Shown: positions 1 through 64,000 of the stretch, piece after piece
Numbering within the stretch: position 1 is the first letter of the stretch
How the letters are laid out: every line of letters begins with the position of its first letter
Assembly (NCBI GenBank): GCA_964592865.1
Contig: CAZQGN010000013.1
Span: 11,426 to 75,425 of the forward strand
Source: an uncultured Chloracidobacterium sp.
GTDB lineage: Bacteria; Acidobacteriota; Blastocatellia; Pyrinomonadales; Pyrinomonadaceae
Direction of reading: 5' to 3'
DNA length: 64,000 nt
Notes under the pieces: generated by a model
Database searches by the model: none
What the model saw: the letters and a program-made list of their open reading frames with translations, nothing else
Told to the model about the DNA's origin: nothing
Made by a program: the position numbers and the translations under genes

Positions 1-1
1 T

Positions 2-898
2 TCTCAAGCCAGCTTGCGCAAGGCTCTGGATAATGACGGTGACGGCAAGGCCGATTACACGGTCTTCAGGCCCTCGAACAACGTTTGGTACATCAACCGC
101 AGCAACGGCGGATTTTCGATCCAGCAGTTTGGCCTCGCCAACGAGGACTACACCGCACCGGGCGATTTTGACGGCGACGGCAAGGGTGACCTGTCGGTCT
201 GGCGCGACACCAACGGCGTTTGGTACCGCCTGAACAGCTCGAACGGCACGTTTGTCGCTCAGGCATTCGGCTCGACCGGCGATGAACCGATCGCCCGCGA
301 TTTCGACGGCGACGGCAAGACCGATCTGGCGGTGGTTCGCCGCTCGAACGGAGCGATGATCTGGTACGTCCTCCGCAGCACGGACGGCGGATTTCAGGCT
401 TCGCAGTTCGGCCTCTCGACCGACTATACGGCACCGGGCGACTATGACGGCGACGGAAAGTTTGACCTTGCGGTCCAGCGTCCGGGAGCAACGGCGGCAG
501 CTCAGGCGACGTTTTACGTTCTCCGCAGCGGCGACGGCGGCCTGACGGTAGCAAACTGGGGACTCAGCAACGACCTTGTCGTTCCGGGCGACTATGACGG
601 TGACGGCAAGACCGACCTGGCGGTCGTTCGCGAAGGTGCGACACCGACGGCGAACCTGATCTGGTACGTCCTGCGCAGTTCGAACGGTTCGTTCATCGCC
701 ACCAGCTTCGGGCTTACGGGCTCGGACCTGAGTGCACAGAATGACTACGACGGCGACGGCAAATGCGATATTGCGATCTGGCGCGACACGACGGGCGTTT
801 TCTATGCCCTGACGAGCTCGAGCAATTTCCAGAACGCTATCCAGGCACAATGGGGTGCCAGCAACGATTTCCCGGTCGCGGGCTACGACACACACTAG
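2..898 (+). CDS. FG-GAP/VCBS repeat (beta-propeller) protein, C-terminal part; the frame is open to the window edge, so the 5' end lies outside
   Basis: Six tandem ~40-aa repeats of the form D[FY]DGDGK.DLAV.R...WY.LRS..G.F....FG, typical of FG-GAP/VCBS blades. A strong terminator follows. Confidence 0.75.
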   Translation, partial: SQASLRKALDNDGDGKADYTVFRPSNNVWYINRSNGGFSIQQFGLANEDYTAPGDFDGDGKGDLSVWRDTNGVWYRLNSSNGTFVAQAFGSTGDEPIARDFDGDGKTDLAVVRRSNGAMIWYVLRSTDGGFQASQFGLSTDYTAPGDYDGDGKFDLAVQRPGATAAAQATFYVLRSGDGGLTVANWGLSNDLVVPGDYDGDGKTDLAVVREGATPTANLIWYVLRSSNGSFIATSFGLTGSDLSAQNDYDGDGKCDIAIWRDTTGVFYALTSSSNFQNAIQAQWGASNDFPVAGYDTH

Positions 899-923
899 TT
901 TTAGACGATACGTCTACGGCGTA

Positions 924-960
924 ATGGTTGAAGGCCGAAAGCCTTCAACCATTTTTATTT
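924..960 (+). terminator. Rho-independent terminator
   Basis: Perfect 12-bp stem atggttgaaggc/gccttcaaccat with loop cgaaa, followed by ttttatttat. Confidence 0.85.
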
Positions 961-994
961 ATGCCGGTGATTTGCAATAATCTTGACGTCACCA

Positions 995-2002
995 ATGGCC
1001 AACATCACGGAAACAATCAAAACGGTCTTTCCGGCCACCAAAGTCGCGATAATCGGCGATATCGTGGCGGACCAATACCTCAACGGCACGATCTCAAGGG
1101 TATCGCGTGAGGCACCGGTCTTTATCCTCAGGCATGATCAAACCACGACGCTGCCCGGTGCGGCGGCCAATGCCGCGGCGAACGTCGCTTCGCTCGGTGC
1201 ACGGGCCTGCATAGTCGGTGTCATCGGCGCTGACGCGAACGGCAAACTGCTGCTCGAGCGGATGACGGAGATCGGCGTCGATGTCGCCAGTGTGGTCGAG
1301 GACGACGCGGCCTCGACGACGACAAAGGTCAGGATACTGGCCGGCCAGCAGCACGCCGCACGTCAGCAGGTGATCCGCGTTGATTACGAGAACGGAGCTC
1401 CGTACGCCGCCCAAACGCGCCAAAAAGTGATCGACAACGCCGTCGCCGCCGTGCGGTCGGCCGACGCCGTTATTTTCTCGGACTACAACTACGGTGCCGC
1501 TGACACAGAGATCTTTGAGGCGGTCCGAACGGCCGCCGCCGAACGCGGGATACCGCTTCTTGTCGATTCGCGATTCAGGCTGCAGGATTTTCGCGGAGCG
1601 TCGTCCGCGACGCCCAATCAGGATGAGGTCGAACAGATTCTCGGGCCCGGTTTCGGCGACGCCGACTGCGACCGGCTTCGGGACGAACTCGGTCTCGAAA
1701 GTTTGCTGGTGACCAACGGTAACAAAGGGATGACGCTGATCGAACGCGGCCGTCAGCCGCAGCATATCGACGCCGTCGGTTCGGACCAGGCGGTCGATGT
1801 GACCGGAGCGGGCGACACCGTGATCGCCGCGTACGCACTCGGCCTCGCCTCGGGGTTGAGCTATTTTGACGCCGCCAAGCTCGCCAACCACGCGGGTGGG
1901 ATCGTAGTGATGAAAAAAGGGACCGCCGCCGTGGCTCCCGAGGAATTGATCGCCTCGATCAACTCGATCGCGGCTGACGATATTTTATCGAGTAATGCCT
2001 AA
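995..2002 (+). CDS. hldA: D-glycero-beta-D-manno-heptose-7-phosphate kinase (RfaE domain I type, PfkB/ribokinase family)
   Basis: PfkB-like sequence with C-terminal DVTGAGDT motif. It overlaps the adenylyltransferase gene by 8 nt. The ATG at 995 is preferred over the TTG at 983. Confidence 0.8.
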
Positions 2003-2480
2003 CGAATCGCCGGTCGTCGATCGCAGCACACTTATCAAAGTCGTCGAAGGGCTCCGCCGCGAGGGCAAGACCATCGTCCTCGCGAACGGTTGTTTTGACC
2101 TGTTCCATGTCGGCCACGTGCGGTATCTGCGCGGTGCGGCCGAACTCGGCGACGTTCTGGTCGTGGGGATCAACTCCGATCGGCAAACGTCGATGCTCAA
2201 GGGGCCCGGACGGCCGTTCGTCCCCGAGGGCGAGCGGGCCGAGATCGTCGGTGCGGTCAAGGGCGTCGACCTGGTAACGATCTTTGACGAGCCGACGGTC
2301 ACCGAGCTTATCGAGGCGATCCGGCCGGACATTCATGCAAAGGGTACCGACTACACCGTGGACAGCGTGCCGGAGCGCGAGATCGTCCGCTCGTACGGCG
2401 GCAGGGTGGCGATCGTCGGCGACCCGAAGGACCATTCGTCCACCGAACTGATCAATACCGTCAAGACCGCTGACAAGTAA
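1995..2480 (+). CDS. hldC: D-glycero-beta-D-manno-heptose-1-phosphate adenylyltransferase (RfaE domain II type, cytidylyltransferase fold)
   Basis: [14 protein letters not shown] (HxGH nucleotidyltransferase motif). Size is about 160 aa and it is coupled to the kinase gene. Confidence 0.85.
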
Positions 2481-2513
2481 CGCCCGGGCCGCCGGGCGGC
2501 AAACGCGAATCAG

Positions 2514-3092
2514 ATGTGGCATGCGCGAACCAAGGATGAGCTGATCATCGAAGTATGGGAAAAGCTTGATTGCGAGAGTGTCGGTGCGGCCGAGATCGAG
2601 GCGATCGAGACAGCCGTCGCGGCTGAGTACGGACAGGCGGCGGTAGATTCGCCGATGATCATCGCCCGGCTGCTTGCCGACGAAGGGGCTGAACTGCGGC
2701 ACCCCGAGATAATGCGGCTGTTCGTCGAGCGGGCGTCCGATCGGCCGTATGACGCGGCGTTTCGCAATCTGATGGATACCGAGAGCCTTCGCGGCGCATT
2801 GCGATCCATTAGGGAGCTTAACAATCTGCGGCAAAAGTACGCCGCCGACAACGACCGCGAGGGAATTCGGCTGGCGAGGCAAACCGCTCTCGACGCAAAA
2901 CGCAAACTCAAAGCTGTCATCGACGACGCGCGTACCGAGGGGCTAAAACGCAGCGTAAGCATCGAGATCGCCGAGTGGCTTTCAGTCTGGCTGCAGACGC
3001 CCGACCTGTTCAATGATTGGGTCGAACTCCGTCAGCGGTCGGCCGGCTTTCGTGAGACATTCGGCCACATACAAAGTACCGAAGACGAATAA
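2514..3092 (+). CDS. Hypothetical protein (helical, acidic)
   Basis: Clean 192-aa ORF in the operon context between hldC and rsmE. Its stop abuts the rsmE start. No recognisable motif. Confidence 0.5.
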   Translation: MWHARTKDELIIEVWEKLDCESVGAAEIEAIETAVAAEYGQAAVDSPMIIARLLADEGAELRHPEIMRLFVERASDRPYDAAFRNLMDTESLRGALRSIRELNNLRQKYAADNDREGIRLARQTALDAKRKLKAVIDDARTEGLKRSVSIEIAEWLSVWLQTPDLFNDWVELRQRSAGFRETFGHIQSTEDE

Positions 3093-3811
3093 TGCGACGA
3101 TTCTATTCACCGCCCGAGACATTTACCGGCCAGGCAGTAACGCTCGGTGCCGACGAAGCGCATCATATGCGCGATGTTGTGCGACAGCGTCCTGGCGACG
3201 AGGTGTCGGTCTTTGACGGTGAGGGCCGTGAATTCGTCTGTGTGATCCGCAATATCGCGCGGTCGTCCGCCGAGCTTGAGATCGTCCGCGAGGTCGAGCC
3301 GAGATCGCCCGAATCGCCGGCCCGCATCACGCTTGCCGCCGCGATGCTCAAGGCCGATAAATTTGAGTTGGTGATCCAAAAGGCCGTCGAACTTGGCGTC
3401 GCCGAACTGGTGCCGCTGATCACAGACCGCTGCGAGGCGAACACGAAACATGCCGAAAAGCGAATGGTGCGGTGGCAGCGGATAATCCTGGACGCCTCAA
3501 AGCAGTGCGGCCGTGCGACCCTGATGAAGATCGGCGAACCCGTCAAATTTCAGACGATGCTCGCCGCCGGCGACAATACTGAAACGGTGCTATTTGCAGA
3601 GCGAGACGGCGAGCGGTTGGGTGACGGAGGCCGTAATGTGATACGAACGGTCGTCATCGGGCCCGAAGGCGGCTGGAGCGACGCTGAGATCGACGCCGCA
3701 CGGGCAACGGGCTGCCGGATAATAACGCTCGGCGGCCGTATACTGCGGGCCGAAACGGCCGCGATCGCTATCACCGCGATCGTTCAGAATCTATTCGGAG
3801 ATATCAATTAG
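3092..3811 (+). CDS. rsmE: 16S rRNA (uracil1498-N3)-methyltransferase
   Basis: N-terminal MRRFY...EAHHMRDVVR pattern and C-terminal GPEGGW...LG.RILR.ETA, typical of RsmE (SPOUT). Confidence 0.85.
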   Translation: MRRFYSPPETFTGQAVTLGADEAHHMRDVVRQRPGDEVSVFDGEGREFVCVIRNIARSSAELEIVREVEPRSPESPARITLAAAMLKADKFELVIQKAVELGVAELVPLITDRCEANTKHAEKRMVRWQRIILDASKQCGRATLMKIGEPVKFQTMLAAGDNTETVLFAERDGERLGDGGRNVIRTVVIGPEGGWSDAEIDAARATGCRIITLGGRILRAETAAIAITAIVQNLFGDIN

Positions 3812-4352
3812 GCTCAGGAGCCTTGGCCCGCGGCCGGTAAAATGCGTCGCCCCGCTGGGTCAATTTAGCCCTCTCGGCCAGCGAGCGAAGGACCGAATCG
3901 AGCAGGTCCTTGCTCTCGAGTTTAAAGTTGACCACGCCCTTGACGTCAATGTCAGGATCCTCACACTGGATGATCAGGTAGCTGCGTTTTTCCTTGATAA
4001 AGCCGGCGAGCGACGCGCCGGGCAGCGGCAGATTCTTGAGCACGTTACCGGTCGTCGAGGTCACCGATTGTGACTGCGGATAGATGACCAGGAGCGCGTC
4101 GTACGGAATTCCAAAGAGCTCTTTCTGTTCCTTTCCAAAAAATACCAGCCGGTCGTTGGCGTCATCAAACTTGAGCGTGCCCATCTGTTTGTCATTAAAT
4201 CCAAACAGACCGCCCTCATATTTAGCCCCGAACGACTCGGGCGCCGGTGCTGCCTTGGCGGTCGTCGTCGAACTGCCGATCGGCCTCGGCTGAGCCTGGG
4301 CCGAAACGGCGCAAACAGCGATAAGGACGGCGAAAAGTGCGAAATATCTCAT
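3804..4352 (-). CDS. Secreted hypothetical protein
   Basis: Sec signal peptide MRYFALFAVLIAVCAVSAQA. 182-aa ORF with no catalytic motif recognised. Confidence 0.55.
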   Translation of the reverse strand: MRYFALFAVLIAVCAVSAQAQPRPIGSSTTTAKAAPAPESFGAKYEGGLFGFNDKQMGTLKFDDANDRLVFFGKEQKELFGIPYDALLVIYPQSQSVTSTTGNVLKNLPLPGASLAGFIKEKRSYLIIQCEDPDIDVKGVVNFKLESKDLLDSVLRSLAERAKLTQRGDAFYRPRAKAPEPN

Positions 4353-4435
4353 TGTTGAATAAACCTCTCGAAAGCTGATCCGTTGACGGATCGGGGGTAT
4401 TTCCTTAATAGACGCTTGCCGTGGCGAAATGGTTG

Positions 4436-5236
4436 TTATTTTGCGGCGGTCATTTTTCGGTTGCGCAGGTGCGTAGCGATACGCTCTTCGGCAATTGCCA
4501 CATACTCAGCCGAAATTTCGGAGCCGATCCAGCGGCGCTCATTGAGCATCGCGGCCTTGGCGGTCGTCCCGCTGCCCATAAAACAGTCGTAAACGAGGTC
4601 GCCGGCGTCGGTCCAGGTCAGTATCTGGTCCACGGCCAGTTGTTCGGGAAATATCGCCGGATGTTTAAAGGCGATCTTGTCCTTCGAACTCGATGTCCCG
4701 ACATTGTAATAGAAGATGTTGTTGACCTTTCGCTCCTTTGGAGCGATGTGGTTGTGGGCAAGGTCGTTGCGGCCGACCTTTGTGATACGAAACGACTTGA
4801 AAGCCTTTTCCTGCTTGATGACCTGCATTATAGGGTTGAACTTTGCCGGCTGCCCTTTGCTGAAGCAGAACATATACTCGAACGCCTGTCGGTACCGCTT
4901 GCCGCAATCGCTCGGGATCGGATTATTCTTGGCGTAGATCATCGTATCGTGGACACGAAAACCGGCGTCCTGGAACGTGATCGCGTGACGAAAACTCGAG
5001 AGCGTCTCGTTGCCGCCGACGGTGCGGTCGCCGACGACCCAGATCACGACACCGCCCGGCTTGGTCTTGGCGAAAAGCCCGGCGGCGATCTCCTCGACCG
5101 GAAAATGATATCCGTTATAATCGCGAAGGTCATCGTACGGCGGACTGGTGATCGTCATGTCAAGCCAGTCGTCCGGCATACGGGCGAGCGTCTCGATGCA
5201 ATTTTCCTGGTAGATCTTGCCGATCTCGATACTCAT
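4436..5236 (-). CDS. Site-specific DNA methyltransferase, beta-class (N4-cytosine or N6-adenine)
   Basis: Motif IV TSPPYDD lies near the N-terminus and motif I FMGSGTT near the C-terminus (circularly permuted beta order). The ATG at 5236 forms an ATGA overlap with the upstream gene's stop. Confidence 0.85.
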   Translation of the reverse strand: MSIEIGKIYQENCIETLARMPDDWLDMTITSPPYDDLRDYNGYHFPVEEIAAGLFAKTKPGGVVIWVVGDRTVGGNETLSSFRHAITFQDAGFRVHDTMIYAKNNPIPSDCGKRYRQAFEYMFCFSKGQPAKFNPIMQVIKQEKAFKSFRITKVGRNDLAHNHIAPKERKVNNIFYYNVGTSSSKDKIAFKHPAIFPEQLAVDQILTWTDAGDLVYDCFMGSGTTAKAAMLNERRWIGSEISAEYVAIAEERIATHLRNRKMTAAK

Positions 5237-6084
5237 AGGGGCCATTTGGACAGAAAATCGCCGATGTACTGGTTAGCGTCCTTTTCCGCTTCAAACTCGA
5301 GGAATTCGCGAAATTGCTCTAGTTCGTTAAAGTAATCTTCTTCGCCAAGCTTGCCGCAAAAATAGGCGACGCGCAGCCAGACCAGATATGTGTTCAACGT
5401 GTCGATCCGGTTGTACTCGACGATCCTGGTGATGTCGCGTTCGAGCCAGAGATCGGTCACCTGATCGCCCTTGACGTCGATCTTGCCGGGATAGCCGCAC
5501 AGCTTGGCAAGTTCGTCGAGCCGCGGCGACATACCGCCGCGATTTGAGAATTTGGTCAGGAGGTCGAGATGTGCCTCGCTGTTGCGCGAATCAAAATAGT
5601 CCTCGCCCTCCCACGGCTTATTCGGCCGCTGGTTGAACGCGGGAGCGGTGATCTCGTTGATGATGCCGCGTTGGATCAGGACCTGCAGGTCGGACTCGCT
5701 GGAATTAAAGCCGACGAGCTGCGGCCGGCGTTCACCGATAATATACAAAAAGCGGTCAATGATCGCGGCTTCGTCAACGTCATCTGTTTCGAGCGGCAGC
5801 TTTGGCAGCGAATTGAGTGAAAATTCGATGGTCCGCTCGCCGTTTCGATAGACCGACTTTCGCGAAAGGAACGCGATCGAGACCACCCGCGAAAACATGT
5901 ACTTAAGGAATGGTCGAGGGTTCTTCTCGGCGTCGTACTGCGGCGAATGCTCCCACAGATGCTGCATCGCCTCGATCTCGGTCGTATCGTCCGGAAGGTC
6001 AAACAGCCGCCGCGACCCGGCCGCGTCGGGTACCCATTCGAGGTCGTAGAAAAGTGCGAGGTCGTGGATCGGCGATTTCAGCAT
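5233..6084 (-). CDS. PolB-exonuclease-like 3'-5' exonuclease (DEDDy, RNase H fold), stand-alone
   Basis: ExoI FYDLEWVPD, ExoII GFNSSESDLQVL and ExoIII YNRIDTLNTY are in the canonical order. The ATG at 6084 is preferred over the TTG at 6096. Confidence 0.7.
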   Translation of the reverse strand: MLKSPIHDLALFYDLEWVPDAAGSRRLFDLPDDTTEIEAMQHLWEHSPQYDAEKNPRPFLKYMFSRVVSIAFLSRKSVYRNGERTIEFSLNSLPKLPLETDDVDEAAIIDRFLYIIGERRPQLVGFNSSESDLQVLIQRGIINEITAPAFNQRPNKPWEGEDYFDSRNSEAHLDLLTKFSNRGGMSPRLDELAKLCGYPGKIDVKGDQVTDLWLERDITRIVEYNRIDTLNTYLVWLRVAYFCGKLGEEDYFNELEQFREFLEFEAEKDANQYIGDFLSKWPL

Positions 6085-6246
6085 CGGAGAAACCAAAAAA
6101 ACGTGCGCCTGAAAAAAATCAATGTTTGCTTGTGCTTAGGCGAATTGAACAGCTGAATTCTAGCATAGGAAAATCGATTGAGAAAACGGTGCCGCGCATT
6201 CGAACGTCATCGCCGGCGACGATGCGCTCAGCGGCATTCAGCCGTT

Positions 6247-7365
6247 TTACGCGACGGTCCCTCGATCGTACAGGGCGACCCGCTGTTCATACGCCTGCCG
6301 CACTATTCGTACGTCCTCGAGGAATAACGGAAGTTCCTCGAGCCGCAGTGCCTGCGGGCCGTCGACGAGAGCCTTGCTCGGGTCAGGATGAAAATCGACA
6401 AGCACCATATTTGCACCGGCGATGACGCCCTGAGCGGTGATGTGCATGATGTCGAGTATCCGGTCCGAACTTCGGAAGCGGCCGCCGACCGAATGCGACG
6501 GATCGATGCAAACCGGCATTCGGGTCAGGCTCTTGACGACCGGGACGTGGGCAAAATCGACCAGGTTTCGGTGCGGGTCACCGATGTTGGTCTTCATACC
6601 GCGAAGTCCGAAGATGACTTTTTGGTTGCCCTCGCTCGCCAGATACTCGGCCGCGTGGAGCGATTCGTCCAGCGTGATGCCGAATCCGCGTTTGAGCAGG
6701 ACCGGAAACTCCTGCTGGCGGCCGACGCTCTTGAGCAGCTCAAAATTCTGCGTGTTGCGGGTCCCGATCTGCAGCATTACGCCGGTCGGCGAGCCGGTCG
6801 AATTCAGAGCGGCACTGATCTCGTCGACGTGCGACTCGTGCGTGACCTCCATGGCGATCACCTTGATACCGTATTTTCCGGCCAGATCGAAAACGTAGGG
6901 CAGGCAATTGGCCCCGTGACCCTGAAACGAGTACGGACTGGTCCGCGGCTTATAGGCACCCATCCGCGTGCAGGTCTGACCGTTTTCCTGCAGGGCTCGC
7001 ATCATCGTCTCGACGCTCTCAGCCGAGTCAACGGCGCACAGGCCGGCGAAAACATTCAGATTTTCCTGACTAAACGTGACGCCATTGTACGTGAAGTGAT
7101 TGGGGCGGCTGTCGTCCTTATGCCGGCCGAGAACGCGATAGACCTCGGACACGCGTATGACATGTTCGACGCCGGGAAAACTCTTGATCTCGTCGATCGA
7201 CAATGCGGCGGTGTTGCCGATCAGATACAGCTCGGTCAAAAGCTGCTGTTTGCCCTGGATATTGTGGACAAGTATCTCGATGTTTTGAAAATTATTGACG
7301 TGCGACTCGATCCGCCGGTATTCGCGGCTGTCGGTATCGACGTTTGGTTTGAGAACGATGATCAT
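6247..7365 (-). CDS. aroF: 3-deoxy-7-phosphoheptulonate (DAHP) synthase, type I-beta with N-terminal ferredoxin-like regulatory domain
   Basis: KPRTSPYSFQGHG and IDPSH motifs of the DAHPS/KDO8PS I-beta family. Start set at MIIVLKP (7365); the longer ORF to 7602 runs into pheA. Confidence 0.85.
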   Translation of the reverse strand: MIIVLKPNVDTDSREYRRIESHVNNFQNIEILVHNIQGKQQLLTELYLIGNTAALSIDEIKSFPGVEHVIRVSEVYRVLGRHKDDSRPNHFTYNGVTFSQENLNVFAGLCAVDSAESVETMMRALQENGQTCTRMGAYKPRTSPYSFQGHGANCLPYVFDLAGKYGIKVIAMEVTHESHVDEISAALNSTGSPTGVMLQIGTRNTQNFELLKSVGRQQEFPVLLKRGFGITLDESLHAAEYLASEGNQKVIFGLRGMKTNIGDPHRNLVDFAHVPVVKSLTRMPVCIDPSHSVGGRFRSSDRILDIMHITAQGVIAGANMVLVDFHPDPSKALVDGPQALRLEELPLFLEDVRIVRQAYEQRVALYDRGTVA

Positions 7366-7381
7366 AAAAACCTGGCCGCCA

Positions 7382-8542
7382 TTAATGTGCCGGCTCCAAC
7401 TTTGTTGACGAATATTGTCCCAGTACGCGGACGTCAACGGCAAGGACACGAACCTCGTCGAGAGCACCGGCCATTTCGCCCGGATTTGCCGGAACGAGGA
7501 CGTCGAGATAGAAATTATATTCCTCGGGCGACTCGCGGATCGGCAGGCTCTCGATCTTGAGCAGGTCGATGCCGCGGCGAACGAACGGCCGCAGTGCCCC
7601 ATGCAGTGATCCGGGCTGATTCCTGAGCCGCATTACGAGCGATATCTTGGTCCCGGTGCCGGAATCGTCGGCGATCGCTGACAAAAGTGCGAATCGCGTG
7701 TAATTTTCGCGGTTGTCCTCGAGGTGCTCAGCGATGATCCGGCCGCCGTAGATCTCGGCCGTTCGCCTGCCGCCGATGCCGGCCCGCGTAATGTCACCGC
7801 TCTCGACCGCCCGGCGGACACTGCCGGCAGTATCGTCGGCCGGGACACGCTTTATTCCGGGATGCTCGGCAAAGAACCGCGTACATTGCGCCAGTGCCGC
7901 CGGATGCGATTCGACGGTCGTGATACTGTCGATCGTCGCCCCTTCGCAAGCGACGAGGTAATGAGAAACAGGCAGGATGACCTCGGCAACTATGTTGAGC
8001 GAACTCTGCAGCAGCAGGTCAACACAACGATGTACAGACCCGATCAGGCTGTTCTCGAGCGGCGTCAGGATGTAGTCGGCCTTGCCGTTCTCGACCGCGG
8101 CGAAGAGTTCTTCGAATGTCGGCATCGACACCGTTTCGCTTTCGTCACCCAAAAGGCTGAGCGCCGCCTCCTCGCTAAACGTCCCGCGTTCACCCAGGAA
8201 CGCGACACGTGCACGCCCGCCGACGATCGCGGCGCGAGGATCGGTTTCGGCGGCATCCGCCAAACTGCGGCCATACGCCGCCTGCTGCAGCCGCAGAGAT
8301 TCGTCAATTATCCGGCGAAAGATGCTGTCGATGCCCTGTTCGTCAAACGGGCCCGGATTTTCGGCCCGCATCCGCTCGAGCACCTCGCGTTCGCGTACCG
8401 GGTCACACAGGGACGTATCGACGATGGTCTTGGCGGCACCGACGCGCAGAGCGATCTCGGCGCGTTTATTCAACAGCCGAAGCAGTTCGCCGTCGATCGC
8501 GTCGATCTCGGCCCGCGGATTGTCGATCTTGACCTCACTCAT
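7382..8542 (-). CDS. pheA: Bifunctional chorismate mutase / prephenate dehydratase (P-protein)
   Basis: N-terminal chorismate mutase helix (IDAIDGELLRLLNKRAEIA), prephenate dehydratase domain (VAFLGERGTFSEEAA, NYTRF) and ACT domain (ESLP...YNFYLD). Confidence 0.9.
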   Translation of the reverse strand: MSEVKIDNPRAEIDAIDGELLRLLNKRAEIALRVGAAKTIVDTSLCDPVREREVLERMRAENPGPFDEQGIDSIFRRIIDESLRLQQAAYGRSLADAAETDPRAAIVGGRARVAFLGERGTFSEEAALSLLGDESETVSMPTFEELFAAVENGKADYILTPLENSLIGSVHRCVDLLLQSSLNIVAEVILPVSHYLVACEGATIDSITTVESHPAALAQCTRFFAEHPGIKRVPADDTAGSVRRAVESGDITRAGIGGRRTAEIYGGRIIAEHLEDNRENYTRFALLSAIADDSGTGTKISLVMRLRNQPGSLHGALRPFVRRGIDLLKIESLPIRESPEEYNFYLDVLVPANPGEMAGALDEVRVLAVDVRVLGQYSSTKLEPAH

Positions 8543-8753
8543 TGATCAGTTGGAATTCGCCCCGATAATATTATCGAAAATTCTAATCTTGAGCAGATTA
8601 TAACAGAGAGTTATCACATTCAATATAGTATTCCGCGGCGTTTTCAGGCACATTATGCGATCGAAGGCCAAACTTTGGCGAAAATGGGTTAAAATCATTT
8701 CCGAACCGTAACGGATCGATCCGCATCAGGAAAAACCGAAAAAACGGCCAAAT

Positions 8754-9149
8754 ATGGAAACGGCGACAACGGTAGTCCGCAAAAAGCACTCAAAACTCGG
8801 CATCGCCTCGACTGTCGTCGCGATCGGGGTCTGGTTGTATTTCGCGGCGATGTTCGTGCTCGTGTTTTATGTCGACGGATTCTCGGGCTACCTTACGGAT
8901 CTGTTTGTTCCCGAATCGCGTGGAATGACCGATCTTCGCGGGATGGGAGTCGGCGTGGTGCTGTTTTCGACAATATTCCTGCTTCTGCCGATACTCGGCC
9001 ACCTGCTCGGGACGATCCTCGGGACGGCCGGCCTTTTCACGACGTCCAGAAATCGCCTTTTCAGCGTGATAGGGGTTGTGCTCAACCTCCTCCCGGCGGC
9101 ATTGCTGTTCGTATTGTTCCTGATCGGCGGACTTACCCCGGCCGCGTGA
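8754..9149 (+). CDS. Small integral membrane protein (about 4 TM helices), hypothetical
   Basis: Hydrophobic segments throughout. Preceded by an AT-rich 210-bp intergenic region. Confidence 0.5.
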   Translation: METATTVVRKKHSKLGIASTVVAIGVWLYFAAMFVLVFYVDGFSGYLTDLFVPESRGMTDLRGMGVGVVLFSTIFLLLPILGHLLGTILGTAGLFTTSRNRLFSVIGVVLNLLPAALLFVLFLIGGLTPAA

Positions 9150-9341
9150 CCGATCTTACCGCCGGACTGCACCAAAGCGTAAAGTAATACTCGATTTGCT
9201 TCACTAACGGCCGGTGAGCCTGCCGCCGGCCTATCGATAAACCCAATACACACAATAAGTTAACGTTCGTGGCACGGTGCTTGCGATTGTATATCGCGAA
9301 CCGGGTGCAGGACCCGAATTAAACAAGGGAGATGCAATCAT

Positions 9342-9674
9342 ATGAAAAAACTACTTACCGCAAGCCTAATGTTGATCGTTCTGACCGTAATGGTGCCGGT
9401 CCTTTCGTCGGCCGCCTCCGCTCAGACGCGTTACTACGGTAACGAAGGCCGTTATACGTCAGGTTACAAAAAGCGGAGCATCTATCGGCGGCATCGTAAT
9501 CTGATCAACATCGCGATCGGAACGGGTGGAGGAGCATTGCTCGGCGGGCTCTTCGGCGGCAAGAAAGGTGCCCTGATCGGGGCCGCAGCCGGAGCAGGCG
9601 GTTCGGCACTCTACACCTACAAACTCAAGCCCAAAAAGCGACGCTATCAGGCCGAGTACTACCAGCGATATTGA
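9342..9674 (+). CDS. Secreted glycine-zipper protein
   Basis: Signal peptide, GGGALLGGLFGGKKGALIGAAAGAGGSALY glycine zipper, and an AGGGAGA Shine-Dalgarno sequence 8 nt upstream. Confidence 0.55.
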   Translation: MKKLLTASLMLIVLTVMVPVLSSAASAQTRYYGNEGRYTSGYKKRSIYRRHRNLINIAIGTGGGALLGGLFGGKKGALIGAAAGAGGSALYTYKLKPKKRRYQAEYYQRY

Positions 9675-9697
9675 TCACCGATCCGGCGATAATTGAA

Positions 9698-9737
9698 GAA
9701 AGGCCGCAACTCGATCTTGAGCTGCGGCCTTTTTTTG
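9698..9737. terminator. Bidirectional rho-independent terminator between convergent genes
   Basis: Stem aaaggccgca/tgcggccttt with a 14-nt loop, a T-run on the + strand and an A-rich flank on the other side. Confidence 0.7.
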
Positions 9738-9752
9738 CGTGACGGCAACTGC

Positions 9753-11534
9753 CTAGTAAACGTAGGTGTTTGCCTGGATCATCGTATCGGCGATCCGCTG
9801 GCGTGCCGCGATGGTATTGACGGGCGAGTTGTTCTTGGTAAATCGCTTCAGTGCGACCAGCAAGGTACGGCCTTCGTCGCCCTCGGCGATGGCCGCGATG
9901 GTGTTCTTGGCCTTGGCGTCGATCCGCTGGATCGCGTCATTGCAAAAGACGCTCGCCATATCGATGTAGCGGCCGGCGGCCTCCTCACCGTTCTTTTCGG
10001 CGTACTTTTTCGCACGCAAAATGGCGGTTTCCATCTGATACGCGTCCATGATGATGTCGGCGCAGTTAACGAGCACTTCCTGCTGTTCGCTGAGGCCCAT
10101 CATATACTTTTGAGCGGCCGTGCCGAGCGTCATAAGCGCGATCTTCTTGGCGTTTTGCGCCAGTTTGGTCTCGGCCGCGAGCAGGCTCGTGTCCTCGTCA
10201 AACGACATCTGCGGATTGAGGATCTCGTCCATGAGGCCCTTGGCGGCCTGCAGCAGCCCGAGTTTGCCCTTCATGGCCCGCTTCATCAACTGGCCGGGAA
10301 TTAGCATGCGGTTGATCTCGTTCGTTCCCTCAAAGATGCGGTTGATGCGCGAGTCGCGATAGGCACGCTCAGCCGGATAGTCGGCCGAATAGCCGTAACC
10401 GCCGTAGATCTGAACCATTTCGTCGACAACGTAATCGAGAGCCTCAGAACACGCGACCTTATTGATCGACGATTCGACGGCATATTCTTCGATCGACTGG
10501 AGTTTGGTCGCGCTGTCGGCACCGTCGCCGATCAGGTGGTCTATCATACCGACCGTTCGGTAGGTGATCGACTCGGAAACCCACGTACGGATAGCCATCT
10601 CGGCCAATTTATGCTTGATCGCGCCGAATGACGAGATCGGTTTGTTGAACTGATGCCGCTCGTTCGCATAACGGACCGCTTCGTGAATCGCGAGTTTGGC
10701 ACCGCCGGTGACCGACGCTCCGAGTTTGAAACGGCCGACATTGAGCACGTTGAAGGCGATCTTGGCACCGTCGCCGACGTTGCCGATGAGATTGCCGACC
10801 GGGATCTTGCAGTCGGACAGTATGACCGCCGTCGTTGATGACGATTTGATGCCGAGCTTGTGTTCCTCGCCGCCGGGCCGGCAATTTTCGCTGCGGGGAA
10901 CCAGGAAGCAGGAAAACTTGTCCTTTTCGCCGTCAACCTTGGCAAAAACGAGATACACATCGGCAAAGCCGCCATTGGTGATCCACATCTTTTCGCCGTT
11001 CAGCGTCCAGGTCTGGCCGTCATCGCTCAGTTTGGCGACGCACTTGGCACCGAGGGCGTCGGAGCCGGAGCTTGATTCCGTCAGGCAGTATGCCGAAACG
11101 GCCTCGCCTGAGATGATCTTCGGTATCCATTCCTGTTTCAGCTCTTCGCTGCCCCAGTAGAGGATCGGAAGCAGGCCGATCGACGTTTGAGCTCCGTAGG
11201 TCGAACCAAAACCGCTGCCGCGGCCGACCATTTCGGCGATGATCACACCCGACGTTTGGTCGAGGGCCATGCCGCCGTATTCCTCGGGAATATTGGCACC
11301 AAGCAGCCCCAGATCGCCGGCCTTTTTCAAGAGGTCGCGGGCGATCTCCCACGCGTGGTTCTCGAGGGCGTCGAGGTTTGGGACCACCTCGTTGTCGATA
11401 TATTCGCGGCAGGTATCGCCGATCATGCGATGCTCGTCGGTGAAATCCTCCGGCGTGAACATCTCAGCCGTTGTCGAATCAGCGATCAAAAACTCGCCGC
11501 CTTTTACGTATTCTTTTTCCATTTGTGCTTCCAT
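9753..11534 (-). CDS. fadE: Long-form acyl-CoA dehydrogenase (Bacillus FadE/YusJ-like, ~593 aa)
   Basis: ACAD signatures (CLTE..SGSDA, YEGTNEI-like FEGTNEINRML) plus the C-terminal extension typical of ~590-aa FadE. Sits next to the thiolase gene. Confidence 0.85.
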   Translation of the reverse strand: MEAQMEKEYVKGGEFLIADSTTAEMFTPEDFTDEHRMIGDTCREYIDNEVVPNLDALENHAWEIARDLLKKAGDLGLLGANIPEEYGGMALDQTSGVIIAEMVGRGSGFGSTYGAQTSIGLLPILYWGSEELKQEWIPKIISGEAVSAYCLTESSSGSDALGAKCVAKLSDDGQTWTLNGEKMWITNGGFADVYLVFAKVDGEKDKFSCFLVPRSENCRPGGEEHKLGIKSSSTTAVILSDCKIPVGNLIGNVGDGAKIAFNVLNVGRFKLGASVTGGAKLAIHEAVRYANERHQFNKPISSFGAIKHKLAEMAIRTWVSESITYRTVGMIDHLIGDGADSATKLQSIEEYAVESSINKVACSEALDYVVDEMVQIYGGYGYSADYPAERAYRDSRINRIFEGTNEINRMLIPGQLMKRAMKGKLGLLQAAKGLMDEILNPQMSFDEDTSLLAAETKLAQNAKKIALMTLGTAAQKYMMGLSEQQEVLVNCADIIMDAYQMETAILRAKKYAEKNGEEAAGRYIDMASVFCNDAIQRIDAKAKNTIAAIAEGDEGRTLLVALKRFTKNNSPVNTIAARQRIADTMIQANTYVY

Positions 11535-11551
11535 ATCATCTCCTGATTTTC

Positions 11552-11626
11552 AACGCAGAGAACGCAGTGACCGCTGAGAAAAGAGACCGATCTTTTGATT
11601 CTCTGCGAGTTTCGCGGTCTCTGCGT
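11552..11626. repeat. Intercistronic inverted repeat of the CTCTGCG-type element (copy A)
   Basis: acgcagagaacgc at 11553-11565 and gcggtctctgcgt at 11614-11626 are reverse complements with 1 mismatch. An extra ttctctgcg lies at 11599-11607. Related to the copy at 13613-13674. Confidence 0.7.
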
Positions 11627-11635
11627 CTAATGTTT

Positions 11636-12814
11636 TTAATCTATCCGCTCGAATATCCCGGCCGCGCCCATGCCGCCGCCGACGCACATCGTGACCATCC
11701 CGTAGCGTTTGCCGGTTCGCTTCAGTTCCTGCAGTATGGTCGCCGTCAGCTTGGCTCCGGTGCAGCCTAACGGGTGGCCGAGTGCGACAGCCCCGCCATT
11801 GACATTGACCTTGGCCGGATCCATTCCGAGCACCTTCATAACTGACAAGCCCTGCGCGGCAAACGCCTCGTTAAGCTCGAAAAGGTCGATCTGATCCATC
11901 GTCAGGCCGGCGAGTTTCAGTGCCTTCGGAATGGCATAGACCGGGCCGATACCCATTTCCTCGGGCAGGCAGCCGGCGGTCGCGAACGAGACAAATCTCG
12001 CGAGCGGCTTGAGGCCGAGCTCATTTGCTTTGTCCATCGACATCACGACCGTGGCCGCGGCGCCGTCGGACATCTGCGACGAATTGCCCGCGGTGACGGT
12101 GCCCTTGACGTGAAAAACGGGCTTGAGCTTTGCGAGGCCCTCGATCGTCGAATCAAAACGCGGGCCTTCGTCGGTGTCAAAAACGACCTCCTTGCGGCGT
12201 ACGCGGCCCTTTTCGTCAAACTCATCGACAAACACGTTTAAGGGAACGATCTCGTCCTTGAACTTGCCGGCAGCGATGGCCGCGGCGGCTTTTTGGTGCG
12301 AGGTGAGCGAAAACTCATCGGCCTGCTCGCGAGTGATCTCGTATTTGCGGGCAAGGTTCTCAGCCGTCAGGCCCATATTTAGGTAATAGTCGGGATACGT
12401 GTCGACGATCGCCGGATTGGGCCGAACGACGTTGCCGCCCATCGGGATCATCGACATCGTCTCAAGGCCGCCGGCGACGATGACGTCGGCACCGCCTGTG
12501 CGGATGCGATCAGCGGCGAGAGCGATGGTCTGCAAACCCGACGAGCAATAACGGTTGACCGTCATCGCCGACGTTTCGACCGGCAGGCCGGCCGCGATCA
12601 TCGCCGTACGAGCGACATTCATCCCCTGCTCCGCCTCAGGGAACGCGCAACCCATAATGACGTCATCGATCAGCGAAGCGTCAACGCCGGCACGGGCGAC
12701 CGCCTCCTTGATCGCCGCCGCCCCGAGGTCGTCCGGGCGTGTGTTACGCAGCGTACCCTTTGGAGCCTTTCCCACAGCCGTTCGCACGGCCGAAACTATT
12801 ACCGCATCTTTCAT
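11636..12814 (-). CDS. fadA: Acetyl-CoA C-acyltransferase (3-ketoacyl-CoA thiolase)
   Basis: Thiolase active-site contexts ([10 protein letters not shown], NLNGGAxALGHPxGxTG-like [26 protein letters not shown]). Confidence 0.9.
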
Positions 12815-12826
12815 ATTTATTACCCT

Positions 12827-13117
12827 CTAACCATCGATCTTTTTTGCGACCCGGTGAACATCTAACATTCTCGCCGAACCTTCGCCACCGCTGGTCGCCT
12901 GGGCGGCGTTCATCCGCCAATAATTCAGAGCCTCGCGATATTTGGCGATCTGTTCCTCGCCGCTGAGCGAGTCGCCCCAATTCTCGTAAAACGAACCGCG
13001 GATCTCGCAATCCGGATAAAAGCCCTGGCCGCGGTCGGTCGCCGCGAGCATCGCTGATTCCGCTTCGGCATAATTGCCCTCAAGTACCGCGTCGCGCCAA
13101 TCATTTGCCGAACTCAT
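12827..13117 (-). CDS. Hypothetical small protein
   Basis: 96-aa ORF with a 4-nt overlap with the ybaK stop, in the same operon string as fadA. Confidence 0.45.
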   Translation of the reverse strand: MSSANDWRDAVLEGNYAEAESAMLAATDRGQGFYPDCEIRGSFYENWGDSLSGEEQIAKYREALNYWRMNAAQATSGGEGSARMLDVHRVAKKIDG

Positions 13118-13593
13118 ATACCCACCTCGACCTTTTTCGCGTCCAAAACCCGGACGATCTCAACCGCAGCGATCTCGACCAAAAAGCCGCGTTTACCTCC
13201 GTTGATAAAGATCTTGTCCAGATCGAATATCGAACGCTCGACGTAAACCGGCATCGGTGTTCGCGTGCCGAACGGCGAGGTGCCGCCGACCAGATAGCCG
13301 GTCCATTTATTCGCACGCTCGGGAGTCGCCGGCTCGACAGATTTCACGCCCAAATGCCGGGCAAGACTCTTTGTCGAGACCTGCCGGTCGCCGTGCATCA
13401 GCACTATCAGCGGCTTTTTCTCGTTCGTTTCAAATATCAAGGTCTTGATGACCGCGTGCTCGTCCACGCCGAGCTGTTTTGCCGATTCCGCCGTTCCGCC
13501 TTTCTCTACGTAGTCGTAAAGCCGCGGCACGAACTCGACCTTTTTTTCTCTCAAAAATCTGACCGCCTGCGTTACCGGAAAATCGACCAACAT
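13114..13593 (-). CDS. ybaK: Cys-tRNA(Pro)/Cys-tRNA(Cys) deacylase
   Basis: Alignable along its length to E. coli YbaK (TGYLVGGTSPFG, INGGKRGFLVEI, ILDAK). Confidence 0.85.
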   Translation of the reverse strand: MLVDFPVTQAVRFLREKKVEFVPRLYDYVEKGGTAESAKQLGVDEHAVIKTLIFETNEKKPLIVLMHGDRQVSTKSLARHLGVKSVEPATPERANKWTGYLVGGTSPFGTRTPMPVYVERSIFDLDKIFINGGKRGFLVEIAAVEIVRVLDAKKVEVGI

Positions 13594-13612
13594 ATTTATC
13601 GTTGCGTCTTCA

Positions 13613-13674
13613 GCGTTCTCTGCGTTTCAAACCAATTTTTAACGCGGAGAACGCAAAGCTTGCGGAGTCACCGC
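13613..13674. repeat. Intercistronic inverted repeat of the CTCTGCG-type element (copy B)
   Basis: gcgttctctgcgtt (13613-13626) and aacgcggagaacgc (13641-13654) form a 14-bp stem with 1 mismatch. This is followed by gcggagtcaccgc, similar to acgcagtgaccgc in copy A. Confidence 0.7.
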
Positions 13675-14228
13675 AAAATCTCTCTATACCGAAAACACGT
13701 CGTCAGATGATCGTTCACCATTCCGGTCGCCTGCATAAAAGCGTACATGATCGTCGAACCGACGAAATTAAAGCCCCGCTTTCTCAGGTCTTTCGACATA
13801 GCATCTGAGACCTCGGTCTTTGCCGGCACGTCGCCGAGCCCTTTTCGCTTGTTCACGATCGGCTTGCCGCCGACAAATCTCCAGATGTACTCATCAAACG
13901 AGCCAAATTCCTTCTGCACTGCGAGGAACGCCTTTGCATTCGACCTCGCCGACCAGATCTTCAGCCGGTTGCGGATGATTCCCTCGTTAAGCATCAATTT
14001 CTCAAGCTTTGCGTCCGAATACCCCGCAACCTTTGCCGGATCAAACCCCGCAAACGCCTCACGATAGGCTTCGCGTTTTCTGAGCACCGTGTCCCAACTC
14101 AACCCGGCCTGAGCTCCCTCGAGTATCAGAAATTCAAACAACAAACGATCGTCATGAACCGGCACGCCCCATTTCGAGTCGTGATACGGGATATTTAGCT
14201 CGTTCGATGCCCAAGTGCAGCGTTTCAT
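13668..14228 (-). CDS. tag: DNA-3-methyladenine glycosylase I
   Basis: Tag signature WGVPVHDDR.LFE.L.LEG.QAGLSW..VL.KR. Confidence 0.9.
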   Translation of the reverse strand: MKRCTWASNELNIPYHDSKWGVPVHDDRLLFEFLILEGAQAGLSWDTVLRKREAYREAFAGFDPAKVAGYSDAKLEKLMLNEGIIRNRLKIWSARSNAKAFLAVQKEFGSFDEYIWRFVGGKPIVNKRKGLGDVPAKTEVSDAMSKDLRKRGFNFVGSTIMYAFMQATGMVNDHLTTCFRYREILR

Positions 14229-14231
14229 TAA

Positions 14232-14678
14232 CTATGGTGCTTTTTCGATCTTTTCCGCCACCATATAACAGCCCGGATGGCTGCCGTCGGTCGGCGGAGT
14301 ATCCAAAACATTTACGATCGCGGTGACCTTTACCTTTTGGGTGCGTTCGATAAATTCGCCCTTGTCATCCTTGAGTTTCAGGCCTTTGCCCTTTTCGTAT
14401 TCATCGATCGAACTGCTGCCGGTGCCCTTGTCAATGCTCGCATTGATCGACTTTTCGTCTTCGAGCTTTTCCTTAAACGCTATCGGGCAACGCATCGGCT
14501 GGCCGTAACCGCTCGAGCACATCGCACTGCCCTTATTGTCCAAAAAACCGACAACTTCGATGCGTTTGTCATCATTTGCCTTATCGCAGATGCCCGCGTA
14601 TTGCACCGCGACCGGTGCACTGCAGTTGAACTTGAGCAGGGCCATGCCGACGACGGAAATTGTAAGTAAGATCTTCAT
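14232..14678 (-). CDS. Secreted hypothetical protein (Cys-containing)
   Basis: Signal peptide MKILLTISVVGMALL. Its start overlaps the stop of the upstream DUF4442 gene by 4 nt. Confidence 0.5.
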   Translation of the reverse strand: MKILLTISVVGMALLKFNCSAPVAVQYAGICDKANDDKRIEVVGFLDNKGSAMCSSGYGQPMRCPIAFKEKLEDEKSINASIDKGTGSSSIDEYEKGKGLKLKDDKGEFIERTQKVKVTAIVNVLDTPPTDGSHPGCYMVAEKIEKAP

Positions 14679-15100
14679 TGATTAAGTGTCTCCTTGCGTT
14701 TTGAAATATAGATAGTCTTTTCAATGAACGCATGCACCACCGAATTCTTGTCCTTTAATTCCAAGTTGTAAACTCGATCTATCGAACGCTCCGTCTCGGC
14801 AAGGCGTTTTATCTCTTCGATCTCGGCCGTTGACAGTGCAAAATCGGCATAAAGCGTACTTTTGCCCGGTTTTTTGAACCGGATGGCCGCCGCCTTGTCC
14901 CAGATCACATACTCAGGCCCGAGTATTCGGATCAGCATCAGCATATAGATCGGATCGACGGCCCCGTAAATGCTGCCGCCGTAGATCGTGCCGACATAAT
15001 TGCGGGTCCGCCACGACAGAGGTATCTTGACGCTGACATCACGCCAATCCTCCGAAATGTATGTGACCCCCCCCCCCCTCCCCCGGTTGGCCGGTAACAA
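14675..15100 (-). CDS. DUF4442-like hot-dog fold (thioesterase-like) protein; 5' end uncertain or corrupted by a homopolymer
   Basis: The pattern YISEDWRDVSVKIPL.WRTRNYVGTIYGGSIYGAVDPIYMLML matches the YiiD C-terminal/DUF4442 pattern. Only a TTG start is available, and the first codons read through G12-A-G5 (coding strand). Confidence 0.6.
   Translation of the reverse strand: MLPANRGRGGGVTYISEDWRDVSVKIPLSWRTRNYVGTIYGGSIYGAVDPIYMLMLIRILGPEYVIWDKAAAIRFKKPGKSTLYADFALSTAEIEEIKRLAETERSIDRVYNLELKDKNSVVHAFIEKTIYISKRKETLNQ
15067..15084. repeat. Homopolymeric tract C12-T-C5 (poly-G on the coding strand)
   Basis: Read directly from the sequence. It lies inside codons 6-11 of the DUF4442 ORF. Confidence 0.95.
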
Positions 15101-15175
15101 GTTAAAAACCCACCGGTAACAACAGCGTTTGGAACTTTAAGGGCTAAATTATCAAATAAAAGAAATGGACGGCAA

Positions 15176-17581
15176 TTAATTTCTCAACGGCTTGCCTGTC
15201 TTGAGCATCGCGGCGATGCGCTCCTGCGTTTTGCGTTCGCCGCAAAGCGAAACAAAAGCCTCGAGTTCGAGATCGAGCAGGTAACGCTCCGACACGTATG
15301 CACGATGATTCATATCGCCGCCGCTGAGTATCTTGGCGAGCTTCTTGCCGATCAGAACGTCGTGGTCTGAAACAAATCCGCCCTGCTTCATCATATGCAG
15401 TGCCAATTTGATCGCGGCCTGTGCCGATTCGCCGAGAACCATGATGTCGGTCCGCTCAACCGGCGGCACGAAACCGGCCGCATCAAGATTCAATACCTCT
15501 TGTTTCGCGTCCTGGATCAAACGGTCGCCGTTCATCGATATAGCGTCAGAATCACGCAAAAAGCCCCACGAACGGGCTTCCTGAGCCGAGGTCGCGACCT
15601 TGCCCATTCCGATCGTTTCAAACGTCTTTTTAAGAAAGGCCAGCGGATCGGCGTCCGGCGCCTTTGCCGCGGCATCCATCGCACGCATCGTCATTTCCTT
15701 GGTTCCGCATCCGGCCGGGATCAGGCCGACACCGACCTCGACCAGGCCGATATATGTTTCGGCCGCAGCCCGGACCTTGTTGCCGTGCATCGCGATCTCG
15801 CAGCCGCCGCCGAGCGTCAGGCCGTACGGAGCGGTAACGACCGGCTTTGACGAATAGCGCAGCCGCATCACCGTATTTTGGAGGGCCCTGACCATCATCT
15901 GGATGTCCTCCCACTCTTCCTCCTGGGCGGCGAGCAGGAGCATCATGATATTGGCGCCGGCCGAGAAATTTCCGCCCTGATTACCGACGACCAGCCCCTT
16001 GTAGTTCTTTTCGACCTCATCGAGGGCAAAATTCATCATTGCGACGGTGTCGCCGCCAATGGAGTTCATCTTCGAGTGAAATTCGAGGCACGCAACACCG
16101 TCACCGATGTCGATGAGCGAGGCTCCGGGGTTCGATTTGATAACACCGGTCCTTTCTTTGATGTCCTTGAGTATCATTACACCCGGACGTGCGGGCATCG
16201 GTTTGTAACAGCCCTCGACAAGGTCGTAGTAGGAGTGATGGCCGCCGTCATTCTTGTAAAACGCGGTCGCACCGGATGCGAGCATTTTTTCGACACTCGC
16301 CGGAACCGGTTGACCCTCGGCCCGCATTCGTTCGACCGACTCGGGTACGCCGATCGCGTCCCACGCCTCAAAAACGCCGATCTCCCAGCCAAATCCCCAT
16401 TTGATCGCGTTATCGATCTCGACGATCGTGTCTGCGATCTCGGGAATGCGGTTGGCGGCGTAACGCGAAACGCGAGAGGTCGTTTTCCAAAGGAATTCAC
16501 CGACGCGGTCCTTGCCCCAGACGAGTGCCTTGACGCGCTTTGCCCGGTCCTCGATCGCCTTGGCGGCATCGAGCGAAGGGAATTTGGTCTTTACCTGCGG
16601 CTTGTACTCAAAGGTGTTGAGGTCAAGCTCGAGTATCACACGCTTACCGTCGGCGTCCTTGGATTTCTTAAAAAAGCCGCCGCCGGTCTTGTCGCCGAGC
16701 AGTTTTTTGTCGAGCAGCGTTTGGATCAGCTCCGGCAGGCGAAACACCTCGCGATCCTCATCATCCGGTACGGCCGGGTACAGATTGTTTGTGACATGTG
16801 CCGTGACGTCGAGCCCGACCAGGTCCGACGTGCGAAATGTCGCCGATGACGCGTGGCCGATCGCCTTGCCGGTCATCTGGTCGATCTCAGTCGGCGTCCA
16901 ACCTCCGGCGATCATCTCGTGGATCGTCGCCATCATACCGAAAACACCGATCCGGTTGGCGATAAAATTGGGCCGGTCCTTGGCCGGTACGACGCCCTTG
17001 CCGAGACGCTGGTCGAGAAAGCCCGTGATCGCGCAGGCTATCTCGCCGCTGGTCCGTGAGCCGGGAATGACCTCGACGAGCTTCATATATCTCGGCGGGT
17101 TGAAGAAGTGGATGCCGACGAAGTGAGCCTTGAAATCGTCAGAAAACGGCTCGGCGATCGAGTCGATCGGGATGCCGCTCGTATTTGTAGCGATGACGGC
17201 ACCGGGCTTGCGATACCGCTCGACGTCCGCGAAGAGCTTGTGTTTGATGTCGAGATTTTCGACCACCGCCTCGATGACGAGGTCGCAATCCTTGATCTTT
17301 GCCAGATCGTCAGTGAAATTACCGGTCGTGATCAGTTTTGCATTGTCGCCGAGCATGAAGGGCGCCGGTTTTAATTTCTTAGCGGCCGCAAAAAGGGAAT
17401 CGACGATGCGGTTTCGCACCTGGGGCGACTCAAGCGTCAATCCCTTTTTCTCCTCGTCGGGCGTTAATTCACGCGGGGCTATATCAAGCAGCAGCGTGGG
17501 GATGCCCGCATTTGAAAGATGTGCGGCAATACCCGCTCCCATTGTTCCAGCACCTAAAACGGCAGCCTTTCTGATATCCAT
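15176..17581 (-). CDS. fadN: Bifunctional 3-hydroxyacyl-CoA dehydrogenase / enoyl-CoA hydratase (Bacillus FadN/YusL-like)
   Basis: N-terminal Rossmann motif VLGAGTMGAGIA with the HAD domain, and a C-terminal crotonase-fold domain. Length is about 800 aa, as in FadN. Confidence 0.9.
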   Translation of the reverse strand: MDIRKAAVLGAGTMGAGIAAHLSNAGIPTLLLDIAPRELTPDEEKKGLTLESPQVRNRIVDSLFAAAKKLKPAPFMLGDNAKLITTGNFTDDLAKIKDCDLVIEAVVENLDIKHKLFADVERYRKPGAVIATNTSGIPIDSIAEPFSDDFKAHFVGIHFFNPPRYMKLVEVIPGSRTSGEIACAITGFLDQRLGKGVVPAKDRPNFIANRIGVFGMMATIHEMIAGGWTPTEIDQMTGKAIGHASSATFRTSDLVGLDVTAHVTNNLYPAVPDDEDREVFRLPELIQTLLDKKLLGDKTGGGFFKKSKDADGKRVILELDLNTFEYKPQVKTKFPSLDAAKAIEDRAKRVKALVWGKDRVGEFLWKTTSRVSRYAANRIPEIADTIVEIDNAIKWGFGWEIGVFEAWDAIGVPESVERMRAEGQPVPASVEKMLASGATAFYKNDGGHHSYYDLVEGCYKPMPARPGVMILKDIKERTGVIKSNPGASLIDIGDGVACLEFHSKMNSIGGDTVAMMNFALDEVEKNYKGLVVGNQGGNFSAGANIMMLLLAAQEEEWEDIQMMVRALQNTVMRLRYSSKPVVTAPYGLTLGGGCEIAMHGNKVRAAAETYIGLVEVGVGLIPAGCGTKEMTMRAMDAAAKAPDADPLAFLKKTFETIGMGKVATSAQEARSWGFLRDSDAISMNGDRLIQDAKQEVLNLDAAGFVPPVERTDIMVLGESAQAAIKLALHMMKQGGFVSDHDVLIGKKLAKILSGGDMNHRAYVSERYLLDLELEAFVSLCGERKTQERIAAMLKTGKPLRN

Positions 17582-17633
17582 AATGTCCTCAAAACCGAAA
17601 TATTAGTACTAATGAAATTGAGCAAGATTATAA

Positions 17634-17653
17634 CTGAATGAATATTCATTCAG
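17634..17653. promoter_or_regulatory. Perfect 20-bp palindrome CTGAATGAATATTCATTCAG, candidate fatty-acid-degradation repressor operator
   Basis: Lies about 50-70 bp upstream of the fadN start codon. Each half-site is TGAATGA. Confidence 0.5.
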
Positions 17654-17860
17654 CAAGAACTATTTTAAATTTTCGTCGGAGGTCGTCTACAAAAGACAGA
17701 ACGGCGGGTGACGCTAATTGCTATTTTGACGACAGAGATCGGCTCTTATGCGATACTCTAATGCTCACGGTCCTGTGTGCTCGATCCGGGCCGACGCGTG
17801 CCGTACCGTGGTCAACCAAATGGGAACGGTACGCATCTATATACTGACCCAAAGAGAGTA

Positions 17861-18682
17861 ATGATGAAAAAATCAGTCATTTTCAGCATCGTTTTTGTGA
17901 TAGCGTCGGTGACCGCGGCATTTGCGCAGGGGACGACGATCGTCCGAAAGGAACTGCCGCCGGCCGAGATCACCCGGATCATCAAAAAGGTCTCGGAAAA
18001 TGAGTCGGCGTTTCGTGAGGCACTCAAAGATTATGTCTTTATCCGGCGGGCGTCGTTGAGCAACATCGGGCTGGGCGGACAGATCACCGGCACGTACCGC
18101 CGTGATTCGTTCATGACGTTCAATTCGGACGGCGGCCGTTTTGAAAAGATCTTGTTCGCGCCCATATCGACCCTGACGGAAATGTCGGTCACCCCCGAGG
18201 ATCTAGAGGACCTCGGCGGCGTAAATCCGTTTGCTCTCGAGCCGTACGCGATCCCGCAATATAATTTCAATTATCTGGGTATCGAGCGGATCGACGATTT
18301 TGACCTGTACGTTTTCGACGTGGCGCCGAAGGTCATTCCCGACCCGAAAAAGTCGAAACAGCGCATGTTCGTCGGCCGAATATGGGTTGACGTCCAGGAC
18401 CTGATGATCCTCAAATCACGCGGGAAAGCGGTGCCCGAGACCAAGCAGAACAAGTTTCCGATCGTTGAGACGACGCGGGAACAGATCGACGGCAAGTACT
18501 GGTTCCCCGTTGACGCCAGATCTGACGACGATCTCGTCTTTGACAACGGGCAAGTCGTTAAACTGAGGATGCGAGTCAAATATTCGGATTACAAGGTCGG
18601 ACGGACGGACGTCAAGATCCTCGACGATGTGGCCGATCCGGAAGTGAAGCCGACACCGTCGCCGACGCCGAAAAAGCCGTAG
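17861..18682 (+). CDS. Secreted LolA-like / outer-membrane lipoprotein-sorting-domain protein (tentative)
   Basis: Signal peptide MMKKSVIFSIVFVIASVTAAFAQ, with the start set at the ATG at 17861. The family call rests only on overall resemblance. Confidence 0.5.
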   Translation: MMKKSVIFSIVFVIASVTAAFAQGTTIVRKELPPAEITRIIKKVSENESAFREALKDYVFIRRASLSNIGLGGQITGTYRRDSFMTFNSDGGRFEKILFAPISTLTEMSVTPEDLEDLGGVNPFALEPYAIPQYNFNYLGIERIDDFDLYVFDVAPKVIPDPKKSKQRMFVGRIWVDVQDLMILKSRGKAVPETKQNKFPIVETTREQIDGKYWFPVDARSDDDLVFDNGQVVKLRMRVKYSDYKVGRTDVKILDDVADPEVKPTPSPTPKKP

Positions 18683-18697
18683 AATGTCCGCCGAACG

Positions 18698-19531
18698 TTA
18701 TTGTTTGGCGAGTTCGTGGGCGATCGCGGTCCGCGTTGCCCTGATCAGTTCCGGGATCCCGTCGGCTCCGAGGTCCGAGGTCTCGATCGGCGGCAGCAGC
18801 ACCATCTCGATCTCGCCGGCAAAGGCTACGCCGGTTCGTTTGCCCATCATCCAGTCGGTGTTTTTGATCGCCACGGGAATGATGGGCGAATTTGTCTGAA
18901 GCGCGAGGTGAAATGCCCCCTTCTTGAACGGAAGCAGTTCGCCGGGCATCGCCCGTGTCCCCTCGACAAAAACGCCGAAGGAACAACCGCCGGCCATCAC
19001 CTGCCGTGCCTTTTCCATCGACCTCATGGCTCGTTCGGGGTTCGAACGGTCGATGGCGATGATGTTCACAAAGTTCATTCCCTGACCGAAAACGGGCACC
19101 TTCAGCAATTCGCGTTTGGCGACCAGGCCCATCTTCCGCCCGGCGAAAAAGAACAGCGTCGCGGTGTCGAGGTATGAGCGGTGGTTTGAAACAAAAACAT
19201 AATTCCTGTCCGGGTCCAGTTGCTCGCCGCCGCGGACCGTGACCGTCGCTCCGCACGCCCTGAGCCAAGTCCGGGCGCCCCATGCGGTGAAGGGATACAG
19301 CCAAATGCGCCGGTTGATGATGAACAGAACTATCATCACCGGTGTCGCGATCAACAGGATCAATGTGCCGGCAACAAACCAACTCCACCAATATCTAATT
19401 TTCCCGGCAAGGCGCGATTTGTTAGACTCTTTGACGGGAAACGTCAATTTTTTATTTTCGATAATGGCCTTTTCGATCTCGCCGGAGATATTTTCGGGGG
19501 CAGATCTGTTTTCAGCCGGAGTTTCGGGCAT
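18698..19531 (-). CDS. plsC: 1-acyl-sn-glycerol-3-phosphate acyltransferase
   Basis: NHRSYLD (HX4D) and EGTR motifs, with an N-terminal TM segment. Confidence 0.85.
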   Translation of the reverse strand: MPETPAENRSAPENISGEIEKAIIENKKLTFPVKESNKSRLAGKIRYWWSWFVAGTLILLIATPVMIVLFIINRRIWLYPFTAWGARTWLRACGATVTVRGGEQLDPDRNYVFVSNHRSYLDTATLFFFAGRKMGLVAKRELLKVPVFGQGMNFVNIIAIDRSNPERAMRSMEKARQVMAGGCSFGVFVEGTRAMPGELLPFKKGAFHLALQTNSPIIPVAIKNTDWMMGKRTGVAFAGEIEMVLLPPIETSDLGADGIPELIRATRTAIAHELAKQ

Positions 19532-19555
19532 CGGTATATTTCCAATTCAAAAAGT

Positions 19556-21973
19556 ATGAAAATCTCGTTTGCAAGCTTTCGATCTTTGCGGATCAGCGGT
19601 CTGATTTTACTATTTTCGCTGGCTATTGTCGCTCAAGTACCGAGCCCGAGATCGGTTTTGGGCTTTGAACCGACCGATGACAAGACGATCGCCGACTGGG
19701 GCCAGATCGTCGATTATTTCGGAAAGCTCGGAGCTGCCAGCCCAAAGGTCGAGGTGCGCGAGATCGGAAAGACGACCAACGGTGCTCCGCTGATCGTCGC
19801 ATTCATATCGTCGCCGCAGAATATCCGCAATCTCGAAAAGTACCGGCAGATAAGCGCAAAACTCGCCGATCCGCGAACGATCAGGGACGAGGCCGAACTC
19901 GCCGGGCTGATCCGCGACGGCAAGTCGATCGTTTCGATATCGTGCTCGATCCACTCGACCGAGATCGTAGCGTCACAGATGTCGATGAATCTTGCGTATC
20001 AGCTTGCGACGGCAACCGACGCCGACACCAAGGAAATACTGGACAACACGATCCTCCTGCTCATACCATCGTCGAATCCGGACGGCATCAAGATCGTCGC
20101 TGACTGGTATCGAAAGACGCTCGGCACCAAAAGCGAGGGAACCACGCCGCCCGAGCTTTATCATCATTACGCCGGCCACGACAACAATCGCGACTGGTTT
20201 ATGCTTAACCTGGTCGAGACACAGGCGATCAACCGGCTTTTCTGGCAGCAGTGGTTCCCGCAGTTCGTTTACGATGTCCATCAGCAGGGACAAAATGCGT
20301 CGCGATTCATAATCCCGCCGTTTTACGACCCGCCGAACCCGCGAGTTTCGCCGTCGATACTGCGTGAGGTCGGGCTGATCGGCTATAAGATGGCGGCCGA
20401 CCTGCAGGCGAGCGGCGTGGCCGGCGTCGCCACAAACTCGACCTACGATACATGGTGGCACGGCGGATTTCGTTCGGCGCCGTACTATCACAATTCGATC
20501 GGAATTTTGTCGGAGGCGGCCAGTGCGAGCCTGATGTCGCCGGTGACGATAAAGCGCGAGGACCTCGCCCGCAACCGCAACACTCGGGGCCTGCCGAATC
20601 TTTTGGAAACCGCGACCAACTATCCCGAAACATGGGAAGGCGGCCTTTGGCGGCCCGCGGATATCGCGAACATCGAGATGATCGCTTCGCGCAGCCTGCT
20701 GCAGATGGCGGCAAAATTCCGGCCGCGATATCTGCGCAATTTTTATGATCACGGCAAGGCGAATCTGGTAAAAAAAGCCGACGAGCCGCTGGCATATATC
20801 GTCGCGGCCGGCCAGCCGAACGCCGAGGCGGTCGCACGGTTTATCGAGATACTGACGGAACAGGGCGTCGAGGTCCACGAGATGACCCGCGAACTGTGGG
20901 TCAAGATGACGCCGAAGGCCGATTTTCACGAAATGCCGCTCGGCGGCTATTTGATCTTCGTCAATCAACCGCAGAAGAACAACATTCTCAGCCTGTTCGA
21001 GAAACAGGTGTATCCAAACCGACTGCTGCCGAACGGCGAGGCGGAAGTGCCCTACGATGTCGCCGGGTGGACATTGCCGCTGCAGATGGGCGTCGAGTAC
21101 GAGCCGGCATGGGAGATACGCGACCTGGAAAAGGACAGGCCGTCGCTGAAACGCATCACGTACATCAACCAGGTGCGCGCCGCGTTGGGACTGAACCAGA
21201 CCGGCACACCGTTCAAGGGAGCCAAGTATCCGCTCAAGAGCGTTCCGAAGGTGGCACTTTACCGCGGATGGACGAGTTCGATGGACGAGGGCTGGACGCG
21301 GCTTTTGCTCGACACTTTCAGCATCGTTTACCGCCGCCTGTCCGACAGCGACGTGAGGGCCGGTAATTTTGTCTGTGAGCGGACTGTCGTACCCGGACCT
21401 GCGGTTGATTGCGATGCCGTGATACTGCCCGCCGATAATGAAAATACGATCGTCAGGGGACTGAGTGCTGAGCGTTACCCGGCCGAATTTGCCGGCGGGA
21501 TCGGCGAAGAAGGCCTCGCCAATCTCAAGAAATACGTTAACGACGGCGGCAAGCTCATTTGTTTTGACGATTCGTGCGATATGGTGATCAGGGCATTCGG
21601 ACTGCCGATAAAGAACGTGCTGAGCGGTCTCAAGCGAAGCGAGTTTTACAATCCCGGGTCGATCGTAAAGCTCGATGTCGATAATCAGAACAAACTTGGC
21701 AAGGGGCTCCGCGACGAGGTTGCCGCATACTTTTCAAACAGCGCGGCTTATGAGGTCGCGGCCGATGCGCCGGTCACGGTCGTTGCCAGATATGCGACAA
21801 AGAACGCCCTGTTGTCCGGCTGGATGCTCGGCGAAAAGTACCTGAACGATAAGGCGGCTCTGGTCGAGGCGCCGGTCGGAAAGGGTAAGATCATACTCTT
21901 CGCCTTTAGGCCGCAGCACCGCGGGCAGTCGTGGGCGACGTTCCCGTTCATTTTTAATGCCCTGGAAAAGTAA
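19556..21973 (+). CDS. M14-family zinc carboxypeptidase-like protein, secreted
   Basis: Signal peptide from the ATG at 19556. HSTE (HxxE) zinc motif with NPDG and HHYAGHDNNRD blocks. The N-terminal 112 aa of the longer track ORF is antisense to plsC. Confidence 0.8.
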   Translation: MKISFASFRSLRISGLILLFSLAIVAQVPSPRSVLGFEPTDDKTIADWGQIVDYFGKLGAASPKVEVREIGKTTNGAPLIVAFISSPQNIRNLEKYRQISAKLADPRTIRDEAELAGLIRDGKSIVSISCSIHSTEIVASQMSMNLAYQLATATDADTKEILDNTILLLIPSSNPDGIKIVADWYRKTLGTKSEGTTPPELYHHYAGHDNNRDWFMLNLVETQAINRLFWQQWFPQFVYDVHQQGQNASRFIIPPFYDPPNPRVSPSILREVGLIGYKMAADLQASGVAGVATNSTYDTWWHGGFRSAPYYHNSIGILSEAASASLMSPVTIKREDLARNRNTRGLPNLLETATNYPETWEGGLWRPADIANIEMIASRSLLQMAAKFRPRYLRNFYDHGKANLVKKADEPLAYIVAAGQPNAEAVARFIEILTEQGVEVHEMTRELWVKMTPKADFHEMPLGGYLIFVNQPQKNNILSLFEKQVYPNRLLPNGEAEVPYDVAGWTLPLQMGVEYEPAWEIRDLEKDRPSLKRITYINQVRAALGLNQTGTPFKGAKYPLKSVPKVALYRGWTSSMDEGWTRLLLDTFSIVYRRLSDSDVRAGNFVCERTVVPGPAVDCDAVILPADNENTIVRGLSAERYPAEFAGGIGEEGLANLKKYVNDGGKLICFDDSCDMVIRAFGLPIKNVLSGLKRSEFYNPGSIVKLDVDNQNKLGKGLRDEVAAYFSNSAAYEVAADAPVTVVARYATKNALLSGWMLGEKYLNDKAALVEAPVGKGKIILFAFRPQHRGQSWATFPFIFNALEK

Positions 21974-22007
21974 CCTTTCACTTTCCATGTTTTGGTAATA
22001 TTGCACT

Positions 22008-24335
22008 ATGAAGTTTTTGAGCAAGTCGCTATTGGTGGTGTGGACGGCGGTACTGGCGTCGAACGTTTTGGGCGCCGGCGAATACGAAGTATTTAAGTTG
22101 GCCGCCGAGCCGCTGATCCGAATCGGGCTTTCGACCAATGCGTCGTCGGTGTCGATCACCACGGGCGATTCGGCCCTGGTCGCGGTCAGCCCTGATGAGC
22201 AGAGCAAGCTTTTGGCGACTAATAAAATTACCGTCTCAGCGCGTGCCTACCGCCCGCCCGAGGTCGAGAATTATCGTATCGAATTTCAAAATCTGCCGAC
22301 GCAGACCGAGGCGACCACGCTCGCCAGAGAGATACGCGAGGCGACCGGCGAAACGGCGTTTGCGAGCCAGGATACCGCGACGAATACGTGGAAGGTCTGG
22401 GTCGGTGCCATCAAGGATTCGATCATCGAGGCGGACGAACTCAAGTCCAAACTGGCCGAAAAGGGATTTGACGACGCCGTGACGGTCACGGAAAGAAAGA
22501 CCGTGGTGTCGCCGGACGCGATCGCGCTTTCCGAGCAATTAAAGACACAGGGGCCGAGCGATGTCCGCAGTTTGATCAAGCCGACAGGTTCTTCGAACGC
22601 GATCGTGTCAGGCAGCGTCGATCCGAACCTCCGCGAGGTGATCGTCAACGCGCCGGTTGCCGAATCGAGTTTCAGATCGCTCAAATCGGTGGCTTTCGGA
22701 TCGCTGAATGAACGTGCCAATCCGGTTCGGCTCAACGGCAAGGCATATCGCGGCAAGATCGAGGTCTTCGTCAACGCGAAGGGCAGCCTGACCGTGGTCA
22801 ACGTCGTCCCGCTCGAGGAATATCTGCTCGGCGTCGTACCGAGCGAACTCGGGCTGCCGCAGCTCGAAGCTCAAAAGGCGCAGGCCGTCGCCGCCCGCAC
22901 CTACGCGGTCGCGAATATCGGCACCTTTGGCAAGCAGGGATTTGATATGGTCCCGACCGTTTCATCGCAGGTCTATAAGGGCGTGTCGATCGAGACCAAG
23001 ATGGGCACCCAGGCCGTGCGTGAGACCCGCGGGATGGTCGCGACATATCACGGTAAGCCGATAATGGCCTATTACACATCGACCTGCGGCGGCCGGACCG
23101 AAAGCAGCGAGAATATCTTTGACCACGCCGAGCCATATCTTGTCGGAGTGGAATGTTCACTCGAGGGCCGCAGGCATTTTGAACCGTTCATGATCAGGAC
23201 CAGCCGTGTGCCGTCAAAACTGCGCGATGAGGCAAACCTGGAACTTGTTCGGCTGATGTCGATATTGGCCGCCAACGGTTTTCAGCATTCGGGCGGCCAG
23301 ATGACCGACGAGTGGTTCGAAGACGTGCCGACCGAAAGCGAGTTGTCCAATTGGTTAAATAATCTGGCGGTCAAGTTCGGTAAGCCGAATCCGGCCGTGA
23401 ATCGCGATACCGCCAAACCGGCCGAACTCGCCAAGGTCATCGCGAGCCTCATTTACGCTCCCGGATATGCCGACACGATGCTGACCGAGTCGGATATTAA
23501 TTATAATCTGGCGATCGCCGACGCGGCCGAGGTGCCGCGTGAAAGACGTGCCGAGATCGCGTTGCTGCTCCGCGACGGCTATTTTTCGCTTAACGCCGAT
23601 CTGACATTTCGGCCGAATATGCCGCTTTCGCGGGCGAGAATGCTGAGACTTATCCGCAAGATCTTCGACAGGCGCAAATGGATGCCCGAAATGCAGTCGG
23701 CGACCGCCGGCACGAGCGTTGACGGCAAACTGATGCTCCGCAGCGGCAAGACAGATCGGCCGCTGGCGATCCGGCCCGACGTTTTCTTGTTTCGTGAATT
23801 TGGCGGCACCTTTTATCCCGTACGTGAGGTCGCATTGCTCGGCGGCGAAAAGCTGAATTATCAGCTGGACGCACTGGGAGCGGTCAAATACCTGGAGGTC
23901 GAACCGACCGAAACCCCGACCACCGCCGAACGTATGTCGCCCTGGACGCTGTGGAACAAATCAGCGTCCGCCGGCGAGGTTCAGTCGCGGCTGTCGCGGT
24001 ACGTTCGCGGCATCGGGACACTCTTTGACGTAAATATCAAAAAGGTCGGATACTCCCGCCGCCCGATCGAACTTGAGATCGTCGGGTCAAACGGTATCAA
24101 GACGCTCAAAGGCGGCAAGATCCGCTCGGCCCTGCGCCTGCCGGAACAGTTGTTCGTGATGAACAAACGTTATTCGGGCAGCACGGTCGCCAGCTATACA
24201 TTTACCGGCCGCGGTTGGGGCCACGGCGTCGGAATGTGCCAATTCGGGGCCTTTGGCCTGGCAAAAATGGGCGTCAAATACGACGAGATCATCAAGCATT
24301 ACTACACGGGCGTCGAAATTACGAAGTCGTACTGA
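22008..24335 (+). CDS. SpoIID/LytB domain protein with SPOR-like segment
   Basis: SpoIID blocks AVAARTYAV, QVYKG, TRG.V..YHGKPI.AYYTSTCGGRTE and GHGVGMCQFGA. Confidence 0.85.
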   Translation: MKFLSKSLLVVWTAVLASNVLGAGEYEVFKLAAEPLIRIGLSTNASSVSITTGDSALVAVSPDEQSKLLATNKITVSARAYRPPEVENYRIEFQNLPTQTEATTLAREIREATGETAFASQDTATNTWKVWVGAIKDSIIEADELKSKLAEKGFDDAVTVTERKTVVSPDAIALSEQLKTQGPSDVRSLIKPTGSSNAIVSGSVDPNLREVIVNAPVAESSFRSLKSVAFGSLNERANPVRLNGKAYRGKIEVFVNAKGSLTVVNVVPLEEYLLGVVPSELGLPQLEAQKAQAVAARTYAVANIGTFGKQGFDMVPTVSSQVYKGVSIETKMGTQAVRETRGMVATYHGKPIMAYYTSTCGGRTESSENIFDHAEPYLVGVECSLEGRRHFEPFMIRTSRVPSKLRDEANLELVRLMSILAANGFQHSGGQMTDEWFEDVPTESELSNWLNNLAVKFGKPNPAVNRDTAKPAELAKVIASLIYAPGYADTMLTESDINYNLAIADAAEVPRERRAEIALLLRDGYFSLNADLTFRPNMPLSRARMLRLIRKIFDRRKWMPEMQSATAGTSVDGKLMLRSGKTDRPLAIRPDVFLFREFGGTFYPVREVALLGGEKLNYQLDALGAVKYLEVEPTETPTTAERMSPWTLWNKSASAGEVQSRLSRYVRGIGTLFDVNIKKVGYSRRPIELEIVGSNGIKTLKGGKIRSALRLPEQLFVMNKRYSGSTVASYTFTGRGWGHGVGMCQFGAFGLAKMGVKYDEIIKHYYTGVEITKSY

Positions 24336-24508
24336 TCGCGTCGGCCGATCGTCCCGAATTCCTCTCCAGCCGAACCTCCCGCCGTATCAAGCGGAGCTTG
24401 CCGCAGGATCTTATCTCCCCCAAATATCAAGTGTCTATTACCGGACGTGACGATCCGATCCGTCACGCATGCGTTCCATATTACCGGCTTGTCCGCCGAG
24501 GATTTTCG

Positions 24509-24538
24509 TTGACATTTTTGCGTTAAAAAGTGTTTAAT
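24509..24538 (+). promoter_or_regulatory. Sigma70-like promoter candidate for the sensor diguanylate cyclase
   Basis: TTGACA (24509-24514), 18 nt, TTTAAT (24533-24538), about 50 bp upstream of the ATG. Confidence 0.4.
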
Positions 24539-24589
24539 ATTGTTGGCGTACTTGTACGCTCCTGCCTAAGCTGAACGATCCTCGGCGCA

Positions 24590-27586
24590 ATGGACCTATT
24601 TAACAAGATCATATCCGGCACAATACTATTTTTGTGCATCGCCGTCTGGTCACCGATCAGCGGCGAATACCGCTTTGATAATTGGACGACCGATAACGGC
24701 CTGCCGCAGAACGGGGTTCGCCAGATCACCCAGACCAAGGACGGCTATCTGTGGTTCACGACCTTCGACGGGCTGGTGAGGTTTGACGGCGTTCGGTTCA
24801 CCACATTTAACAAAAGCAATACCAAGGGCATCATCAACAACCGGTTTACCGGTATTTACGCCGATATCGACGGGGCGATCTACGCCACGACGATGGAGGA
24901 CGGCATCCTGACGATCTACCGCGACGGCGCGTTTACATCGCTCACGTCAGATGAGGTGCCGGGCCATTATATTGCTAAGATCCGGCGCGAACCGGGCGGC
25001 GAACTGCGGTTTTTGGTCGAGGACGAGGACCGCACCACCAAGAGTTGGTATCGGCTCGTCGGGCGGGCGTTCGAGTTTATCGAGCGGGAGGACGAGTCGG
25101 CCGAACCGCTGGTCGTCAACGGCAAACTCGGCAGTGTCTGGAGCGTCAATCAGAGCGGTGTGACCGAAACAAAGAACGGAGCCACTTTCTATACGCCTCT
25201 CGACCTGACTGGCTATAAGCTCAAGCCCAATCTTTTTGAGGACAATGCCGGGACCCTTTGGGTCGGCGAAAACCGCGTCCATCATATCCGCGGCGGCAGG
25301 ATCCGCACGTTTGACCAGAAGGACGGACTTGTCATCAATTCGATCTATCACTCGTTTTGGGAAGAACCTGACGGCAGCGTCTGGCTCGCGTCGGGCGGAG
25401 GTTCGAGTACGACCGTCGGCCTGGTGCAGATCAAGGACGACGCGGTCACGCTGTGGGGAAGCAGTTTTGGCCTGACCGCCATGTCGATCCAGGACATTTT
25501 CAACGATCGCGAAGGCACGACCTGGCTGGCGACCGACCACGGACTCTATCGGCGCCGAAACGCCGCGATCCGAAGCTACAGCAAGAAGGACGGGCTCGGC
25601 CATTCCGAGGTTTACCCGATCTATCGCACGCGGAGCGGCGACGTATGGATCGGGACGTCAAAGGGGATGAGCATCTATCGCGACGGCGTGTTCAAGCCGT
25701 ACGATATCCGGGCCGCCATTCCGGACGGGCCGAGGAACACGACGTGGGAATCGGGCCGAATGTCCATCCAGTCGATATTTGAAGACGATCAGGGAAAGAT
25801 GTGGGTCGGCATCAACGGCGGCATTTTTCTGGTCGAGAACGGCATCGCCAGGAACCTGATCACCGACTGCCACGTCTTTTCGATCAAGGGCGACCGCAGC
25901 GGCAATGTATGGGCGGCGACCAACAAAGGCATTTACCAGTTTAATGACTACAAGGTCACGAAACTCTACAACGTCAAGGACGGATTGCCGAACGAGTTCA
26001 TGACGCTCGTATTCGAGGATTCGAAGGGCTCGATGTGGTTCGGCGGTTACGGCGGCCTCAGCAAATTTGAGAATGGCCGGTTCACGAACTACACGACCAA
26101 GGAAGGCCTGACAGGCAATTATGTAAGGGCCATATACGAAGACAAGTCGGGTACATTCTGGATCGGGACGTACGACGAAGGAATGAGCCGTTTCAAGGAC
26201 GGCAAGTTCGTAAACTATAAGGAGACCGACGGCCTTTACAACAGCGGCGTCTTTGCGATCGAGGAGGACGCGGCCGGGTTCTTCTGGATCAGCTCAAATC
26301 GCGGCATCTATCGAGTCAACCGGACCGAACTGGACGATTTTGCCGCGGGCAGCATCAAGCGGATAAACAGCGTCGGCTACGGCAAAGAGGACGGAATGCT
26401 CTCGACCGAGTGCAACGGCGGGCGTCAACCGGCGAGTTTTCGCGCGGATGACGGTAAGTTCTGGTTTCCGACGCAGGATGGCATCGCGGTCGTCGACCCG
26501 CTTTCAGAAAGATCAAACCCGATGCCGCCGACGGTCGTGATCGAAGATATGTCGGTCGAGCGGTCGCCCGTCGATTTTCGCAACGGAATAAAGATCGAAG
26601 CCGGTAAAAAGGACATCGAGATCCGTTACACCGGCATCAGCCTGATCAAATCGGAACAGATCAAGTTTCAGTACAAACTCGACGGTTATGACGATGACTG
26701 GGTCGAGGCCGGTACGCGCCGGACGGCGTTCTACTCGTATCTGCCGCCGGGCAATTATACGTTTCGGGTCCGGGCGGCCAACAGTTACGGCGTTTGGAGC
26801 AGTAACGACGCTGAGATCGGCATCGAACTCGCCCCGTTCTTTTATCAAACGACACTCTTTTACCTGGTCGCCGCTCTGGTGGTCCTGCTTATCCTGCTGG
26901 TGATCTGGAAGATCAGCTTTTATCAGTTGGTCGATAAGGAGCGCAAGCTCAAAAAGCTGGTGGCTGAACGAACCGCCGAACTCGCCTGGGCCAACGAGCA
27001 TTTAGAGAGCCTTGCCAATTCCGACGGGCTGACCAAGATCGGCAATCGCCGCCGCTTTGAGAGCTTTTTGGCGGATGAATGGCATCGGGCGATCAGATTT
27101 CGCACCGAGATATCGCTGGCGTTGATCGACATCGATCACTTCAAGCTATTTAACGATACATATGGACATCAGGCGGGTGACGATTGCCTGCAGCGGGTGG
27201 CACAGGCCTTTGCCGATACGCTCAAGCGTCCGACCGACCTGGTCGCACGTTTCGGCGGCGAGGAATTTGCTCTGATATTGGGCGGGACCGACGCGGCCGG
27301 AGCACTTACGATCACCGAGGAAGCGGTTCGCAGCGTCGCGGCTCTGGGCATTCGCCACAGCGGGTCGAGTACGTCCGACATTCTTACGGTCAGCGTCGGA
27401 TTGGTCACGATGCGGCCTGTCATCGGAATGACCGAAGACCGCCTGATCAGCACCGCCGACCGGGCACTCTATCAAGCCAAGAAACGCGGCCGAGATCAGA
27501 TCGTCGTTATCGAAGACCTGTCCGCCGGCCCGGTCGCGGCCGGATTTCACCTGCCGGGCGACGGATACGATTCGCACGTCAACTAG
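24590..27586 (+). CDS. Periplasmic beta-propeller/Y_Y_Y sensor diguanylate cyclase (GGDEF)
   Basis: Repeated two-component-regulator propeller motifs (DG.LW..T..GL), a Y_Y_Y-type domain, one TM helix and a C-terminal GGDEF domain with RFGGEEF. Confidence 0.85.
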   Translation: MDLFNKIISGTILFLCIAVWSPISGEYRFDNWTTDNGLPQNGVRQITQTKDGYLWFTTFDGLVRFDGVRFTTFNKSNTKGIINNRFTGIYADIDGAIYATTMEDGILTIYRDGAFTSLTSDEVPGHYIAKIRREPGGELRFLVEDEDRTTKSWYRLVGRAFEFIEREDESAEPLVVNGKLGSVWSVNQSGVTETKNGATFYTPLDLTGYKLKPNLFEDNAGTLWVGENRVHHIRGGRIRTFDQKDGLVINSIYHSFWEEPDGSVWLASGGGSSTTVGLVQIKDDAVTLWGSSFGLTAMSIQDIFNDREGTTWLATDHGLYRRRNAAIRSYSKKDGLGHSEVYPIYRTRSGDVWIGTSKGMSIYRDGVFKPYDIRAAIPDGPRNTTWESGRMSIQSIFEDDQGKMWVGINGGIFLVENGIARNLITDCHVFSIKGDRSGNVWAATNKGIYQFNDYKVTKLYNVKDGLPNEFMTLVFEDSKGSMWFGGYGGLSKFENGRFTNYTTKEGLTGNYVRAIYEDKSGTFWIGTYDEGMSRFKDGKFVNYKETDGLYNSGVFAIEEDAAGFFWISSNRGIYRVNRTELDDFAAGSIKRINSVGYGKEDGMLSTECNGGRQPASFRADDGKFWFPTQDGIAVVDPLSERSNPMPPTVVIEDMSVERSPVDFRNGIKIEAGKKDIEIRYTGISLIKSEQIKFQYKLDGYDDDWVEAGTRRTAFYSYLPPGNYTFRVRAANSYGVWSSNDAEIGIELAPFFYQTTLFYLVAALVVLLILLVIWKISFYQLVDKERKLKKLVAERTAELAWANEHLESLANSDGLTKIGNRRRFESFLADEWHRAIRFRTEISLALIDIDHFKLFNDTYGHQAGDDCLQRVAQAFADTLKRPTDLVARFGGEEFALILGGTDAAGALTITEEAVRSVAALGIRHSGSSTSDILTVSVGLVTMRPVIGMTEDRLISTADRALYQAKKRGRDQIVVIEDLSAGPVAAGFHLPGDGYDSHVN

Positions 27587-27587
27587 G

Positions 27588-29750
27588 CTACCTTATTACC
27601 TCAAAATCGATCGACTCGGCGGCGAGCGTGCGCTTGCCCCGCAAACTGTCACGGATGATCACCTGAAAGATGTAATCTCCGGCCGGCAGAGCCTTGTCCA
27701 GCCCGAAAACACCGCTGACATTGATGTTCTTGGGGTCGAGTTTGCCCAGGGCGTTCGCCGGCAGTTCGGGTGAACGAGATATTTCGCGGCCGTCCTTGAA
27801 CAACCTTATCTGACTGGTCAATTGAGCCGTTTCGCCCTTAGCGGAATAGATCGCAAAGCCGAATCTGAGCATGCGCCCGGCCCTGAACTGACGAAGCGCG
27901 ATCTCACGCTGCTCGTCGGTCTGGACGATATTGGTGTCCGTTCCGGCCTGACGGTCGTAACTGAGGGCTATGCCCGAAAGCGAAAACGGCGATTTCTTGA
28001 GATTTGGGATCTGGATGAACTGGCTGACCGAACCGATCTTCTGCGACGCCTTATCCTGAATGACGATCTTCATCTGGTACGGGCCGGCGACCTTGATCGG
28101 GACATTCAACGAATAAACGAGCCCCTTGGTGCTGACCTCTTGATAGGCGTCGGCCTTGAGCGAGACGGTCTCTTCGCGGTCGACCGACTCCTTCACGACG
28201 CCGTTATCGTCAAAGATAAGGGCAAGAACGTTAAACTCGGCCTTGTACGAGCCGTCGGGCTGCACCGCAAAGTTGATATTTCCGCCCTTGATGTGGATAA
28301 AGGACCTCATCGCCGCACCTTTCTGATTTTGCAGGAACAGTGCATTCATCTTGAGGTCGAGTTCATTTTTGGCGAAGGGCGAATTCAGTTCGTCGGCCAT
28401 TCGCTGAAGGGCGCTTCGCGGACGGACCGGAGCCTTTGACGATTCGACGCCAAAAAAACCGCTGCGATAGCTGAGCTTAAGGTCGGGGCGTTTTAATTTG
28501 ATGCTGAGTTTGTTGAATTTTCGTGTCGCGGCGTCAAACGTCTCATCGTCCGGTTCATAGCCGATCAGGTAATAGCCGTTTTGTTTTTCGAGTACCTTTT
28601 CGATGCCCTTGTTGATGTCGTTTTGGCTGATGTAAGCGTCGCCGCCGGTTTCGTCGGCCAGAAACTTGAGCGCCTGCAGCGAATTTTCGTAATCGCGTTC
28701 GCGGGCCCGCAGCTTTGCGTCCATCGCGAACATATCGTCGCGGAGCCCGACCGCGTAGTCCGAGGCGTTCGCTCCGGGGGCGACCAGGCCGCGGGGATCG
28801 ATCGAATAGATAACGACGGATGAACGGTTTGCCGTCTCGGTCAGGTTGCGCAGAGCGCTGTCGATGCGCGGGTTGATGCCGCCGTCACGGTCAAACATCG
28901 AAAATCCCTCTGACATCAGGGCTACGGCCTTTCGGCCGGGCAACGCCGACATGCCGCGGATAACGTAACCGACGGCACCGAGCGTACCAACGGCAAAGCC
29001 GTCGGCACGGAAATCCTGAAACGCCTGATCAGCGGCGAGGTCCTCGGCAACTCCTAAAACCGGGCCGCCAGGGTCAAACTCGCTCGGAATTGAGATGACA
29101 GAATTGAATTCCTCCTTGTCGCTCGGCCGGATCGGGGCAAATGATGAAATGCCCGAGCGGCTGTTGGGGTTGAACTTTAGATTTTCGATCGCTGCGTACA
29201 GCACGCGCTTGTCCCATGTAAATTGCTGCAGTACGCCGATGCCGCCGCCGGTTCGGATGATCGCCACGAGGTCACCGGGCCGCATCTGCTGATCGACAAA
29301 TTTTTTCATCGCCGCCTTGACGAAAAACGTGCTTGAAAAAGACAGCCCGAGGTCGTCGATGACCATCGCGATCGTCCGCTTGATCTGGTCGGGACGGAGC
29401 GGTGTCGACGCGGTCGGCGGAGGCAGATTGTCGGTCCTTGAGCGCCCGGCGTCGCCGTCGCCGTCGTTTCCGCTCGGGCGAAGGTCAACGTACGAGAACT
29501 GCGAGATCGGCTGCTTGACCCCGTTTTCGTAAATCTCGAAATCATCGGCCGTCAGGCCCTTTACGACCTTTCCGCTCTTGTCCGTAACGGTCGCATCGAT
29601 CTGGATCAGGTTCGTCGAGATAACAACGACGTCTTCGGGTTTAACGGCCGGCGTCGGTGTCGGTGCGGGCAGCGGAACCGCCGACTGCGCCAGAGCAGCG
29701 GACGAAAATAGCACGAGGCCAAGGGGAACGGCGAGAAACAGCGACTTCAT
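27588..29750 (-). CDS. VWFA-related (acidobacterial-type, TIGR03436-like) secreted protein
   Basis: Signal peptide from MKSLFLAVPLGL. VWA-like core (IAMVIDDLGLSF..., DGGIN...) and a long beta-rich C-terminal region. Confidence 0.75.
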   Translation of the reverse strand: MKSLFLAVPLGLVLFSSAALAQSAVPLPAPTPTPAVKPEDVVVISTNLIQIDATVTDKSGKVVKGLTADDFEIYENGVKQPISQFSYVDLRPSGNDGDGDAGRSRTDNLPPPTASTPLRPDQIKRTIAMVIDDLGLSFSSTFFVKAAMKKFVDQQMRPGDLVAIIRTGGGIGVLQQFTWDKRVLYAAIENLKFNPNSRSGISSFAPIRPSDKEEFNSVISIPSEFDPGGPVLGVAEDLAADQAFQDFRADGFAVGTLGAVGYVIRGMSALPGRKAVALMSEGFSMFDRDGGINPRIDSALRNLTETANRSSVVIYSIDPRGLVAPGANASDYAVGLRDDMFAMDAKLRARERDYENSLQALKFLADETGGDAYISQNDINKGIEKVLEKQNGYYLIGYEPDDETFDAATRKFNKLSIKLKRPDLKLSYRSGFFGVESSKAPVRPRSALQRMADELNSPFAKNELDLKMNALFLQNQKGAAMRSFIHIKGGNINFAVQPDGSYKAEFNVLALIFDDNGVVKESVDREETVSLKADAYQEVSTKGLVYSLNVPIKVAGPYQMKIVIQDKASQKIGSVSQFIQIPNLKKSPFSLSGIALSYDRQAGTDTNIVQTDEQREIALRQFRAGRMLRFGFAIYSAKGETAQLTSQIRLFKDGREISRSPELPANALGKLDPKNINVSGVFGLDKALPAGDYIFQVIIRDSLRGKRTLAAESIDFEVIR

Positions 29751-29892
29751 AGATCTCTCCCAAATCAAAAGTTAACGGTATTTTGAATTACGAAATAATA
29801 ACACGGTGCCCCGACACGGCAAAGAGTTTTCTTGGCCCGCAGACAGCATCGCGATATCACACAGTGCGGCCGAACGGAGCCAAAAGACCGAT

Positions 29893-30261
29893 CTATCTAA
29901 AATGCAGCAGGATCAACGCGATGAGTGCCGGCATGGCCTGGACGAAGAGTATCTTGCGGCTTGCCGTCACGGCACCGAAAATGCCGGCGACGATCACACA
30001 CGTCAGGAAGAATATCAGAATGTGAAATCCCGTATGCCAGTCCCGGCTCATCTCGTACATTCCCCAGATCAGACCGGCAGCAAGAAAGCCGTTGTACAGT
30101 CCCTGGTTCATGGCGAGCGTTTTGGTCGCCGCCGCCTGTTCGGGCGTGTGCCCAAAGGCGCGGAGTCCCGGCCCCTTGTCCCACAGGAACATCTCGAGCA
30201 CCAGAAAGTACAGGTGAAGTACGGCGACGATCCCCGTGACGACGAGTGCGGCGATTTGCAT
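29893..30261 (-). CDS. DUF1304 family membrane protein
   Basis: 4-TM, 122-aa protein with the HLYFLVLEMFLW and NQGLYNGFLAAGL pattern. Confidence 0.75.
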   Translation of the reverse strand: MQIAALVVTGIVAVLHLYFLVLEMFLWDKGPGLRAFGHTPEQAAATKTLAMNQGLYNGFLAAGLIWGMYEMSRDWHTGFHILIFFLTCVIVAGIFGAVTASRKILFVQAMPALIALILLHFR

Positions 30262-30324
30262 AATGATTTTCTCCCGATCGCACGTATGTTACTATTGGCG
30301 GCAGTGTTCGACAAGGCGGTATCT

Positions 30325-31146
30325 ATGCGGTTTTACTCTCGATCAACGGTTCTGACGATCATTTTGGCGGCGGTTTTGCTGGTGCCGGTATTTGGCCAAA
30401 CGGCGACGCCCGCACAGGTCAAACTCGGGTCTGAGACGGCCAAAAACGGCTTTAAGAACGAGGACGAGATCCGCGACAAACTCAATAATTGGCGAGCGGA
30501 CGACGACGCCAAGGTCTGGCTGGGCGCGATGGGATATAAGTTGACCGAGATCGAGGGTGTCACGGCGACCAAGCCGCACGGCGAAAAAGCCGATGTCGAG
30601 ATCGTGGTCAGGACCAAGGCCGGCGAACGCAAAGAGGGCATTTCGATCAAACTCGTCAGCAGCGAGAACGGCTTTAATCAGATCGATAAACGGTGGCTCG
30701 CACACTACGTGAAAATGTGGAAGATACCGGCGGATGTCGAGGCGGCGCTCAAATTGTTCGTCGGTGAAACGCCGCCGGACAGGCCGTCGAAGGACCCGAA
30801 GCGGATGTACCTGAACGAACTCGACGCGGCTACGCAGAAGGCCGTTATCGATTTTTTTACCGCAAATAAGGAGATGATCGTGTCGGACCTTTTCGCCGGT
30901 GACGGTGAACACGCCGCCGGTTGGATCATGGTCGCACTCAAATCGAGCGATAAACCGCGTTGGGTGTTGAGGACCGACGCTTACGCTATCAAATTCTACA
31001 GCGAGGGCAATGTCGAGTTGACCCGCAACGGCAACCTCAAGATCGGCCGCATCACCGTCCAACGCAAGGGCGGCGACGGCGGCCGCGAATCTGCCAAGAT
31101 GCTCCAGTTCAAGATCAATCCGGCACTGCTGTTCGAAGGGAAATGA
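30325..31146 (+). CDS. HinP1I/MspI-like restriction-endonuclease-fold protein with N-terminal signal peptide/TM helix
   Basis: LGSETAKNGFKNEDEI, KADVEIVV...GISIKLVS (D...SxK catalytic pattern), GFNQIDKRWLAHY and ITVQRKGGDGGRESAKMLQFKI resemble my recollection of R.HinP1I. The N-terminus MRFYSRSTVLTIILAAVLLVPVFGQTA is hydrophobic. Confidence 0.6.
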   Translation: MRFYSRSTVLTIILAAVLLVPVFGQTATPAQVKLGSETAKNGFKNEDEIRDKLNNWRADDDAKVWLGAMGYKLTEIEGVTATKPHGEKADVEIVVRTKAGERKEGISIKLVSSENGFNQIDKRWLAHYVKMWKIPADVEAALKLFVGETPPDRPSKDPKRMYLNELDAATQKAVIDFFTANKEMIVSDLFAGDGEHAAGWIMVALKSSDKPRWVLRTDAYAIKFYSEGNVELTRNGNLKIGRITVQRKGGDGGRESAKMLQFKINPALLFEGK

Positions 31147-31225
31147 GGGTTTCGGTCAAATATCCTAAATGACCGAGCCCAATATGGCACTGTCGCGTCT
31201 GCGATCGCGTCCAGGCTGGGCCGAT

Positions 31226-32041
31226 CTAAGGTCGTCCATCGCTAATTAGACCTGCCAACACGCTCGGTTCGGCTTCGGCCGGGATCGCATGAGCACAATT
31301 TTCCAGTATCTCAAGCCGCACATTGTATGCCTGTGCGGTACGCTCGGATGACTGCCGCGAGACCATAAAGTCCTCGGCTCCGGCCAGTACGATAACGCGG
31401 CACTTGACGCTCGAAGGGTCCGGTAGCAGCGTATTCATTTCATTGCCGGCACGCCACGACTCTTCCTGCAAGGAGGAAATAAAGCTCCGTACAACAGCAT
31501 CAGGCGTGTTTCGGTGAAACAGCAGCGACTTCGCTATCCGCTCGTTATCGTACAATCGACGGAAACTGCGTCTGAGGGACGCGGCGGCAAATGTCCACGG
31601 ATGCTTTCGAGCCATCCGCATGCCATCCGCCCTCATGCCGTCAACCGGCGACGACGCAACCAGGACCAAAGCGTCGAGATCGGCACGTGCCGCCGTGAGC
31701 TGGGCGATGAGCCCGCCCATCGAATGTCCGACGAGCGTTCGAATCCGCGGGTAGCTCGACAAAACAGTCAGCACATCTTCTACGTAGTCATTGATGCCGG
31801 CGTTCTGGAGAACTTCGTGCCCGCCGCTCTTGCCGTGGCCACGCAGATCGACCGCGGCACCTCCGCGGCCGGTTTCGTCGAGGTACTTCAATAGCGGTGC
31901 CCAAGCCTCGGCGGTCTCGGTCGCGCCGTGTACCAACAAAGATTCGGGTTCTGCCGTTGTCCGTGTTACGGCAAGCGAACCTCCGCCGGGCCGGCTAATG
32001 ATCTCTGTTCTCAACTTCATCTTCACGAGGGCCGATACCAA
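31226..32041 (-). CDS. Alpha/beta-fold hydrolase
   Basis: GHSMGG nucleophile elbow, an upstream HG.....W region and a C-terminal CAH (His) motif. Confidence 0.8.
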   Translation of the reverse strand: MVSALVKMKLRTEIISRPGGGSLAVTRTTAEPESLLVHGATETAEAWAPLLKYLDETGRGGAAVDLRGHGKSGGHEVLQNAGINDYVEDVLTVLSSYPRIRTLVGHSMGGLIAQLTAARADLDALVLVASSPVDGMRADGMRMARKHPWTFAAASLRRSFRRLYDNERIAKSLLFHRNTPDAVVRSFISSLQEESWRAGNEMNTLLPDPSSVKCRVIVLAGAEDFMVSRQSSERTAQAYNVRLEILENCAHAIPAEAEPSVLAGLISDGRP

Positions 32042-32173
32042 ACAGTCTCGATGAACATCCCATTAATATTTTACAAAAATCGAACGGCGAAAGTATGCTC
32101 GGGCTACCGCGAAGCGGCAAAAATGCAGCGACCCGGGATCTCCCAGGCACTGGTCTTCGGTTGGAAATAGTAC

Positions 32174-32202
32174 TTGACAGGTGTATAGACAGGCTATACA
32201 CT
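32174..32202 (+). promoter_or_regulatory. higBA promoter with embedded operator-like inverted repeat
   Basis: TTGACA (32174-32179), then GTGTATAG-acagg-CTATACAC (32181-32201). The right arm supplies a TATACA/TACACT -10-like hexamer, and the GTG start of higB is at 32209. Confidence 0.55.
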
Positions 32203-32208
32203 CATGTT

Positions 32209-32487
32209 GTGATCAAGTCCTTTCGGCACAAAGGCATTGAGCGTTTCTTTACGACCGGATCGAAGTCAGGCATTCAGCCGAAGCATGCTGACAAGCTCCG
32301 CCGCCAGTTATTTGCTCTGGACAATTCGAGGATGGCTGAAGATATGAACGCTCCAGGGTGGCGTCTGCATCAATTGAGAGGTGAACTCGATGGCCACTGG
32401 TCGATAGATGTCAGCGGTAATTGGCGACTCACATTTGCATTCGAAGGCGAAGATGCGGTTCTCGTCGATTATCAGGATCATCACTGA
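32209..32487 (+). CDS. higB: Type II toxin, HigB (RelE/ParE superfamily, 'killer protein')
   Basis: (M)IKSFRHKGIERFFTTGSKSGIQPKHADKLRRQL..L and WRLTFAFEGEDAVLVDYQDHH are the classic HigB pattern. GTG start. Confidence 0.85.
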   Translation: MIKSFRHKGIERFFTTGSKSGIQPKHADKLRRQLFALDNSRMAEDMNAPGWRLHQLRGELDGHWSIDVSGNWRLTFAFEGEDAVLVDYQDHH

Positions 32488-32496
32488 GGTGGTTTT

Positions 32497-32772
32497 ATGC
32501 GTATGTTTGATCCGCCCCATCCGGGCACCGTATTAAGAGATTATCTTGGCAATGTATCGGTGTCGTCCGCTGCTTTGCACTTAGGAGTGACGCGGGCGAC
32601 ACTCTCGCGCATCCTCAACGGCAATGCGGGCATTTCTGCTGAAATGGCCTTGAGCCTGTCCGAAGCTCTCGGTACCAGCCCGGAACTTTGGATAGGGATG
32701 CAGTCGCAATATGACCTGTGGCGGGCATCAAAAAATCGCCGCCGGAAGGTTGTTCGACGTCTAGCGGCGTAG
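32497..32772 (+). CDS. higA: Type II antitoxin HigA (XRE-family HTH)
   Basis: PHPG..L.....LG.S...AA..LGV.R..LSR.LNG...IS.EMAL.LS and W...Q..YDL. Starts 10 nt downstream of higB. Confidence 0.85.
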   Translation: MRMFDPPHPGTVLRDYLGNVSVSSAALHLGVTRATLSRILNGNAGISAEMALSLSEALGTSPELWIGMQSQYDLWRASKNRRRKVVRRLAA

Positions 32773-32879
32773 TCGAGTATTGACAGGGTGGTATGAGATT
32801 TTCAAAAAGCCAGGTCACCGGAGCCGTGATAGTGCTCGCAATGATCCTGGCTGTTGTGCTGCTGCGTATGTACCTGATC

Positions 32880-33305
32880 TCAGCTTACTAGCTTGGCGTC
32901 CATCGTGATCTCGGCGTTAAGGAGCTTTGAGATCGGGCAGCCTGCCTTGGCGTTGGCGGCGCAGGTCTGAAAATCATCTTCGGTTGCCACGGGTACATTT
33001 GCGGTTACTTCGAGGTGGACCTTTGTGACGGCAAAACCCGATTCGAGTTTTTCGAGCCTTACGGCCGCGGTGGTGTTGATGCTGGCCGGTGTGAACCCCG
33101 CGTTGGTCAACTGGCCCGACAGTGCCATCGAAAAGCAGCCGGCGTGTGCCGCCGCGATCAACTCTTCGGGGTTGGTCCCGATCCCGTCCTCAAACCGCGT
33201 GCTGAACGAATATTGTGTGTCCGCGAGAACACCGCTCTCAGTCGTTATCCGTCCGCCGCCTTCCTTGATAGTGCCATTCCACTCTGCTGATGCTTTTCTT
33301 AACAT
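32880..33305 (-). CDS. osmC: Peroxiredoxin OsmC
   Basis: Alignable along its length to E. coli OsmC (TESGVL, GTNPEELIAAAHAGCFSMALS, AKAGCPISKLLNAEIT). Confidence 0.9.
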   Translation of the reverse strand: MLRKASAEWNGTIKEGGGRITTESGVLADTQYSFSTRFEDGIGTNPEELIAAAHAGCFSMALSGQLTNAGFTPASINTTAAVRLEKLESGFAVTKVHLEVTANVPVATEDDFQTCAANAKAGCPISKLLNAEITMDAKLVS

Positions 33306-33488
33306 AGTTTTCTCCTTGAATTGTGTGATATCCAAGTCTAACACGAACCGTCCGCGAACCTGTCAGGCGGCTATTTTCTGGAATAGGTCGCAGTTTACTT
33401 ATTCATGATTCGGTCTTCGTTATTCAATATTCGCCACCCGCTGTCTCCATATCTCAACCTCCGATATTCGCGAACGCTCAAGGAGTTA

Positions 33489-33779
33489 TCACTTCGTTGG
33501 TTTTTTTTCTCGCGTGGCAAGCGTGTCTTCAGTGATCGTAATGCGCTTTTGATGTACGTAAAGGCAGAGATTCACCCCAGCGTTCTTTCCCGCCGTCGTC
33601 GAACGGCTGTAGGTATTTAACTTGGCAAGCGCCTGACCCAACCCGAAGTGCAATTTGAGTGCTTCCTCAAACGAGAGAATCATGTTTACGCTTGCCCGAG
33701 CATCTTCGGCTGGAGCGGGGCTCAGTTTTGCAACCGATAATGTTCCAAATGATGATTTTGTTTTCTTTTCTTGTGCCAT
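33489..33779 (-). CDS. Hypothetical 96-aa protein, last gene of the MTase/DUF262-HNH string
   Basis: ORF 30 nt downstream of the nuclease stop, on the same strand and with the same low-GC composition. No motif recognised. Confidence 0.4.
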   Translation of the reverse strand: MAQEKKTKSSFGTLSVAKLSPAPAEDARASVNMILSFEEALKLHFGLGQALAKLNTYSRSTTAGKNAGVNLCLYVHQKRITITEDTLATREKKPTK

Positions 33780-33809
33780 TTTATTCCTTCACTTTGTTGT
33801 ATAGGTTTC

Positions 33810-34976
33810 TTATCTATTTCCCTTCGCTTGATTGTGCGTCTTGCACAACATCTCGCAGTTCTCGATGCTTGATGCTCCGCCGTTGCTCCAGGCTGTTACG
33901 TGGTCGGCTTCCATTTCGGCGAGCTTCCAAATTCTGGTTATGTTTGAATCGTGACCGATCGCGCAGAATGAGCAGTTTGAAACGCCTGCGGCCTCGGCAG
34001 CTTGGGTTTGTTTTGTGTAAACCGTGGTTTTGGTCGCGGTGTCGAAGAGCCTGATGTCGAGAAGCTGCGGCTTTTGCGAACCGTCGAGGATATATTCGAA
34101 CACACCTTTCTTATTGTTTACATAAGGGTCGGCATAGAGCTTTTTGACCATTTCCGATATCTTTTTCGGATCGTATGAATTCTTATGATACTTCTCGTAA
34201 AAACTGCCCCACTCGAGTCCTTTCATTTCTTTTGGGACGTCGATGAATACGCTTGAGACCCAATCGATCACGGTGTTGAAGTAATTCTTCAATTCGGTGA
34301 TATTCGTGTCGTTGCGATGGGCGCTCATGTATTTGCCGATGTCGCCTTTGCTGACCCAATCGAGAGCACGTTCGAGAAACTCCTGTCGGTTCGCACTGCC
34401 CTTGATGTAAGCGCTCCACTTTTGAATGTTGGCGTTTTGGCTGTTGCTGAATTCGGTTTTAGCAAGCGTAACAAAAGGCCCTGAATAGATAGCGTTCAAC
34501 AGTTCTTGGGCGTTAAGCGGAATGCCCGCGATGTTTATGGTTTCGAACCATTGCTTGATCTCGGTCTCGGTGCCTTCGCACTCGTAGATGAGGAGCTTTG
34601 AGTTTTGAATAAACTCGCGTTGGTCGGCGGGCAAGCTGTCGAAGTATTTCGGATTGCTGTTTTCCATTATCGGGAACTTGCCTGTCACAAAGCGGCCGAT
34701 ACTGGTGATACGCTGTTGGCCGTCGAGCACTTCGAATTTGTCTTCGCCGACCTTGTTAAAGTAAATAAGCCCGAGCGGATAGCCTTTGAGAAGCGAACGA
34801 ATTACATCTTGCTCACGCTTGCCGCCGCCGTCTGCATAGATAAAGTTGCGTTGGTATTCGGGCTGGATCGTCAGCTTTCCGCCAAGGCCAAAAAGCCCTT
34901 TGCCCTCATACGAGTTGTACGTGAACCCGTCGCAAATATCGGCGATTGTGATGTCGGTGTTAAGTGTGGTAATCAC
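33810..34976 (-). CDS. DUF262 (ParB/Srx-like NTPase/nuclease domain) - HNH endonuclease fusion
   Basis: DUF262 signatures IQPEYQRNF and [13 protein letters not shown]-terminal HNH: CSFC...[32 protein letters not shown]. The GTG start overlaps the MTase stop (GTGA). Confidence 0.85.
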
Positions 34977-36127
34977 TTCTTATCTCCCTTTCGTCGATGT
35001 CGGATTACAATGCGCTTGTACATGCGTGAACGGTTTACAATCGGACCGTTCCAAAGCAACTCTCGTCCCGAACTACTGACCTCCACGGACTTAACTGCAC
35101 CTAAATCGTCGCCATGTTTGCCACCTTCGAAACATCCGATAATTTCAAACTGGTCGGGGTTGTACTTGTCGAGGAAAGTTATTGGAACGCCCATCATGCC
35201 GTCATAATCGCTAGGAATCTCCTTATATGTAGAAACCTCAATTGCATCGAAGTTATCGTATCGATCGTAAGTTTGTTTTCCCTTGAGACTCTTACTGAAA
35301 CGCAGGTTATCGGCCATCGTCATCAGCGGCAGTTCCTGATGTCTTCGGCCATGATCGAGATTCGTAAACCACATGATGCTGCCCATGCTGAAATACTTTA
35401 TTCCATTTACGACCTTCTTGCGGGATTCGGTCTTTATGTCGTAATCGTCTTGCACCTGGAACCATTTCGTTCCACCATTGTCAGCACCGAGCCACATCTT
35501 ATCTTCCTTGATGAGTGGAAAAATCTCCTTGTAAGTGATCGCGTTTTGGCTCCCAATTATAAGAAACTTCTTCTTGTATTCGACAAGTTGCGCGACATAT
35601 TCACGAAAAAGCGAGAACGGTGGATTTGTTACTACGATGTCGGCTTGTTTTAGTAGTTCGATGCATTCGGGTGTGCGGAAATCGCCGCCTTGTGTTAGCG
35701 GTTTGCGCTTGTGCGGGTTTTGCTCGAAGAAAAGCTTAACGTCCTCGATGTCCGTCATGCCGTCTTGGTTGATATCCGTAACTTCCTCGATCTCGAACGC
35801 GACGGCCTTTGGCCTTTCACGCTTGCCGTTTCCTTCGTCGTATTCCAGCAGACTAAATTGATGTCCCGCAATAGGCGAACCGTCATAACTCGCAGTGACA
35901 AGTTTCTTGAGTCCCAACTTGTTGAAATTAGCCGCAAAGTATTTGAAAAAATTACTTTCAAAAGGATCGTCGCAGTTGCAATAAACGACCTTGTCGCGAA
36001 AAGTGTCGGGATCGTATTCGAGATAAGCCTCGATCTCTTTTCGGATATCGTCGTATTGCGTGTAAAACTCGTCTTTCTTCGCGACCTTAGCAGCGTTTAG
36101 ATCGGTGTTTTGGGAAGTAGTCGGCAT
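34973..36127 (-). CDS. N6-adenine DNA methyltransferase, EcoRI-methylase-like family
   Basis: N-terminal KDEFYTQ...[18 protein letters not shown] block and catalytic [10 protein letters not shown] (NPPF). Confidence 0.85.
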
Positions 36128-36206
36128 CAGACGTAATTATGCCACGAGAGAACAAATGTGGCTAAATCCATGATCAAAGAGCGGCGTCACACAATGCAAT
36201 TGATAG

Positions 36207-37031
36207 CTAATTTGCGTACGCATGAACAATGCTGCGAGTGAATGTCCCATTATTTAAATTTACCTGACCTTCAACTCTGACCTCAAAATTGAATTTAGCG
36301 ATACCAAGAATCGCACCCTTCATCTGGCACTGATATGTTCCGTAATATGTCCATCGAACTTCTTGGTAGGCCTCTGTCGTAAGGGCTGTCTGGTCACATC
36401 CAATGCCAACAAAATCAGAAGCAGGATGCTTCTGCCTTGCGGCGGAATTCGCGGCCATCAGCATTTCGTCTCTCATCAAAGGATAGACCTTTTGCAAACC
36501 CTTGCGAATATCCTCCGGACCAAGATTGGTTTCGGATTGGTTTGTTAGGTTAGATGGCGCAACCTGATCTGGGATACTCAATTGCTGGGGTCTCGCTGAT
36601 GGAGTTTGCTCGCTTCTCTCTCCATTTGACGACTTAGGTTCGGGAACCGCGACCCTGCCAAAAAAACCGTAGGCGATTACTCTTTCTGGCTGCGATATGA
36701 CGTTAATCGACAGAGTTGAGTAAACAACTCGGTCTTGATAAGTAAAATCAAGCACGCCCAATTTTTCACCAATAACTCCCGCTCCATAAACCAATCCATG
36801 CTTTGCCAATACAGCATTTCTAAGCTCGGCCTCTGTTGGCTTGGTAGCCACAGCCACCCCACATGCGATCACAAACAAGACAATTAGAATGGCCGCGAAT
36901 GCCGAAGAGAGCCCGCCCGAAGAAACAGCCTTTTTTGAGCTTCGGGCGGAAATCGGATGTCCGCATTGAGGACAGGCTTCGGCAAGAGCCGAGACCGAGT
37001 GACTGCACGTTGGACAATTGGTAAGGCTCAT
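36207..37031 (-). CDS. Zinc-ribbon / single-TM protein with a C-terminal domain of unknown function
   Basis: CPTC-x12-CPQC zinc ribbon, the TM helix LSSAFAAILIVLFVIACGVAVA, low-GC composition and the same strand as the MTase. Confidence 0.55.
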   Translation of the reverse strand: MSLTNCPTCSHSVSALAEACPQCGHPISARSSKKAVSSGGLSSAFAAILIVLFVIACGVAVATKPTEAELRNAVLAKHGLVYGAGVIGEKLGVLDFTYQDRVVYSTLSINVISQPERVIAYGFFGRVAVPEPKSSNGERSEQTPSARPQQLSIPDQVAPSNLTNQSETNLGPEDIRKGLQKVYPLMRDEMLMAANSAARQKHPASDFVGIGCDQTALTTEAYQEVRWTYYGTYQCQMKGAILGIAKFNFEVRVEGQVNLNNGTFTRSIVHAYAN

Positions 37032-37533
37032 AAGTGTCAGAAGCAACCAATCCTAAGACGTTGGTGGAGTGACTTTTTCTCGGGTGGTGGCGTCAAACTT
37101 CGAATTGTGAATATCGAATATAGAACAATGGGTATGATATCTACGCACGGCGGTCCTGACGCGGATCGGTCGTAAATGTTGGCGTTGTTCATAGGGACGA
37201 TGAACCTCCGAATTTTTCCGTATTACCGTGAAGATTTGGTGTAGGTAGATAATACGCGCGTTTTGATCTAAGTCAAACGGAAAAAAGTCGGCATAGATGG
37301 TCATTGGTCTGTAGGATCAGGGTTCGGAACCGGGAACCTCGGAAAATAATCGGATCTTTGTCGTTGCATATATCGTATATCGTTTTATAGCTGCATTGCG
37401 GCCGTCGATCTTTGAAAATCAAATTCTGTGTGTTGGACAGCAGCCGCTGTTCGAGCCGAAGCCATCCTTTGCCAAGCCAAAGGAACATCGTTCCATCGAA
37501 CCGCGACGTTCTTCAACCCGTGAAACATCTCGC

Positions 37534-37659
37534 GGACAGCCGGGACACTCGGGACACTCGGGACAGCCGGGACAGCCGGGACAGTCGGGACAGTCGGGAC
37601 AGTCAGGACAGTCAGGACAGTCAGGACAGCGTGGACAGTCGGGACAGCGTGGACAGTTC
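37534..37659. repeat. Tandem 9-bp repeat, 14 copies (GGACAGYCR)
   Basis: Counted directly. Unit variants are ggacagccg, ggacactcg, ggacagtcg, ggacagtca, ggacagcgt and ggacagttc. Confidence 0.95.
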
Positions 37660-37673
37660 TGACTAATTGTCGA

Positions 37674-37769
37674 ACTGGCCGCCCGCTAACGCAGGCGGTT
37701 CTGACACTGGCCGCCCGCTGACGCAGGCGGTTCTGACACTGGCCGCCCGCTGACGCAGGCGGCTCTGAC
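37674..37769. repeat. Three head-to-tail copies of a 32-bp palindrome-containing unit (REP/BIME-like)
   Basis: The unit actggCCGCCCGCtgacGCAGGCGGttctgac occurs three times with 1-2 substitutions. Its internal 8-bp imperfect stem has a 4-nt loop. Confidence 0.95.
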
Positions 37770-37812
37770 AAGAGCAAGCACGGATACTTGCTCTCAATTC
37801 GGGTGTCGGTGG

Positions 37813-40146
37813 TCAGTGTTTGTCGGTCATTTCGTAGATGAGCTTGCCGCCGGCGGCGATCTGGTTGTAAGTGATGTGCCGAGCGTCGATCGGGCGGCCG
37901 TTGAGCGTAATGCTGCGGACATAGACGTTCTTGTCGGATTGACCGCGGGCCTCGATAGTCAGTTTTTTGCCGTTTTCGAGTGAAATGACGGCGGTCTTGA
38001 CCGAAGGGCTGCCGAACTGATATTCGCCGGAGGCAGGTGCGACCGGGTAGAAGCCGAGCGCGCTGAATATGTACCACGCCGACATCTGTCCGCAATCGTC
38101 GTTGCCGCCGAGTCCGTCGGGAGCCGGTTTATATTGGTGGTCAAGTATCATCCGGACGCGTTCCTGCGTCTTCCACGGTTCGTCGGTCCAATTGTAAAGG
38201 TATGCGACGTGATGGGCGGGTTCGTTGCCGTGGATGTAGCCGCCGATGATGCCGTCGCGGGTTATGTCCTCGGTCTCGGCGAAGAATTCGTCAGGCAGAT
38301 GCATCGAGAAAAGCTCGTCGAGGTGTTTTGCGAACGCGTCGCGTCCGCCCATCTTTTTCACCATTTCGGGAACGTCGTGCGGCACATAAAGGCTGTAATT
38401 CCAGGCGTTTCCCTCGATGAAGCCCTGGCCTTCGGTCTTGAGAGGATCAAATTTCGTCAAGAATTTACCGTCCGAGCCCTTAGGCCGGGTAAATCCGGCC
38501 GACGCGTCATAAACGTTCTTCCAGTTGCCCGAGCGGTTGAGGAATTCGTTATAGACATCGAGCCGTCCGAGTTTGTATGCCGCCCGGGCGATCGCCCAAT
38601 CGTCGTAAGCGTATTCGAGCGTCTTCGAGACCGACGAACTGTTTTTGTCTTCGGGCACGTAGCCGAGCGACATGTAATATTCGAGACCGTCGTAGTAATT
38701 GGTCTTGGCGGTCTGCACCGAGGCGTCGAGAGCCTTGTTCGCCTCGGCACCCGTGAGATTGCCGCTGACGATCGCGTCGGCGATGACCGAAACGCTGTGA
38801 TAGCCGATCATGCACCAATTCTCATTGGCATAATGCGACCAGACGGGCAGCATCTTGTGCACGCTCTGATCGTAGTGTGCCTGCATCGAACGCACCATGT
38901 CGCGGTTGCGGGCCGGCTGGATGATGTTGAGCAGCGGGTGCAGCGCGCGGTAGGTGTCCCACAGCGAAAAAGTGGTGTAATTAGTAAAGTTCGGCGTACC
39001 GGCTTTAGTGGGTTGCGGGTTGCGGCCGGGACTTTGAGCGCTGTGAATATTCTGATCCAGGCCCTTGTATCTGCCGTCGGCGTCCATGTAGACGGTTGGC
39101 GACAGCATCGCGTGGTAGAGTGCCGTGTAGAAGTTGGTCATCTCGCCCTCGCTGTTGGCGGTGATCTGAACCTTGCTCAGTTCTTTGTTCCAGGCAGCTT
39201 GGGCCTCGGCCTTTACACGCTCAAAATCCCAGTGCGGTATCTCCGCTTTCAGATTCGCCCTCGCTCCGTCGGTCGATACGGGTGAGATCGCAAATTTGAC
39301 CCGGATCTTTTCGTTACCCTTGGTATCAAAATCAAAGTGCGCCCGGATCTGTTTGCCGGCCATCTCGGGAAAATTCTTTGTCTGGTCGAACTTGCGCCAA
39401 AATCCCTTGTAGTCCTGCTTGCCGAACTCGCGAAAACCATATGATTTGAACGGTTTAGAAAATTCCATCGCAAAATAGACGGTACGCGTGCGTGCCCAGC
39501 CGTTTGTCTGGCGATAGCCGACGATGGTGTGGTCGTTTTCGACACGGGCAAAGGTCCAGACGTTCTTGTCTTCGTAGTTATAAATGCCGTGCATCAGGTC
39601 GAGAATGATGTGGGCATCGGACGACGCGTTCGGGAAGGTGTATTGGTGCATCCCGACCCGCGTTGACGCGGTCATTTCGGCGAGGATGTTGTCGTCGTCG
39701 AGTTTTACTTTGTAGTATCCGGCCTCGGCCGTTTCGTTCGCGTGAGAGAAAGCCGAGCGAAAACCGCTTTTGGGGTCGCCCTTCGCTCCGGGTTCCAACT
39801 GCAGCGGCCCGACCGTCGGCATTACCAGAAAATCGCCGAGGTCCGAGTGGCCTGTGCCGCTGAAATGCGTGTGCGAAAACCCGACGATCTCTGTGTCGTC
39901 ATACTGATATCCGGCACAATACTTATAGGTGTCCTTGTTATATTTTCCGCCGATGTTGTGCGGCTGCTGATCGGTGTCGGGCGAGAGCTGGACCGAGCCG
40001 AACGGCACCGTCGCACCGGGAAAGGTGTGCCCCATTCGCTGCGTGCCGATGAGCGGGTTGACGTAACGGACGTAGTTTTCCGCTCGCTGAGCCGGAACTG
40101 AAAGGTATAACAACGCGACGATGATCATCAGTGAAATAGTCTTCAT
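37813..40146 (-). CDS. GH92 family alpha-mannosidase, secreted
   Basis: VNPLIGT....GHTFPGATVPFG.VQLSPDT and later GH92 blocks (GNEP.HH..YLY). Signal peptide from MKTISLMIIVALL. Confidence 0.9.
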   Translation of the reverse strand: MKTISLMIIVALLYLSVPAQRAENYVRYVNPLIGTQRMGHTFPGATVPFGSVQLSPDTDQQPHNIGGKYNKDTYKYCAGYQYDDTEIVGFSHTHFSGTGHSDLGDFLVMPTVGPLQLEPGAKGDPKSGFRSAFSHANETAEAGYYKVKLDDDNILAEMTASTRVGMHQYTFPNASSDAHIILDLMHGIYNYEDKNVWTFARVENDHTIVGYRQTNGWARTRTVYFAMEFSKPFKSYGFREFGKQDYKGFWRKFDQTKNFPEMAGKQIRAHFDFDTKGNEKIRVKFAISPVSTDGARANLKAEIPHWDFERVKAEAQAAWNKELSKVQITANSEGEMTNFYTALYHAMLSPTVYMDADGRYKGLDQNIHSAQSPGRNPQPTKAGTPNFTNYTTFSLWDTYRALHPLLNIIQPARNRDMVRSMQAHYDQSVHKMLPVWSHYANENWCMIGYHSVSVIADAIVSGNLTGAEANKALDASVQTAKTNYYDGLEYYMSLGYVPEDKNSSSVSKTLEYAYDDWAIARAAYKLGRLDVYNEFLNRSGNWKNVYDASAGFTRPKGSDGKFLTKFDPLKTEGQGFIEGNAWNYSLYVPHDVPEMVKKMGGRDAFAKHLDELFSMHLPDEFFAETEDITRDGIIGGYIHGNEPAHHVAYLYNWTDEPWKTQERVRMILDHQYKPAPDGLGGNDDCGQMSAWYIFSALGFYPVAPASGEYQFGSPSVKTAVISLENGKKLTIEARGQSDKNVYVRSITLNGRPIDARHITYNQIAAGGKLIYEMTDKH

Positions 40147-40209
40147 TTTTGGTTTCCTCGGCCACAAAATGACGGGATCAACGGGTCATAGAAATAGATC
40201 GAACACGCA

Positions 40210-40863
40210 CTATCGATAGTATAGAACCGAAACGGCAAACACGATCTGTGCTGCGTAATAGAGCGGCAATCCCCACGCTTTATTGACGATGCTCCGCATA
40301 ACAAACCGGTCTCGTGCGACCGCGATGTCGGACACGGTGAAAATGATCGCCGCGGCAAGAGCGGCGTACGATCCGGACGCCGCACTGACGGCCGCCGCCA
40401 GCGATGTCATCACCACGATCGCCAGGACGTAGACCGGTACCGCCAAGCGATAAAAGTTGTCCAGATACCGCCAAAGCCAACGCAGCATCACGGCGCCAAA
40501 CGCCGACATTATCAAAAGTGCCGCGGCCAAAGCTGTCAGGTCGGCCGCAAGCGACATAAACGCCGCCGCAAACGCAAAATGGGCCAGCAGAAATGCGGCT
40601 ATACCGGCCGTTAAAAATGAGTTTCGGGCCGACAGCAGCAGTACGTCGCCCACCCAACTGAATACAAGGGCGGCGAGGATAGCTCGGCCGTAAAATGACG
40701 CGGCGGCGCCGTTGATCGCGGCGATCGCGATAAAGGCCGTGCTCGCCGCGACCTTGGCTGCAGAGCGGATCGGGTCCGATCGTCGCCATTCGCCGAGGAC
40801 CGAGAACCCGGCGCCGGTCAGGCACGCGGCAGCGAGCAGGATCGTGATCGTCGAGATGGTCAT
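40210..40863 (-). CDS. YhhN/TMEM86-family (lysoplasmalogenase-like) membrane protein
   Basis: Polytopic ~217-aa protein with the SWVGDVLL and FTVSD patterns of YhhN. Confidence 0.7.
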   Translation of the reverse strand: MTISTITILLAAACLTGAGFSVLGEWRRSDPIRSAAKVAASTAFIAIAAINGAAASFYGRAILAALVFSWVGDVLLLSARNSFLTAGIAAFLLAHFAFAAAFMSLAADLTALAAALLIMSAFGAVMLRWLWRYLDNFYRLAVPVYVLAIVVMTSLAAAVSAASGSYAALAAAIIFTVSDIAVARDRFVMRSIVNKAWGLPLYYAAQIVFAVSVLYYR

Positions 40864-40897
40864 CGGTAATTCGGCACGTGATATTATAGGCTCAGTT

Positions 40898-41851
40898 GTG
40901 CAGCATAGGACAGAGCCAGGTTCAATTTATGCGATCGCCGGCCCGACGGCTTCCGGCAAGACCGAACTCGGGGTCGAGGTTGCCCTGCGTGTCGGCGGCG
41001 AGGTTATAAACTGCGATTCGGTGCAGATCTACAAGCTGATACAGATCGCCACCGCCAAGCCCTCAGCCGAGGAGATGCGCGGAGTGCCGCACCATCTGAT
41101 CGGGTATGTTGACGCCAACGTCAACTATACCGCCGCGGACTGGGCCGCCGATGCCGCGGCCAAGATCCGAGAGATCGAATCGAGAGGCCGTGTGCCGGTC
41201 CTGGTTGGCGGTACGGGATTTTATCTGCGAACGCTCAAACAACCCCTCTTTGACAGCCCGAAGACCGATGAGCAATTGCGGGAACGCTTTCGGGCGATAC
41301 ACGCGGAAAAAGGCGCTGAATATCTGCATCGGATGCTGTCGCGGATCGACGCCGCCGCCGCCGCGGGCCTTCCTCCAAAAGATCATGTCCGGGTGATCCG
41401 GGCTCTCGAGGTTTATTTCCAGACCGGCCGGCGGATATCAGAAATTCGTCCGCAGCGTGCGGATCCGCCCGAATTTGCGGACCGAATTGTGACATTCGTC
41501 CTAAATCCTCCGCGAGCGACACTATACGATATGATCGATCGTCGAACCGAACGGCATTTTAAGGCCGGATTGGTCGACGAGGTGAAACTATTGCGCGCGA
41601 GCGGCGTTAAAGACAATACCAACGCTCTCGGGGCTCACGCGTACCGACGGGTTTGCGAGTATCTGAGGGGCGAACGGACACTCGCCGAGGCGATCGAAAA
41701 GTCGCAGCAGGACGTGCGGAACTATGCCAAACGGCAGTTGACGTGGTTTCGCCGCGAGCCGGACGTCATTTGGCTCGACGGTTTTGGCAGCGACCCGGGA
41801 ATGGCCGACCGCGTGCTGGCCGAGCGCCCGCTTTCGGCGGCCCAGAAATGA
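40898..41851 (+). CDS. miaA: tRNA dimethylallyltransferase
   Basis: IAGPTASGKT P-loop, CDSVQIY and HHLI blocks. The GTG at 40898 was chosen so the gene does not overlap the divergent YhhN start; the ATG at 40856 is the alternative. Confidence 0.85.
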   Translation: MQHRTEPGSIYAIAGPTASGKTELGVEVALRVGGEVINCDSVQIYKLIQIATAKPSAEEMRGVPHHLIGYVDANVNYTAADWAADAAAKIREIESRGRVPVLVGGTGFYLRTLKQPLFDSPKTDEQLRERFRAIHAEKGAEYLHRMLSRIDAAAAAGLPPKDHVRVIRALEVYFQTGRRISEIRPQRADPPEFADRIVTFVLNPPRATLYDMIDRRTERHFKAGLVDEVKLLRASGVKDNTNALGAHAYRRVCEYLRGERTLAEAIEKSQQDVRNYAKRQLTWFRREPDVIWLDGFGSDPGMADRVLAERPLSAAQK

Positions 41852-41862
41852 AATATCCGAGG

Positions 41863-41881
41863 GTATAGCAATTTGCTATAC
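41863..41881. promoter_or_regulatory. 19-bp perfect palindrome GTATAGCAA-T-TTGCTATAC upstream of hfq
   Basis: Read directly. It lies between the miaA stop and the hfq start, and its right arm contains the -10-like TATACT. Confidence 0.4.
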
Positions 41882-41937
41882 TGAGTAAATAGTCGCTGTG
41901 GACGGTGCACTTTTTTTGAAGAGAAAAGGAACAAGCT

Positions 41938-42171
41938 ATGGAAAAACAAGCTGCCCAAAATATTCAGGACGCGTTTTTGAATTCGGCAAGGCGTGAGCGT
42001 ATCACCGTAGTTATACATTTGCTGCCGGGTTCGACGGTCTCCGGCCGCATCAAGAGTTTTGACAAGTTTTCGGTCCTGCTTGATGTCGGCGGGCCTGACG
42101 TCTTGATCTTTAAGCACGCGATCTCGTCCATTTCACAGGAGAGGCGGCCTTTACCTGATCAGGCATCTTGA
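41938..42171 (+). CDS. hfq: RNA chaperone Hfq
   Basis: Sm1/Sm2 pattern QD.FLN..R.E...V.I.L..G....G.I.SFD.F.VLL......L.FKHAIS. The conserved miaA-hfq order is present. Confidence 0.9.
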   Translation: MEKQAAQNIQDAFLNSARRERITVVIHLLPGSTVSGRIKSFDKFSVLLDVGGPDVLIFKHAISSISQERRPLPDQAS

Positions 42172-42803
42172 AGGGAAAATTCATAACGTTTGAGGGAATT
42201 GACGGCAGCGGCAAATCGACACAGTTGAGGATGCTGGCGGCCGTGGTGCGCGAACGAGGGTTGGACGTGATAACGACCTTCGAGCCCGGAGGGACGCCGT
42301 TGGGCAAGCACCTTCGCGAGGCGTTCCTGGAGACCGAAGAAACGGTCGCCCCGCTTGCCGAACTGCTGCTTTTTGCGGCTGATCGCGCGCAGCATGTCGA
42401 ATTTTTGATCAGGCCGTCGATCGCCGCGGGCCGCGTGGTCATATCAGACCGGTACGCCGACGCGACGACCGCGTATCAGGGGGCGGGACGCGGGTTTTCG
42501 AGCGATACGATCCAACAGGTGATCAGCCTGGCGACCGGCGGCCTCAAGCCGGACCTCACGATCTTTTTTGATATATCGGTCGAGGAGGCGTTTGGCAGAA
42601 TGGCGGACCGGGACGAGGCCGGCGGAAAGCGAAACCGGATGGACTCGGAAAAGGCGGAGTTTTACCAACGCGTTCGTGAGGAATATCTAGCCATCGCACG
42701 CCGCGAGCCCGAGCGGTTTATCGTTGTCGACGCCGCCCGCTCGATCGCCGATGTCCATCACGAAGTCACGCAGTTGGTGGCCGGCCTTGTCGAGAGAGCC
42801 TGA
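42168..42803 (+). CDS. tmk: Thymidylate kinase
   Basis: FITFEGIDGSGKSTQ P-loop and DRY motif. Confidence 0.9.
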   Translation: MKGKFITFEGIDGSGKSTQLRMLAAVVRERGLDVITTFEPGGTPLGKHLREAFLETEETVAPLAELLLFAADRAQHVEFLIRPSIAAGRVVISDRYADATTAYQGAGRGFSSDTIQQVISLATGGLKPDLTIFFDISVEEAFGRMADRDEAGGKRNRMDSEKAEFYQRVREEYLAIARREPERFIVVDAARSIADVHHEVTQLVAGLVERA

Positions 42804-42839
42804 CCGCAGCTGCCGGGAACCACACTAAGTAGAATTCAA

Positions 42840-43871
42840 ATGTTTGACACACTCGTCGGGAACGAACAGGTAAAAATAGTCATTCGGCGGTTGATGAAAG
42901 GCGGCCGCGTGCCCAATTCGCTGCTTTTCGCCGGTGACGAGGGCGTCGGCAAAAGGCAGTTCGCACTTGAGATCGCCCGTGCTTTTGTCTGCACTTCGCC
43001 GGTTGATCTCGCGGCCTGTCATGTCTGTTCGGCATGCAAGCGGGTCGATAAGTTCGTCTTGCCGGCGAGCGATAAAGGCGACGATTTTGACCGTGTCTTT
43101 TTCTCGGAGCACCCCGACGTAGGAACCGTCGTACCATTCAAACGCAATGTCCGGATCGGCAGCATCAGGTCGCTCGAGCGTGAGGCAAACTACAATCCGT
43201 ACGAGGCCAAAGCGAGGTTCTTCATTGTCGACGCGGCCGAAAAGATGGCTGATCCGGCCGCCAACGCCCTCTTGAAAACGCTCGAAGAACCGCCGTCGAC
43301 CACCCACATTTTTCTTATCACTTCACGGCCCGATTCGCTCCTGCCGACCATCCGGTCGCGATGCCAGCTGCTGCGGTTCGCTCCGGTCGAGGCCGACAAG
43401 GTCGAACGATACCTGATAGATCAGCGGGCGTTCACCCACGACGAAGCCCGTATCGCAGCACGGCTCTCGCGGGGCAGTATCGGGCGTGCCGTATCGATCA
43501 ACGTCGAAAAATTCAAGGCCCGCCGCGAGCGTATGTTGACCGTGCTGCGCTCGGCGATCGGCAATATCGACCGCACTGAGCTGCTGCGGATCTCGGAGGA
43601 GATGCAGGATGCCAAAAACAAGGAATCATTCGAAGAAAACCTCGAGATCATCGAGACACTGATCCACGACGTTTGGCTCCTGAAGGTGAGCGGCGACCCG
43701 GCAAAATTGGTCAACACGGACGAGGCGGCGGTTCTTACGGGCCTGGCAAACGCGGCTCCGGATAATCTGCCCGATTGGCTGGCAATGACCGAAAAGCTCC
43801 GGCAGGACCTGGCGGTAAACATTAACCGAAAGGTGGCGACCGACGCACTGTTTGTAGCAATGGCGGGTTGA
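42840..43871 (+). CDS. holB: DNA polymerase III subunit delta'
   Basis: N-terminal motif G....PNSLLF.G..GVGK, a C..C..C zinc module, ANALLKTLEEPP and SRCQ. Confidence 0.85.
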   Translation: MFDTLVGNEQVKIVIRRLMKGGRVPNSLLFAGDEGVGKRQFALEIARAFVCTSPVDLAACHVCSACKRVDKFVLPASDKGDDFDRVFFSEHPDVGTVVPFKRNVRIGSIRSLEREANYNPYEAKARFFIVDAAEKMADPAANALLKTLEEPPSTTHIFLITSRPDSLLPTIRSRCQLLRFAPVEADKVERYLIDQRAFTHDEARIAARLSRGSIGRAVSINVEKFKARRERMLTVLRSAIGNIDRTELLRISEEMQDAKNKESFEENLEIIETLIHDVWLLKVSGDPAKLVNTDEAAVLTGLANAAPDNLPDWLAMTEKLRQDLAVNINRKVATDALFVAMAG

Positions 43872-43903
43872 TTAAAATTGTCCGCGGTGCGAAATTAAGT
43901 AGA

Positions 43904-44344
43904 ATGAAGGCCGAGGCAAATATACGACAATTTTCGTTGTCGCCGGTTTCCGAACGGATCCTGGCGGGCCTCGGTGCGTCAGTGATCGCCGGCGGTTCGG
44001 CGGTGGTCGCGTATTTTGACCCGACCAAGGTGTCAATAATGCCGGTCTGCCCGATGTTTTCGGTCACAGGCATCGCGTGCCCGGGCTGCGGCCTGACCCG
44101 CGGGTTTCACGCACTGTTTCACGGCGACGTGGTCGCGGCGGTTGATTTTAACCTGCTCGTCCCGGTCTGGGCGCTGATTTTTGGCTACGTCGTTATTTCG
44201 CTCGCGCTATTGGCTGTCCGCGGCCGCGGTTTGCCGATGTGGGTCACACATCCAAAGTTTCTCTGGACCTTCGTGATCGTTATGGTTGCGTTCGGGGTAC
44301 TGCGAAATATCCCCGTTTATCCGCTTACGATCCTCTTTCCCTGA
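43904..44344 (+). CDS. DUF2752 family membrane protein
   Basis: CPM....G..CPGCGLTRGFHALFHGD motif and TM helices. The ATG at 43904 is preferred over the TTG at 43868. Confidence 0.65.
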   Translation: MKAEANIRQFSLSPVSERILAGLGASVIAGGSAVVAYFDPTKVSIMPVCPMFSVTGIACPGCGLTRGFHALFHGDVVAAVDFNLLVPVWALIFGYVVISLALLAVRGRGLPMWVTHPKFLWTFVIVMVAFGVLRNIPVYPLTILFP

Positions 44345-44391
44345 GGCCTTTTCAACGGACAATTTACCGCGCATTGTGCCGCGTCCCGGAT

Positions 44392-45501
44392 CTACGTGAT
44401 CTGGACGAGCGGCTTGTCGGCGCCGAGCGGTTTGGCATCAGCACCTTCACGGCGGAGAATTTCGACCTCTTTGACAAATTCTTCGACGATATCGGCGCCG
44501 GCAACGCGCCGCATCGGGACACCGTCCTTGAAGATCATTCCGACATTTCGGCCAAATGTGATCCCGAGTTGGCTGTCGTGAGCCTCTCCCGGCCCGTTGA
44601 CGGCACAGCCCATGATCGACAGGTGAAGCGGTTCTTCCACGTGGGCGAGACGGCGTTCGACCTCGGTGACGATCTCGACAAAATTGTCGATATCCAGCCG
44701 TCCGCATGTCGGGCAGGCGACGACAGTGACACCGCGTTTTCTCAGCTCAAGTGATTTGAGGATCTCCCAGCCAACACGAACCTCTTCGTGAGGCTCGGCC
44801 GCAAGGCTGACGCGGATCGTGTCGCCGATACCCTCGTGAAGCAGCATTCCGAGCCCGATCGCCGATTTTATCGTCCCGCCAAAGGGCGTTCCGGCTTCGG
44901 TCACGCCGAGATGCAGCGGATAGTCGACCTTTTGAGCCATCAGCCGGTAGGCGGCGACCATGCGATTAACGTCCGACGCCTTGAGCGATATCACGGTATT
45001 GCTAAAACCGAGGTCCTCGAGTATCCGGACGTGCCGCATACCGCTCTCGACCATCGCTTCAGGCGTTGCCGAACCGTATTTTTTGAGCAGGTCCTTTTCA
45101 AGCGAACCTCCGTTCACGCCGATGCGAATGGGCACATTCTGCGCCTCGGCGGCGCGGACGACCTCGCGAACGCGGTCGATATGGCCGATATTGCCCGGAT
45201 TGATGCGGAGTTTGTCGATGCCGGCGTCGAGGGCTTTCAGAGCCAGCTTGTAATGAAAATGTATGTCCGCGACGATCGGCACATTTGTGCGTTTTCGGAT
45301 CTCGTACATCGCCGCCGCAGCGTCGTCGTCGGGCACGGCAATTCGGACGATCTCGCAGCCGGCCTCGACCATTTCGTCGATCTGCCTGATCGTCGCATCG
45401 ACGTCCGTCGTATCAGTTTTGGTCATTGACTGTACGACGACCGGCGCACCGCCGCCGATCTGAATGTCGCGAACCATTACCGCTCTTGTCACTCTTGCCA
45501 T
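44392..45501 (-). CDS. ispG: 4-hydroxy-3-methylbut-2-en-1-yl diphosphate synthase (flavodoxin)
   Basis: GGGAPVVVQSMT, RINPGN, and CPTCGR plus GC.VNGPGE cluster ligands. Confidence 0.9.
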   Translation of the reverse strand: MARVTRAVMVRDIQIGGGAPVVVQSMTKTDTTDVDATIRQIDEMVEAGCEIVRIAVPDDDAAAAMYEIRKRTNVPIVADIHFHYKLALKALDAGIDKLRINPGNIGHIDRVREVVRAAEAQNVPIRIGVNGGSLEKDLLKKYGSATPEAMVESGMRHVRILEDLGFSNTVISLKASDVNRMVAAYRLMAQKVDYPLHLGVTEAGTPFGGTIKSAIGLGMLLHEGIGDTIRVSLAAEPHEEVRVGWEILKSLELRKRGVTVVACPTCGRLDIDNFVEIVTEVERRLAHVEEPLHLSIMGCAVNGPGEAHDSQLGITFGRNVGMIFKDGVPMRRVAGADIVEEFVKEVEILRREGADAKPLGADKPLVQIT

Positions 45502-45505
45502 AAAA

Positions 45506-46930
45506 CTATTTCTTTTGTTCAGCCGCCGGTTTGTCGGACGTTGAACCCCAGTTCGACGCGATCCTCGAAAAATCCAGGAAAAAGACGAATGCCATCAACA
45601 CGAGGATCATAGCCAGGCCGGTCAACTGGATACGCTCCTTGGCAACCATCGACAGCGTCTTGCCGAACCACGACATCACCTTATCAATGGCGAGGACCAT
45701 GATCTGTCCGCCGTCGAGCATCGGGATCGGCAGCAGGTTAAAGATACCGAGACTGAGGCTGATGACCGTCAGGATAAGGAAAAATCCCTCGGCGCCCATT
45801 ATTCGGGTCGCCTCGGCCGACTGCTGAAAGATACCGACCGGGCCGCCGAGCCCCGAATCCTTGACCGATCGGCTGCCCGAAAAGACCTGCCCGAGGACCG
45901 AACCGGTTGCCTTGAGGTTTTCCCAATTTGTGCTGAAAGCGTGTTCGACGGCCATTCCGAGCGACGCTTTTTCGAGCGGAAGGTCGGGCCGTGTAAATCC
46001 AAAACCGAGGCGTTCGGTCCCGTCCTCGAGCTTTCTGACCGTTGCGGTCAATGTCAGCGGTTTGCCCTCGCGTTCGACAAGAACGCTGATCGGGGCCGAT
46101 TTGTACTTCTGGACGAGCGTGCTCGCCTGCTGATTATTGCGGACGGCTTCACCGTTGAATGACACGATACGGTCGCCCGGTTTGAGGCCTGCTTCGTCGG
46201 CCGGCGTTCCGGGTTGAACGACCCCGACGACGACCGGCACCGCGCCCATATCGGGTTCGGCATCGAGGAGTCCGGCCTTTTGTCCGGCAAATACGTCCTC
46301 TTTACGCGGCGTGATCTCAAGCGATACGCGCTGGCCGTTGCGCTCGACGACCAAGGGAAGTTTTCGGTCGGGATTGATGCCGGCCTCGACCGAGATGTTC
46401 CGCCAGGTTGGATTTTCGACGCCGTTAAACGAGACGATGCGGTCGCCGACCTGAATACCGGCCGCGGCAGCTGCACCCTCGGCCCGGACCGTTCCGATCA
46501 CGGGTGCCGGCACTGACGGAATACCCTGAACAAGTGCCATTCCGAACGGGATCGAAAACGCCAAAACGAGGTTCATGAACGGGCCGCCGATCATGACCAG
46601 GAATTTCTGCCAACGGGGGCGAAGCTCGTAAAGTTCCGATTCGGGCACACGCTCGGTCGTATCGTCCTTGCCCTCGAGCGGCCCGGTCGCCTCATCTCCG
46701 TACAGCTTTACATACGCGCCAAGCGGTATCGCGCTGATGCGGTAATCGGTATGGCCGCGTTTGAAGCCCCATATCCGCGGCCCGAGGCCGAAGAACGAAT
46801 ATGCCTCGACACGCATCCCGAAAAACTTGGCGACGATAAAGTGGCCGAATTCGTGAATATTGATCGCGATGCCGAGGATCACGAGCGGGACCAGGACGTA
46901 GTAAAAAGCTGTGGTTAAAATACCTTCCAT
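45506..46930 (-). CDS. rseP: RIP site-2 metalloprotease
   Basis: HEFGHF zinc motif, two PDZ-like segments and the C-terminal NLLPIPMLDGG. Confidence 0.85.
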   Translation of the reverse strand: MEGILTTAFYYVLVPLVILGIAINIHEFGHFIVAKFFGMRVEAYSFFGLGPRIWGFKRGHTDYRISAIPLGAYVKLYGDEATGPLEGKDDTTERVPESELYELRPRWQKFLVMIGGPFMNLVLAFSIPFGMALVQGIPSVPAPVIGTVRAEGAAAAAGIQVGDRIVSFNGVENPTWRNISVEAGINPDRKLPLVVERNGQRVSLEITPRKEDVFAGQKAGLLDAEPDMGAVPVVVGVVQPGTPADEAGLKPGDRIVSFNGEAVRNNQQASTLVQKYKSAPISVLVEREGKPLTLTATVRKLEDGTERLGFGFTRPDLPLEKASLGMAVEHAFSTNWENLKATGSVLGQVFSGSRSVKDSGLGGPVGIFQQSAEATRIMGAEGFFLILTVISLSLGIFNLLPIPMLDGGQIMVLAIDKVMSWFGKTLSMVAKERIQLTGLAMILVLMAFVFFLDFSRIASNWGSTSDKPAAEQKK

Positions 46931-47013
46931 AATATGGCTATTTCGATTCGGCCGCCGCGGCGTACGTTGTCACTAAAAGTTTAAGGGGGCACCGCCGGTG
47001 AGTCAAACTAATT

Positions 47014-48192
47014 TCAGTTTGACGCCCTGGAGGTCGCGGCCGCCAGTGAAAGTGCGGCAGTCGCGCGGGCCCATTTATCGACGCCCAGGACGACATCAAG
47101 CCCGCTGACCTGCTCGACCGTATGCAGGTCCATGACCTTGCGGTTTATCTCGGCGATCTGGTCGACCCTGATCTTGCCGTCAAGAAACGCTTCGACGCTG
47201 ACCTCGTTGGCGGCATTCAGGGCGGCGGGCATCGTGCCGCCGATCCGCAGTGCGTCGAATGCCAACGCGAGACAGGGGAATTTTTTGGTATCAGGCTCTT
47301 CGAACTCGAGTTTGCCGATCGCGGCCAGATCGAGCGGCGGCAGGCAGTTCGGCAGGCGGTCCGGATATGTCAGAGCGTACTGAATGGCGTGCTTCATATC
47401 GGTCACACCCATTTGAGCGATGACCGAGCCGTCGAGCATTTCGACCATTGAGTGGATCACCGACTGAGGGTGAACAATGACCGAGATCCGCTCGGCGTCG
47501 AGGCCAAAAAGCCACTTTGCCTCGATCACCTCGAGGCCCTTGTTCATCAGCGTGGCAGAGTCGATCGTGATCTTGTCGCCCATCATCCAGTTCGGATGAT
47601 TGAGAGCCTCGTCACGGGTCGCCGCCGCGATCTTTTCAACCGGCCAAGTGCGGAACGGCCCGCCCGACGCGGTCAGGATTATCCGGCGAACCTCGTCGGG
47701 ACGCTCGCCGCGAAGGCACTGGTGAATTGCGTTGTGTTCGCTGTCAACCGGCAAGATCTCGGCGCCCGAGCGGGCGGCGGCAGCGGTCATCAGTTCGCCC
47801 GCCATCACCAACGTTTCCTTGTTTGCAAGTGCGACACGCTTGCCCGACTCGATCGCCCGCAGTGTCGGCACAAACCCGACGGCGCCGACCGTTGCCGAAA
47901 CGACGGTGTCAACGCGGTCGGCCGTCGCGACCGCGATCAGGCCTTCATCGCCGACGAGTATCTTCGGTTTGAAAGACCCGAGGTTATGCAATGCACGCTC
48001 GAGCTGCTCGGCGCCGAGGTCGTCGGCACACGCCGCGATCTCGGGCTTGAAGGCGACGATCTGCTCAATAAAACGGGCGATATTGCGCCCGGCCGCCATC
48101 GCCGTTACGCGAATATCGCCGAGATGTTCGACAACCTTTAGGGTATTGCAGCCGATCGAGCCGGTTGAGCCGAGGATTGAGATATGCTTCAT
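47014..48192 (-). CDS. dxr: 1-deoxy-D-xylulose-5-phosphate reductoisomerase
   Basis: ILGSTGSIG, LANKE, PVDSEH.A and HPNW motifs. Confidence 0.9.
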   Translation of the reverse strand: MKHISILGSTGSIGCNTLKVVEHLGDIRVTAMAAGRNIARFIEQIVAFKPEIAACADDLGAEQLERALHNLGSFKPKILVGDEGLIAVATADRVDTVVSATVGAVGFVPTLRAIESGKRVALANKETLVMAGELMTAAAARSGAEILPVDSEHNAIHQCLRGERPDEVRRIILTASGGPFRTWPVEKIAAATRDEALNHPNWMMGDKITIDSATLMNKGLEVIEAKWLFGLDAERISVIVHPQSVIHSMVEMLDGSVIAQMGVTDMKHAIQYALTYPDRLPNCLPPLDLAAIGKLEFEEPDTKKFPCLALAFDALRIGGTMPAALNAANEVSVEAFLDGKIRVDQIAEINRKVMDLHTVEQVSGLDVVLGVDKWARATAALSLAAATSRASN

Positions 48193-48255
48193 AAGCAAGC
48201 TAACAGATTAGCATATTTGCGGCCCCGAATGCCGCCGACAGCGGACTCGTGATCC

Positions 48256-49950
48256 TTAATTACCTAGTTCCTGTTGTCTTTCCGGGCCGGTTGAGTCGAG
48301 GTGTGCCTTGGCGATCTCGAGAGCCGCAAAGATGTCGCCCGCGAAATTTCGACGGCCGACCGTTTCAACAAAGCCGCTCTTTCGCATCACGCGGTAAACG
48401 CTGCGGGAAACGGCCGAGAATATAAGCAGTTGGCCGTTCTCGCGGGCCTCGGCCGCGAGTTCCTCGAGCACGTGCACGCCGCTGGCGTCGATCGTCGGAA
48501 CCTGACGCATTCTGAGGATCAGGACCTTCGGTTTGGTGGCGACCACACGGATCGATTCTTTGAACTGCCGCACGGCCCCGAAAAACAGCGAACCGTAGAT
48601 CTCGAAAACCTCAACGCCCTTAGGGATCGAGACGCCCGACATGTCACGTGTCTGAAACTCTTCATCCTCGCGAAGATTTTCCGTTATGACGTCGACGTGC
48701 GTTTCGTTCGACATCTTTTGAAGGAACATAAATGCGGCGAGCAGTACGCCGACCTGGATGGCGACCGTCAATTCGATAAAAACGGTCAGTAGGAATGTGG
48801 CGAGCAGGACTGCGACGTCGGCACGGGGGCTCTTGAGCAAATGCGAAAATTCACGCCACTCACTCATGTTGTACGCGACGACGATGAGGATCGCGGCGAG
48901 TGTCGCCATCGGGATCATCGCCGCCCATTTACCGATCAATATCAGTACAAACAACAGGAATACGCAGTGGATGATCGCGGCAACGGGTGTTGAGCCGCCG
49001 CTCTTGATGTTTGTCGCCGTTCGAGCGATCGCACCGGTCGCGGGGATGCCGCCGAACATTACCGAGACGATATTGCCCGTTCCTTGGGCGATAAGTTCCA
49101 TGTTCGAGCGGTGCCGTGTGCCGGTCATGCCGTCCGCGACCACTGCCGCCAGCAGCGACTCGAGGCCGGCGAGGATCGCGATCGTCACGGCCGGCGAGAA
49201 CATCTGCTGGACAAGCGGCCATGTGACGACAGGGAAGTGAGGCGTCGGCAGCGTGTTCGGCACGCCGCCAAAACGCGACGCGATGGTGTCGACCGGTATT
49301 TGAAAATACTGTACGGCAAAGGTGACGGCGAGGATCGCCACCAGCGGGCCGGGCACTTTATGCGTGACTCGAGGCCATAGGACTATTATCAGCAGGGAAA
49401 CGGCACCGACCGCCAGGGTGTACAGATCAGCGATCGCGATGTGCCGCCCGTATTCGATCCACTTCTCGGTAAAGTCCGCCGGGACCTTTTCGAGCCGGAG
49501 CCCGAGAAAGTCGCTGACCTGCGACGAGAAAATGATCAATGCGATGCCCGAGGTGAAACCTATCACCACGGGATAGGGGACAAATTTGAGGAACGCACCC
49601 ATGCGGGCAAGCCCCATGGCGATCAGCAGAACGCCGGCGATGAGCGTAGCGACGACCAAACCGTCGTAACCGTATTTTTGGACGATGCCGTAAACGATGA
49701 CGATGAACGCCCCGGTCGGCCCGCTGATCTGGGCCCGCGATCCGCCCAGAACGGCGATCACAAATCCGGCAAAAATTGCCGTGTAAAGGCCCTGTTCGGG
49801 TTTGACGCCGGACGCTATAGCGAGCGCGATCGACAGCGGCAAAGCCACCACGCCGACCGTTAGACCGCCTAGCAGATCGCCCTGAAACTGCTTGAACGAA
49901 TAGCCTTCGCGAAGGACGGTAAGCAGTTTGGGTTCGAGCTTGCGGTGCAT
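48256..49950 (-). CDS. SulP-family anion transporter with C-terminal STAS domain
   Basis: N-terminal motif L.GD...G.TV..V.LP...A.A..SG, about 10-12 TM helices and a STAS tail. Confidence 0.85.
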   Translation of the reverse strand: MHRKLEPKLLTVLREGYSFKQFQGDLLGGLTVGVVALPLSIALAIASGVKPEQGLYTAIFAGFVIAVLGGSRAQISGPTGAFIVIVYGIVQKYGYDGLVVATLIAGVLLIAMGLARMGAFLKFVPYPVVIGFTSGIALIIFSSQVSDFLGLRLEKVPADFTEKWIEYGRHIAIADLYTLAVGAVSLLIIVLWPRVTHKVPGPLVAILAVTFAVQYFQIPVDTIASRFGGVPNTLPTPHFPVVTWPLVQQMFSPAVTIAILAGLESLLAAVVADGMTGTRHRSNMELIAQGTGNIVSVMFGGIPATGAIARTATNIKSGGSTPVAAIIHCVFLLFVLILIGKWAAMIPMATLAAILIVVAYNMSEWREFSHLLKSPRADVAVLLATFLLTVFIELTVAIQVGVLLAAFMFLQKMSNETHVDVITENLREDEEFQTRDMSGVSIPKGVEVFEIYGSLFFGAVRQFKESIRVVATKPKVLILRMRQVPTIDASGVHVLEELAAEARENGQLLIFSAVSRSVYRVMRKSGFVETVGRRNFAGDIFAALEIAKAHLDSTGPERQQELGN

Positions 49951-49959
49951 TTTTGGCCT

Positions 49960-50493
49960 TTATTTCTTTTCGACGCGGTCGCGGTAATAATCGTTGATAA
50001 AATCGCGCATCGCGAACTGCCACCAGCCGATCCCAAATTTCTCGGCCTCGTCGCCGGCGCGTTTGGCGTTCCAGCCGTCGTGTGTCATGCGATAAACGGC
50101 GATAACGGTCCCGGTGCGGTCAGATCCGCGTTTGCAGTGGATGAAAACGGGCTGGTTAGCGGCCGAATTTACTGCGGCGAGTATTTTTTCGATGTCGGAA
50201 ACGCCCGGGCGTGCCCAATTGTCGAGCGGTAAGTTGATGAACCGCATCCCGGCCCTTTCGACCAACGCATTTTCCTTCGAGGCCTTTTCGTCGTTATCGC
50301 GAAGGTCAATGACCGTCTTGATCCCGATCCGTTTCAACTCGGCAAATCCGGTTTCGCTCGGTTGGCCGCCGCGATAGAGGTTTTCGTTGACCTTGTAAAA
50401 ATTGGGCAGGTCGCGGCTCACTGTCGGGGTTTGGGCGGCGAGGCTGATCGCGAGTGCGGCGAAAACCGACAAAAGTGCTACGTAACGTCTCAT
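49960..50493 (-). CDS. Secreted Cys-based protein tyrosine/dual-specificity phosphatase-like protein
   Basis: Signal peptide and HCKRGSDRTG (CX5R P-loop). Confidence 0.75.
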   Translation of the reverse strand: MRRYVALLSVFAALAISLAAQTPTVSRDLPNFYKVNENLYRGGQPSETGFAELKRIGIKTVIDLRDNDEKASKENALVERAGMRFINLPLDNWARPGVSDIEKILAAVNSAANQPVFIHCKRGSDRTGTVIAVYRMTHDGWNAKRAGDEAEKFGIGWWQFAMRDFINDYYRDRVEKK

Positions 50494-51821
50494 TGCAGGA
50501 TCCTTGCGGCGACCTCACGGGAGTTCAGGCGAATCTCTTCGCCGCTGCTCATATTCTTTAGCTTTACGACGCCCGCGGCCCGCTCGTCGTCACCGAGAAC
50601 ACACACGAACGGGACACCGATCGAGTCGGCGTACTTGAACTGTTTGCCGAGCTTGTCCGCTTCGGGGTAGAGCGTGACCCGAATGCCGCTCCGACGAAGC
50701 TCGGTTGCGAGGGCGAGCGAATCGGAAACGGTCTCTTCATTCCAGATCGTTACCAATACGTCGGCCGGCGTCGATCCGGCGATCTCGGGCGGAAACATTC
50801 CGCGTTCTTCCATCACAACCAGTATCCGCTCAAGCCCCAACGAAAATCCGCAAGCCGGTATCTGTTCTTTGCCGAACATCCCGATCAACCCGTCATAACG
50901 ACCGCCGCCGCCGAGCGAACCGGCGAGGTCGGGAACGTTGATCTCCATGATCGTGCCCGTGTAGTACGAAAGCCCGCGAGCGAGCGACGGGTCGATCTTG
51001 ACCGGACGGTCGCCGCAAAGCCGCAGAACGGCGTCGAGGTCTGCGTTTGTCGAATTGCCGACAACGGCCGCGAGGAATTTGTCGGCTGAATTTTCAGCGA
51101 TCCCGCGATCGATCAGCTCTTTCCTAACGCCGTCGACGCCGATCTTATCGAGTTTATCTAACGCTACAAGTGCATCGGTTTCGCTTTCAATTCCGGCGTC
51201 GGCGACCATTTGCGAAAGCAGTTGTCGGTGATTGATGCGGACCGTGAAATCATTAAATCCGAGCCTGGTCAATATGTCGCATGCCGCCGAAATGATCTCG
51301 GCCTCGACGACCATCGAGTTCGAACCGATACAATCGACATCGCACTGGTAAAATTCGCGAAAACGGCCTTTGGCAGGGCGGTCGGCTCGCCAAACCGGTT
51401 GTATCTGGTATCTCTTGAAAAACTTTGGCAGGTCGTTCTTATTATTTGCCACAACGCGAGCGAGCGGAACGGTCAGATCGTAACGCAAAGCAAGGTCACA
51501 GAACTCTTTGGTCATAGCAACGGCGTAAGACGGGTCATTCTCTTCGAATTCGCCGTACATGCCATGTCTTGTAACGTTTGCAAACGCCCTCAGATTTGCG
51601 GCGAAACTATCGCCTCTCTTTAGTATCCTGAAAACAAGCTGATTGCCCTCATCGCCGTATTTGCCCATCAGGGTCTCAAGATTTTCGACGGCGGGCGTTT
51701 CGAGCGGTTCAAACCCGTATGATTCGTAAACTTCCTTGATAATACCGATGACGTAGTTGCGTTTGCGCACGTCTGCCGGAAGAAAATCGCGCATGCCTCG
51801 GGCAGGGTTGGTACTTGCCAT
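50490..51821 (-). CDS. hisS: Histidine--tRNA ligase
   Basis: ARGMRDFLP, FRYERPQ-like VWRADRPAKGRFREFYQ, and GGGRYD.L. Confidence 0.9.
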   Translation of the reverse strand: MASTNPARGMRDFLPADVRKRNYVIGIIKEVYESYGFEPLETPAVENLETLMGKYGDEGNQLVFRILKRGDSFAANLRAFANVTRHGMYGEFEENDPSYAVAMTKEFCDLALRYDLTVPLARVVANNKNDLPKFFKRYQIQPVWRADRPAKGRFREFYQCDVDCIGSNSMVVEAEIISAACDILTRLGFNDFTVRINHRQLLSQMVADAGIESETDALVALDKLDKIGVDGVRKELIDRGIAENSADKFLAAVVGNSTNADLDAVLRLCGDRPVKIDPSLARGLSYYTGTIMEINVPDLAGSLGGGGRYDGLIGMFGKEQIPACGFSLGLERILVVMEERGMFPPEIAGSTPADVLVTIWNEETVSDSLALATELRRSGIRVTLYPEADKLGKQFKYADSIGVPFVCVLGDDERAAGVVKLKNMSSGEEIRLNSREVAARILQ

Positions 51822-51871
51822 AAAGGATATATTACCGCAGAGAGGCGTAAGTCGACGAGAATCCAAGAAAG

Positions 51872-52384
51872 TTAATCCGATGCCAGATATACATTCTTAA
51901 GATCGACGTAGTTGCGCCACGACCTTTCGAGATACGCGAGTTCGTCATCGGTCAGTGCACGCTTTACACGAGCCGGCGAACCGATGACGAGTGATCCGGG
52001 CGGTATCTGCGTACCGGGCGTGAGCAAACTGCCGGCTCCGACAAGGGAGTTGGCTCCGACCCGAACGCCGTCCATCAGTATCGCTCCGATACCGATCAGG
52101 CAGCCGCGTTCGACGTGACAACCGTGCAGCGTGACGCGATGGCCGATCGTCACTTCATCCTCGACGACCGTGCAATGGGTCTTGGAACTGACGTGGATCA
52201 TCGTCATGTCCTGGACGTTCGAACGGGCACCGATGCGGATGTAATTGACGTCGCCGCGGATAACTGAACCGTACCAAACGCTCGAATCTTCGCCGATCTC
52301 GACATCGCCGATGATGATCGCGTCATCGGTAACGAAGACCGAATCGTGGATCTTGGGTCGGGTATTGATGAATGGCCTTATCAT
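51872..52384 (-). CDS. Gamma-carbonic-anhydrase-like hexapeptide (LbH) protein
   Basis: V.GDV.IG..SS.W...V.RGD...I.IG..SN.QD...H pattern. Confidence 0.8.
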   Translation of the reverse strand: MIRPFINTRPKIHDSVFVTDDAIIIGDVEIGEDSSVWYGSVIRGDVNYIRIGARSNVQDMTMIHVSSKTHCTVVEDEVTIGHRVTLHGCHVERGCLIGIGAILMDGVRVGANSLVGAGSLLTPGTQIPPGSLVIGSPARVKRALTDDELAYLERSWRNYVDLKNVYLASD

Positions 52385-52388
52385 TTAT

Positions 52389-54146
52389 CTATCGTGCGAG
52401 CTTGCGCCTGATCATGCCAAATGCCTGCTCCAGTTCCTTCACACGCAGCAGTTTGGCGACTATCACAAACGTAATGCCGCCGAGGGCGATCGGGACAAAT
52501 GCCTCGATCAAGTGATGTGCGAGCGTCGCCGAACCGAGCCGTACGTGAAGCAAATAGTAACTGGCATAACACGCCGCCGACATAAAGAGCGATGCGGCGG
52601 AAATTCGCAAAAATGATGCCGCGACCTCACGGCCGTTCAGCCGCTTGATCTTGCGCCGCATGAACCAGACCAGTGCGACAAAGTTGATCAGGGCAACGCA
52701 CGAGGTCGCCAGAGCGACGCCGACATGGCCGTAACCGTGCGGTGTGGCGGCCGTTACGCCGTATTGCGAGAGCCATTCGCGAAAAAAATAACTCCCGAGA
52801 GCGTTGACGCCGATCGAGGCGACGCCGATGATCATCGGCGTTTTGGCGTCGTTCATCGCGTAAAACGCCGGCGACAGCACCTTGATCGCCGCATAGCCGG
52901 CCAGGCCGACCGAGTATCCCGCGAGGGCAAACGCCGTCATTGTAGTGGCGGTCGCGTCAAACTTACCATGCTCGTAGATCAGCCGAACGATCGGTTCGCC
53001 CAGCACTATCAGGCCGCAGGCCGCAGGGATCGTCATCAAAAAGACGAGATTCATCGACTGTGACAGCGTGTCGCGAAAATCCTTCGTCCGGCCCTCACTT
53101 GCGAGTCGGGACAGCACGGGGATCGCCGCCGTCCCGATCGCGACGCCGAACAGCCCGATCGGAAACTGCATCAGCCGAAAGGAATAACTTAGCCAGCCCT
53201 GAGCTCCGTCGATGCCCGAGACGAAATAGGTGTTAATGAGGACGTTGATCTGGACCGCGGACGTCCCAAGGATGGCGGGCGTCATCAGCGCCATTACTCG
53301 TTTGAGGCCCTCGTCCGCAAAACTCAATGTCGGCAAAAAGCGAAAGCCGACCTTGTAGAGCGACGGGATCTGCATCAAAAATTGTGACGCTCCGCCGATC
53401 AAGGTTCCGATAGCCATGCCGATTATCGCCCATTGCGCCGCCGCTCCGGGAACGGCGTCCTTGTCCGTCGAACTGAACCATCCGCCGCCGCTTAGCCAGT
53501 ATGCAAGCCCGAGGCCGAAAATTATCGAGACGATGTTAAAGACCGTCGAGGCCGATGCCGGGATCCCGAATACGCCCTTGGTATTGAGTACGCCCATTGC
53601 GACCGCCGCCAAAGCGACGAGCAAAATGAACGGGAACATTATCTGCGTCAGCGTTGTCGCAAGCGCCGCCTTTTCAGGCGAAAAGCCATCAGCCACGAGG
53701 TCGACGAATTGCCGTGAAAAAATTACGCCGACGATGCAGATCACGCTCATAATGACCGCGAGGGCGTTAATGACAAGGCCGGCCAGATGCCAGGCTTCCT
53801 TTTCACTCTTGTTTATCTGGTAGTCGGTGAAAACCTTGACGAACGCCGCCGAAAGGGCACCTTCGGCGAAAAGGTCGCGGAGCACGTTCGGTATTCGAAA
53901 CGCCACGACGTAGGCGTCGTAAAGAAACCCGGCGCCGAAGAAAAAGGCGAATATCTGCTCCCGGATCAGCCCAAGAATACGCGAGAACATCACCGCGATC
54001 GATACGATCCCGGCTGATCGAGCGACACTCGTTTGTTTTGTCGACGGGGCAGGCCCGGCTTCGTCAGCTATGTCGTCAGCGTCGTCAGGTTCGGCCAGTG
54101 ATTCCGGCGATTCGGCAGTAGGTTGGTCCTCGATGATCTCACTCAT
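52389..54146 (-). CDS. murJ: Lipid II flippase MurJ
   Basis: MviN/MurJ N-terminal pattern SR.LG..RE...A..FGAG...DA...AFR.PN..R..FAEGA.S.AF. Confidence 0.85.
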   Translation of the reverse strand: MSEIIEDQPTAESPESLAEPDDADDIADEAGPAPSTKQTSVARSAGIVSIAVMFSRILGLIREQIFAFFFGAGFLYDAYVVAFRIPNVLRDLFAEGALSAAFVKVFTDYQINKSEKEAWHLAGLVINALAVIMSVICIVGVIFSRQFVDLVADGFSPEKAALATTLTQIMFPFILLVALAAVAMGVLNTKGVFGIPASASTVFNIVSIIFGLGLAYWLSGGGWFSSTDKDAVPGAAAQWAIIGMAIGTLIGGASQFLMQIPSLYKVGFRFLPTLSFADEGLKRVMALMTPAILGTSAVQINVLINTYFVSGIDGAQGWLSYSFRLMQFPIGLFGVAIGTAAIPVLSRLASEGRTKDFRDTLSQSMNLVFLMTIPAACGLIVLGEPIVRLIYEHGKFDATATTMTAFALAGYSVGLAGYAAIKVLSPAFYAMNDAKTPMIIGVASIGVNALGSYFFREWLSQYGVTAATPHGYGHVGVALATSCVALINFVALVWFMRRKIKRLNGREVAASFLRISAASLFMSAACYASYYLLHVRLGSATLAHHLIEAFVPIALGGITFVIVAKLLRVKELEQAFGMIRRKLAR

Positions 54147-54288
54147 TGGTCAGGTTGGGATTATCGCACGCAGAGGCGAAATACAAAAGCAAACCGGCGC
54201 TCGATAGGCGCCAAAAGGCGCGCGTTCGCGGCGGGCCTTGCTATGGGCCGACCAAGCGAGATCTCTAACAAGTCATTACCTGTACAGT

Positions 54289-55659
54289 TTACTGGCGTTG
54301 GTTGGGATAACTTATCCGCGTTCTTGCTATCCGGCTGTCGAGAGACGTCGGCGAGTACGCGATCGGGGCCGGGCCGCCAAATTGATTTTGGACGAGCGAG
54401 ACAAAGCTATTTTGAAATGCACGGAAACGGGCCACCGCTCCGCGTTGGTTAAAGATCACAAACAGGAACTTGCCGTTTCGGGTATTCAGTTCACCGGCCA
54501 GCGTGCTGGCGCCGCCGTCGGTGTTGGGCAGCGTCCCTGTTTTGCCGATCACGCTGCCGGTCGCAAAGTCTGAGTCGAAGCGGTTTTCAAGCGTGCCCTT
54601 GTCGATGCCCGCGACCGGCATAATGTCGGCGAATGTCATTTTGTATCGGGCCAGGTCGTCCTTCAAAACCCTGAGCAGACGCATCATCGCATTTGGCGTC
54701 ACGCGGTTGTAGCCAAGCCCGCTCGATGTCTGGAGCGAAAACTCGACCGGCTGTATGCCGGCATTCAGCTGCACGATGCGAGCAACGGCATAAGCACCGC
54801 CGAGCATATCGCCGAGCCGCTCGGCCAAAAAGTTGTTCGAATAACAAAGCGTGACCTTTAGGATCTCGCGCATCGGGGCCGATTCATGCGTGAATAGCAG
54901 GCTCAGGCTGCTCGGGATCGGCTGGACATAAAACGCCCCGGTGAAAGTCACGCCGGGCGTACCCTGAACCTCGCCAAAACGGCCTGAGTTTGAAAGGTAA
55001 TTTAGCCAAACGCGCGTCGCGGCGGCCGAACGTTTATTCGCGTCCATAGCCGCAAACAGTGTCTCGGCCGACTTGAGCGAAGAACCCGAGTAGTTCATCG
55101 CAAAATTATCGGTCGCGATCAGATCGCCGTTTATCGTGCGGATGCCGAGCCGGTTGAGTTCGTAGGCGATAGCGACCGCGTGCTCAAAACCGAACATCGG
55201 GTCACGGCCCGAAACATAAAGATTACCGTTGAGCGTCCCCGTCGAGCGGTCGAACGACCCGTCCGTATAGACGCTGGTCATAAAACGGAAATCCGGGCCG
55301 AAGGTCTTGAGAACAGCGTACGCGGTGGCGATCTTGACGTTCGACGCGGGATTAAAAGCCGCAGTCGAGTTGCTTTCGACCACTACATTGCCGTCCATCG
55401 ATTCGATCAGGATGCCTGAATATCCGGGCACAGCCACTTCGGCAAGCGCCGGGAATTTTGTCCGTATTCCGCCCGAAACCGGCGTCGAACTTCCGGTTCG
55501 CTGGACGAAGGGCGTGGCGGTCGGCACCGGCACCGGGTCGCGATAGATCTTGATGTCCTGAAGCAGCGGCGGCGTCTGTCCGGTTGCCGAAAGGGCGGCC
55601 GAAAGTATCACGATCAGCAGACTAAAATGCCATTTTAACTGTCTCAGGTGTCTTTTCAT
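54289..55659 (-). CDS. dacB: D-alanyl-D-alanine carboxypeptidase/endopeptidase (PBP4, S13)
   Basis: SxxK (PASNVK), SxN (YSNN), KTG (GKTGTL) and a signal peptide. Confidence 0.8.
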   Translation of the reverse strand: MKRHLRQLKWHFSLLIVILSAALSATGQTPPLLQDIKIYRDPVPVPTATPFVQRTGSSTPVSGGIRTKFPALAEVAVPGYSGILIESMDGNVVVESNSTAAFNPASNVKIATAYAVLKTFGPDFRFMTSVYTDGSFDRSTGTLNGNLYVSGRDPMFGFEHAVAIAYELNRLGIRTINGDLIATDNFAMNYSGSSLKSAETLFAAMDANKRSAAATRVWLNYLSNSGRFGEVQGTPGVTFTGAFYVQPIPSSLSLLFTHESAPMREILKVTLCYSNNFLAERLGDMLGGAYAVARIVQLNAGIQPVEFSLQTSSGLGYNRVTPNAMMRLLRVLKDDLARYKMTFADIMPVAGIDKGTLENRFDSDFATGSVIGKTGTLPNTDGGASTLAGELNTRNGKFLFVIFNQRGAVARFRAFQNSFVSLVQNQFGGPAPIAYSPTSLDSRIARTRISYPNQRQ

Positions 55660-55897
55660 TGATTACTTCTAGATATTATCAGCGGCGGCTATTGCCAGGC
55701 AGGTTGACCCAAAACTCATGATACCACACTTTCGACGAACCCTTGATAAGACATTTACCGCTGCGAATACGGCTGTCGTTATGATTCAAGAAAGCGACCG
55801 GATGGATGCAGTCAAAAGTCGGGCTTATGCATGCCATCCGGATTTGTTATACAACAAAACGGAAAGAAATGGAACGTTTTTTTTGGGAGATAGCGGG

Positions 55898-58405
55898 TTA
55901 TTGCAGCTGCTGCAGCTCGGCGACATCGTCAAATCGCCGCATTGGCTGGCGGATCATCGATTCGTTCTTGAGGTAAGAACACAGGTCCGAAAAATTCATC
56001 GGGGCGGCGAACAGGTAGCCCTGCCCGTATTCACAGCCGAGCGATCGCAGCGTGTTGAGTTGCGTTTCGGTCTCGATCCCTTCGGCGACGACCTGCAGGT
56101 CAAGGGTTTTTGCCAGCGTTACGATCGCACGAACGATCTCGTCGTTTCCGCCCTTGTCGTTGATCATATTGACGAACGAGCGGTCGATCTTTAGCGTGGT
56201 GATGGGGAGTTTCATCAGGTAGCTGAGATTTGAGTATCCCGTACCGAAATCATCGATGTTGATGTCGATCCCCGCGTCCCTCATCTGTTTGAGCATCTCT
56301 ATCGCCCTTGCCTGATGTTCGACAAAGACGCTTTCCGTTATCTCGAATTTAAGCAAATGCGGTGAGAATGAGTTTTCTTCGAGGATGCGCTCGATGTTGC
56401 GCACGAGCGATACCTGGGCAAATTGTTTGCACGAAAGATTGACGCTGAGTTTCGGCTTTTGGCCCTCGGGCATCACGTCCTGGATCGTACGGATCTCACG
56501 GCACGAGATCTGAAGAACATATTCGCAGAGGCGGTCGATCATTCCGATCTCCTCCGCGACGGGAATGAACTTGCTCGGCGAAATATTACCGAGTTCCGGA
56601 TGATTCCATCGGGCAAGCGATTCAAAACCCTCGATCTGGTCAGTTTCTAGCGAGTATATCGGCTGATAGACGACCGATAGTTCGGAACGTTCGATCGCGC
56701 GTCTCAGGTCGGTCTCGATCCGCAGAGTCTCGCGCGCGGCCTTAAACATTTTTTCGTCAAAAACCTCGTGGCGGGCCTTTCCGGCCCGTTTGGCCTGATA
56801 CATCGCGGTATCGGCGTCGCGCATTATGTCCTCGGACGTGCGGTGGCCCGACGAAGCGTGAAGAATGCCGATGCTGGCGGAACTGTAAACCTCGTTGCCG
56901 TTCAGTTCAAAGGGGATCCCGAATTTTGCCTGGATACGTTCGGCGATACGCGTGACCTCTTCGTCAATGTGGGTGCCCTCGACGAGGATAGTAAACTCGT
57001 CACCGCCGAGGCGAGCCACGAGGTCCGACGGCCGGAGACACTCGCGGAGCCTTTCGGAAATACCCATCAGCAGCATGTCGCCAGCCAGATGTCCGAGACT
57101 GTCATTTACGTATTTGAAGCGGTCGAGGTCAATAAACAGGATGCTGACCCGATAGTCTGGCGACAATTGGCGACGCTCAAGGGCCGATGTCAGACGAGCC
57201 ATGAACAGCGGGCGGTTCGGCAGGCCGGTCAGGGCGTCGTGGGTCGCTTCGTGCTGGAGTTTCTCTTCGGCGACCTTTTTGTGGGTGATGTCCTGGATCT
57301 GGAAGATCAGTCTCTGGTTCTCGACATTTCCGTCGCCGGCAGCGGAGACACTCCACGATGCCCACACGACGTCGCCGTTCTTATGAAAATAGCGGTGTTC
57401 CAACTGACAGCTCGCGATCTTGCCGGAGATCAGTTCGTGGAGTTTTACGAGCGTCGGGCCAAGGTCGTCCGGAACGATCATCGACTGAAAGTCCCGGGCC
57501 AAAAACTCCTCTTCCGAAAAACCGAGTATCTCGGTCAGGGCCCGGTTGACCTTGAGCCACGATCCGGTCGAACTGACGAGAGCAATGCCGATCGGGGCAT
57601 AGTTGAACGCACTTCGAAACCGCTCTTCGGACTCGCGCAGGGCGTCCGACTGAGCCTCCATCACCTTGGCGTACTGTTCCGCCTGTTCCGCCTGTTGGAT
57701 CGAGATCTCGACGTTCTTCATATACATCCTGTAGGAAAGATATACAAAGACCATCACCGGAAATGTAGCGAAGATAATACCGACGCCGATCGTGTCGGCG
57801 AGCTGGATCAGGATGCCTGCCCCGGCCGCGCCCACAAAGTACGAGAAAAATGTCCAAACGTATTTGGACTTCCAGGTTTCCCAGACCGGCAGGCCGCTCT
57901 TCAAGGCGTCATAGACGGTCGCGATCGCTGTATTGGCGACAAATTGTGCCAGGGCAATGACCGACAGTGCGATCACAAAATTTGCACGGTTATTCGTGTG
58001 TCCGTGGAAGATCTCCTCCTGATAAAGCGAAAGATAATTGAGTGTCACCACGACGAGCGATGTCGATACTGCCATCGTCGCGGCGTTGAAAAAGACGGTC
58101 AGCTTTTTGTTGCAAAATCGCCACGAGGAGCAAAAAGCCTCAAGCGCGGCGAGAATTATCGCAAATTCGCCTCCGTAAAGCAGCAATGTCAGGAATATGA
58201 ATGTGTCCGAGACTGCAATGTGCGATTTGAATCGCGGAATGGGGATCGTGATCCGCGACCCGAGCACGATCGTCAGGATAGCGAGCAGCATCAGGTAACC
58301 GTCCACCCGCTCGGTCGGCATCGTAAGACCCGCGGCGGCCAGGCAAGCCCCTCCGGCGAAGATGACGATCGAAATGTACCAGGCTGTAAGTCTCTTGCTG
58401 TTCAT
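55898..58405 (-). CDS. Membrane-anchored PAS-GGDEF-EAL c-di-GMP turnover protein
   Basis: About 6 TM helices at the N-terminus, a PAS segment, RLGGDEF, an EAL domain (ESLARW, DDFGTGYS, KID) and QGY.F. Confidence 0.85.
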   Translation of the reverse strand: MNSKRLTAWYISIVIFAGGACLAAAGLTMPTERVDGYLMLLAILTIVLGSRITIPIPRFKSHIAVSDTFIFLTLLLYGGEFAIILAALEAFCSSWRFCNKKLTVFFNAATMAVSTSLVVVTLNYLSLYQEEIFHGHTNNRANFVIALSVIALAQFVANTAIATVYDALKSGLPVWETWKSKYVWTFFSYFVGAAGAGILIQLADTIGVGIIFATFPVMVFVYLSYRMYMKNVEISIQQAEQAEQYAKVMEAQSDALRESEERFRSAFNYAPIGIALVSSTGSWLKVNRALTEILGFSEEEFLARDFQSMIVPDDLGPTLVKLHELISGKIASCQLEHRYFHKNGDVVWASWSVSAAGDGNVENQRLIFQIQDITHKKVAEEKLQHEATHDALTGLPNRPLFMARLTSALERRQLSPDYRVSILFIDLDRFKYVNDSLGHLAGDMLLMGISERLRECLRPSDLVARLGGDEFTILVEGTHIDEEVTRIAERIQAKFGIPFELNGNEVYSSASIGILHASSGHRTSEDIMRDADTAMYQAKRAGKARHEVFDEKMFKAARETLRIETDLRRAIERSELSVVYQPIYSLETDQIEGFESLARWNHPELGNISPSKFIPVAEEIGMIDRLCEYVLQISCREIRTIQDVMPEGQKPKLSVNLSCKQFAQVSLVRNIERILEENSFSPHLLKFEITESVFVEHQARAIEMLKQMRDAGIDINIDDFGTGYSNLSYLMKLPITTLKIDRSFVNMINDKGGNDEIVRAIVTLAKTLDLQVVAEGIETETQLNTLRSLGCEYGQGYLFAAPMNFSDLCSYLKNESMIRQPMRRFDDVAELQQLQ

Positions 58406-58510
58406 TAATGGGGTCGTGCAAAGACGGTCGCGGCCGTTGGCAGGTGGACAACTAACGAGGAAAACGTACGATCTGCGGGTTGCGGGAGACGCTCAGGGAA
58501 ATGCCGCACT

Positions 58511-58546
58511 AAAAGGCAAAAGCCGGGCCCGTCATTCGAGCCCAGC
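58511..58546 (-). terminator. Rho-independent terminator after GNAT copy 1
   Basis: On the minus-strand RNA: GCUGGGCUC-gaaugac-GGGCCCGGC (9-bp stem with two G:U pairs), followed by UUUUGCCUUUU. Confidence 0.6.
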
Positions 58547-58586
58547 TTATTATGCCTTAATTAAACATTGTTGTCCACTGTTATTT

Positions 58587-59492
58587 TTAGACGAACAACG
58601 TCACGCATTTGTCAGTAGCGCGGTATCCGGCCTTCTGAAAGCTCTTGTGAGCTCCCGCAAAATTGACGTTGCTTAGAAGGCAGATATGTTCTGCACGGCT
58701 GAGCAGTTCGAGCGTCAAGGCCGCGAGACATTTTGAGCCGATCCCGTTCCCACGAAACTCGGGTGCGACCCAGACGCCTTCGAGATAAATGACGTCAGGC
58801 GTCTCAGCAATAATATCTGCCTTGAATGCCAGTTTGCCATCGATCTTGACGCTGAATACACGTCCCATTTCGATGCGGCGCAGGACACGCTTGAGAAAAC
58901 CCTCGCGATCCCGAGCCATCGGATCAACACCGCATTCGATGAACGCGACCTCAGCCTGGGCTTCAGCGAGTTCGACGAGGTCGGCAGCGTTAGCTGTCTC
59001 GACGTTCCATTCGCATTTTTGGACGGCGAACGGAAATGCGGTCTCAAAGAGGAGTTCTTCACAGCGAAGTCGCGGGGCGGCGGCTGTCGTTGTGTAGCTG
59101 CTCCAGAATCGTTCGGCAGCGTCGCCGGACGACATTATCAGGTGGATCGGCCGGGCCGAGGTGCGGGCGGTAAATGCCAGTGCCTCGATGGCCTTTTCAG
59201 TACGGGCCTCGAACAGTGTCGAGTGTCCGATGAGTCCAACTCCCTCCAGTCTTCCTGCTTCATTCCTATAACCGTAGAATGTTCCTCGGTTGAGTTCGGT
59301 ATCGAAACCGTTGTCATGAATGAAACTCGTCATTACGACCGTGTGGACCGGGCGTTCCGCCAGGAACGCTAACGTCTCGGTACGCGATGATTCGTCGAGC
59401 ATAAAGACCCGCGAGAGGTCGGGCACAATGCCCAAGCTCCTGGTGTGCGGTACTGCGACTGTCGCAGTGCTCATTTGTGATTGGCGTAACAT
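58587..59492 (-). CDS. Two-domain GNAT-family N-acetyltransferase (copy 1)
   Basis: C-terminal GNAT core with the acetyl-CoA motif FRGNGIGSK. An N-terminal ~130-aa domain precedes it. Paralogue of 62405-63313. Confidence 0.75.
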   Translation of the reverse strand: MLRQSQMSTATVAVPHTRSLGIVPDLSRVFMLDESSRTETLAFLAERPVHTVVMTSFIHDNGFDTELNRGTFYGYRNEAGRLEGVGLIGHSTLFEARTEKAIEALAFTARTSARPIHLIMSSGDAAERFWSSYTTTAAAPRLRCEELLFETAFPFAVQKCEWNVETANAADLVELAEAQAEVAFIECGVDPMARDREGFLKRVLRRIEMGRVFSVKIDGKLAFKADIIAETPDVIYLEGVWVAPEFRGNGIGSKCLAALTLELLSRAEHICLLSNVNFAGAHKSFQKAGYRATDKCVTLFV

Positions 59493-59539
59493 TTTGGTTC
59501 TCCGTATTTTGATCGTGTAATTGTTTCAGTTGGCTGCGA

Positions 59540-62149
59540 CTACATCGAAGGCGTTGGATCGCCAAGTAATACGCTGTCACCTATCAATACGCCATCTCCT
59601 ACGAGAACACCGTCGCCGACGAGCACGCCGTCACCGATCAGAACACCGTCGCCGACGAGTACGCCGTCACCGACCAGAACACCGTCGCCGACTAGCACGC
59701 CGTCACCGACCAGAACACCGTCGCCGACTAGCACGCCGTCACCGACTAGCACGCCGTCACCGACCAGAACACCGTACGACAACCAGATCGAACCGGCACC
59801 GAGGGCACCGCCGTTACTCGTCGTAACATTGCGGTTTACGCCTAGCCCTGCAGTAAAGAACGCGCCCGTGTTGAGCGAAAAGTTGCCGTTTGAGAACCGA
59901 ACACCATCGCTGATGATGTTTTCACGTTTGTAAGCGGCCTGGAATTTTGAAACAAGGTCCGCGCCGGTAACCATTGTGTGGTTGCCGGTGATCATCTGAG
60001 CCCACTGGAAAGTATTGCCGCCGATCGTTGTCGAGGTCGTCGGCATGGTCCAGCCGGCCGGGACAGTCGACGAGCCGTTTGCCGCCGTCTGGAAGTCGAT
60101 ATCCGTGCGGAGCGAGCGAGCCAGCCGAACCGCACCTTCGATATTCAATGCACCCGCACCCTGTTCAAAGGTATTGGCACCTGAGACCGGGCGGGCCGAA
60201 TACTGCATGATCATTTTGATCATTCCCGGCGTGAGGTTCGGATTGACCTGCAGCAAGAGTGCCGCCGCACCGGCTACGACCGGAGCCGACATCGACGTGC
60301 CGCTCATGTACATCATCGAATCATTGTCATTCGTCAGATCGAGTGACAGCGACGGGTTGAGCAATGCCATTCGATTGCTCGGAGCCTTGTAGGACACGAG
60401 GCGGTTACCCGGAGCAACGATGTCGGGCTTGATGATGTTGTCAAACACTTTCCAGCCGGTTGATGTGGTCAGGAAGCTGCGTGTCGGGCCCCGCGAGCTG
60501 AAGCTCGAGATCGTATCGTCAGCAGTCGTCGTTGTTCCCATCGAATTGCTCGATCCGACCGTCAACGCATACGGGCTGATGCCGGGCGAGTGAATACGGC
60601 CATAGGTCTTGGCACCGGTTGCGGTCTTTCCGAGGTTACCCGCGGCAACGACCACGACGATCCCTGCCTGGACCAACTCCTTGACCTTGACGCAGATCGG
60701 ATCGTTGCGATACGAATCGACCGCCGTCGTGCCGAGGCTGAGGTTTGCCACTTTGATGTTGTACTGGACGCGATTCTGAAGGATCCAGTTCAGTCCGTTG
60801 AGGAGCCAGGACGAACTGCCTTCGCCAAGATCGTTAAGTACCTTGACGCTGACGATCTTGGAGTTTCTCGCGACGCCGCGATACGCACCGCTTTGTTTAT
60901 TTGAATCGCCCGCAGCAAGTCCGGCAACGTGCGAACCGTGGCCGTAGCCGTCGGTCGTCGCCGTCAGGGTGCCGCTCGTAAAGTTGACATTAGCGACGAG
61001 ACGCGAGGTGCCACCGCTGGACTTGTAACCGTTATGGTTTGAGGCGATGCCCGAATCGACAATAGCGATACCGATATCGGAACCGTCGAGATTGTAAGCA
61101 GCACGTCCATTGAGTGCCGGCTGTGAGCGGACCAGGTCCGCACCGATCGACTCTTCGACATGGCCGGTCACTGTTGTCGGGCGATCAGGCGAAATGAAGT
61201 TGATGAGGCCGCTTTTCGAAAGCGAATCGAGTGCTGAAAGCGGCAAATTGACGACGATCGTCTCGGTATTGCCGATGCGATCGGTCACACGGGCCTCGCC
61301 GGACTTGAGCAATGAGCGAAGTGCGGCATTGTCGGCGTCCTTGGCCTGGATGATGACATCGACGCGGGTCTTGCCGGTCGGGTCATTCGCCATCATTTCG
61401 CGAAGTTCCGATGAGATATTGTCACCGGCATAACCGTCGCCACTTACAACACTGGCTTCCGTATTGTTCGCTTGGCCCGAAATGATGATGCCCTCGAGTG
61501 CGATCGCCTGAAAAACACCGGCGAACGCTTCGGATCGCTCGATCTTTTCAGCATAGCTCACGCGGGTCGACCCGCCGATGATCGCAAGTTTGCCCGAGGT
61601 GATAGCTCCGAGCAACTGTTCGCCGACCGCCTGCGACTCAAGCAGGTTGGCAATCTCGTTAACGTAAAGGACAGTCTGCTTTCCGGAAGCGGACACCTCA
61701 TTAACGATCGTCCCGATCAGGTCTGTGACCTCCGCATCGGACTTGGCGTTCGAATACAACGCTGCGACCTCAAGTTTGACCACAGAAATGCCCTTCAGAC
61801 TGTCAGGCACGTTCCCGGCGGCAATGCGGCGGGCAACCTGCTCAACAACGGCATCCTGATTCTCGCCCGTGTTATCAACGATAACCGGCTGGCGAAGTCC
61901 ACCTTCAGCTAACACTTTGACGAGACGCGAAGTCTCGCTTTCAAAGTTCAGGTTCTCTCGCAGTCTTCCATTACGGCCAAGCTGCGTAAGATCGGTGGTA
62001 TATTTCGCTGTCGCCGATGCATTGTTGACCGTCTGCGGCGTAAGTGCGGCAAAGGCCGGCACCGCGTTGGTCACCAAGATCGACAACATAAGCACCAGCG
62101 AAACCGCCGTCCTTATGGTCAATATTTTGGTCTTAGACAAACTCATCAT
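59540..62149 (-). CDS. Exported S8 (subtilisin-like) serine peptidase with an N-terminal degenerate ClpB-like AAA+ module and a C-terminal (GDGVLV)12 array
   Basis: Signal peptide ...AVPAFA|A. Catalytic triad contexts IAIVDSGI, GHGSHVAG and GTSMSAPVVAG. See findings for the other modules. Confidence 0.85.
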   Translation of the reverse strand: MMSLSKTKILTIRTAVSLVLMLSILVTNAVPAFAALTPQTVNNASATAKYTTDLTQLGRNGRLRENLNFESETSRLVKVLAEGGLRQPVIVDNTGENQDAVVEQVARRIAAGNVPDSLKGISVVKLEVAALYSNAKSDAEVTDLIGTIVNEVSASGKQTVLYVNEIANLLESQAVGEQLLGAITSGKLAIIGGSTRVSYAEKIERSEAFAGVFQAIALEGIIISGQANNTEASVVSGDGYAGDNISSELREMMANDPTGKTRVDVIIQAKDADNAALRSLLKSGEARVTDRIGNTETIVVNLPLSALDSLSKSGLINFISPDRPTTVTGHVEESIGADLVRSQPALNGRAAYNLDGSDIGIAIVDSGIASNHNGYKSSGGTSRLVANVNFTSGTLTATTDGYGHGSHVAGLAAGDSNKQSGAYRGVARNSKIVSVKVLNDLGEGSSSWLLNGLNWILQNRVQYNIKVANLSLGTTAVDSYRNDPICVKVKELVQAGIVVVVAAGNLGKTATGAKTYGRIHSPGISPYALTVGSSNSMGTTTTADDTISSFSSRGPTRSFLTTSTGWKVFDNIIKPDIVAPGNRLVSYKAPSNRMALLNPSLSLDLTNDNDSMMYMSGTSMSAPVVAGAAALLLQVNPNLTPGMIKMIMQYSARPVSGANTFEQGAGALNIEGAVRLARSLRTDIDFQTAANGSSTVPAGWTMPTTSTTIGGNTFQWAQMITGNHTMVTGADLVSKFQAAYKRENIISDGVRFSNGNFSLNTGAFFTAGLGVNRNVTTSNGGALGAGSIWLSYGVLVGDGVLVGDGVLVGDGVLVGDGVLVGDGVLVGDGVLVGDGVLIGDGVLVGDGVLVGDGVLIGDSVLLGDPTPSM
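59558..59773 (-). repeat. 12 tandem 18-bp units encoding G-V-L-[VI]-G-D
   Basis: Counted from the translation (GVLVGD x7, GVLIGD, GVLVGD x2, GVLIGD, SVLLGD). The units differ at synonymous positions. Confidence 0.95.
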
Positions 62150-62287
62150 TTTTGCTCCTCAAAAACGCGTGTCCTTTTTCTCGAACACCAAAGAAATATG
62201 GCAAATGTCGCCGCCCTTTAATATCAATGCGTGTGCCACAACCGTAAGTCTATTAAATTCACTAGTTAGCATATTACGGTGATGTGA

Positions 62288-62320
62288 ATTCGGTCATTCT
62301 GGTTTTCAGATTGACCGAAT
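62288..62320. promoter_or_regulatory. Inverted repeat ATTCGGTCA-N15-TGACCGAAT upstream of the S8 gene
   Basis: Perfect 9-bp arms. A further TGACCGATGACCGG lies at 62334-62347. Confidence 0.3.
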
Positions 62321-62345
62321 GGCAATGTCAATCTGACCGATGACC

Positions 62346-62375
62346 GGAAAAAAAGAGGGGGCCGTTAGGCCCCCG
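62346..62375 (-). terminator. Rho-independent terminator after GNAT copy 2
   Basis: Minus-strand stem GGGGGCC-uaac-GGCCCCC followed by UCUUUUUUU. Confidence 0.8.
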
Positions 62376-62404
62376 TTTTCAGATCCGGTAATGGTGATCA
62401 ACGA

Positions 62405-63313
62405 TCAGACAAAAAGCGTCACGCATTCGCCGGTCCGGTCAAAGCCGGCTTTTTCGTAGCTGCGATGGGCCGCATCAAAATCGACGTTGCTGAGCAGACA
62501 GATATTGGCGACACGGCCGAGCAGCTCGATCGACAGTTTGCCGAGGCACCGCGAGCCGACGCCCTGTCCGCGATGATCCGGATGGACATAAATGCCCTCG
62601 AGATAGATCGTCTGGTCCGTCTCGGCAATGATATCGGCCTTAAAGATCAGCTTTCCATCCTGGTAAACCGTGAAGATGCGGCCTTGATCGATCCTGCGGG
62701 CGACCCGCTTTAAGAAACCGTCACGGTCACGCTGCATCGGGTCGACGCCGCATTCTATGAAGGCGATCTCGGCCTGTGCGGCGGCGACCTGTTCGAGCTG
62801 GGCCATATTGGCGTTGTCGATATGAAATTCACACACCGGCACTGCCATCGGCAGTCTGGCTTCAAATAACGCCTCGACACAGGTCAGGCGCGGCTCCGAA
62901 GTCCCTCCGGTCAAATATTGATGAAATCGTTGGGCATCGCTGCCGTTCGACATTATTAGGTGTATCGGCGTAGAACTTCGGCGTGCCGCGATCGCCAGAG
63001 CGGTAAGGGCATCTTCGGTTCGGGCCTCGACTAGTGTCGAGTGTCCGATCAGGGCGATACCCTCAAGTTCGCCGGCAGCGTTTCGGTAGCCGAAAAACTC
63101 GCCTCGATGCAACTCGCTGACCATGCCGTTGTCGAGGATAAAGCTCGTCATCACAACGGTTTGCACCGGCCGCACCGCCAGGAACGACAGTGCTTCGCGG
63201 CGGTCCGCTTCAGTCAGGCAACCGACTCGCCCGGATGCCGGTACTTCAACGAGTCGCCTGATCGAGGCCGAGTTGTCAGTGTGCGGTCTAATTTCCGCTA
63301 TATTCTGCAACAT
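62405..63313 (-). CDS. Two-domain GNAT-family N-acetyltransferase (copy 2)
   Basis: Collinear with copy 1 along its whole length, including the shared C-terminus CVTLFV. Acetyl-CoA motif HRGQGVGSR. Confidence 0.75.
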   Translation of the reverse strand: MLQNIAEIRPHTDNSASIRRLVEVPASGRVGCLTEADRREALSFLAVRPVQTVVMTSFILDNGMVSELHRGEFFGYRNAAGELEGIALIGHSTLVEARTEDALTALAIAARRSSTPIHLIMSNGSDAQRFHQYLTGGTSEPRLTCVEALFEARLPMAVPVCEFHIDNANMAQLEQVAAAQAEIAFIECGVDPMQRDRDGFLKRVARRIDQGRIFTVYQDGKLIFKADIIAETDQTIYLEGIYVHPDHRGQGVGSRCLGKLSIELLGRVANICLLSNVDFDAAHRSYEKAGFDRTGECVTLFV

Positions 63314-63359
63314 TGTCTTGTCTCCTTACATTTGTCCCTATAATTATGTAATTCAACAA

Positions 63360-64000
63360 TTATTTCATTGCCGCGGTGTTGTCCCCGGTGATCTCGACCT
63401 TATTTGCCAGCGACGTTGTCACGTCCCCAACAAGCACGCCGTCACCAACCAGGACACCATCTCCGACCAAAACACCGTCGCCGACCAGAACGCCGTCACC
63501 GACGAGCACTCCGTCGCCGACCAGGACGCCCGAGGCCATCATTACGGTTCCGCCGCCCATCGCCGTGCCGTTGCTCGTCAGCACATTCTTGAACATCGTG
63601 ATGCCCGTTCCAAACCAGGAATTGAGCGACGGGTTGTTCGAGGCGTCATAACTGACGCCATCCTCGAACCAGAAATAGTTGGCGTATGCCTGATGGTACT
63701 TGTCGGCAAGCGACTGGCCCTTGAGGTAGGTCGCGTTGGTGAGAATGCCCTGGGCCCACGGGAATGTAGTTCCCGCGATCGTGCTGGTCGCGACCGGAAA
63801 TGCCTGGCCGGACTGCAATAGGCTGGTACCCTGAGCGTAGTCGTTAAAGTCAGTATCGAACTTGTACGTCCGCCCGATCTTGATCGCACCGTCGATGTTC
63901 AACTGCCCGGCGCCCTGCTCCAGCATATTTACACCGTTCAGCGGTTGAGCCGAATATTCGAGGATCATCTTGACCATCGTCGGGGTCAGCTTCGGATTCA
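63360..64000 (-). CDS. S8-peptidase paralogue, C-terminal part only (5' end beyond the window), with a (GDGVLV)6 array
   Basis: Alignable to the C-terminal ~200 aa of 59540-62149 (EQGAG.LNI.GA, TF.WAQ, LTSNG). The frame is open to the window edge. Confidence 0.8.
   Translation of the reverse strand, partial: NPKLTPTMVKMILEYSAQPLNGVNMLEQGAGQLNIDGAIKIGRTYKFDTDFNDYAQGTSLLQSGQAFPVATSTIAGTTFPWAQGILTNATYLKGQSLADKYHQAYANYFWFEDGVSYDASNNPSLNSWFGTGITMFKNVLTSNGTAMGGGTVMMASGVLVGDGVLVGDGVLVGDGVLVGDGVLVGDGVLVGDVTTSLANKVEITGDNTAAMK
63423..63530 (-). repeat. 6 tandem 18-bp units encoding GVLVGD
   Basis: Counted from the translation ASGVLVGD(GVLVGD)5. Confidence 0.95.

Follow-up and report, generated by a model that had tools for sequence, protein, structure and literature searches.

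The core of the low-GC island described here is, with a probability of about 80%, a two-gene restriction-modification (R-M) cassette of the BanLI type, horizontally acquired and protected by its own methylase. The pair is already catalogued as a widespread Type II R-M family, and the copy in the window (the whole 64,000-nucleotide stretch of DNA analysed) is one more member that adds little by itself. Three comparative results nevertheless go beyond the literature that we found, namely the single methylase as the norm of the family, the constraint on the nuclease, and a small accessory protein family.

The low-GC island and its two core genes

Four co-directional genes, encoding a zinc-ribbon/TM protein, a methyltransferase, a nuclease and a 96-aa protein, lie on the minus strand of the island, at the coordinates reported by an earlier reading made from the sequence alone (Table 1). 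The GC content of the methylase-nuclease cassette is 0.475, and that of both the 96-aa ORF and the zinc-ribbon gene is 0.48, compared with 0.574 in the flanks, confirming the island described in that sequence-only reading. Its borders also hold, with osmC and the GH92 gene on either side, higBA and two tandem arrays nearby, and no integrase, transposase or controller-type HTH across 33.2–37.5 kb. No att-like direct repeats were found around the island. Promoter and terminator scans of the region returned no more sites than shuffled sequences did, and the promoter-like site just ahead of the methyltransferase start is a tentative candidate.

Table 1 Features of the island and its surroundings in the window.
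Feature	Position	Strand	Details
higB/higA	32095–32772	plus	
osmC	32880–33305	minus	GC 0.57
Low-GC island holding the four genes	33250–37500		GC 0.45–0.50 vs 0.55–0.60 outside
96-aa basic protein	33489–33779	minus	pI 9.8; 30 nt after nuclease stop
DUF262-HNH restriction nuclease	33810–34976	minus	GTG start, 388 aa, 43.9 kDa
EcoRI-family N6-adenine DNA methyltransferase	34973–36127	minus	384 aa, 44.5 kDa; first gene of the cassette
Promoter-like site	36136–36164	minus	TAGCCA-17-CATAAT, TG upstream; consensus scan, tentative
Zinc-ribbon/single-TM protein	36207–37031	minus	274 aa, ATG; upstream TTG at 37046 also open
Tandem array	37534–37657		9 bp x 13.8
Tandem array	37674–37770		32 bp x 3
GH92-sized gene	37813–40167	minus	GC 0.56

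We looked for an empty site in contigs carrying an identical OsmC, and all nine of the nine places shown keep at least the osmC-proximal part of the island, followed in each case to the end of the contig where necessary. In metagenome assemblies of this species, contig breaks are frequent ~175 bp upstream of the zinc-ribbon gene (near 37205) as well as at the higBA region. The host is acidobacterium-like, an organism of soil or sludge.

Profile searches returned the domains that had been predicted from the letters. The methyltransferase matches PF13651 (EcoRI_methylase) over its full length with an E-value of 5.3e-133, and the PADLOC model MTase_II (PDLC03297, 1.6e-114) likewise over its full length, and its translation shows the KDEFYTQ, CNCDDP and NPPF motifs. 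The nuclease begins with PF03235 (GmrSD_N/DUF262; 3.6e-20, aa 36–164, profile positions 12–198 of 199), a ParB/Srx-like NTP-binding fold, and ends in a Cys4 PF01844 HNH domain (1.4e-7, aa 353–388), with a middle region that matches no family. Its translation contains QPEYQR, DGQQR and CxxC...DH...N...CxxxC..HN, and nearly the whole chain is covered by the PADLOC model REase_II (PDLC03418, 1.7e-89, aa 9–387, profile positions 8–371 of 372). PF07510 (DUF1524, GmrSD_C) gave no match on the nuclease, and ResIII, helicase and DEAD domains gave none on either protein.

Sequence searches of the PDB gave chance matches only, both for the methylase sequence and for the nuclease, used as a single sequence and as a 43-sequence profile. 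The AlphaFold2 model of the nuclease, built from an alignment of 75–88% identical homologues, was poor (pLDDT 56, with the N-terminal 160 aa below 50), and Foldseek with this model returned non-significant HNH matches only, for example 4H9D. Literature searches for DUF262-HNH and ParB-HNH proteins found nothing, and the PF13651 literature merely lists the family.

Methyltransferase and nuclease meet in the sequence GTGA (34973–34976, minus strand; read directly as ...aagaaGTGAtt), in which the stop codon of the first overlaps the start codon of the second, and a Shine-Dalgarno-like GGGAG lies ~9 nt upstream of the nuclease GTG. This arrangement is a predicted translational coupling, as the earlier reading had proposed, and an identical 4-base overlap in 47 of 71 loci supports co-translation.

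Linkage, co-evolution and spread of the pair

To place the pair in a wider context, we compared 80 nuclease loci from more than 15 phyla. An EcoRI-family methylase adjoins the nuclease in 74 of them, 72 times upstream on the same strand and twice beyond the nuclease 3' end. Of the six loci without this adjacency, four place the nuclease at the edge of its contig, so that linkage stands at 74/76 testable loci; the remaining two are genuine exceptions, with mobile or phage surroundings. This survey bears out the coupling of a DUF262-HNH nuclease to its own m6A methyltransferase claimed from the window alone. No third gene is conserved around the pair in the 80 loci, and an HTH controller gene is neither present in the cassette nor conserved upstream or downstream of it in this set.

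The methylase and nuclease genes co-evolve, as shown by the correlation of their identity matrices (Mantel r = 0.61, p <= 0.0005). The nuclease exceeds its own methylase in conservation at every one of the 55 loci compared (mean identity 74% vs 60%), an uncommon pattern among Type II enzymes. Methylase variation falls mostly in aa 221–240 and 341–360, and it barely co-varies with the C-terminal half of the nuclease (r = 0.11). The length of the nuclease is 388 aa in 39 of 49 full-length pairs, with a range of 385–391, and its family comprises at least 8000 sequence clusters.

Residue conservation was assessed in 75 nuclease members of 34–61% identity, among which the QR, DGQQR, HNH histidine and zinc cysteine positions are invariant or nearly so. 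The invariant residues are Q42, R43, D85, G86, R89, E158, N161, W239, R309, F311, C335 and H359. Purifying selection acts on the HNH residues as well as on the ParB/Srx NTP-binding motifs, and invariance of DGQQR and QR makes it doubtful that the predicted nuclease works independently of NTP.

The pair is found on small plasmids of Moraxella, Apilactobacillus and Pediococcus and, in Enterococcus faecium, on megaplasmids and optrA/erm(A) plasmids. GC of the cassette is below that of its flanks in 47 of 55 loci, yet tracks it (r = 0.74). Nuclease GC3 ranges from 0.52 to 0.85 in 14 sampled loci, alongside the mean protein identity of 74% over 55 loci. One natural 688-aa fusion joins EcoRI_methylase, GmrSD_N and HNH in a single chain. 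Strict conservation of the NTP motifs and the HNH, a length of 388 aa and presence on plasmids make the family an inexpensive and clearly delimited subject for biochemical work.

Depletion of GAATTC, of sites with an AATT core or of RTCAGG was not seen in the 80 loci (805 kb) or in the window; the palindromes that are depleted, CTAG, CTCGAG and GTCGAC, are not attributable to the methylase-nuclease pair.

BanLI and the possible logic of single-methylase protection

BanLI of Bifidobacterium animalis is likely the prototype of the family to which the window pair is predicted to belong. M.BanLI has been aligned with M.EcoRI, and downstream of it lies an R gene of 43.5 kDa (PMC3990576); REBASE lists a B. 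animalis protein, annotated in RefSeq as "DUF262 domain-containing protein", as the Type II REase for RTCAGG (PMC13091528). The window shares this layout, a two-gene cassette with one EcoRI-like m6A methyltransferase followed by a DUF262 restriction gene of similar size (~43.5 kDa vs 43.9 kDa here), an indirect likeness drawn from architecture, size, annotation and a bifidobacterial homologue. That homologue is encoded on plasmid pBC of Bifidobacterium choerinum, which has the same pair, and its nuclease shares 53–55% identity with that of the window. Identity between the window methylase and the B. choerinum methylase, the sole bifidobacterial relative aligned, is only ~43%, and the RTCAGG specificity is therefore not transferable to the window enzyme.

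As a candidate for a non-canonical R-M system, the pair keeps its standing as a methylation-protected system with an unusual nuclease architecture; it is not an unrecognised one, being covered by the PADLOC Type II models and by BanLI (PMC3990576, PMC13091528). The sequence-only reading had counted it as a refutation of its own proposal if the pair proved to be a system already characterised in REBASE, and BanLI, partly tested and of matching architecture, is such a system.

In the mechanism that we propose, the EcoRI-family methyltransferase would add N6-methyladenine to a specific motif of the host genome, and the translationally coupled DUF262-HNH protein downstream would cut unmarked DNA through its C-terminal, zinc-stabilised HNH. 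The M-before-R order and the 4-base overlap would tie synthesis of the nuclease to that of the methylase, and the DUF262 domain may bind or hydrolyse nucleotide, gating or positioning the HNH cut. Protective methylation is favoured because of the linkage, the gene order and the BanLI transformation data, in which pre-methylation raised transformation 1.8-fold (PMC3990576). Additionally, the cloned BanLI pair restricts phage P1 weakly in E. coli, with an EOP of ~0.1, a 10-fold effect (PMC3990576).

A modification-dependent reading, in which the nuclease is a Type IV-like relative of GmrSD that attacks foreign modified DNA while the methylase is an orphan or tunes the nuclease, appears extremely improbable. 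The N-terminal DUF262 ParB/Srx-like domain, with its QR and DGQQR motifs, is indeed common to GmrSD, BrxU, SspE and the window nuclease, all of which end in a His-Me finger nuclease. The N-terminal part of the window nuclease also partially matches PADLOC Menshen NsnA (2.3e-25) and PD-T4-2_A (2.5e-13), and some sources label homologues of the nuclease McrA. However, the C-terminus is a classical Cys4 HNH (PF01844) where GmrSD, BrxU and SspE have DUF1524, the chain of 388 aa is much shorter than theirs, and no sequence match to solved BrxU or SspE chains is detectable. NsnA and PD-T4-2_A share only DUF262 with it and are partnered differently (by an OLD nuclease in Menshen), with no HNH and no methylase. 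Unlike the stand-alone GmrSD, BrxU and SspE enzymes, the family is nearly always accompanied by a dedicated methylase, mostly with overlapping stop and start codons, and the two proteins co-evolve. A nuclease that needed the mark of its own partner would also be suicidal, and BanLI methylation protects incoming DNA (PMC3990576). We rejected the GmrSD-type reading on these grounds; the related suggestion from the window, a modification-sensing nuclease tuned by the methyl mark, is likewise disfavoured, as linkage, gene order and BanLI data point to protection.

Comparison with EcoRI shows how far the likeness of the methylases extends. M.EcoRI shares the PF13651 family, the NPPF motif and the N-terminal KDEFYTQ/CNCDDP block with the window methylase, whereas R.EcoRI belongs to the PD-(D/E)XK enzymes and has no relationship to the DUF262-HNH nuclease. 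The EcoRI genes are ordered R then M, and both strands of the palindromic EcoRI site are methylated. M.BanLI, by comparison, places m6A on one strand only of an asymmetric site, RTC(m6A)GG (PMC3990576).

The published view of BanLI is that of an incomplete Type IIS system minus its second methylase. A single methylase in 74/76 testable loci from more than 15 phyla contradicts this view, and one hemi-methylating methylase thus appears to be the normal, not a degenerate, state of the family, raising the question of how hemi-methylation protects the host. Type III and Type IIL (MmeI-like) systems offer a functional analogy only: as in the prototype, a single methylase modifies just one of the strands of an asymmetric site. 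Hemi-methylation is tolerated there because a cut requires a pair of sites and, for Type III, NTP hydrolysis as well. The window pair has no helicase-like (superfamily-2) Res motor of the Type III kind, and its family lacks a fused methylase-nuclease polypeptide, save for the 688-aa fusion.

The invariant NTP motifs, the greater conservation of the nuclease than of the methylase (55/55) and the one-strand methylation of the prototype suggest an NTP-switched, Type III-like logic for the pair. A stronger version, a Type III-like holoenzyme, is a tentative proposal that we consider rather unlikely. The nuclease would have little specificity of its own, or none, and would act in complex with the methylase, which would supply recognition; the ParB/Srx domain would serve as an NTP-driven switch or sliding clamp for communication between two unmethylated asymmetric sites ahead of the cut. 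Such two-site communication would explain how one hemi-methylating enzyme protects the host. Conservation and near-constant length make the nuclease resemble Res/HsdR rather than Type II REases, and the two variable segments of the methylase, their weak coupling to the nuclease C-terminal half, the natural fusion and the marking of one strand of an asymmetric site (PMC3990576) fit as well. On the other hand, there is no helicase or ATPase motor domain, and the fusion could have arisen artificially, from an assembly error or a frameshift. Furthermore, the middle region (aa 165–330) is large enough for a DNA-recognition domain of the nuclease's own, and a single specificity common to all members would explain its conservation equally.

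The two flanking genes

The genes on either side of the cassette had been proposed as further components, with the zinc-ribbon and 96-aa proteins acting as sensor or regulator of the M-R pair. Such a four-component defence system is very unlikely. In its favour, the four genes point the same way, lie close together and have low GC, the 96-aa family is genuinely R-M-associated, and the zinc-ribbon gene was found in just one further context, beside a restriction-type gene. Both flanking genes are, however, missing in all 80 nuclease loci, the closest (82–84% identity) included, leaving a two-gene unit with no conserved third gene; in addition, the zinc-ribbon protein has few relatives and the 96-aa family partners many unrelated systems.

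Among 5.8 billion proteins, only 3 are homologues of the zinc-ribbon protein, whose zinc-ribbon matches to PF13248 and PF12773 are under the Pfam cut-offs. An 80%-identical homologue adjoins an Mrr_cat gene instead, with DNA homology confined to 37064–36060 of the window. Rather than an R-M component, the gene is a bystander within a defence hotspot of variable content.

The 96-aa protein of the window matched nothing in Pfam, NCBIfam, PADLOC or PHROG, HTH profiles included, and none of its 62 homologues has a Pfam domain on record. Its AlphaFold2 model is confident (pLDDT 83.8), and a PDB fold search with it gave no match at E <= 0.001, the best being MADS-box cores at E ~1 and TM 0.2. The proposal that this ORF is a component survives only in a weaker form, since it is not specific to the cassette (0/80 loci) and recurs beside other R-M types. 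It is a separate, promiscuous R-M-associated accessory gene and not a conserved part of the BanLI-type cassette.

Contexts of the homologues include Type I and MmeI-like operons, as well as EcoRI-family methylases in two loci (L103 and L106), and R-M domains dominate among the neighbouring families. The ORF therefore represents an unannotated small-protein family, of 90–100 aa, that recurs in Type I, IIG and II R-M/defence operons, which goes beyond the literature found. A joint scheme, possible though improbable as a whole, would make the family a mechanistic class of its own among restriction enzymes, in which the ParB/Srx switch replaces the Type III motor and one hemi-methylating EcoRI-like methylase suffices because the HNH cuts only after NTP-dependent communication between two unmodified sites, possibly in complex with the methylase. 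The 96-aa protein would then exemplify a new accessory family that accompanies Type I, IIG and II R-M systems.

The gene block and its place among R-M systems

All four minus-strand ORFs of the block were recovered by ORF reading at the positions proposed in the sequence-only reading, every motif quoted there was found in the window translations, and osmC, higBA, a GH92-sized gene and two tandem arrays lie where it had placed them. Pfam searches returned the expected profiles: EcoRI_methylase covers the entire methyltransferase (5.3e-133), and the nuclease carries GmrSD_N/DUF262 at residues 36–164 (3.6e-20) and HNH at residues 353–388 (1.4e-7). Zinc-ribbon matches of the fourth protein were sub-threshold. 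Direct reading of the window also confirmed the GTGA overlap of methylase stop and nuclease start (...aagaaGTGAtt), with GGGAG upstream. The block is indeed a low-GC island, with a GC content of 0.475 in the methylase-nuclease cassette versus 0.574 in the flanks, and ~0.48 in each of the 96-aa ORF and the zinc-ribbon gene. The observation is confirmed, and its interpretation, a candidate non-canonical restriction-modification (R-M) or defence system of possibly four genes, is partly supported.

Features of the window discussed in the text
Feature	Position	Strand	Basis or remark
N6_N4_Mtase, 278 aa	4439-5272	minus	PF01555, 2.7e-40; SPPY motif
R.HinP1I-family endonuclease	30325-31146	plus	Pfam, 1.9e-60
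higBA	32095-32772	plus	
96-aa ORF	33489-33779	minus	ORF read
Nuclease, 388 aa, GTG start	33810-34976	minus	ORF read and Pfam
Methyltransferase, 384 aa	34973-36127	minus	ORF read and Pfam
Zinc-ribbon/TM protein	36207-37031 from ATG; TTG at 37046 upstream also open	minus	ORF read
Tandem array, 9 bp x 13.8, unit GGACAGTCG	37534-37657		between zinc-ribbon gene and GH92
Tandem array, 32 bp x 3	37674-37770		between zinc-ribbon gene and GH92

Both proteins match Type II models of PADLOC over their full length (nuclease, REase_II PDLC03418, 1.7e-89; methylase, MTase_II PDLC03297, 1.6e-114); the NCBI name (PGAP) for the nuclease is just "DUF262 domain-containing protein". Its family is large, with at least 8000 candidates at E <= 1e-5 in a set of 5.8 billion proteins (all 8000 scored passed), the best 120 of which are 375–414 aa long (115 exactly 388 aa) and 74–100% identical, across phyla. 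In an exhaustive HMMER search, the relatives passing E <= 1e-30 fell into 430 clusters at 50% identity, and full-length ones reach down to ~35% identity.

The apparent prototype is BanLI of Bifidobacterium animalis subsp. lactis, described by O'Connell Motherway et al. in 2014, where banLI.R (43.5 kDa) comes after the gene for M.BanLI (41.7 kDa; its alignment to M.EcoRI is their Fig. S2A), and SMRT sequencing located m6A on a single strand of the asymmetric 5'-RTCAGG-3' (PMC3990576). In that study, pre-methylation raised transformation 1.8-fold and the cloned pair lowered P1vir plaquing ~10-fold (PMC3990576). The REBASE Type II REase of B. animalis for RTCAGG is, according to a 2026 paper, a "DUF262 domain-containing protein" gene (PMC13091528). 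The sizes of the BanLI proteins match the masses predicted for the window pair, 43.9 kDa for the nuclease and 44.5 kDa for the methylase, and on a Bifidobacterium choerinum plasmid the gene after an EcoRI-family methylase encodes a nuclease that has all family motifs and 53–55% identity to the window nuclease. On architecture, size, annotation and this bifidobacterial homologue, we assign the window pair to the BanLI type with a probability of roughly 85%. Given the PADLOC models and BanLI, the window pair adds a member to an R-M type already catalogued and partly tested, and is not the novel system that had been suggested.

Linkage of methylase and nuclease

Scanning one genome per GTDB species, we found 390 relatives of the nuclease and analysed the best 80 loci, which span Acidobacteriota, Pseudomonadota, Chloroflexota, Planctomycetota, Verrucomicrobiota, Bacteroidota, Nitrospirota, Armatimonadota, Patescibacteria, a Woesearchaeote and others. 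By tblastn, an EcoRI-family methylase adjoins the nuclease in 74/80 loci, so that the proposed linkage to this methylase family holds; it lies upstream on the same strand in 72/80, and at L033 and L055 the match falls past the 3' end of the nuclease. The nuclease is at a contig edge in four of the six loci without an adjacent methylase. The remaining two, the true exceptions, are solitary nucleases with no methylase beside them. That of L079 (848-2011) has an IS200-like transposase on one side and a phage large terminase on the other, and its MAG holds a second, methylase-linked copy (L002); that of L075 (670-1830) is preceded by a T5orf172 protein. The 4-base stop/start overlap is present at 47 of 71 loci, and the identity matrices of the two proteins are correlated (Mantel r = 0.61, p <= 0.0005), showing that methylase and nuclease have been inherited together. 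At the level of gene sequence, the m6A methylase is thus shown to be dedicated and translationally coupled to the nuclease. A 688-aa protein (P0232) representing one of the 50% clusters joins EcoRI_methylase, GmrSD_N and HNH in a single polypeptide, and is either a natural methylase-nuclease fusion or an artefact of frameshift or assembly where the two genes overlap by 4 bases.

The 96-aa ORF and the zinc-ribbon gene are missing from all 80 loci, and all-against-all clustering of up- and downstream ORFs at the related loci yielded no conserved third gene and no conserved controller protein, the latter in keeping with the lack of a controller noticed earlier in the block. The functional unit is two genes, not four.

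Proposed action of the pair

Across 75 nuclease members at 34–61% identity, Q42 and R43 together with D85, G86 and R89, which belong to the two motifs of the ParB/Srx nucleotide pocket, QR and DGQQR, are invariant, as are E158, N161, W239, R309, F311, C335 and H359; D358, C338, N373, C378 and N382 are kept at >= 90%. This invariance of the QR/DGQQR and the HNH/zinc residues argues that the predicted NTP-binding pocket and the predicted zinc-HNH site are both needed. In the mechanism that we propose, the HNH domain would cut DNA without the methyl mark, and the DUF262 domain, via nucleotide binding, would gate or position it; in BanLI, the methyl mark protects DNA (PMC3990576).

The published idea of BanLI as an incomplete Type IIS system with a lost second methylase does not fit, because the comparative loci keep one methylase, making this the conserved state. 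If one-strand methylation is general, replication leaves daughter sites with no modification at all, and the enzyme has to tolerate these. Among Type III and MmeI-like enzymes, a requirement for two sites serves this end. A Type III-like logic, with the methylase as the recognition component and DUF262 as an NTP switch, would agree with the nuclease being conserved above its methylase at 55/55 loci, with its near-fixed length (388 aa in 39 of 49 full-length pairs, range 385–391) and with methylase variation being clustered at residues 221–240 and 341–360; we consider it unlikely, and retain the methylation-protected HNH nuclease as our reading. Interest in the system remains in the role of the ParB/Srx domain, in a single hemi-methylating methylase as the probable norm of the family, and in a small R-M-associated protein family.

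Flanking genes, mobility and island edges

That small family is represented by the 96-aa ORF, which has 62 homologues at 47–99% identity (47–68% save one near-identical copy), basic, unannotated small proteins, mostly of 83–108 aa, with the conserved core SFEEALKLHLGLGQALAKLN...NLCLY...RITINEG. The window protein (pI 9.8) has no match in Pfam, NCBIfam, PADLOC or PHROG. Each of the four homologue contexts inspected is an operon of a different kind of R-M system from the window pair: hsdM-hsdS-[orf]-HEPN(pEK499_p136)-hsdR, MmeI-like-[orf], hsdM-DUF1016-hsdS-x-TIR-[orf]-hsdR and hsdM-x-hsdS-x-[orf]-Nmad2-x-hsdR. At 80 further metagenome loci, the top neighbour Pfams are Eco57I, N6_Mtase, MmeI_Mtase, TaqI_C and Methylase_S, along with EcoRI_methylase, ResIII, HSDR_N, T1R domains and GmrSD_N. 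The upstream gene is on the same strand in 49/65 loci (median gap 48 nt). At two loci, an EcoRI-family methylase lies directly upstream. In at least 16 of 83 loci, a lower bound from a crude probe search, a gene of Type I, MmeI-like or EcoRI type is found within three ORFs. Members of the family turn up repeatedly in Type I, MmeI-like and EcoRI-methylase-containing R-M/defence operons, in the same orientation and with short gaps. A confident AF2 model (pLDDT 83.8) shows one 18-residue helix and a beta-hairpin, the N-terminus being extended, with no fold match in the PDB; our guess is a basic accessory protein that binds nucleic acids, probably as a dimer.

The zinc-ribbon protein has only three homologues in the protein database, and downstream of the only close one (L182, 80% identical) lies an Mrr_cat restriction-type gene in place of the methylase-nuclease pair. 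Together with its absence from the 80 loci, this marks the gene as a bystander at a variable defence hotspot rather than an R-M component. DNA homology is confined to L182 840-1843 versus window 37064-36060, stopping 67 nt inside the methylase gene, which, with the Mrr_cat gene, suggests cassette swapping with a recombination junction in the methylase 5' end.

The cassette is carried by 9–10 kb plasmids of Moraxella, Apilactobacillus and Pediococcus, and by Enterococcus faecium megaplasmids of 173–246 kb (pBN83-1 and 8 similar; nuclease 62% identical); in pBN83-1, the one inspected, it lies a few kb from optrA and erm(A). In B. choerinum plasmid pBC, an intact methylase is left beside a nuclease gene split by a ~2.4 kb insertion with the chloramphenicol exporter cmx. 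Cassette GC is below flank GC in 47/55 loci and correlates with host GC (r = 0.74). This tracking of the host, and a nuclease GC3 ranging from 0.52 to 0.85 (14 loci sampled) despite a mean protein identity of 74% over 55 loci, indicate long residence under purifying selection, not a single recent sweep.

As noticed before, neither integrase nor transposase was found at the island, nor were att-like repeats. Same-species metagenome contigs repeatedly end at two places, one ~175 bp upstream of the zinc-ribbon gene and the other at the higBA region, where some contigs have higB/higA and others a 70-aa ORF (L084-L086, L092-L094), suggesting strain-level variability at both edges. Several assemblies of the species break near the tandem arrays, and one contig (L096) has a shorter methylase call of 314 aa.

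The N-terminus of the R.HinP1I-family endonuclease resembles a signal peptide (MRFYSRSTVLTIILAAVLLVPVFGQ). No methylase gene adjoins it, and canonical m5C methylase motifs were not found in the window. Of the 4-mer palindromes there, the HinP1I site GCGC shows the strongest depletion (184 observed versus 431 expected, z = -11.9). The N6_N4_Mtase gene lies 25 kb away from the HinP1I-like gene.

Follow-up and report, generated by a model that had tools for sequence, protein, structure and literature searches.

A co-inherited gene pair for an exported subtilase and a tandem GNAT acetyltransferase in Blastocatellia-type Acidobacteria

The window, that is, the whole stretch of 64,000 nucleotides that was analysed, ends in two consecutive minus-strand units, A and B, in which open reading frame (ORF) calls place an S8 peptidase gene first and a GNAT gene second (Table 1). 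A Shine-Dalgarno sequence (GGAG, AAGGAG or GAGGAG) lies in front of every gene of both units, and 47 nt (unit A) or 46 nt (unit B) separate S8 from GNAT. The two genes of each unit form an operon, equipped with ribosome-binding sites of its own, with about 47 nt between the genes and a terminator behind the GNAT gene. An earlier note on this DNA had described the shared architecture and a separate stem-loop/T-run terminator for each unit, and the ORF calls, the Pfam matches and the two hairpins agree with it on both points.

Table 1. Positions of the genes, domains and signals of the two units and of the adjoining sensor gene in the window.
Feature	Position	Strand	Basis or remark
Membrane PAS-GGDEF-EAL protein (sensor), 835 aa, gene after GNAT-A	55898-58405	minus	Conserved downstream neighbour
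Sensor multi-pass membrane domain, residues 13-247	57665-58369	minus	Recurs next to GNAT relatives
Unit A terminator-like hairpin, 12-bp stem then T-rich tail	58520-58548	minus	
GNAT-A, 301 aa	58587-59492	minus	ORF call
S8-A, 869 aa, exported subtilase pre-pro-enzyme	59540-62149	minus	ORF call, domain searches
S8-A hexapeptide array, 12 units (GVLVGD type), residues 793-864	59558-59773	minus	Pfam Hexapep, repeat count
S8-A subtilase catalytic domain, residues 356-666	60152-61084	minus	Pfam, PDB match, motifs in translation
S8-A propeptide-like alpha/beta unit, residues ~245-330	61160-61417	minus	Secondary structure of model
S8-A ClpB/ClpA/ClpV NBD1-like AAA+ domain, residues 40-219	61493-62032	minus	TIGR03346, ClpB PDB chains
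S8-A signal peptide, residues 1-34	62048-62149	minus	Basic N-region, hydrophobic core, AFA/A, read from translation
Unit B terminator-like hairpin, 7 G-C pairs then TCTTTTTTT (T run)	62357-62374	minus	
GNAT-B, 302 aa	62405-63313	minus	ORF call, Pfam
S8-B, 3' part only	63360 to beyond 64000	minus	ORF open at window end, 212 aa visible
S8-B hexapeptide array, 6 GVLVGD units	63423-63530	minus	Repeat count; then ...ITGDNTAAMK

The two GNATs are 60% identical end to end (177/293, E 7e-129) and have the C-terminus CVTLFV in common. The S8-B fragment is collinear with the C-terminus of S8-A and 54% identical to it, a value that falls to about 43% (68/158) outside the repeats. The earlier comparison by eye, which had put the GNATs at well over half identical and the peptidase ends at greater divergence with 12 versus 6 repeats, was therefore sound. 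Its view of the origin of the copies was not supported. In a 97%-identical relative (L001), a complete S8-B of about 853 aa, with a Clp-like domain, directly follows malate dehydrogenase and no third unit is present, so the further copies suggested beyond position 64000 do not appear there. A 92%-identical relative (L002) lacks unit B, and the S8 of this unit falls in a separate clade of old origin, indicating that the unit is not a recent copy made in place. Two versions of the pair, both old, adjoin each other in the window.

The domain order of S8-A is signal peptide, ClpB-NBD1-like domain, propeptide-like unit, S8 catalytic domain, small C-domain and GVLVGD tail. Residues 6-33 of the signal peptide are helical in the predicted structure. 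The propeptide-like unit, which may be I9-like, directly precedes the catalytic domain and aligns with the start of a Clp-less paralogue, where it begins after that protein's own signal peptide. In the catalytic domain the motifs of the Asp, His and Ser residues, in this order, and of the oxyanion Asn (VDSG, HGSHVAG, NLSLG and GTSMSAP) are intact in the translation, and assignment to family S8 is supported by PF00082 (Peptidase_S8; 159.8 bits, cut-off 21.8; E 1e-46). The protease would work outside the cytoplasm. The anti-phage defence peptidase IetS/IteS was considered and rejected, the matches being to the generic S8 domain only (NCBIfam IteS 60.8, cut-off 900); PADLOC gave no match for the GNAT or the sensor.

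The earlier note had overlooked the Clp-like pseudo-ATPase domain of the protease. Residues 40-219 of S8-A match the ClpB model TIGR03346 at E 8e-23 and ClpB PDB chains at E 1e-18 to 1e-21 (2p65, E 3e-21; 6dju, E 4e-20), and by sequence similarity over about 180 residues this domain is clearly homologous to the large subdomain of Clp/Hsp100 NBD1. Pfam misses it, and the protein is therefore named only S8 peptidase in databases. Neither nucleotide-binding motif is preserved: DNTGENQD aligns to the Walker A motif of ClpB (GEPGVGKT; pattern GxxxxGK[ST]), and YVNEIA, with NE, aligns to its Walker B motif (FIDELH; pattern hhhhDE). Walker A is also degenerate in distant relatives, reading GEAGLITT in P0158 and TDSPAIRD in P0155. 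The domain would belong to the pro-region and act without ATP, or serve as a scaffold.

The 12 hexapeptide units of S8-A comprise 11 of the form G-V-L-[VI]-G-D and one SVLLGD, and are followed by the C-terminal GDPTPSM. The array scored 40.4 bits against Pfam Hexapep (cut-off 27) and shows the hexapeptide pattern of an aliphatic residue at position i and a small one at i+4; strict six-residue spacing was found in 143 tails. Units with the same peptide differ at 3.1 (S8-A) or 4.2 (S8-B) of 18 nucleotides, and since all of these differences are synonymous, the repeat is maintained by selection on the peptide and does not stem from recent slippage. Lysine is absent from the tail, and its pLDDT in the monomer model of S8-A is about 30. 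The tail would fold into a left-handed beta-helix and serve in oligomerisation or attachment.

The GNATs have no signal peptide. Both exceed the cut-offs of PF13508 and PF00583, with the Pfam signals (Acetyltransf_1/7) in the C-terminal half only, and the acyl-CoA motif, of the R/Q-x-x-G-x-G/A type, is intact as RGNGIG and RGQGVG; in GNAT-A it lies within the catalytic domain (residues ~170-301). The predicted structure is confident (pLDDT 90.4) and two-lobed, with near-full-length Foldseek matches to 7pk0, 1sqh, 3iwg, 6wqc, 2wpw and 1ozp, as in tandem GNATs. The fold is closest to glycine N-acyltransferase (TM-score 0.64-0.65), with MshD, PamZ, glucosamine N-acetyltransferase and VipF among the other matches, at an identity of only 10-18% to the structural matches. 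No curated family reached its cut-off in the NCBIfam profile search, so no substrate can be transferred from these families; an established substrate unrelated to the protease, which the earlier note had named as an objection to a functional link, did not emerge.

Co-occurrence of the orthologues, by which the earlier note had proposed to judge that link, was assessed across genomes. An S8 gene lies directly upstream of the GNAT gene in 71/71 related genome loci with enough sequence (median gap 34 nt) and in 42 of 47 metagenome loci with more distant GNATs (30-49% identity). A paralogous pair occurs at a different chromosomal locus, where a GNAT of about 40% identity follows a hexapeptide-tailed S8 without the Clp-like domain, and at least four distinct gene neighbourhoods surround the pair. 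A Gly/Asp-rich repeat tail of the beta-helix type is present in nearly every partner S8. GNAT distances correlate better with those of S8 (Spearman 0.54) than with those of the sensor gene (0.28-0.32). All relatives are metagenome-assembled or metagenomic, and all loci come from one phylum (Acidobacteriota) and mostly from a single class, which means that shared ancestry accounts for some of the conservation. There are S8s of the family without a GNAT, and GNATs without an S8. S8 paralogues that share the tail and the C-terminal motif are not directly followed by a GNAT, and distant full-length relatives lack one altogether. Collectively, the S8-GNAT pair constitutes an old module that Blastocatellia-type Acidobacteria have inherited as a unit; it stays together in many soil members, usually beside a membrane signalling protein. 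Given this conservation, a joint function of the two genes is very probable, as the earlier note had supposed. A literature search found no published S8+GNAT module, in line with its remark that it knew of none of this form.

The conserved membrane sensor beside the GNAT had also escaped the earlier note. Its PAS, GGDEF and EAL domains are above curated scores, and a GGDEF-EAL gene lies downstream of the GNAT in 66 of 68 genome loci. At distant loci a median of 38 nt lies between the GNAT stop and the sensor start, and 12 of 34 distant GNAT units have an unrelated downstream gene, for an LptE-like lipoprotein or a DnaJ-type protein. None of the 102 units with enough flank on both sides lacked both S8 and sensor. 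The membrane domain, of about 240 residues, is conserved while the output varies between GGDEF-EAL, histidine kinase and HD-GYP: it matches the N-terminus of a hybrid kinase after the paralogous pair at 41% identity (E 1e-49), and an HD-GYP-GAF protein after an S8-less GNAT at 22% identity (E 1e-8). It also has a sub-threshold similarity to the S components of ECF transporters, which bind small ligands. Of the two units in the window, only the downstream one abuts the sensor gene, and a strong hairpin separates GNAT-A from it.

The explanation that we consider best overall, at a probability of roughly 40%, is a co-inherited S8-GNAT module in which the GNAT acylates a small compound tied to the protease product and to the sensor cue. 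Inside the cell the GNAT would N-acylate not the protease but a small amine, an amino acid or a peptide; the acylated compound would be linked with a product released by the protease and with the cue of the membrane domain, and the three genes would link proteolysis outside the cell with c-di-GMP or kinase signalling. Structural modelling favours a small-molecule substrate, because the confident GNAT model is closest to glycine N-acyltransferase. The same substrate class is suggested by the GNAT being more conserved than S8 (mean distance 0.39 versus 0.42) and not following the A/B split of the S8 tree, by the S8s and GNATs that occur without each other, and by the sub-threshold resemblance of the membrane domain to ECF S components. 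Fold similarity does not fix a substrate, however, and the tandem GNAT VipF acetylates proteins. The hairpin before the sensor gene, the weak GNAT-sensor distance correlation and the distant units with an unrelated downstream gene also speak against the proposed mechanism, and the module includes no transporter gene that would bring a proteolysis product to the cytoplasmic GNAT.

The GNAT might instead acylate or acetylate the protease precursor, at its pro-region or lysines, in the cytoplasm before Sec export, and so control folding, activation or attachment, as HlyC-type acyltransferases do with RTX proteins. The tight operon coupling, the co-retention after duplication, the best correlation of GNAT distances being with S8, the RTX-like Gly/Asp-rich tail of the partner S8 and the presence of VipF among the fold matches fit such a role. 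We nevertheless consider it unlikely, as no GNAT directly follows the S8 paralogues that share this tail and C-terminal motif, some GNATs have no S8 neighbour, the GNATs do not follow the S8 clades, the tail offers no lysine, and the HlyC family is absent from the Pfam and NCBIfam matches of both GNATs. Moreover, modification of Sec substrates before export is, to our knowledge, not an established mechanism.

An exported peptidase with a cytoplasmic acetyltransferase also fits the prodrug-activation and resistance logic of the paenilamicin, colibactin and xenocoumacin systems. Like PamZ, which protects against paenilamicin and is among the structural matches, the GNAT could detoxify a toxic amine or peptide that is liberated or activated by the protease outside the cell and re-enters it. 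This is very improbable, since NRPS, PKS or RiPP genes are absent near all loci inspected, and mdh and murJ enclose the locus in a core region of conserved gene order. Mere inherited synteny, with GNAT and protease acting on unrelated targets, agrees with the restriction of all loci to Acidobacteriota and with the synteny of the region itself (mdh ... GGDEF-EAL, PBP4, MurJ) in the closest relatives, but sits so badly with the varied flanking contexts at GNAT identities down to 30%, the short gaps and the joint retention of both genes in duplicated units that we regard it as a slim prospect.

The reading with a small acylated compound can be extended to a signalling pathway of Acidobacteria not previously described, although we hold this fuller version to be doubtful. 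An exported subtilase carrying what is left of a Clp unfoldase domain, secreted and independent of ATP, would make or process an extracellular cue, a dedicated tandem GNAT would N-acylate this cue, or a metabolite related to it, to give a ligand, and the ECF-S-component-like input domain would read the ligand and set a c-di-GMP or phosphorelay output. If this is true, the membrane domain represents a new input domain that is interchangeably fused to GGDEF-EAL, histidine-kinase and HD-GYP outputs.

Among solved structures, the catalytic region of S8-A is best matched by Tk-SP of Thermococcus kodakarensis (PDB 3afg, E 4e-39). With Tk-SP-type subtilases, which have a propeptide and a C-terminal accessory domain, S8-A shares the intact triad motifs and the propeptide-like unit. 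A literature search returned no subtilase with a Clp NBD1-like domain behind the signal peptide or with a perfect hexapeptide tail, and we know of none described. Compared with the NBD1 of ClpB, ClpA and Hsp104, the S8-A domain lacks the Walker A lysine and threonine and has NE in Walker B; the protein is also without the middle domain, the second ATPase ring and the N-domain, and its Clp-like domain is predicted to be exported. The GNAT resembles the tandem GNATs (7pk0/7pk1, Drosophila 1sqh, MshD, VipF, PamZ and 3iwg) in its degenerate N-terminal and catalytic C-terminal lobes, and has FR47-type Pfam signals.

The likeness to RTX and HlyC systems is that a gene for a cytoplasmic acyltransferase of the GNAT fold adjoins one for an exported protein with a Gly/Asp-rich repeat region of beta-helical form, which in S8 is putative. 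The repeats of RTX proteins are nonapeptides and their export is by type I secretion, whereas the S8 proteins here have hexapeptide repeats and a Sec signal peptide. The RTX-activating acyltransferase has a GNAT fold, and HlyC enzymes are without CoA-binding elements and use acyl-ACP (PMC8339906). The GNAT here, in contrast, keeps the RGxGxG motif.

A further likeness is to LapG and LapD, in that an exported protease gene stands beside a membrane GGDEF-EAL gene. LapG is a periplasmic cysteine protease controlled by the inner-membrane GGDEF-EAL c-di-GMP receptor LapD, whose input is a periplasmic domain with HAMP, and no acetyltransferase is involved. The sensor here has a multi-pass membrane domain instead, and its module includes an acetyltransferase.

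The region 58587-64000 carries four open reading frames that form two minus-strand units, in each of which a gene for an exported S8 subtilase is followed by one for a GNAT acetyltransferase, as the earlier note had read by eye. In S8-A, the Pfam domains Peptidase_S8 and Hexapep were detected. The S8 and GNAT genes are separated by 47 and 46 nt in the two units, a Shine-Dalgarno sequence is present before each of the genes, and a terminator-like hairpin lies 3' of both GNAT genes, which bears out the claim that each unit is closed by its own terminator. Of the promoter-like matches in this region, the best (TGGACA, 17-nt spacer, CATAAT; 10/12) falls between the GNAT-A stop codon and the terminator hairpin, which it adjoins directly; it may have arisen by chance or may be a leader start for the following gene, which encodes a membrane PAS-GGDEF-EAL protein (hereafter the sensor). 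Elsewhere in the window, a patch with a GC content of 0.47 (about 0.57 elsewhere) encodes an EcoRI-type adenine methyltransferase (E 5e-133) and a GmrSD_N/HNH nuclease, and probably represents a restriction-modification or defence islet that was taken up from outside.

Features of the two S8-GNAT units and other features of the window
Feature	Position	Strand	Remark
Low-GC patch	33810-36127		methyltransferase and nuclease genes
Sensor gene	55898-58405		directly after GNAT-A; membrane PAS-GGDEF-EAL protein
Terminator-like hairpin	58548-58520		after GNAT-A
Promoter-like match	58549-58577	minus	
GNAT-A	58587-59492	minus	ORF, 301 aa
S8-A	59540-62149	minus	ORF, 869 aa
Terminator-like hairpin	62374-62357		after GNAT-B
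GNAT-B	62405-63313	minus	ORF, 302 aa
S8-B, 3' part	63360 to window end, open	minus	ORF

The earlier note had made the functional link between the two genes depend on their being neighbours elsewhere. Among 79 loci from species-representative genomes, 71 GNATs have at least 2.7 kb of upstream sequence, and an S8 catalytic domain is encoded directly upstream on the same strand at all 71, with a median gap of 34 nt (species-representative genomes). At 70 of these 71 loci the upstream S8 also contains the Clp-like domain that occupies residues 40-219 of S8-A. More distant loci were collected from metagenomes by a search from a five-sequence alignment, an alignment of the 20 most distant GNATs being too diverse for this purpose; this gave 80 loci around GNATs 30-49% identical to GNAT-A. 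S8 lies directly upstream at 42 of the 47 metagenome loci having at least 1.5 kb upstream, and five GNATs occur without S8. The most distant type (locus L090) has the order S8 with an fn3 domain, GNAT and PAS-GGDEF-EAL. A second GNAT subfamily of the Pyrinomonadaceae (about 40% identical) occupies another locus, which has an AlkZ-related gene upstream, and follows an S8 of 652-674 aa with a (GVLIGD)n tail and no Clp-like domain. Collectively, this deep conservation of the pair leads us to conclude that S8 and GNAT very probably form one functional unit; that they are merely syntenic appears highly improbable.

The pairing is not strict on the protease side. Tail-bearing S8 paralogues without a GNAT of their own occur upstream in many arrays, and the hexapeptide tail was rejected as a predictor of a downstream GNAT, since 14 tail-bearing S8 genes, mostly extra array paralogues, have no GNAT directly after them. 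At nine loci, one to three extra S8 paralogues precede the GNAT-linked S8; they are about 700-730 aa long, lack the Clp-like domain, have 4-5 hexapeptide units and end in a conserved cysteine-containing motif, LGDNT[AST]CM[LV]PAP. GNAT is also absent beside the two most distant full-length protease relatives (L080 and L081), which have the Clp-like domain and an irregular, degenerate tail; the downstream gene encodes a GGDEF-EAL protein at one and is murJ at the other. Because of these two loci, the protease and the sensor may have adjoined before the GNAT joined.

A sensor orthologue was found downstream of GNAT in 66/68 genome loci. With a profile of the sensor membrane domain, all 68 genome units flanked on both sides had S8 upstream and none lacked it; the gene downstream was a sensor in 61, another S8 unit in 6 and something else in 1. 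The corresponding 34 distant metagenome units comprised 29 with S8 upstream, followed by a sensor (16), another gene (12) or another S8 unit (1), and five without S8, all of which had a sensor downstream. Hence every GNAT unit with sufficient flanking sequence on either side had at least one of the two partners. The domain concerned (residues 13-247 of the sensor) is N-terminal and multi-pass. It is 41% identical (E 1e-49) to the N-terminus of a hybrid histidine kinase encoded after a paralogous S8-GNAT pair, and 22% identical (E 1e-8) to that of an HD-GYP-GAF protein whose gene follows GNATs without S8. No Pfam family matched this domain, and its similarity to ECF transporter S components was sub-threshold. 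In the window and its close relatives, GNAT and sensor genes are separated by about 175 nt and a strong hairpin, and at distant loci by a median gap of 38 nt. At 14 loci of some distant lineages, the gene after GNAT is not the sensor and encodes either a small lipoprotein that resembles LptE by eye, or a protein of 250-310 aa whose start is J-domain-like and whose C-terminus, by eye, resembles PilZ.

The suggestion that further copies might lie beyond position 64000 was not borne out. Locus L001, from the same or a sister species (GNAT-A 97%, S8-A 96-98% identical to the window), has a complete S8-B of about 853 aa directly after malate dehydrogenase, and no third unit. In L002, whose unit A is 92-95% identical, malate dehydrogenase directly precedes S8-A and unit B is missing. 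In the S8 tree, S8-B belongs to a separate, old clade that supplies the sole GNAT-linked S8 at five loci, and L025 matches the window in that the B type stands upstream of the A type. The A/B split of the S8 tree has no counterpart in the GNAT tree, which is star-like, so co-duplication of the two genes, as the earlier note had proposed, is not demonstrable topologically. A shared history of the pair is nevertheless supported, though only by the distances, since GNAT and S8 distances over 58 loci were correlated with a rho of 0.54, compared with 0.28-0.32 for GNAT and sensor and 0.82 for the two sensor halves. From these comparisons we read the window as two old cassette versions kept side by side rather than a recent copy, and loss or exchange of units appears to have occurred in relatives. 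Between the window (63360-63998) and L001 (5530-6168), S8-B is about 63% identical before the repeats and 73% over 212 aa, with a repeat tail that is 100% and a GNAT-B that is about 95% identical; the divergent stretch ahead of the repeats is a patch of local hypervariability or recombination.

GNAT-A and GNAT-B align end to end with 60% identity (E 7e-129) and share the terminus CVTLFV, in keeping with the first reading. Pfam detected GNAT domains only in their C-terminal halves, and neither has a signal peptide. The structure model is confident (pLDDT 90.4, pTM 0.85) and has a tandem-GNAT fold, for which the closest structures by TM-score were bovine glycine N-acyltransferase (0.64-0.65) and Drosophila 1sqh (0.66), and by E-value 3iwg, VipF, MAB_4324, the clavulanate tandem GNAT, MshD and PamZ. 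Since no curated NCBI family came near its cut-off, the substrate is not assignable. The family comprises 2840 matches at 90% clustering and 961 clusters at 50%, 82 of them with E below 1e-30, and all named members are Acidobacteriota (Pyrinomonadaceae, 'Chloracidobacterium sp.', Blastocatellia). One protein, P0241 (589 aa, on a 2250-base metagenome contig), consists of two GNAT copies naturally fused head to tail, which suggests paired action of the enzyme and the presence of tandem GNAT genes in other places.

S8-A begins with a typical Sec signal peptide, as read from its sequence, and retains intact Asp/His/Asn/Ser subtilase motifs; among solved structures, Tk-SP subtilase is its best relative. 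The Clp-like domain is homologous to nucleotide-binding domain 1 of ClpB, ClpA and ClpV (E 8e-23 against the ClpB model; 1e-18 to 1e-21 against ClpB and Hsp104 structures); it had gone unremarked in the earlier note and escaped detection by Pfam. In the alignment, Walker A (GEPGVGKT) is replaced by DNTGENQD and the DE of Walker B by NE, indicating that the ATP site has been lost. A degenerate Clp-like domain is likewise present in the complete S8-B orthologue and in more distant S8 relatives. In S8-A it is followed by a propeptide-like unit; since a Clp-less paralogue begins exactly at this unit after its own signal peptide, the Clp-like domain is an insertion between signal peptide and propeptide. 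A model of full-length S8 had a mean pLDDT of only 63.7 and was left out of the fold search, and a comparison with defence systems gave only generic S8 matches.

The C-terminal regions of the two proteases had been described as collinear but more diverged, with 12 and 6 repeats. Indeed, the visible part of S8-B is 54% identical to S8-A (about 43% outside the repeats), and S8-A has 11 GVL[VI]GD units plus one SVLLGD against six units in S8-B. Across 143 family members, the tail keeps a strict six-residue periodicity (4-15 units, median 10) and is followed by a conserved GD-x-T-x-x-M motif, often LGDNTACM. Among repeat units that encode one peptide, 3-4 of 18 nucleotides differ, and all of these differences are synonymous, so that selection acts on the peptide and the array did not arise by recent slippage. 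This pattern prompted the idea that the tail is a multi-copy precursor of released hexapeptides, which found no support: the spacers are degenerate six-residue units, and basic residues precede 7 of 85 units, without clear enrichment. On these grounds a structural beta-helix would fit better.

All comparisons were made at the sequence level and within one phylum. The protease has an export signal and the GNAT is predicted to be cytoplasmic. Our preferred reading, to which we give a probability of roughly 0.4, is that the protease would act outside the cell, that the GNAT would N-acylate a small amine, amino acid or peptide inside it, and that a related cue would be read by the neighbouring sensor. 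It is unlikely that the GNAT instead modifies the pre-protease itself; such an activity would be analogous to that of the HlyC acyltransferase on RTX proteins (PMC8339906), but most fold neighbours of the GNAT model have small-molecule substrates, GNAT shows stronger conservation than S8 and does not follow the S8 clades, and each partner can occur without the other. Self-protection of the PamZ kind, PamZ being among the fold neighbours, is very doubtful.

The Acidobacteria count among the commonest bacteria in soil, and their physiology is very little characterised. A pair kept over such deep divergence points to an unstudied pathway that senses or processes the extracellular protein pool, in which a protease and an acyltransferase have repeatedly been attached to a membrane sensor whose outputs are interchangeable. 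Database labels are generic for all three proteins (for the S8 proteins the only names are 'S8 family serine peptidase' and 'AprX'), and neither the Clp-like nor the membrane domain is recognised. Searches of the literature for an S8-GNAT module or for a subtilase with a Clp-like domain turned up no relevant work, in line with the earlier note, which knew of no described module of this form. S8 peptidases, GNATs and GGDEF-EAL proteins are each ordinary; as far as our searches show, what is new is the conserved S8-GNAT operon, the unnamed membrane input domain found beside the GNAT with three output types, and the exported Clp-NBD1-like pseudo-ATPase domain of a subtilase precursor, in which an AAA+ unfoldase domain seems to have been recruited to the exported side after loss of its ATP site, an unusual case that bears on the reuse of pseudo-enzymes.

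Follow-up and report, generated by a model that had tools for sequence, protein, structure and literature searches.

Domains of the AAA+/P-loop type are the classic example of modules that work in the cytoplasm and are driven by nucleotides. The gene at 59,540..62,149 on the minus strand of the analysed 64,000-nucleotide stretch of uncultured Chloracidobacterium DNA (the window) encodes a subtilase with a domain of this descent behind a putative signal peptide. The ORF encodes an 869-aa pre-pro-subtilase (Pfam Peptidase_S8, E 1e-46; Hexapep, E 2e-10), in which a signal peptide is followed by a pseudo-ClpB NBD1 module, a linker, a propeptide, the S8 domain, a middle domain and a hexapeptide tail; all features described below are also on the minus strand. 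The initial annotation had placed a catalytically dead, ClpB-like D1 module at 61,496..62,005, which corresponds exactly to residues 49-218 of this ORF, and all five sequence blocks that it quoted were found verbatim in the protein. The ATG at 62,149 has a Shine-Dalgarno sequence, GAGGAG (62,155..62,160, read from the sequence), at a spacing of 5 nt upstream.

Residues 49-218 are a true homologue of the large subdomain of ClpB/Hsp100 NBD1, with a similarity that is beyond chance. A phmmer search of the PDB with residues 34-240 matched 46 Clp/Hsp100 NBD1 chains, and the best of these, 2p65 (E 1.2e-21) and ClpB 6dju (E 3.9e-20), are collinear with the module over ~175 residues. The NCBIfam ClpB model TIGR03346 (E 8.4e-23) aligns residues 40-219 with profile positions 149-334, and ClpB is the best-scoring Clp class for the module in NCBIfam. 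Pfam was too insensitive for the module, yielding only sub-threshold matches to YqgF (E 0.029) and NBD_SMAX1 (E 0.048), so that the searches against PDB and NCBIfam profiles were needed. The module is predicted to adopt the NBD1-like alpha/beta core fold of AAA+ proteins. The pLDDT exceeds 90 across residues 45-218 of the AF2 model, with which Foldseek ranked ClpB NBD1 and Hsp104 first (E 1.5e-14). Superposition on NBD1 of Escherichia coli (1jbk), T. thermophilus (4hse) and Plasmodium (2p65) gave an rmsd of 1.7-2.4 Å over ~175 columns and a TM-score of 0.83-0.86 relative to the target (0.86 for 1jbk). The resemblance to ClpB D1 noted at the outset is thus borne out by sequence search, profile and predicted structure, and the module has the same boundaries as these NBD1 domains have in their crystallised isolated fragments. 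In both the phmmer and the NCBIfam alignments, the Clp homology stops at residue 218-219. No lid subdomain follows in the AF2 models, where residues 220-241 are disordered and the propeptide comes next, and neither an M-domain nor an NBD2 was detected in the ORF with Pfam and NCBIfam profiles.

The ATPase and pore-loop motifs were compared column by column between 71 full-length relatives (clade A) and three ClpBs. At the degenerate Walker A/P-loop (residues 92-99, 61,853..61,876), the query has DNTGENQD for GEPGVGKT, and the relatives have D-E-(D/K)-(G/K)-(E/A)-(V/N)-Q-(D/E/N) for G-E-P-G-V-G-K-T, with the Lys column (position 98) occupied by Gln in 64 of the 71 sequences and by Lys in none. 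The Arg-finger pair RR is replaced by G-V in the query and by A/G followed by L/Y/F in the relatives, the pore-loop Tyr (KYRG) by S/T, and the adenine-contacting segment DPVIGR by RENLSFE. The loss of Walker A and Arg-finger residues that had been claimed for this one protein therefore holds throughout the 71 relatives. The claim made for Walker B has to be narrowed, because the change from DE to NE is present in the query (VLYVNE, residues 160-165, 61,655..61,672) but is not a family trait: most relatives have ILFVDE, with D at position 164 in 47 of 71 sequences (N in 21) and E at position 165 in 60. In a sister clade from the same bacterial family (clade B), GxxGxGK[ST] is missing from every sequence inspected, and none of the more than 80 sequences examined has the Walker A Lys/Thr or a glycine-rich loop. 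The query is without a functional Walker A, Walker B, Arg finger/sensor-1 or lid, the elements of a working AAA+ ATPase, and without the pore-loop aromatic residue, M-domain and NBD2 of an Hsp100 unfoldase/disaggregase; the N-domain of ClpB is also missing. With these motifs and domains lost, the module cannot be an ATP-driven disaggregase, and it probably makes no use of ATP at all.

It is very improbable that the module is an extracytoplasmic sensor that gates activation, with non-canonical residues binding a nucleotide or some other phosphate ligand. Such a sensor would be in keeping with the Walker B D-E of most relatives, which a purely structural role does not explain, with the conservative replacement of the sensor-1 T by S or T in the 71 relatives, and with the length of the former P-loop, which is unchanged from that of ClpB. 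These points are set against the lack of Lys/Thr and of a glycine-rich loop, the missing lid and Arg fingers, the replaced adenine-contact segment and the loop itself, which is acidic in clade A and unrelated to this in clade B (for example, GESGADAAAV, GESGLARNAV and AEPGSVPAAV). A Ca2+ site composed of the acidic pseudo-P-loop (D-E-D-x-E-x-Q-D) and the Walker B D/E was also considered and rejected, as it is weakened by the unrelated loop of clade B.

The family comprises 362 loci among species-representative genomes, with full-length orthologues of 840-900 aa in ~65 species genomes, and appears to be confined to Pyrinomonadaceae/Blastocatellia. Among the best 150 representative matches, 71 have an intact GxxGxGK[ST], with the domain located from about residue 160 onwards, and 79 are without this motif, nearly all of the latter having the domain at about residue 50 and a hydrophobic N-terminus. 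Similarity to ClpB is graded. Clade B is far more ClpB-like (E 1e-43 to 1e-54; E 8.5e-43 for member P0118 versus ClpB 4hse) than clade A (E 1e-21), and the NCBIfam ClpB model (E 1e-54) outscores ClpV, ClpK, ClpG and ClpA on clade B. Judging from this gradient, clade B is an evolutionary intermediate that documents descent from ClpB, and the series from ClpB through clade B to clade A provides an unusually clear record of an enzyme domain turning into a pseudo-enzyme. Neighbouring paralogues share the signal peptide, propeptide, S8 domain and tail but lack the module, and a rough neighbour-joining tree puts them on a branch of their own. On this sequence evidence, the module was gained as a modular insertion into a subtilase.

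That an accidental gene fusion left the module behind as a relic now decaying without a function, or that it is an artefact of assembly or annotation, might be suspected from the loss of every catalytic motif and from the many database copies that are shortened or frameshifted. This is scarcely credible, however, because the same boundaries recur in ~65 complete ORFs of different species and in 362 genomic stretches, the fold is confidently predicted, and the defective copies break off where a contig ends or in the 18-bp repeat near the C-terminus, not in the module. Furthermore, the mean pairwise identity is 0.54 in the module versus 0.21-0.26 in its flanks, and dN/dS is 0.06-0.14 in the module versus 0.04-0.08 in the S8 catalytic domain, pointing to strong purifying selection on the module. 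That an NBD1 scaffold has been stripped and exported and yet is under strong selection in hundreds of species implies that it has a useful, nucleotide-independent property.

Residues 1-34 (62,048..62,149) form a putative signal peptide (MMSLSKTKILTIRT, AVSLVLMLSILV and TNAVPAFA, with the cut before A). In a heuristic n/h/c scan, it shows an n-region charge of +3, a hydrophobic h-region and an A-x-A c-region with a site between AFA and A. By the same scan, this tripartite layout is shared by 73 of the 75 relatives, which have net charges of +1 to +4, a median Kyte-Doolittle value of 2.5 over 12 residues and A/V-x-A sites. The signal peptide initially proposed ahead of the module is thus recognisable in the query and in nearly all relatives. 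A variable Ser/Thr/Ala-rich stretch (residues 35-48, 62,006..62,047; mean pairwise identity 0.26, pLDDT <50) separates the signal peptidase site from the module. From these features, we infer that the pre-pro-enzyme is exported. Export by the Tat pathway was rejected because TTRRFAAIA occurs in one sub-clade only and the twin arginine is not conserved; at this position, the query has LTIRTAVSL and other relatives have K or S-K. T1SS-like secretion via the Gly/Asp-rich C-terminal repeats was also rejected, as the protein has a signal peptide at its N-terminus and ends ~9 residues after the repeats.

We consider it unlikely that the hydrophobic segment instead remains as an uncleaved signal anchor, which would keep the pro-enzyme attached to the outside of the cytoplasmic membrane until autoprocessing frees the protease, the module serving as a membrane-proximal spacer or stalk. 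The AF2 model does show a single continuous helix, of low confidence, over residues 6-33, the hydrophobic stretch and c-region together span ~22 residues, and variation in the P-loop would do no harm to a spacer. However, a small-x-small sequence (AFA, VFA or AVG) follows an h-region of 12-14 residues in nearly all relatives, a layout characteristic of proteins cleaved by signal peptidase I, and a dN/dS near 0.1 would be unexpected for a mere spacer.

Downstream of the module are a disordered, hypervariable linker (residues 219-241, 61,427..61,495; pLDDT 31-35 in both AF2 models, mean pairwise identity 0.21) and the propeptide (residues 242-325, 61,175..61,426). The latter opens with a near-invariant GDNxSxDLRxMM helix, has a mean identity of 0.71 and is predicted by AF2 as a beta-alpha-beta-beta-alpha-beta unit. 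With the full-length model, Foldseek gave its best alignments to the unprocessed pro-subtilases 3afg and 3whi (437-466 columns). The description of this region as I9-like is consistent with its predicted fold and with the pro-subtilase alignment but not with Pfam, in which I9 gave no match to residues 241-350 even at E up to 1; its assignment as a putative subtilisin-type propeptide is thus made from the fold alone. The S8 catalytic domain (residues 356-666, 60,152..61,084; PF00082, E 1.2e-46, 159.8 bits versus a cut-off of 21.8) is intact, as had been stated, with the triad D365, H404 and S619 invariant in 53 sequences. It is followed by a beta-rich middle domain (residues 667-790, 59,780..60,151; AF2 strands with pLDDT 73-94), which has no Pfam match, and by a C-terminal tail (59,543..59,779; Pfam Hexapep) consisting of ~12 copies of GDGVLV and the end LLGDPTPSM. 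An 18-bp tandem repeat at 59,571-59,775 underlies this tail, which is kept in all full-length relatives and of which AF2 gave no model.

The order of these domains bears on the role of the module. In subtilases such as subtilisin BPN'/E and Tk-SP, cleavage of the propeptide takes place at the junction on its C-terminal side. Because the module is N-terminal to the propeptide, canonical autoprocessing would part it from the mature enzyme. Among the roles that had been offered for it, this makes a platform on which the mature protease binds its substrate less likely, and a role in the pro-region, as an intramolecular chaperone or in latency, more likely. The NBD1 large alpha/beta subdomain of a ClpB-type Hsp100 was captured precisely at its domain boundaries (ClpB positions ~150-335) by a Pyrinomonadaceae subtilase, in which it separates the signal peptide from the propeptide, and it has lost the Lys/Thr and glycine-rich loop of Walker A, the Arg-finger pair and the Tyr of the pore loop. 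In the mechanism that we propose, Sec would export the pre-pro-enzyme, the signal peptide would be cleaved after AFA, and the module would fold outside the cytoplasm, without ATP there, as a nucleotide-independent structural domain tethered to the propeptide by the disordered linker of ~23 residues. An autocatalytic cut at the propeptide/S8 junction would finally free the module and propeptide as one pro-fragment of ~31 kDa.

From this topology, we infer that the module belongs to the cleaved pro-region and has an ATP-independent role in folding or latency. The more specific proposal, to which we give about an even chance, is that it is a pro-region accessory rather than a motor, and that it either aids folding and solubility or tunes the binding or survival of the inhibitory propeptide. 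The broader idea that an ATPase fold has been exapted as an ATP-independent, extracytoplasmic subtilase module appears sound, since homology, the loss of motifs and lid, the signal peptide layout and purifying selection agree on it. Against the folding/latency role, no confident packing of the module on the propeptide or protease was predicted by AF2 (pTM 0.54 and 0.58; full-length, 0.58), and the module-less paralogues evidently mature, so that the module is dispensable for the folding of this protease type in general.

Both points would be expected if the module, released or tethered outside the cell, has a job of its own as a binding or oligomerisation platform (for example, attaching the pro-enzyme or pro-fragment to the envelope, a polymer or other subunits) and does not help the protease to fold or stay latent. 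In the models, it looks like an independent bead at the end of a disordered tether. It is under purifying selection no weaker than that on the enzyme, and its block T51-E70 is more conserved than the same block of ClpB, which suggests an interaction surface. Nevertheless, this reading is only tentatively entertained. Neither a partner nor a ligand could be identified, clades A and B differ in the loop that once bound nucleotide, and a lone NBD1 large subdomain is without the lid and arginine fingers by which AAA+ rings are built. Somewhat more doubtful is the proposal that the module is the first bacterial AAA+ fold acting extracytoplasmically without nucleotide, and that the released module and propeptide persist as a separate extracellular or periplasmic factor, either an ATP-independent holdase or timer or a localising binding module. 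If the released fragment were indeed a holdase or timer, it would control the time and place of activation for an entire family of proteases in Pyrinomonadaceae.

The combination of signal peptide, ClpB NBD1, propeptide and S8 domain was not found described in the literature searched, although parts of it have counterparts. Unlike ClpB, the module has a signal peptide ahead of it and the pro-region of a protease joined to it. The earlier remark that AAA+ domains are normally cytoplasmic has exceptions in eukaryotes, namely HSP101/PTEX of Plasmodium and the torsins; no bacterial exception was found. Torsins and their degenerate AAA+-like partners LAP1/LULL1 reside in the ER lumen, where LAP1/LULL1 donate an Arg finger to the active partner; HSP101 and torsin are active ring-forming ATPases in compartments with ATP. 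HSP101 of the PTEX translocon is an exported Hsp100 (PMC7355975). HSP101 and the torsins resemble the module in having a non-cytosolic Clp/Hsp100-type fold behind a signal peptide, and LAP1/LULL1 provide a precedent for nucleotide-free AAA+-like domains in a structural or regulatory role. In contrast to all of these, the module is bacterial, extracytoplasmic without ATP, limited to a single large subdomain without an Arg finger and fused to a protease, and no active AAA+ partner of it is known. Plant SMAX1/D53 proteins (NBD_SMAX1, PF23569) likewise put a Clp-derived NBD to non-chaperone use, and the match of this family to the module (13.8 bits, below the Pfam cut-off of 27) is precomputed on several relatives. 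SMAX1, however, is a full-length, double-NBD nuclear protein without an export signal or protease fusion. On the protease side, there are other subtilases whose pro-regions are enlarged or made of several parts. Tk-SP (3afg) and pro-subtilisin E (3whi) share with the query the order of signal peptide, beta-alpha-beta-beta-alpha-beta propeptide and S8 domain. In Bacillus subtilis WprA, the pro-region gives rise to the stable protein CWBP23, which shows that a large fragment of this kind can outlast cleavage. The pro-regions of these three proteases are without an AAA+/P-loop-derived domain, and the GDGVLV tail is particular to the query family.

The family offers a natural system for finding the nucleotide-independent property of the bare NBD1 scaffold, and for subtilase biology it would represent a new type of pro-region accessory domain. 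It also accounts for fragments of these proteases that are mislabelled as ClpA or ClpB. As Pyrinomonadaceae degrade protein and are abundant in the soils and wastewater plants from which the MAGs come, the control of their exo-proteases is of ecological and possibly biotechnological interest.

A gene for a GNAT-like protein of 301 aa (58,587..59,492; Pfam Acetyltransf_7/1 at residues 203-297) is located 47 bp downstream of the S8 gene in the same orientation. It directly follows the module-bearing S8 gene in most of 80 related loci and is a probable operon partner. Profile searches of its product recognised only the C-terminal GNAT fold and gave no clue tying the protein to the module. The two-gene unit ends at an intrinsic-terminator-like hairpin (58,520..58,548; 12-bp stem followed by a T-run). 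On the 5' side of the S8 gene, a consensus scan identified a sigma-70-like promoter candidate (62,296..62,325), a weak match (9/12) that comes shortly after the terminator at the end of the preceding unit.

The module lies within a single ORF (59540-62149, minus strand) that encodes the 869-aa S8 protein, whose start ATG at 62149 has GAGGAG 5 nt ahead of it. The Pfam matches in this protein were limited to Peptidase_S8 (E = 1.2e-46 over residues 356-666) and hexapeptide repeats at the C-terminus; nothing scored above threshold in residues 1-355. It is here, between the signal peptide and the subtilase propeptide, that the protein carries a conserved and selected pseudo-ATPase domain derived from ClpB NBD1 (residues 49-218; 61496-62005, minus strand).

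The initial annotation had likened this segment to the D1 large subdomain of ClpB, and three independent routes (PDB sequence search, curated profiles and predicted structure) establish that the likeness is real. A phmmer search of residues 34-240 against PDB returned 46 Clp/Hsp100 chains and no other significant matches. Plasmodium ClpB NBD1 (2p65, E = 1.2e-21) was followed by the ClpB of M. tuberculosis (3.9e-20), the NBD1 of T. thermophilus ClpB (2.1e-19) and E. coli 1jbk (2.8e-19), with Hsp104, ClpA and ClpC ranked lower, and all alignments were collinear over ~175 residues. The NCBIfam ClpB profile TIGR03346 (E = 8.4e-23) aligned residues 40-219 with its positions 149-334, which are exactly the NBD1 large subdomain. 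An AlphaFold2 model based on 46 family sequences showed pLDDT >90 over residues 45-218, and Foldseek, one of the checks originally proposed, placed ClpB NBD1 and Hsp104 at the top of the PDB matches (E = 1.5e-14; rmsd 1.7-2.4 Å over 172-180 columns; TM 0.86 relative to 1jbk).

The ATPase determinants were compared in an alignment of 71 full-length relatives (clade A, which includes the query) with three ClpB NBD1 sequences. The Walker A motif G-E-P-G-V-G-K-T of ClpB is D-E-(D/K)-(G/K)-(E/A)-(V/N)-Q-(D/E/N) in the family, with Gln in the Lys column of 64 of the 71 relatives and Lys in none. The Arg-finger pair RR is replaced by A/G followed by L/Y/F, the pore loop KYRG by K/R-S/T-x-A, the adenine-contacting segment DPVIGRD by RENLSFE and the sensor-1 T by S. 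The proposed loss of Walker A and of the Arg fingers thus extends to the whole family, whereas the change of Walker B from DE to NE holds for the query gene but not for the family, most members of which retain D (47/71) and E (60/71). Clp homology stops at residue 218-219, where a disordered hypervariable linker (pLDDT ~33, identity 0.21) leads into the propeptide, and neither the sequence nor the AlphaFold2 models of the S8 protein contain a lid subdomain, M-domain or NBD2.

The N-terminus of the query reads MMSLSKTKILTIRT / AVSLVLMLSILV / TNAVPAFA|ALTP. A heuristic scan found the tripartite layout expected from the signal peptide proposed earlier in 73 of 75 relatives (n-region of +1 to +4, a 12-residue window with a median hydropathy of 2.5 and small-x-small sites), with the module beginning at about residue 50. 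These sequences are best read as a cleaved Sec signal, with an uncleaved signal anchor as the leading alternative; the module would lie outside the cytoplasm under either. The module is therefore predicted to be exported, and it is presumably unable to use ATP, because the determinants are lost and ATP is absent outside. In a large sub-clade (L013, L017, L023, L026, L053 and many other loci), residues ~10-30 carry TTRRFAAIAILASF at the n/h boundary. Its twin arginine faintly recalls a Tat motif, from which the query differs (LTIRTAVSL); if Tat were the export route here, the module could already be folded when it crosses the membrane.

Residues 242-325, downstream of the linker, are predicted by AlphaFold2 to form a beta-alpha-beta-beta-alpha-beta fold. 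The Pfam I9 model does not match the propeptide region. The best PDB matches of the full-length model are unprocessed pro-subtilases, namely ProN-Tk-SP (3afg, E = 5.8e-27, 466 columns) and pro-subtilisin E (3whi). This model (pTM 0.58) shows no confident packing between domains. Subtilase propeptides are cleaved at their C-terminal junction, and the module would therefore leave the mature enzyme along with the propeptide. We consider that a nucleotide-independent module may support folding, solubility or latency as part of the pro-region, and give this role of pro-region accessory an even chance. That the module instead has an independent binding or oligomerisation role after its release is possible but rather unlikely. 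Pseudo-enzyme domains and subtilase pro-region accessories are both known kinds, and the module would belong with them.

Three further readings, in which the module is a signal-anchor spacer, a cryptic ligand sensor or a relic, jointly take up the rest of the probability. Purifying selection on the module is strong, with dN/dS of 0.06-0.14 compared with 0.04-0.08 for the S8 domain (Nei-Gojobori, query versus four close orthologues). Mean pairwise identity across the 71 proteins is 0.54 in the module and 0.26 and 0.21 in the stretches flanking it, and reaches 0.71 in the propeptide, 0.67 in the S8 domain and 0.54 in the middle domain.

The origin of the module can be traced through a sister clade, clade B (P0108, P0113, P0118, P0124, P0161, P0162, P0170, P0185, P0230, P0231, P0233, P0234 and P0244, among others), which has the same overall architecture and, where a source is named, also derives from Pyrinomonadaceae. 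Its module is far more ClpB-like, with typical blocks that include ILFVDEFH and MGATT, and clade B is an evolutionary intermediate between ClpB and clade A. The module of P0118 matches ClpB NBD1 in PDB at E = 8.5e-43, and its score against the ClpB profile (185 bits, E = 2.7e-54) exceeds those of ClpV (169 bits), ClpK, ClpG and ClpA; on this sequence evidence, the most likely donor is ClpB. GKT, the Arg fingers and the pore-loop Tyr are all missing from the clade B sequences inspected. The P-loop remnants of the two clades are wholly unlike each other, which suggests that this segment drifted once function was lost and that it retains no conserved ligand site.

In related loci, adjacent paralogues of ~700 aa consist of a signal peptide, a propeptide (KIAPDLEE...), the S8 domain and the family tail, and lack the module. 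All module-bearing clades cluster together and apart from these paralogues in a rough neighbour-joining tree of the propeptide and S8 domain (no bootstrap), which points to one insertion of the module, precise at the domain level, between signal peptide and propeptide. In L010, L011, L013, L014, L020, L025 and L047, two or three S8 paralogues lie next to each other, some with the module and some lacking it; such mixed arrays provide natural comparison pairs for what the module adds.

A word-indexed search with residues 1-350 identified 61 relatives (E = 1e-208 to 1e-33) ahead of the first true Clp protein (E = 2.5e-16); where their source is named, it is Pyrinomonadaceae, a 'Chloracidobacterium sp.' MAG or Aridibacter. 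When one genome was scanned for each GTDB species, 362 genomic stretches proved to encode a relative. The top 80 (L001-L080) all come from MAGs of Pyrinomonadaceae, Pyrinomonadales, Blastocatellia or Acidobacteriota, and L001 shares 96% identity with the window. Complete ORFs are 840-900 aa long with a constant order of parts. In an exhaustive phmmer search of 1.84 billion representatives, the module matched 30 clusters at E <=1e-30. Among the best 150 representative matches, GxxGxGK[ST] is intact in 71, in which the domain lies around residue 160 or beyond, its usual place in real Clp proteins; almost all of the 79 without it have the domain at about residue 50 after a hydrophobic N-terminus. 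The family is large and appears to be confined to Blastocatellia. Full-text literature searches found no description of this architecture. Torsins with LAP1/LULL1 are exported eukaryotic AAA+ proteins. An exported Hsp100 is likewise found in eukaryotes, namely Plasmodium HSP101/PTEX (PMC7355975). Unlike the module, however, both occupy compartments that contain ATP and act as, or with, active rings.

Database entries label family members 'S8 family serine peptidase' or 'AprX'. Two fragments with only the signal peptide and module (P0047 and P0181) are misannotated because of the module, one source naming them 'ATP-dependent Clp protease ATP-binding subunit ClpA/ClpB'. Most of the metagenomic homologues P0001-P0061 are truncated or have a spurious, frameshifted end, probably because an 18-bp tandem repeat disrupts assemblies and indel errors occur; the true architecture is visible only in genome loci. 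This repeat (59571-59775, with a second copy at 63422-63530) encodes the hexapeptide tail (59543-59779, minus strand), which comprises ~12 perfect GDGVLV units (Pfam Hexapep) followed by the conserved terminal motif LLGD(D/N/P)TPxM(Q). Almost all full ORFs of the family likewise close with GDGVLV repeats and LLGD(D/N)TPxM(Q). The module-less paralogues have the same tail but terminate in LGDNTxCMLPAP. AlphaFold2 fails to model the tail (pLDDT 31-40), which may be a left-handed beta-helix or serve in trimerisation or sorting. A 101-aa ORF on the plus strand (59521-59826), rich in RRRHRPEH, was rejected as a gene, being merely a reverse-strand reading of the repeat.

A gene for a 301-aa GNAT-like protein (58587-59492, minus strand) lies 47 bp downstream of the S8 gene, and in most of the 80 loci the S8 gene with the module has a GNAT-like gene immediately 3' of it. 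The pair is duplicated in tandem in the window (58587-59492, 59540-62149, 62405-63313 and 63360-64000, all on the minus strand), and the upstream S8 copy in L001 also carries the module (46% identity). Upstream, the S8 gene is preceded by a promoter-like site and by the terminator that ends the preceding unit. Each S8-GNAT unit has one strong hairpin terminator (62357-62374 and 58520-58548), the latter closing the unit after the GNAT-like gene. In the ~300-aa partners (58587-59492 and 62405-63313), the GNAT fold is recognisable only in the last ~100 residues; the first ~200 have no match in Pfam, NCBIfam or PDB. Directly downstream of the unit, an 835-aa protein (55898-58405, minus strand) combines an N-terminal multi-helix membrane domain with PAS, GGDEF and EAL domains (c-di-GMP turnover), and another GGDEF protein, this one with a Reg_prop/Y_Y_Y sensor, is encoded at 24590-27586. 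The regions 52389-55659 (minus strand) and 19220-24335 (plus strand) are rich in envelope/peptidoglycan functions, including a MurJ flippase, an S13 D-Ala-D-Ala carboxypeptidase, an M14 carboxypeptidase-like protein and a SpoIID/SPOR protein.
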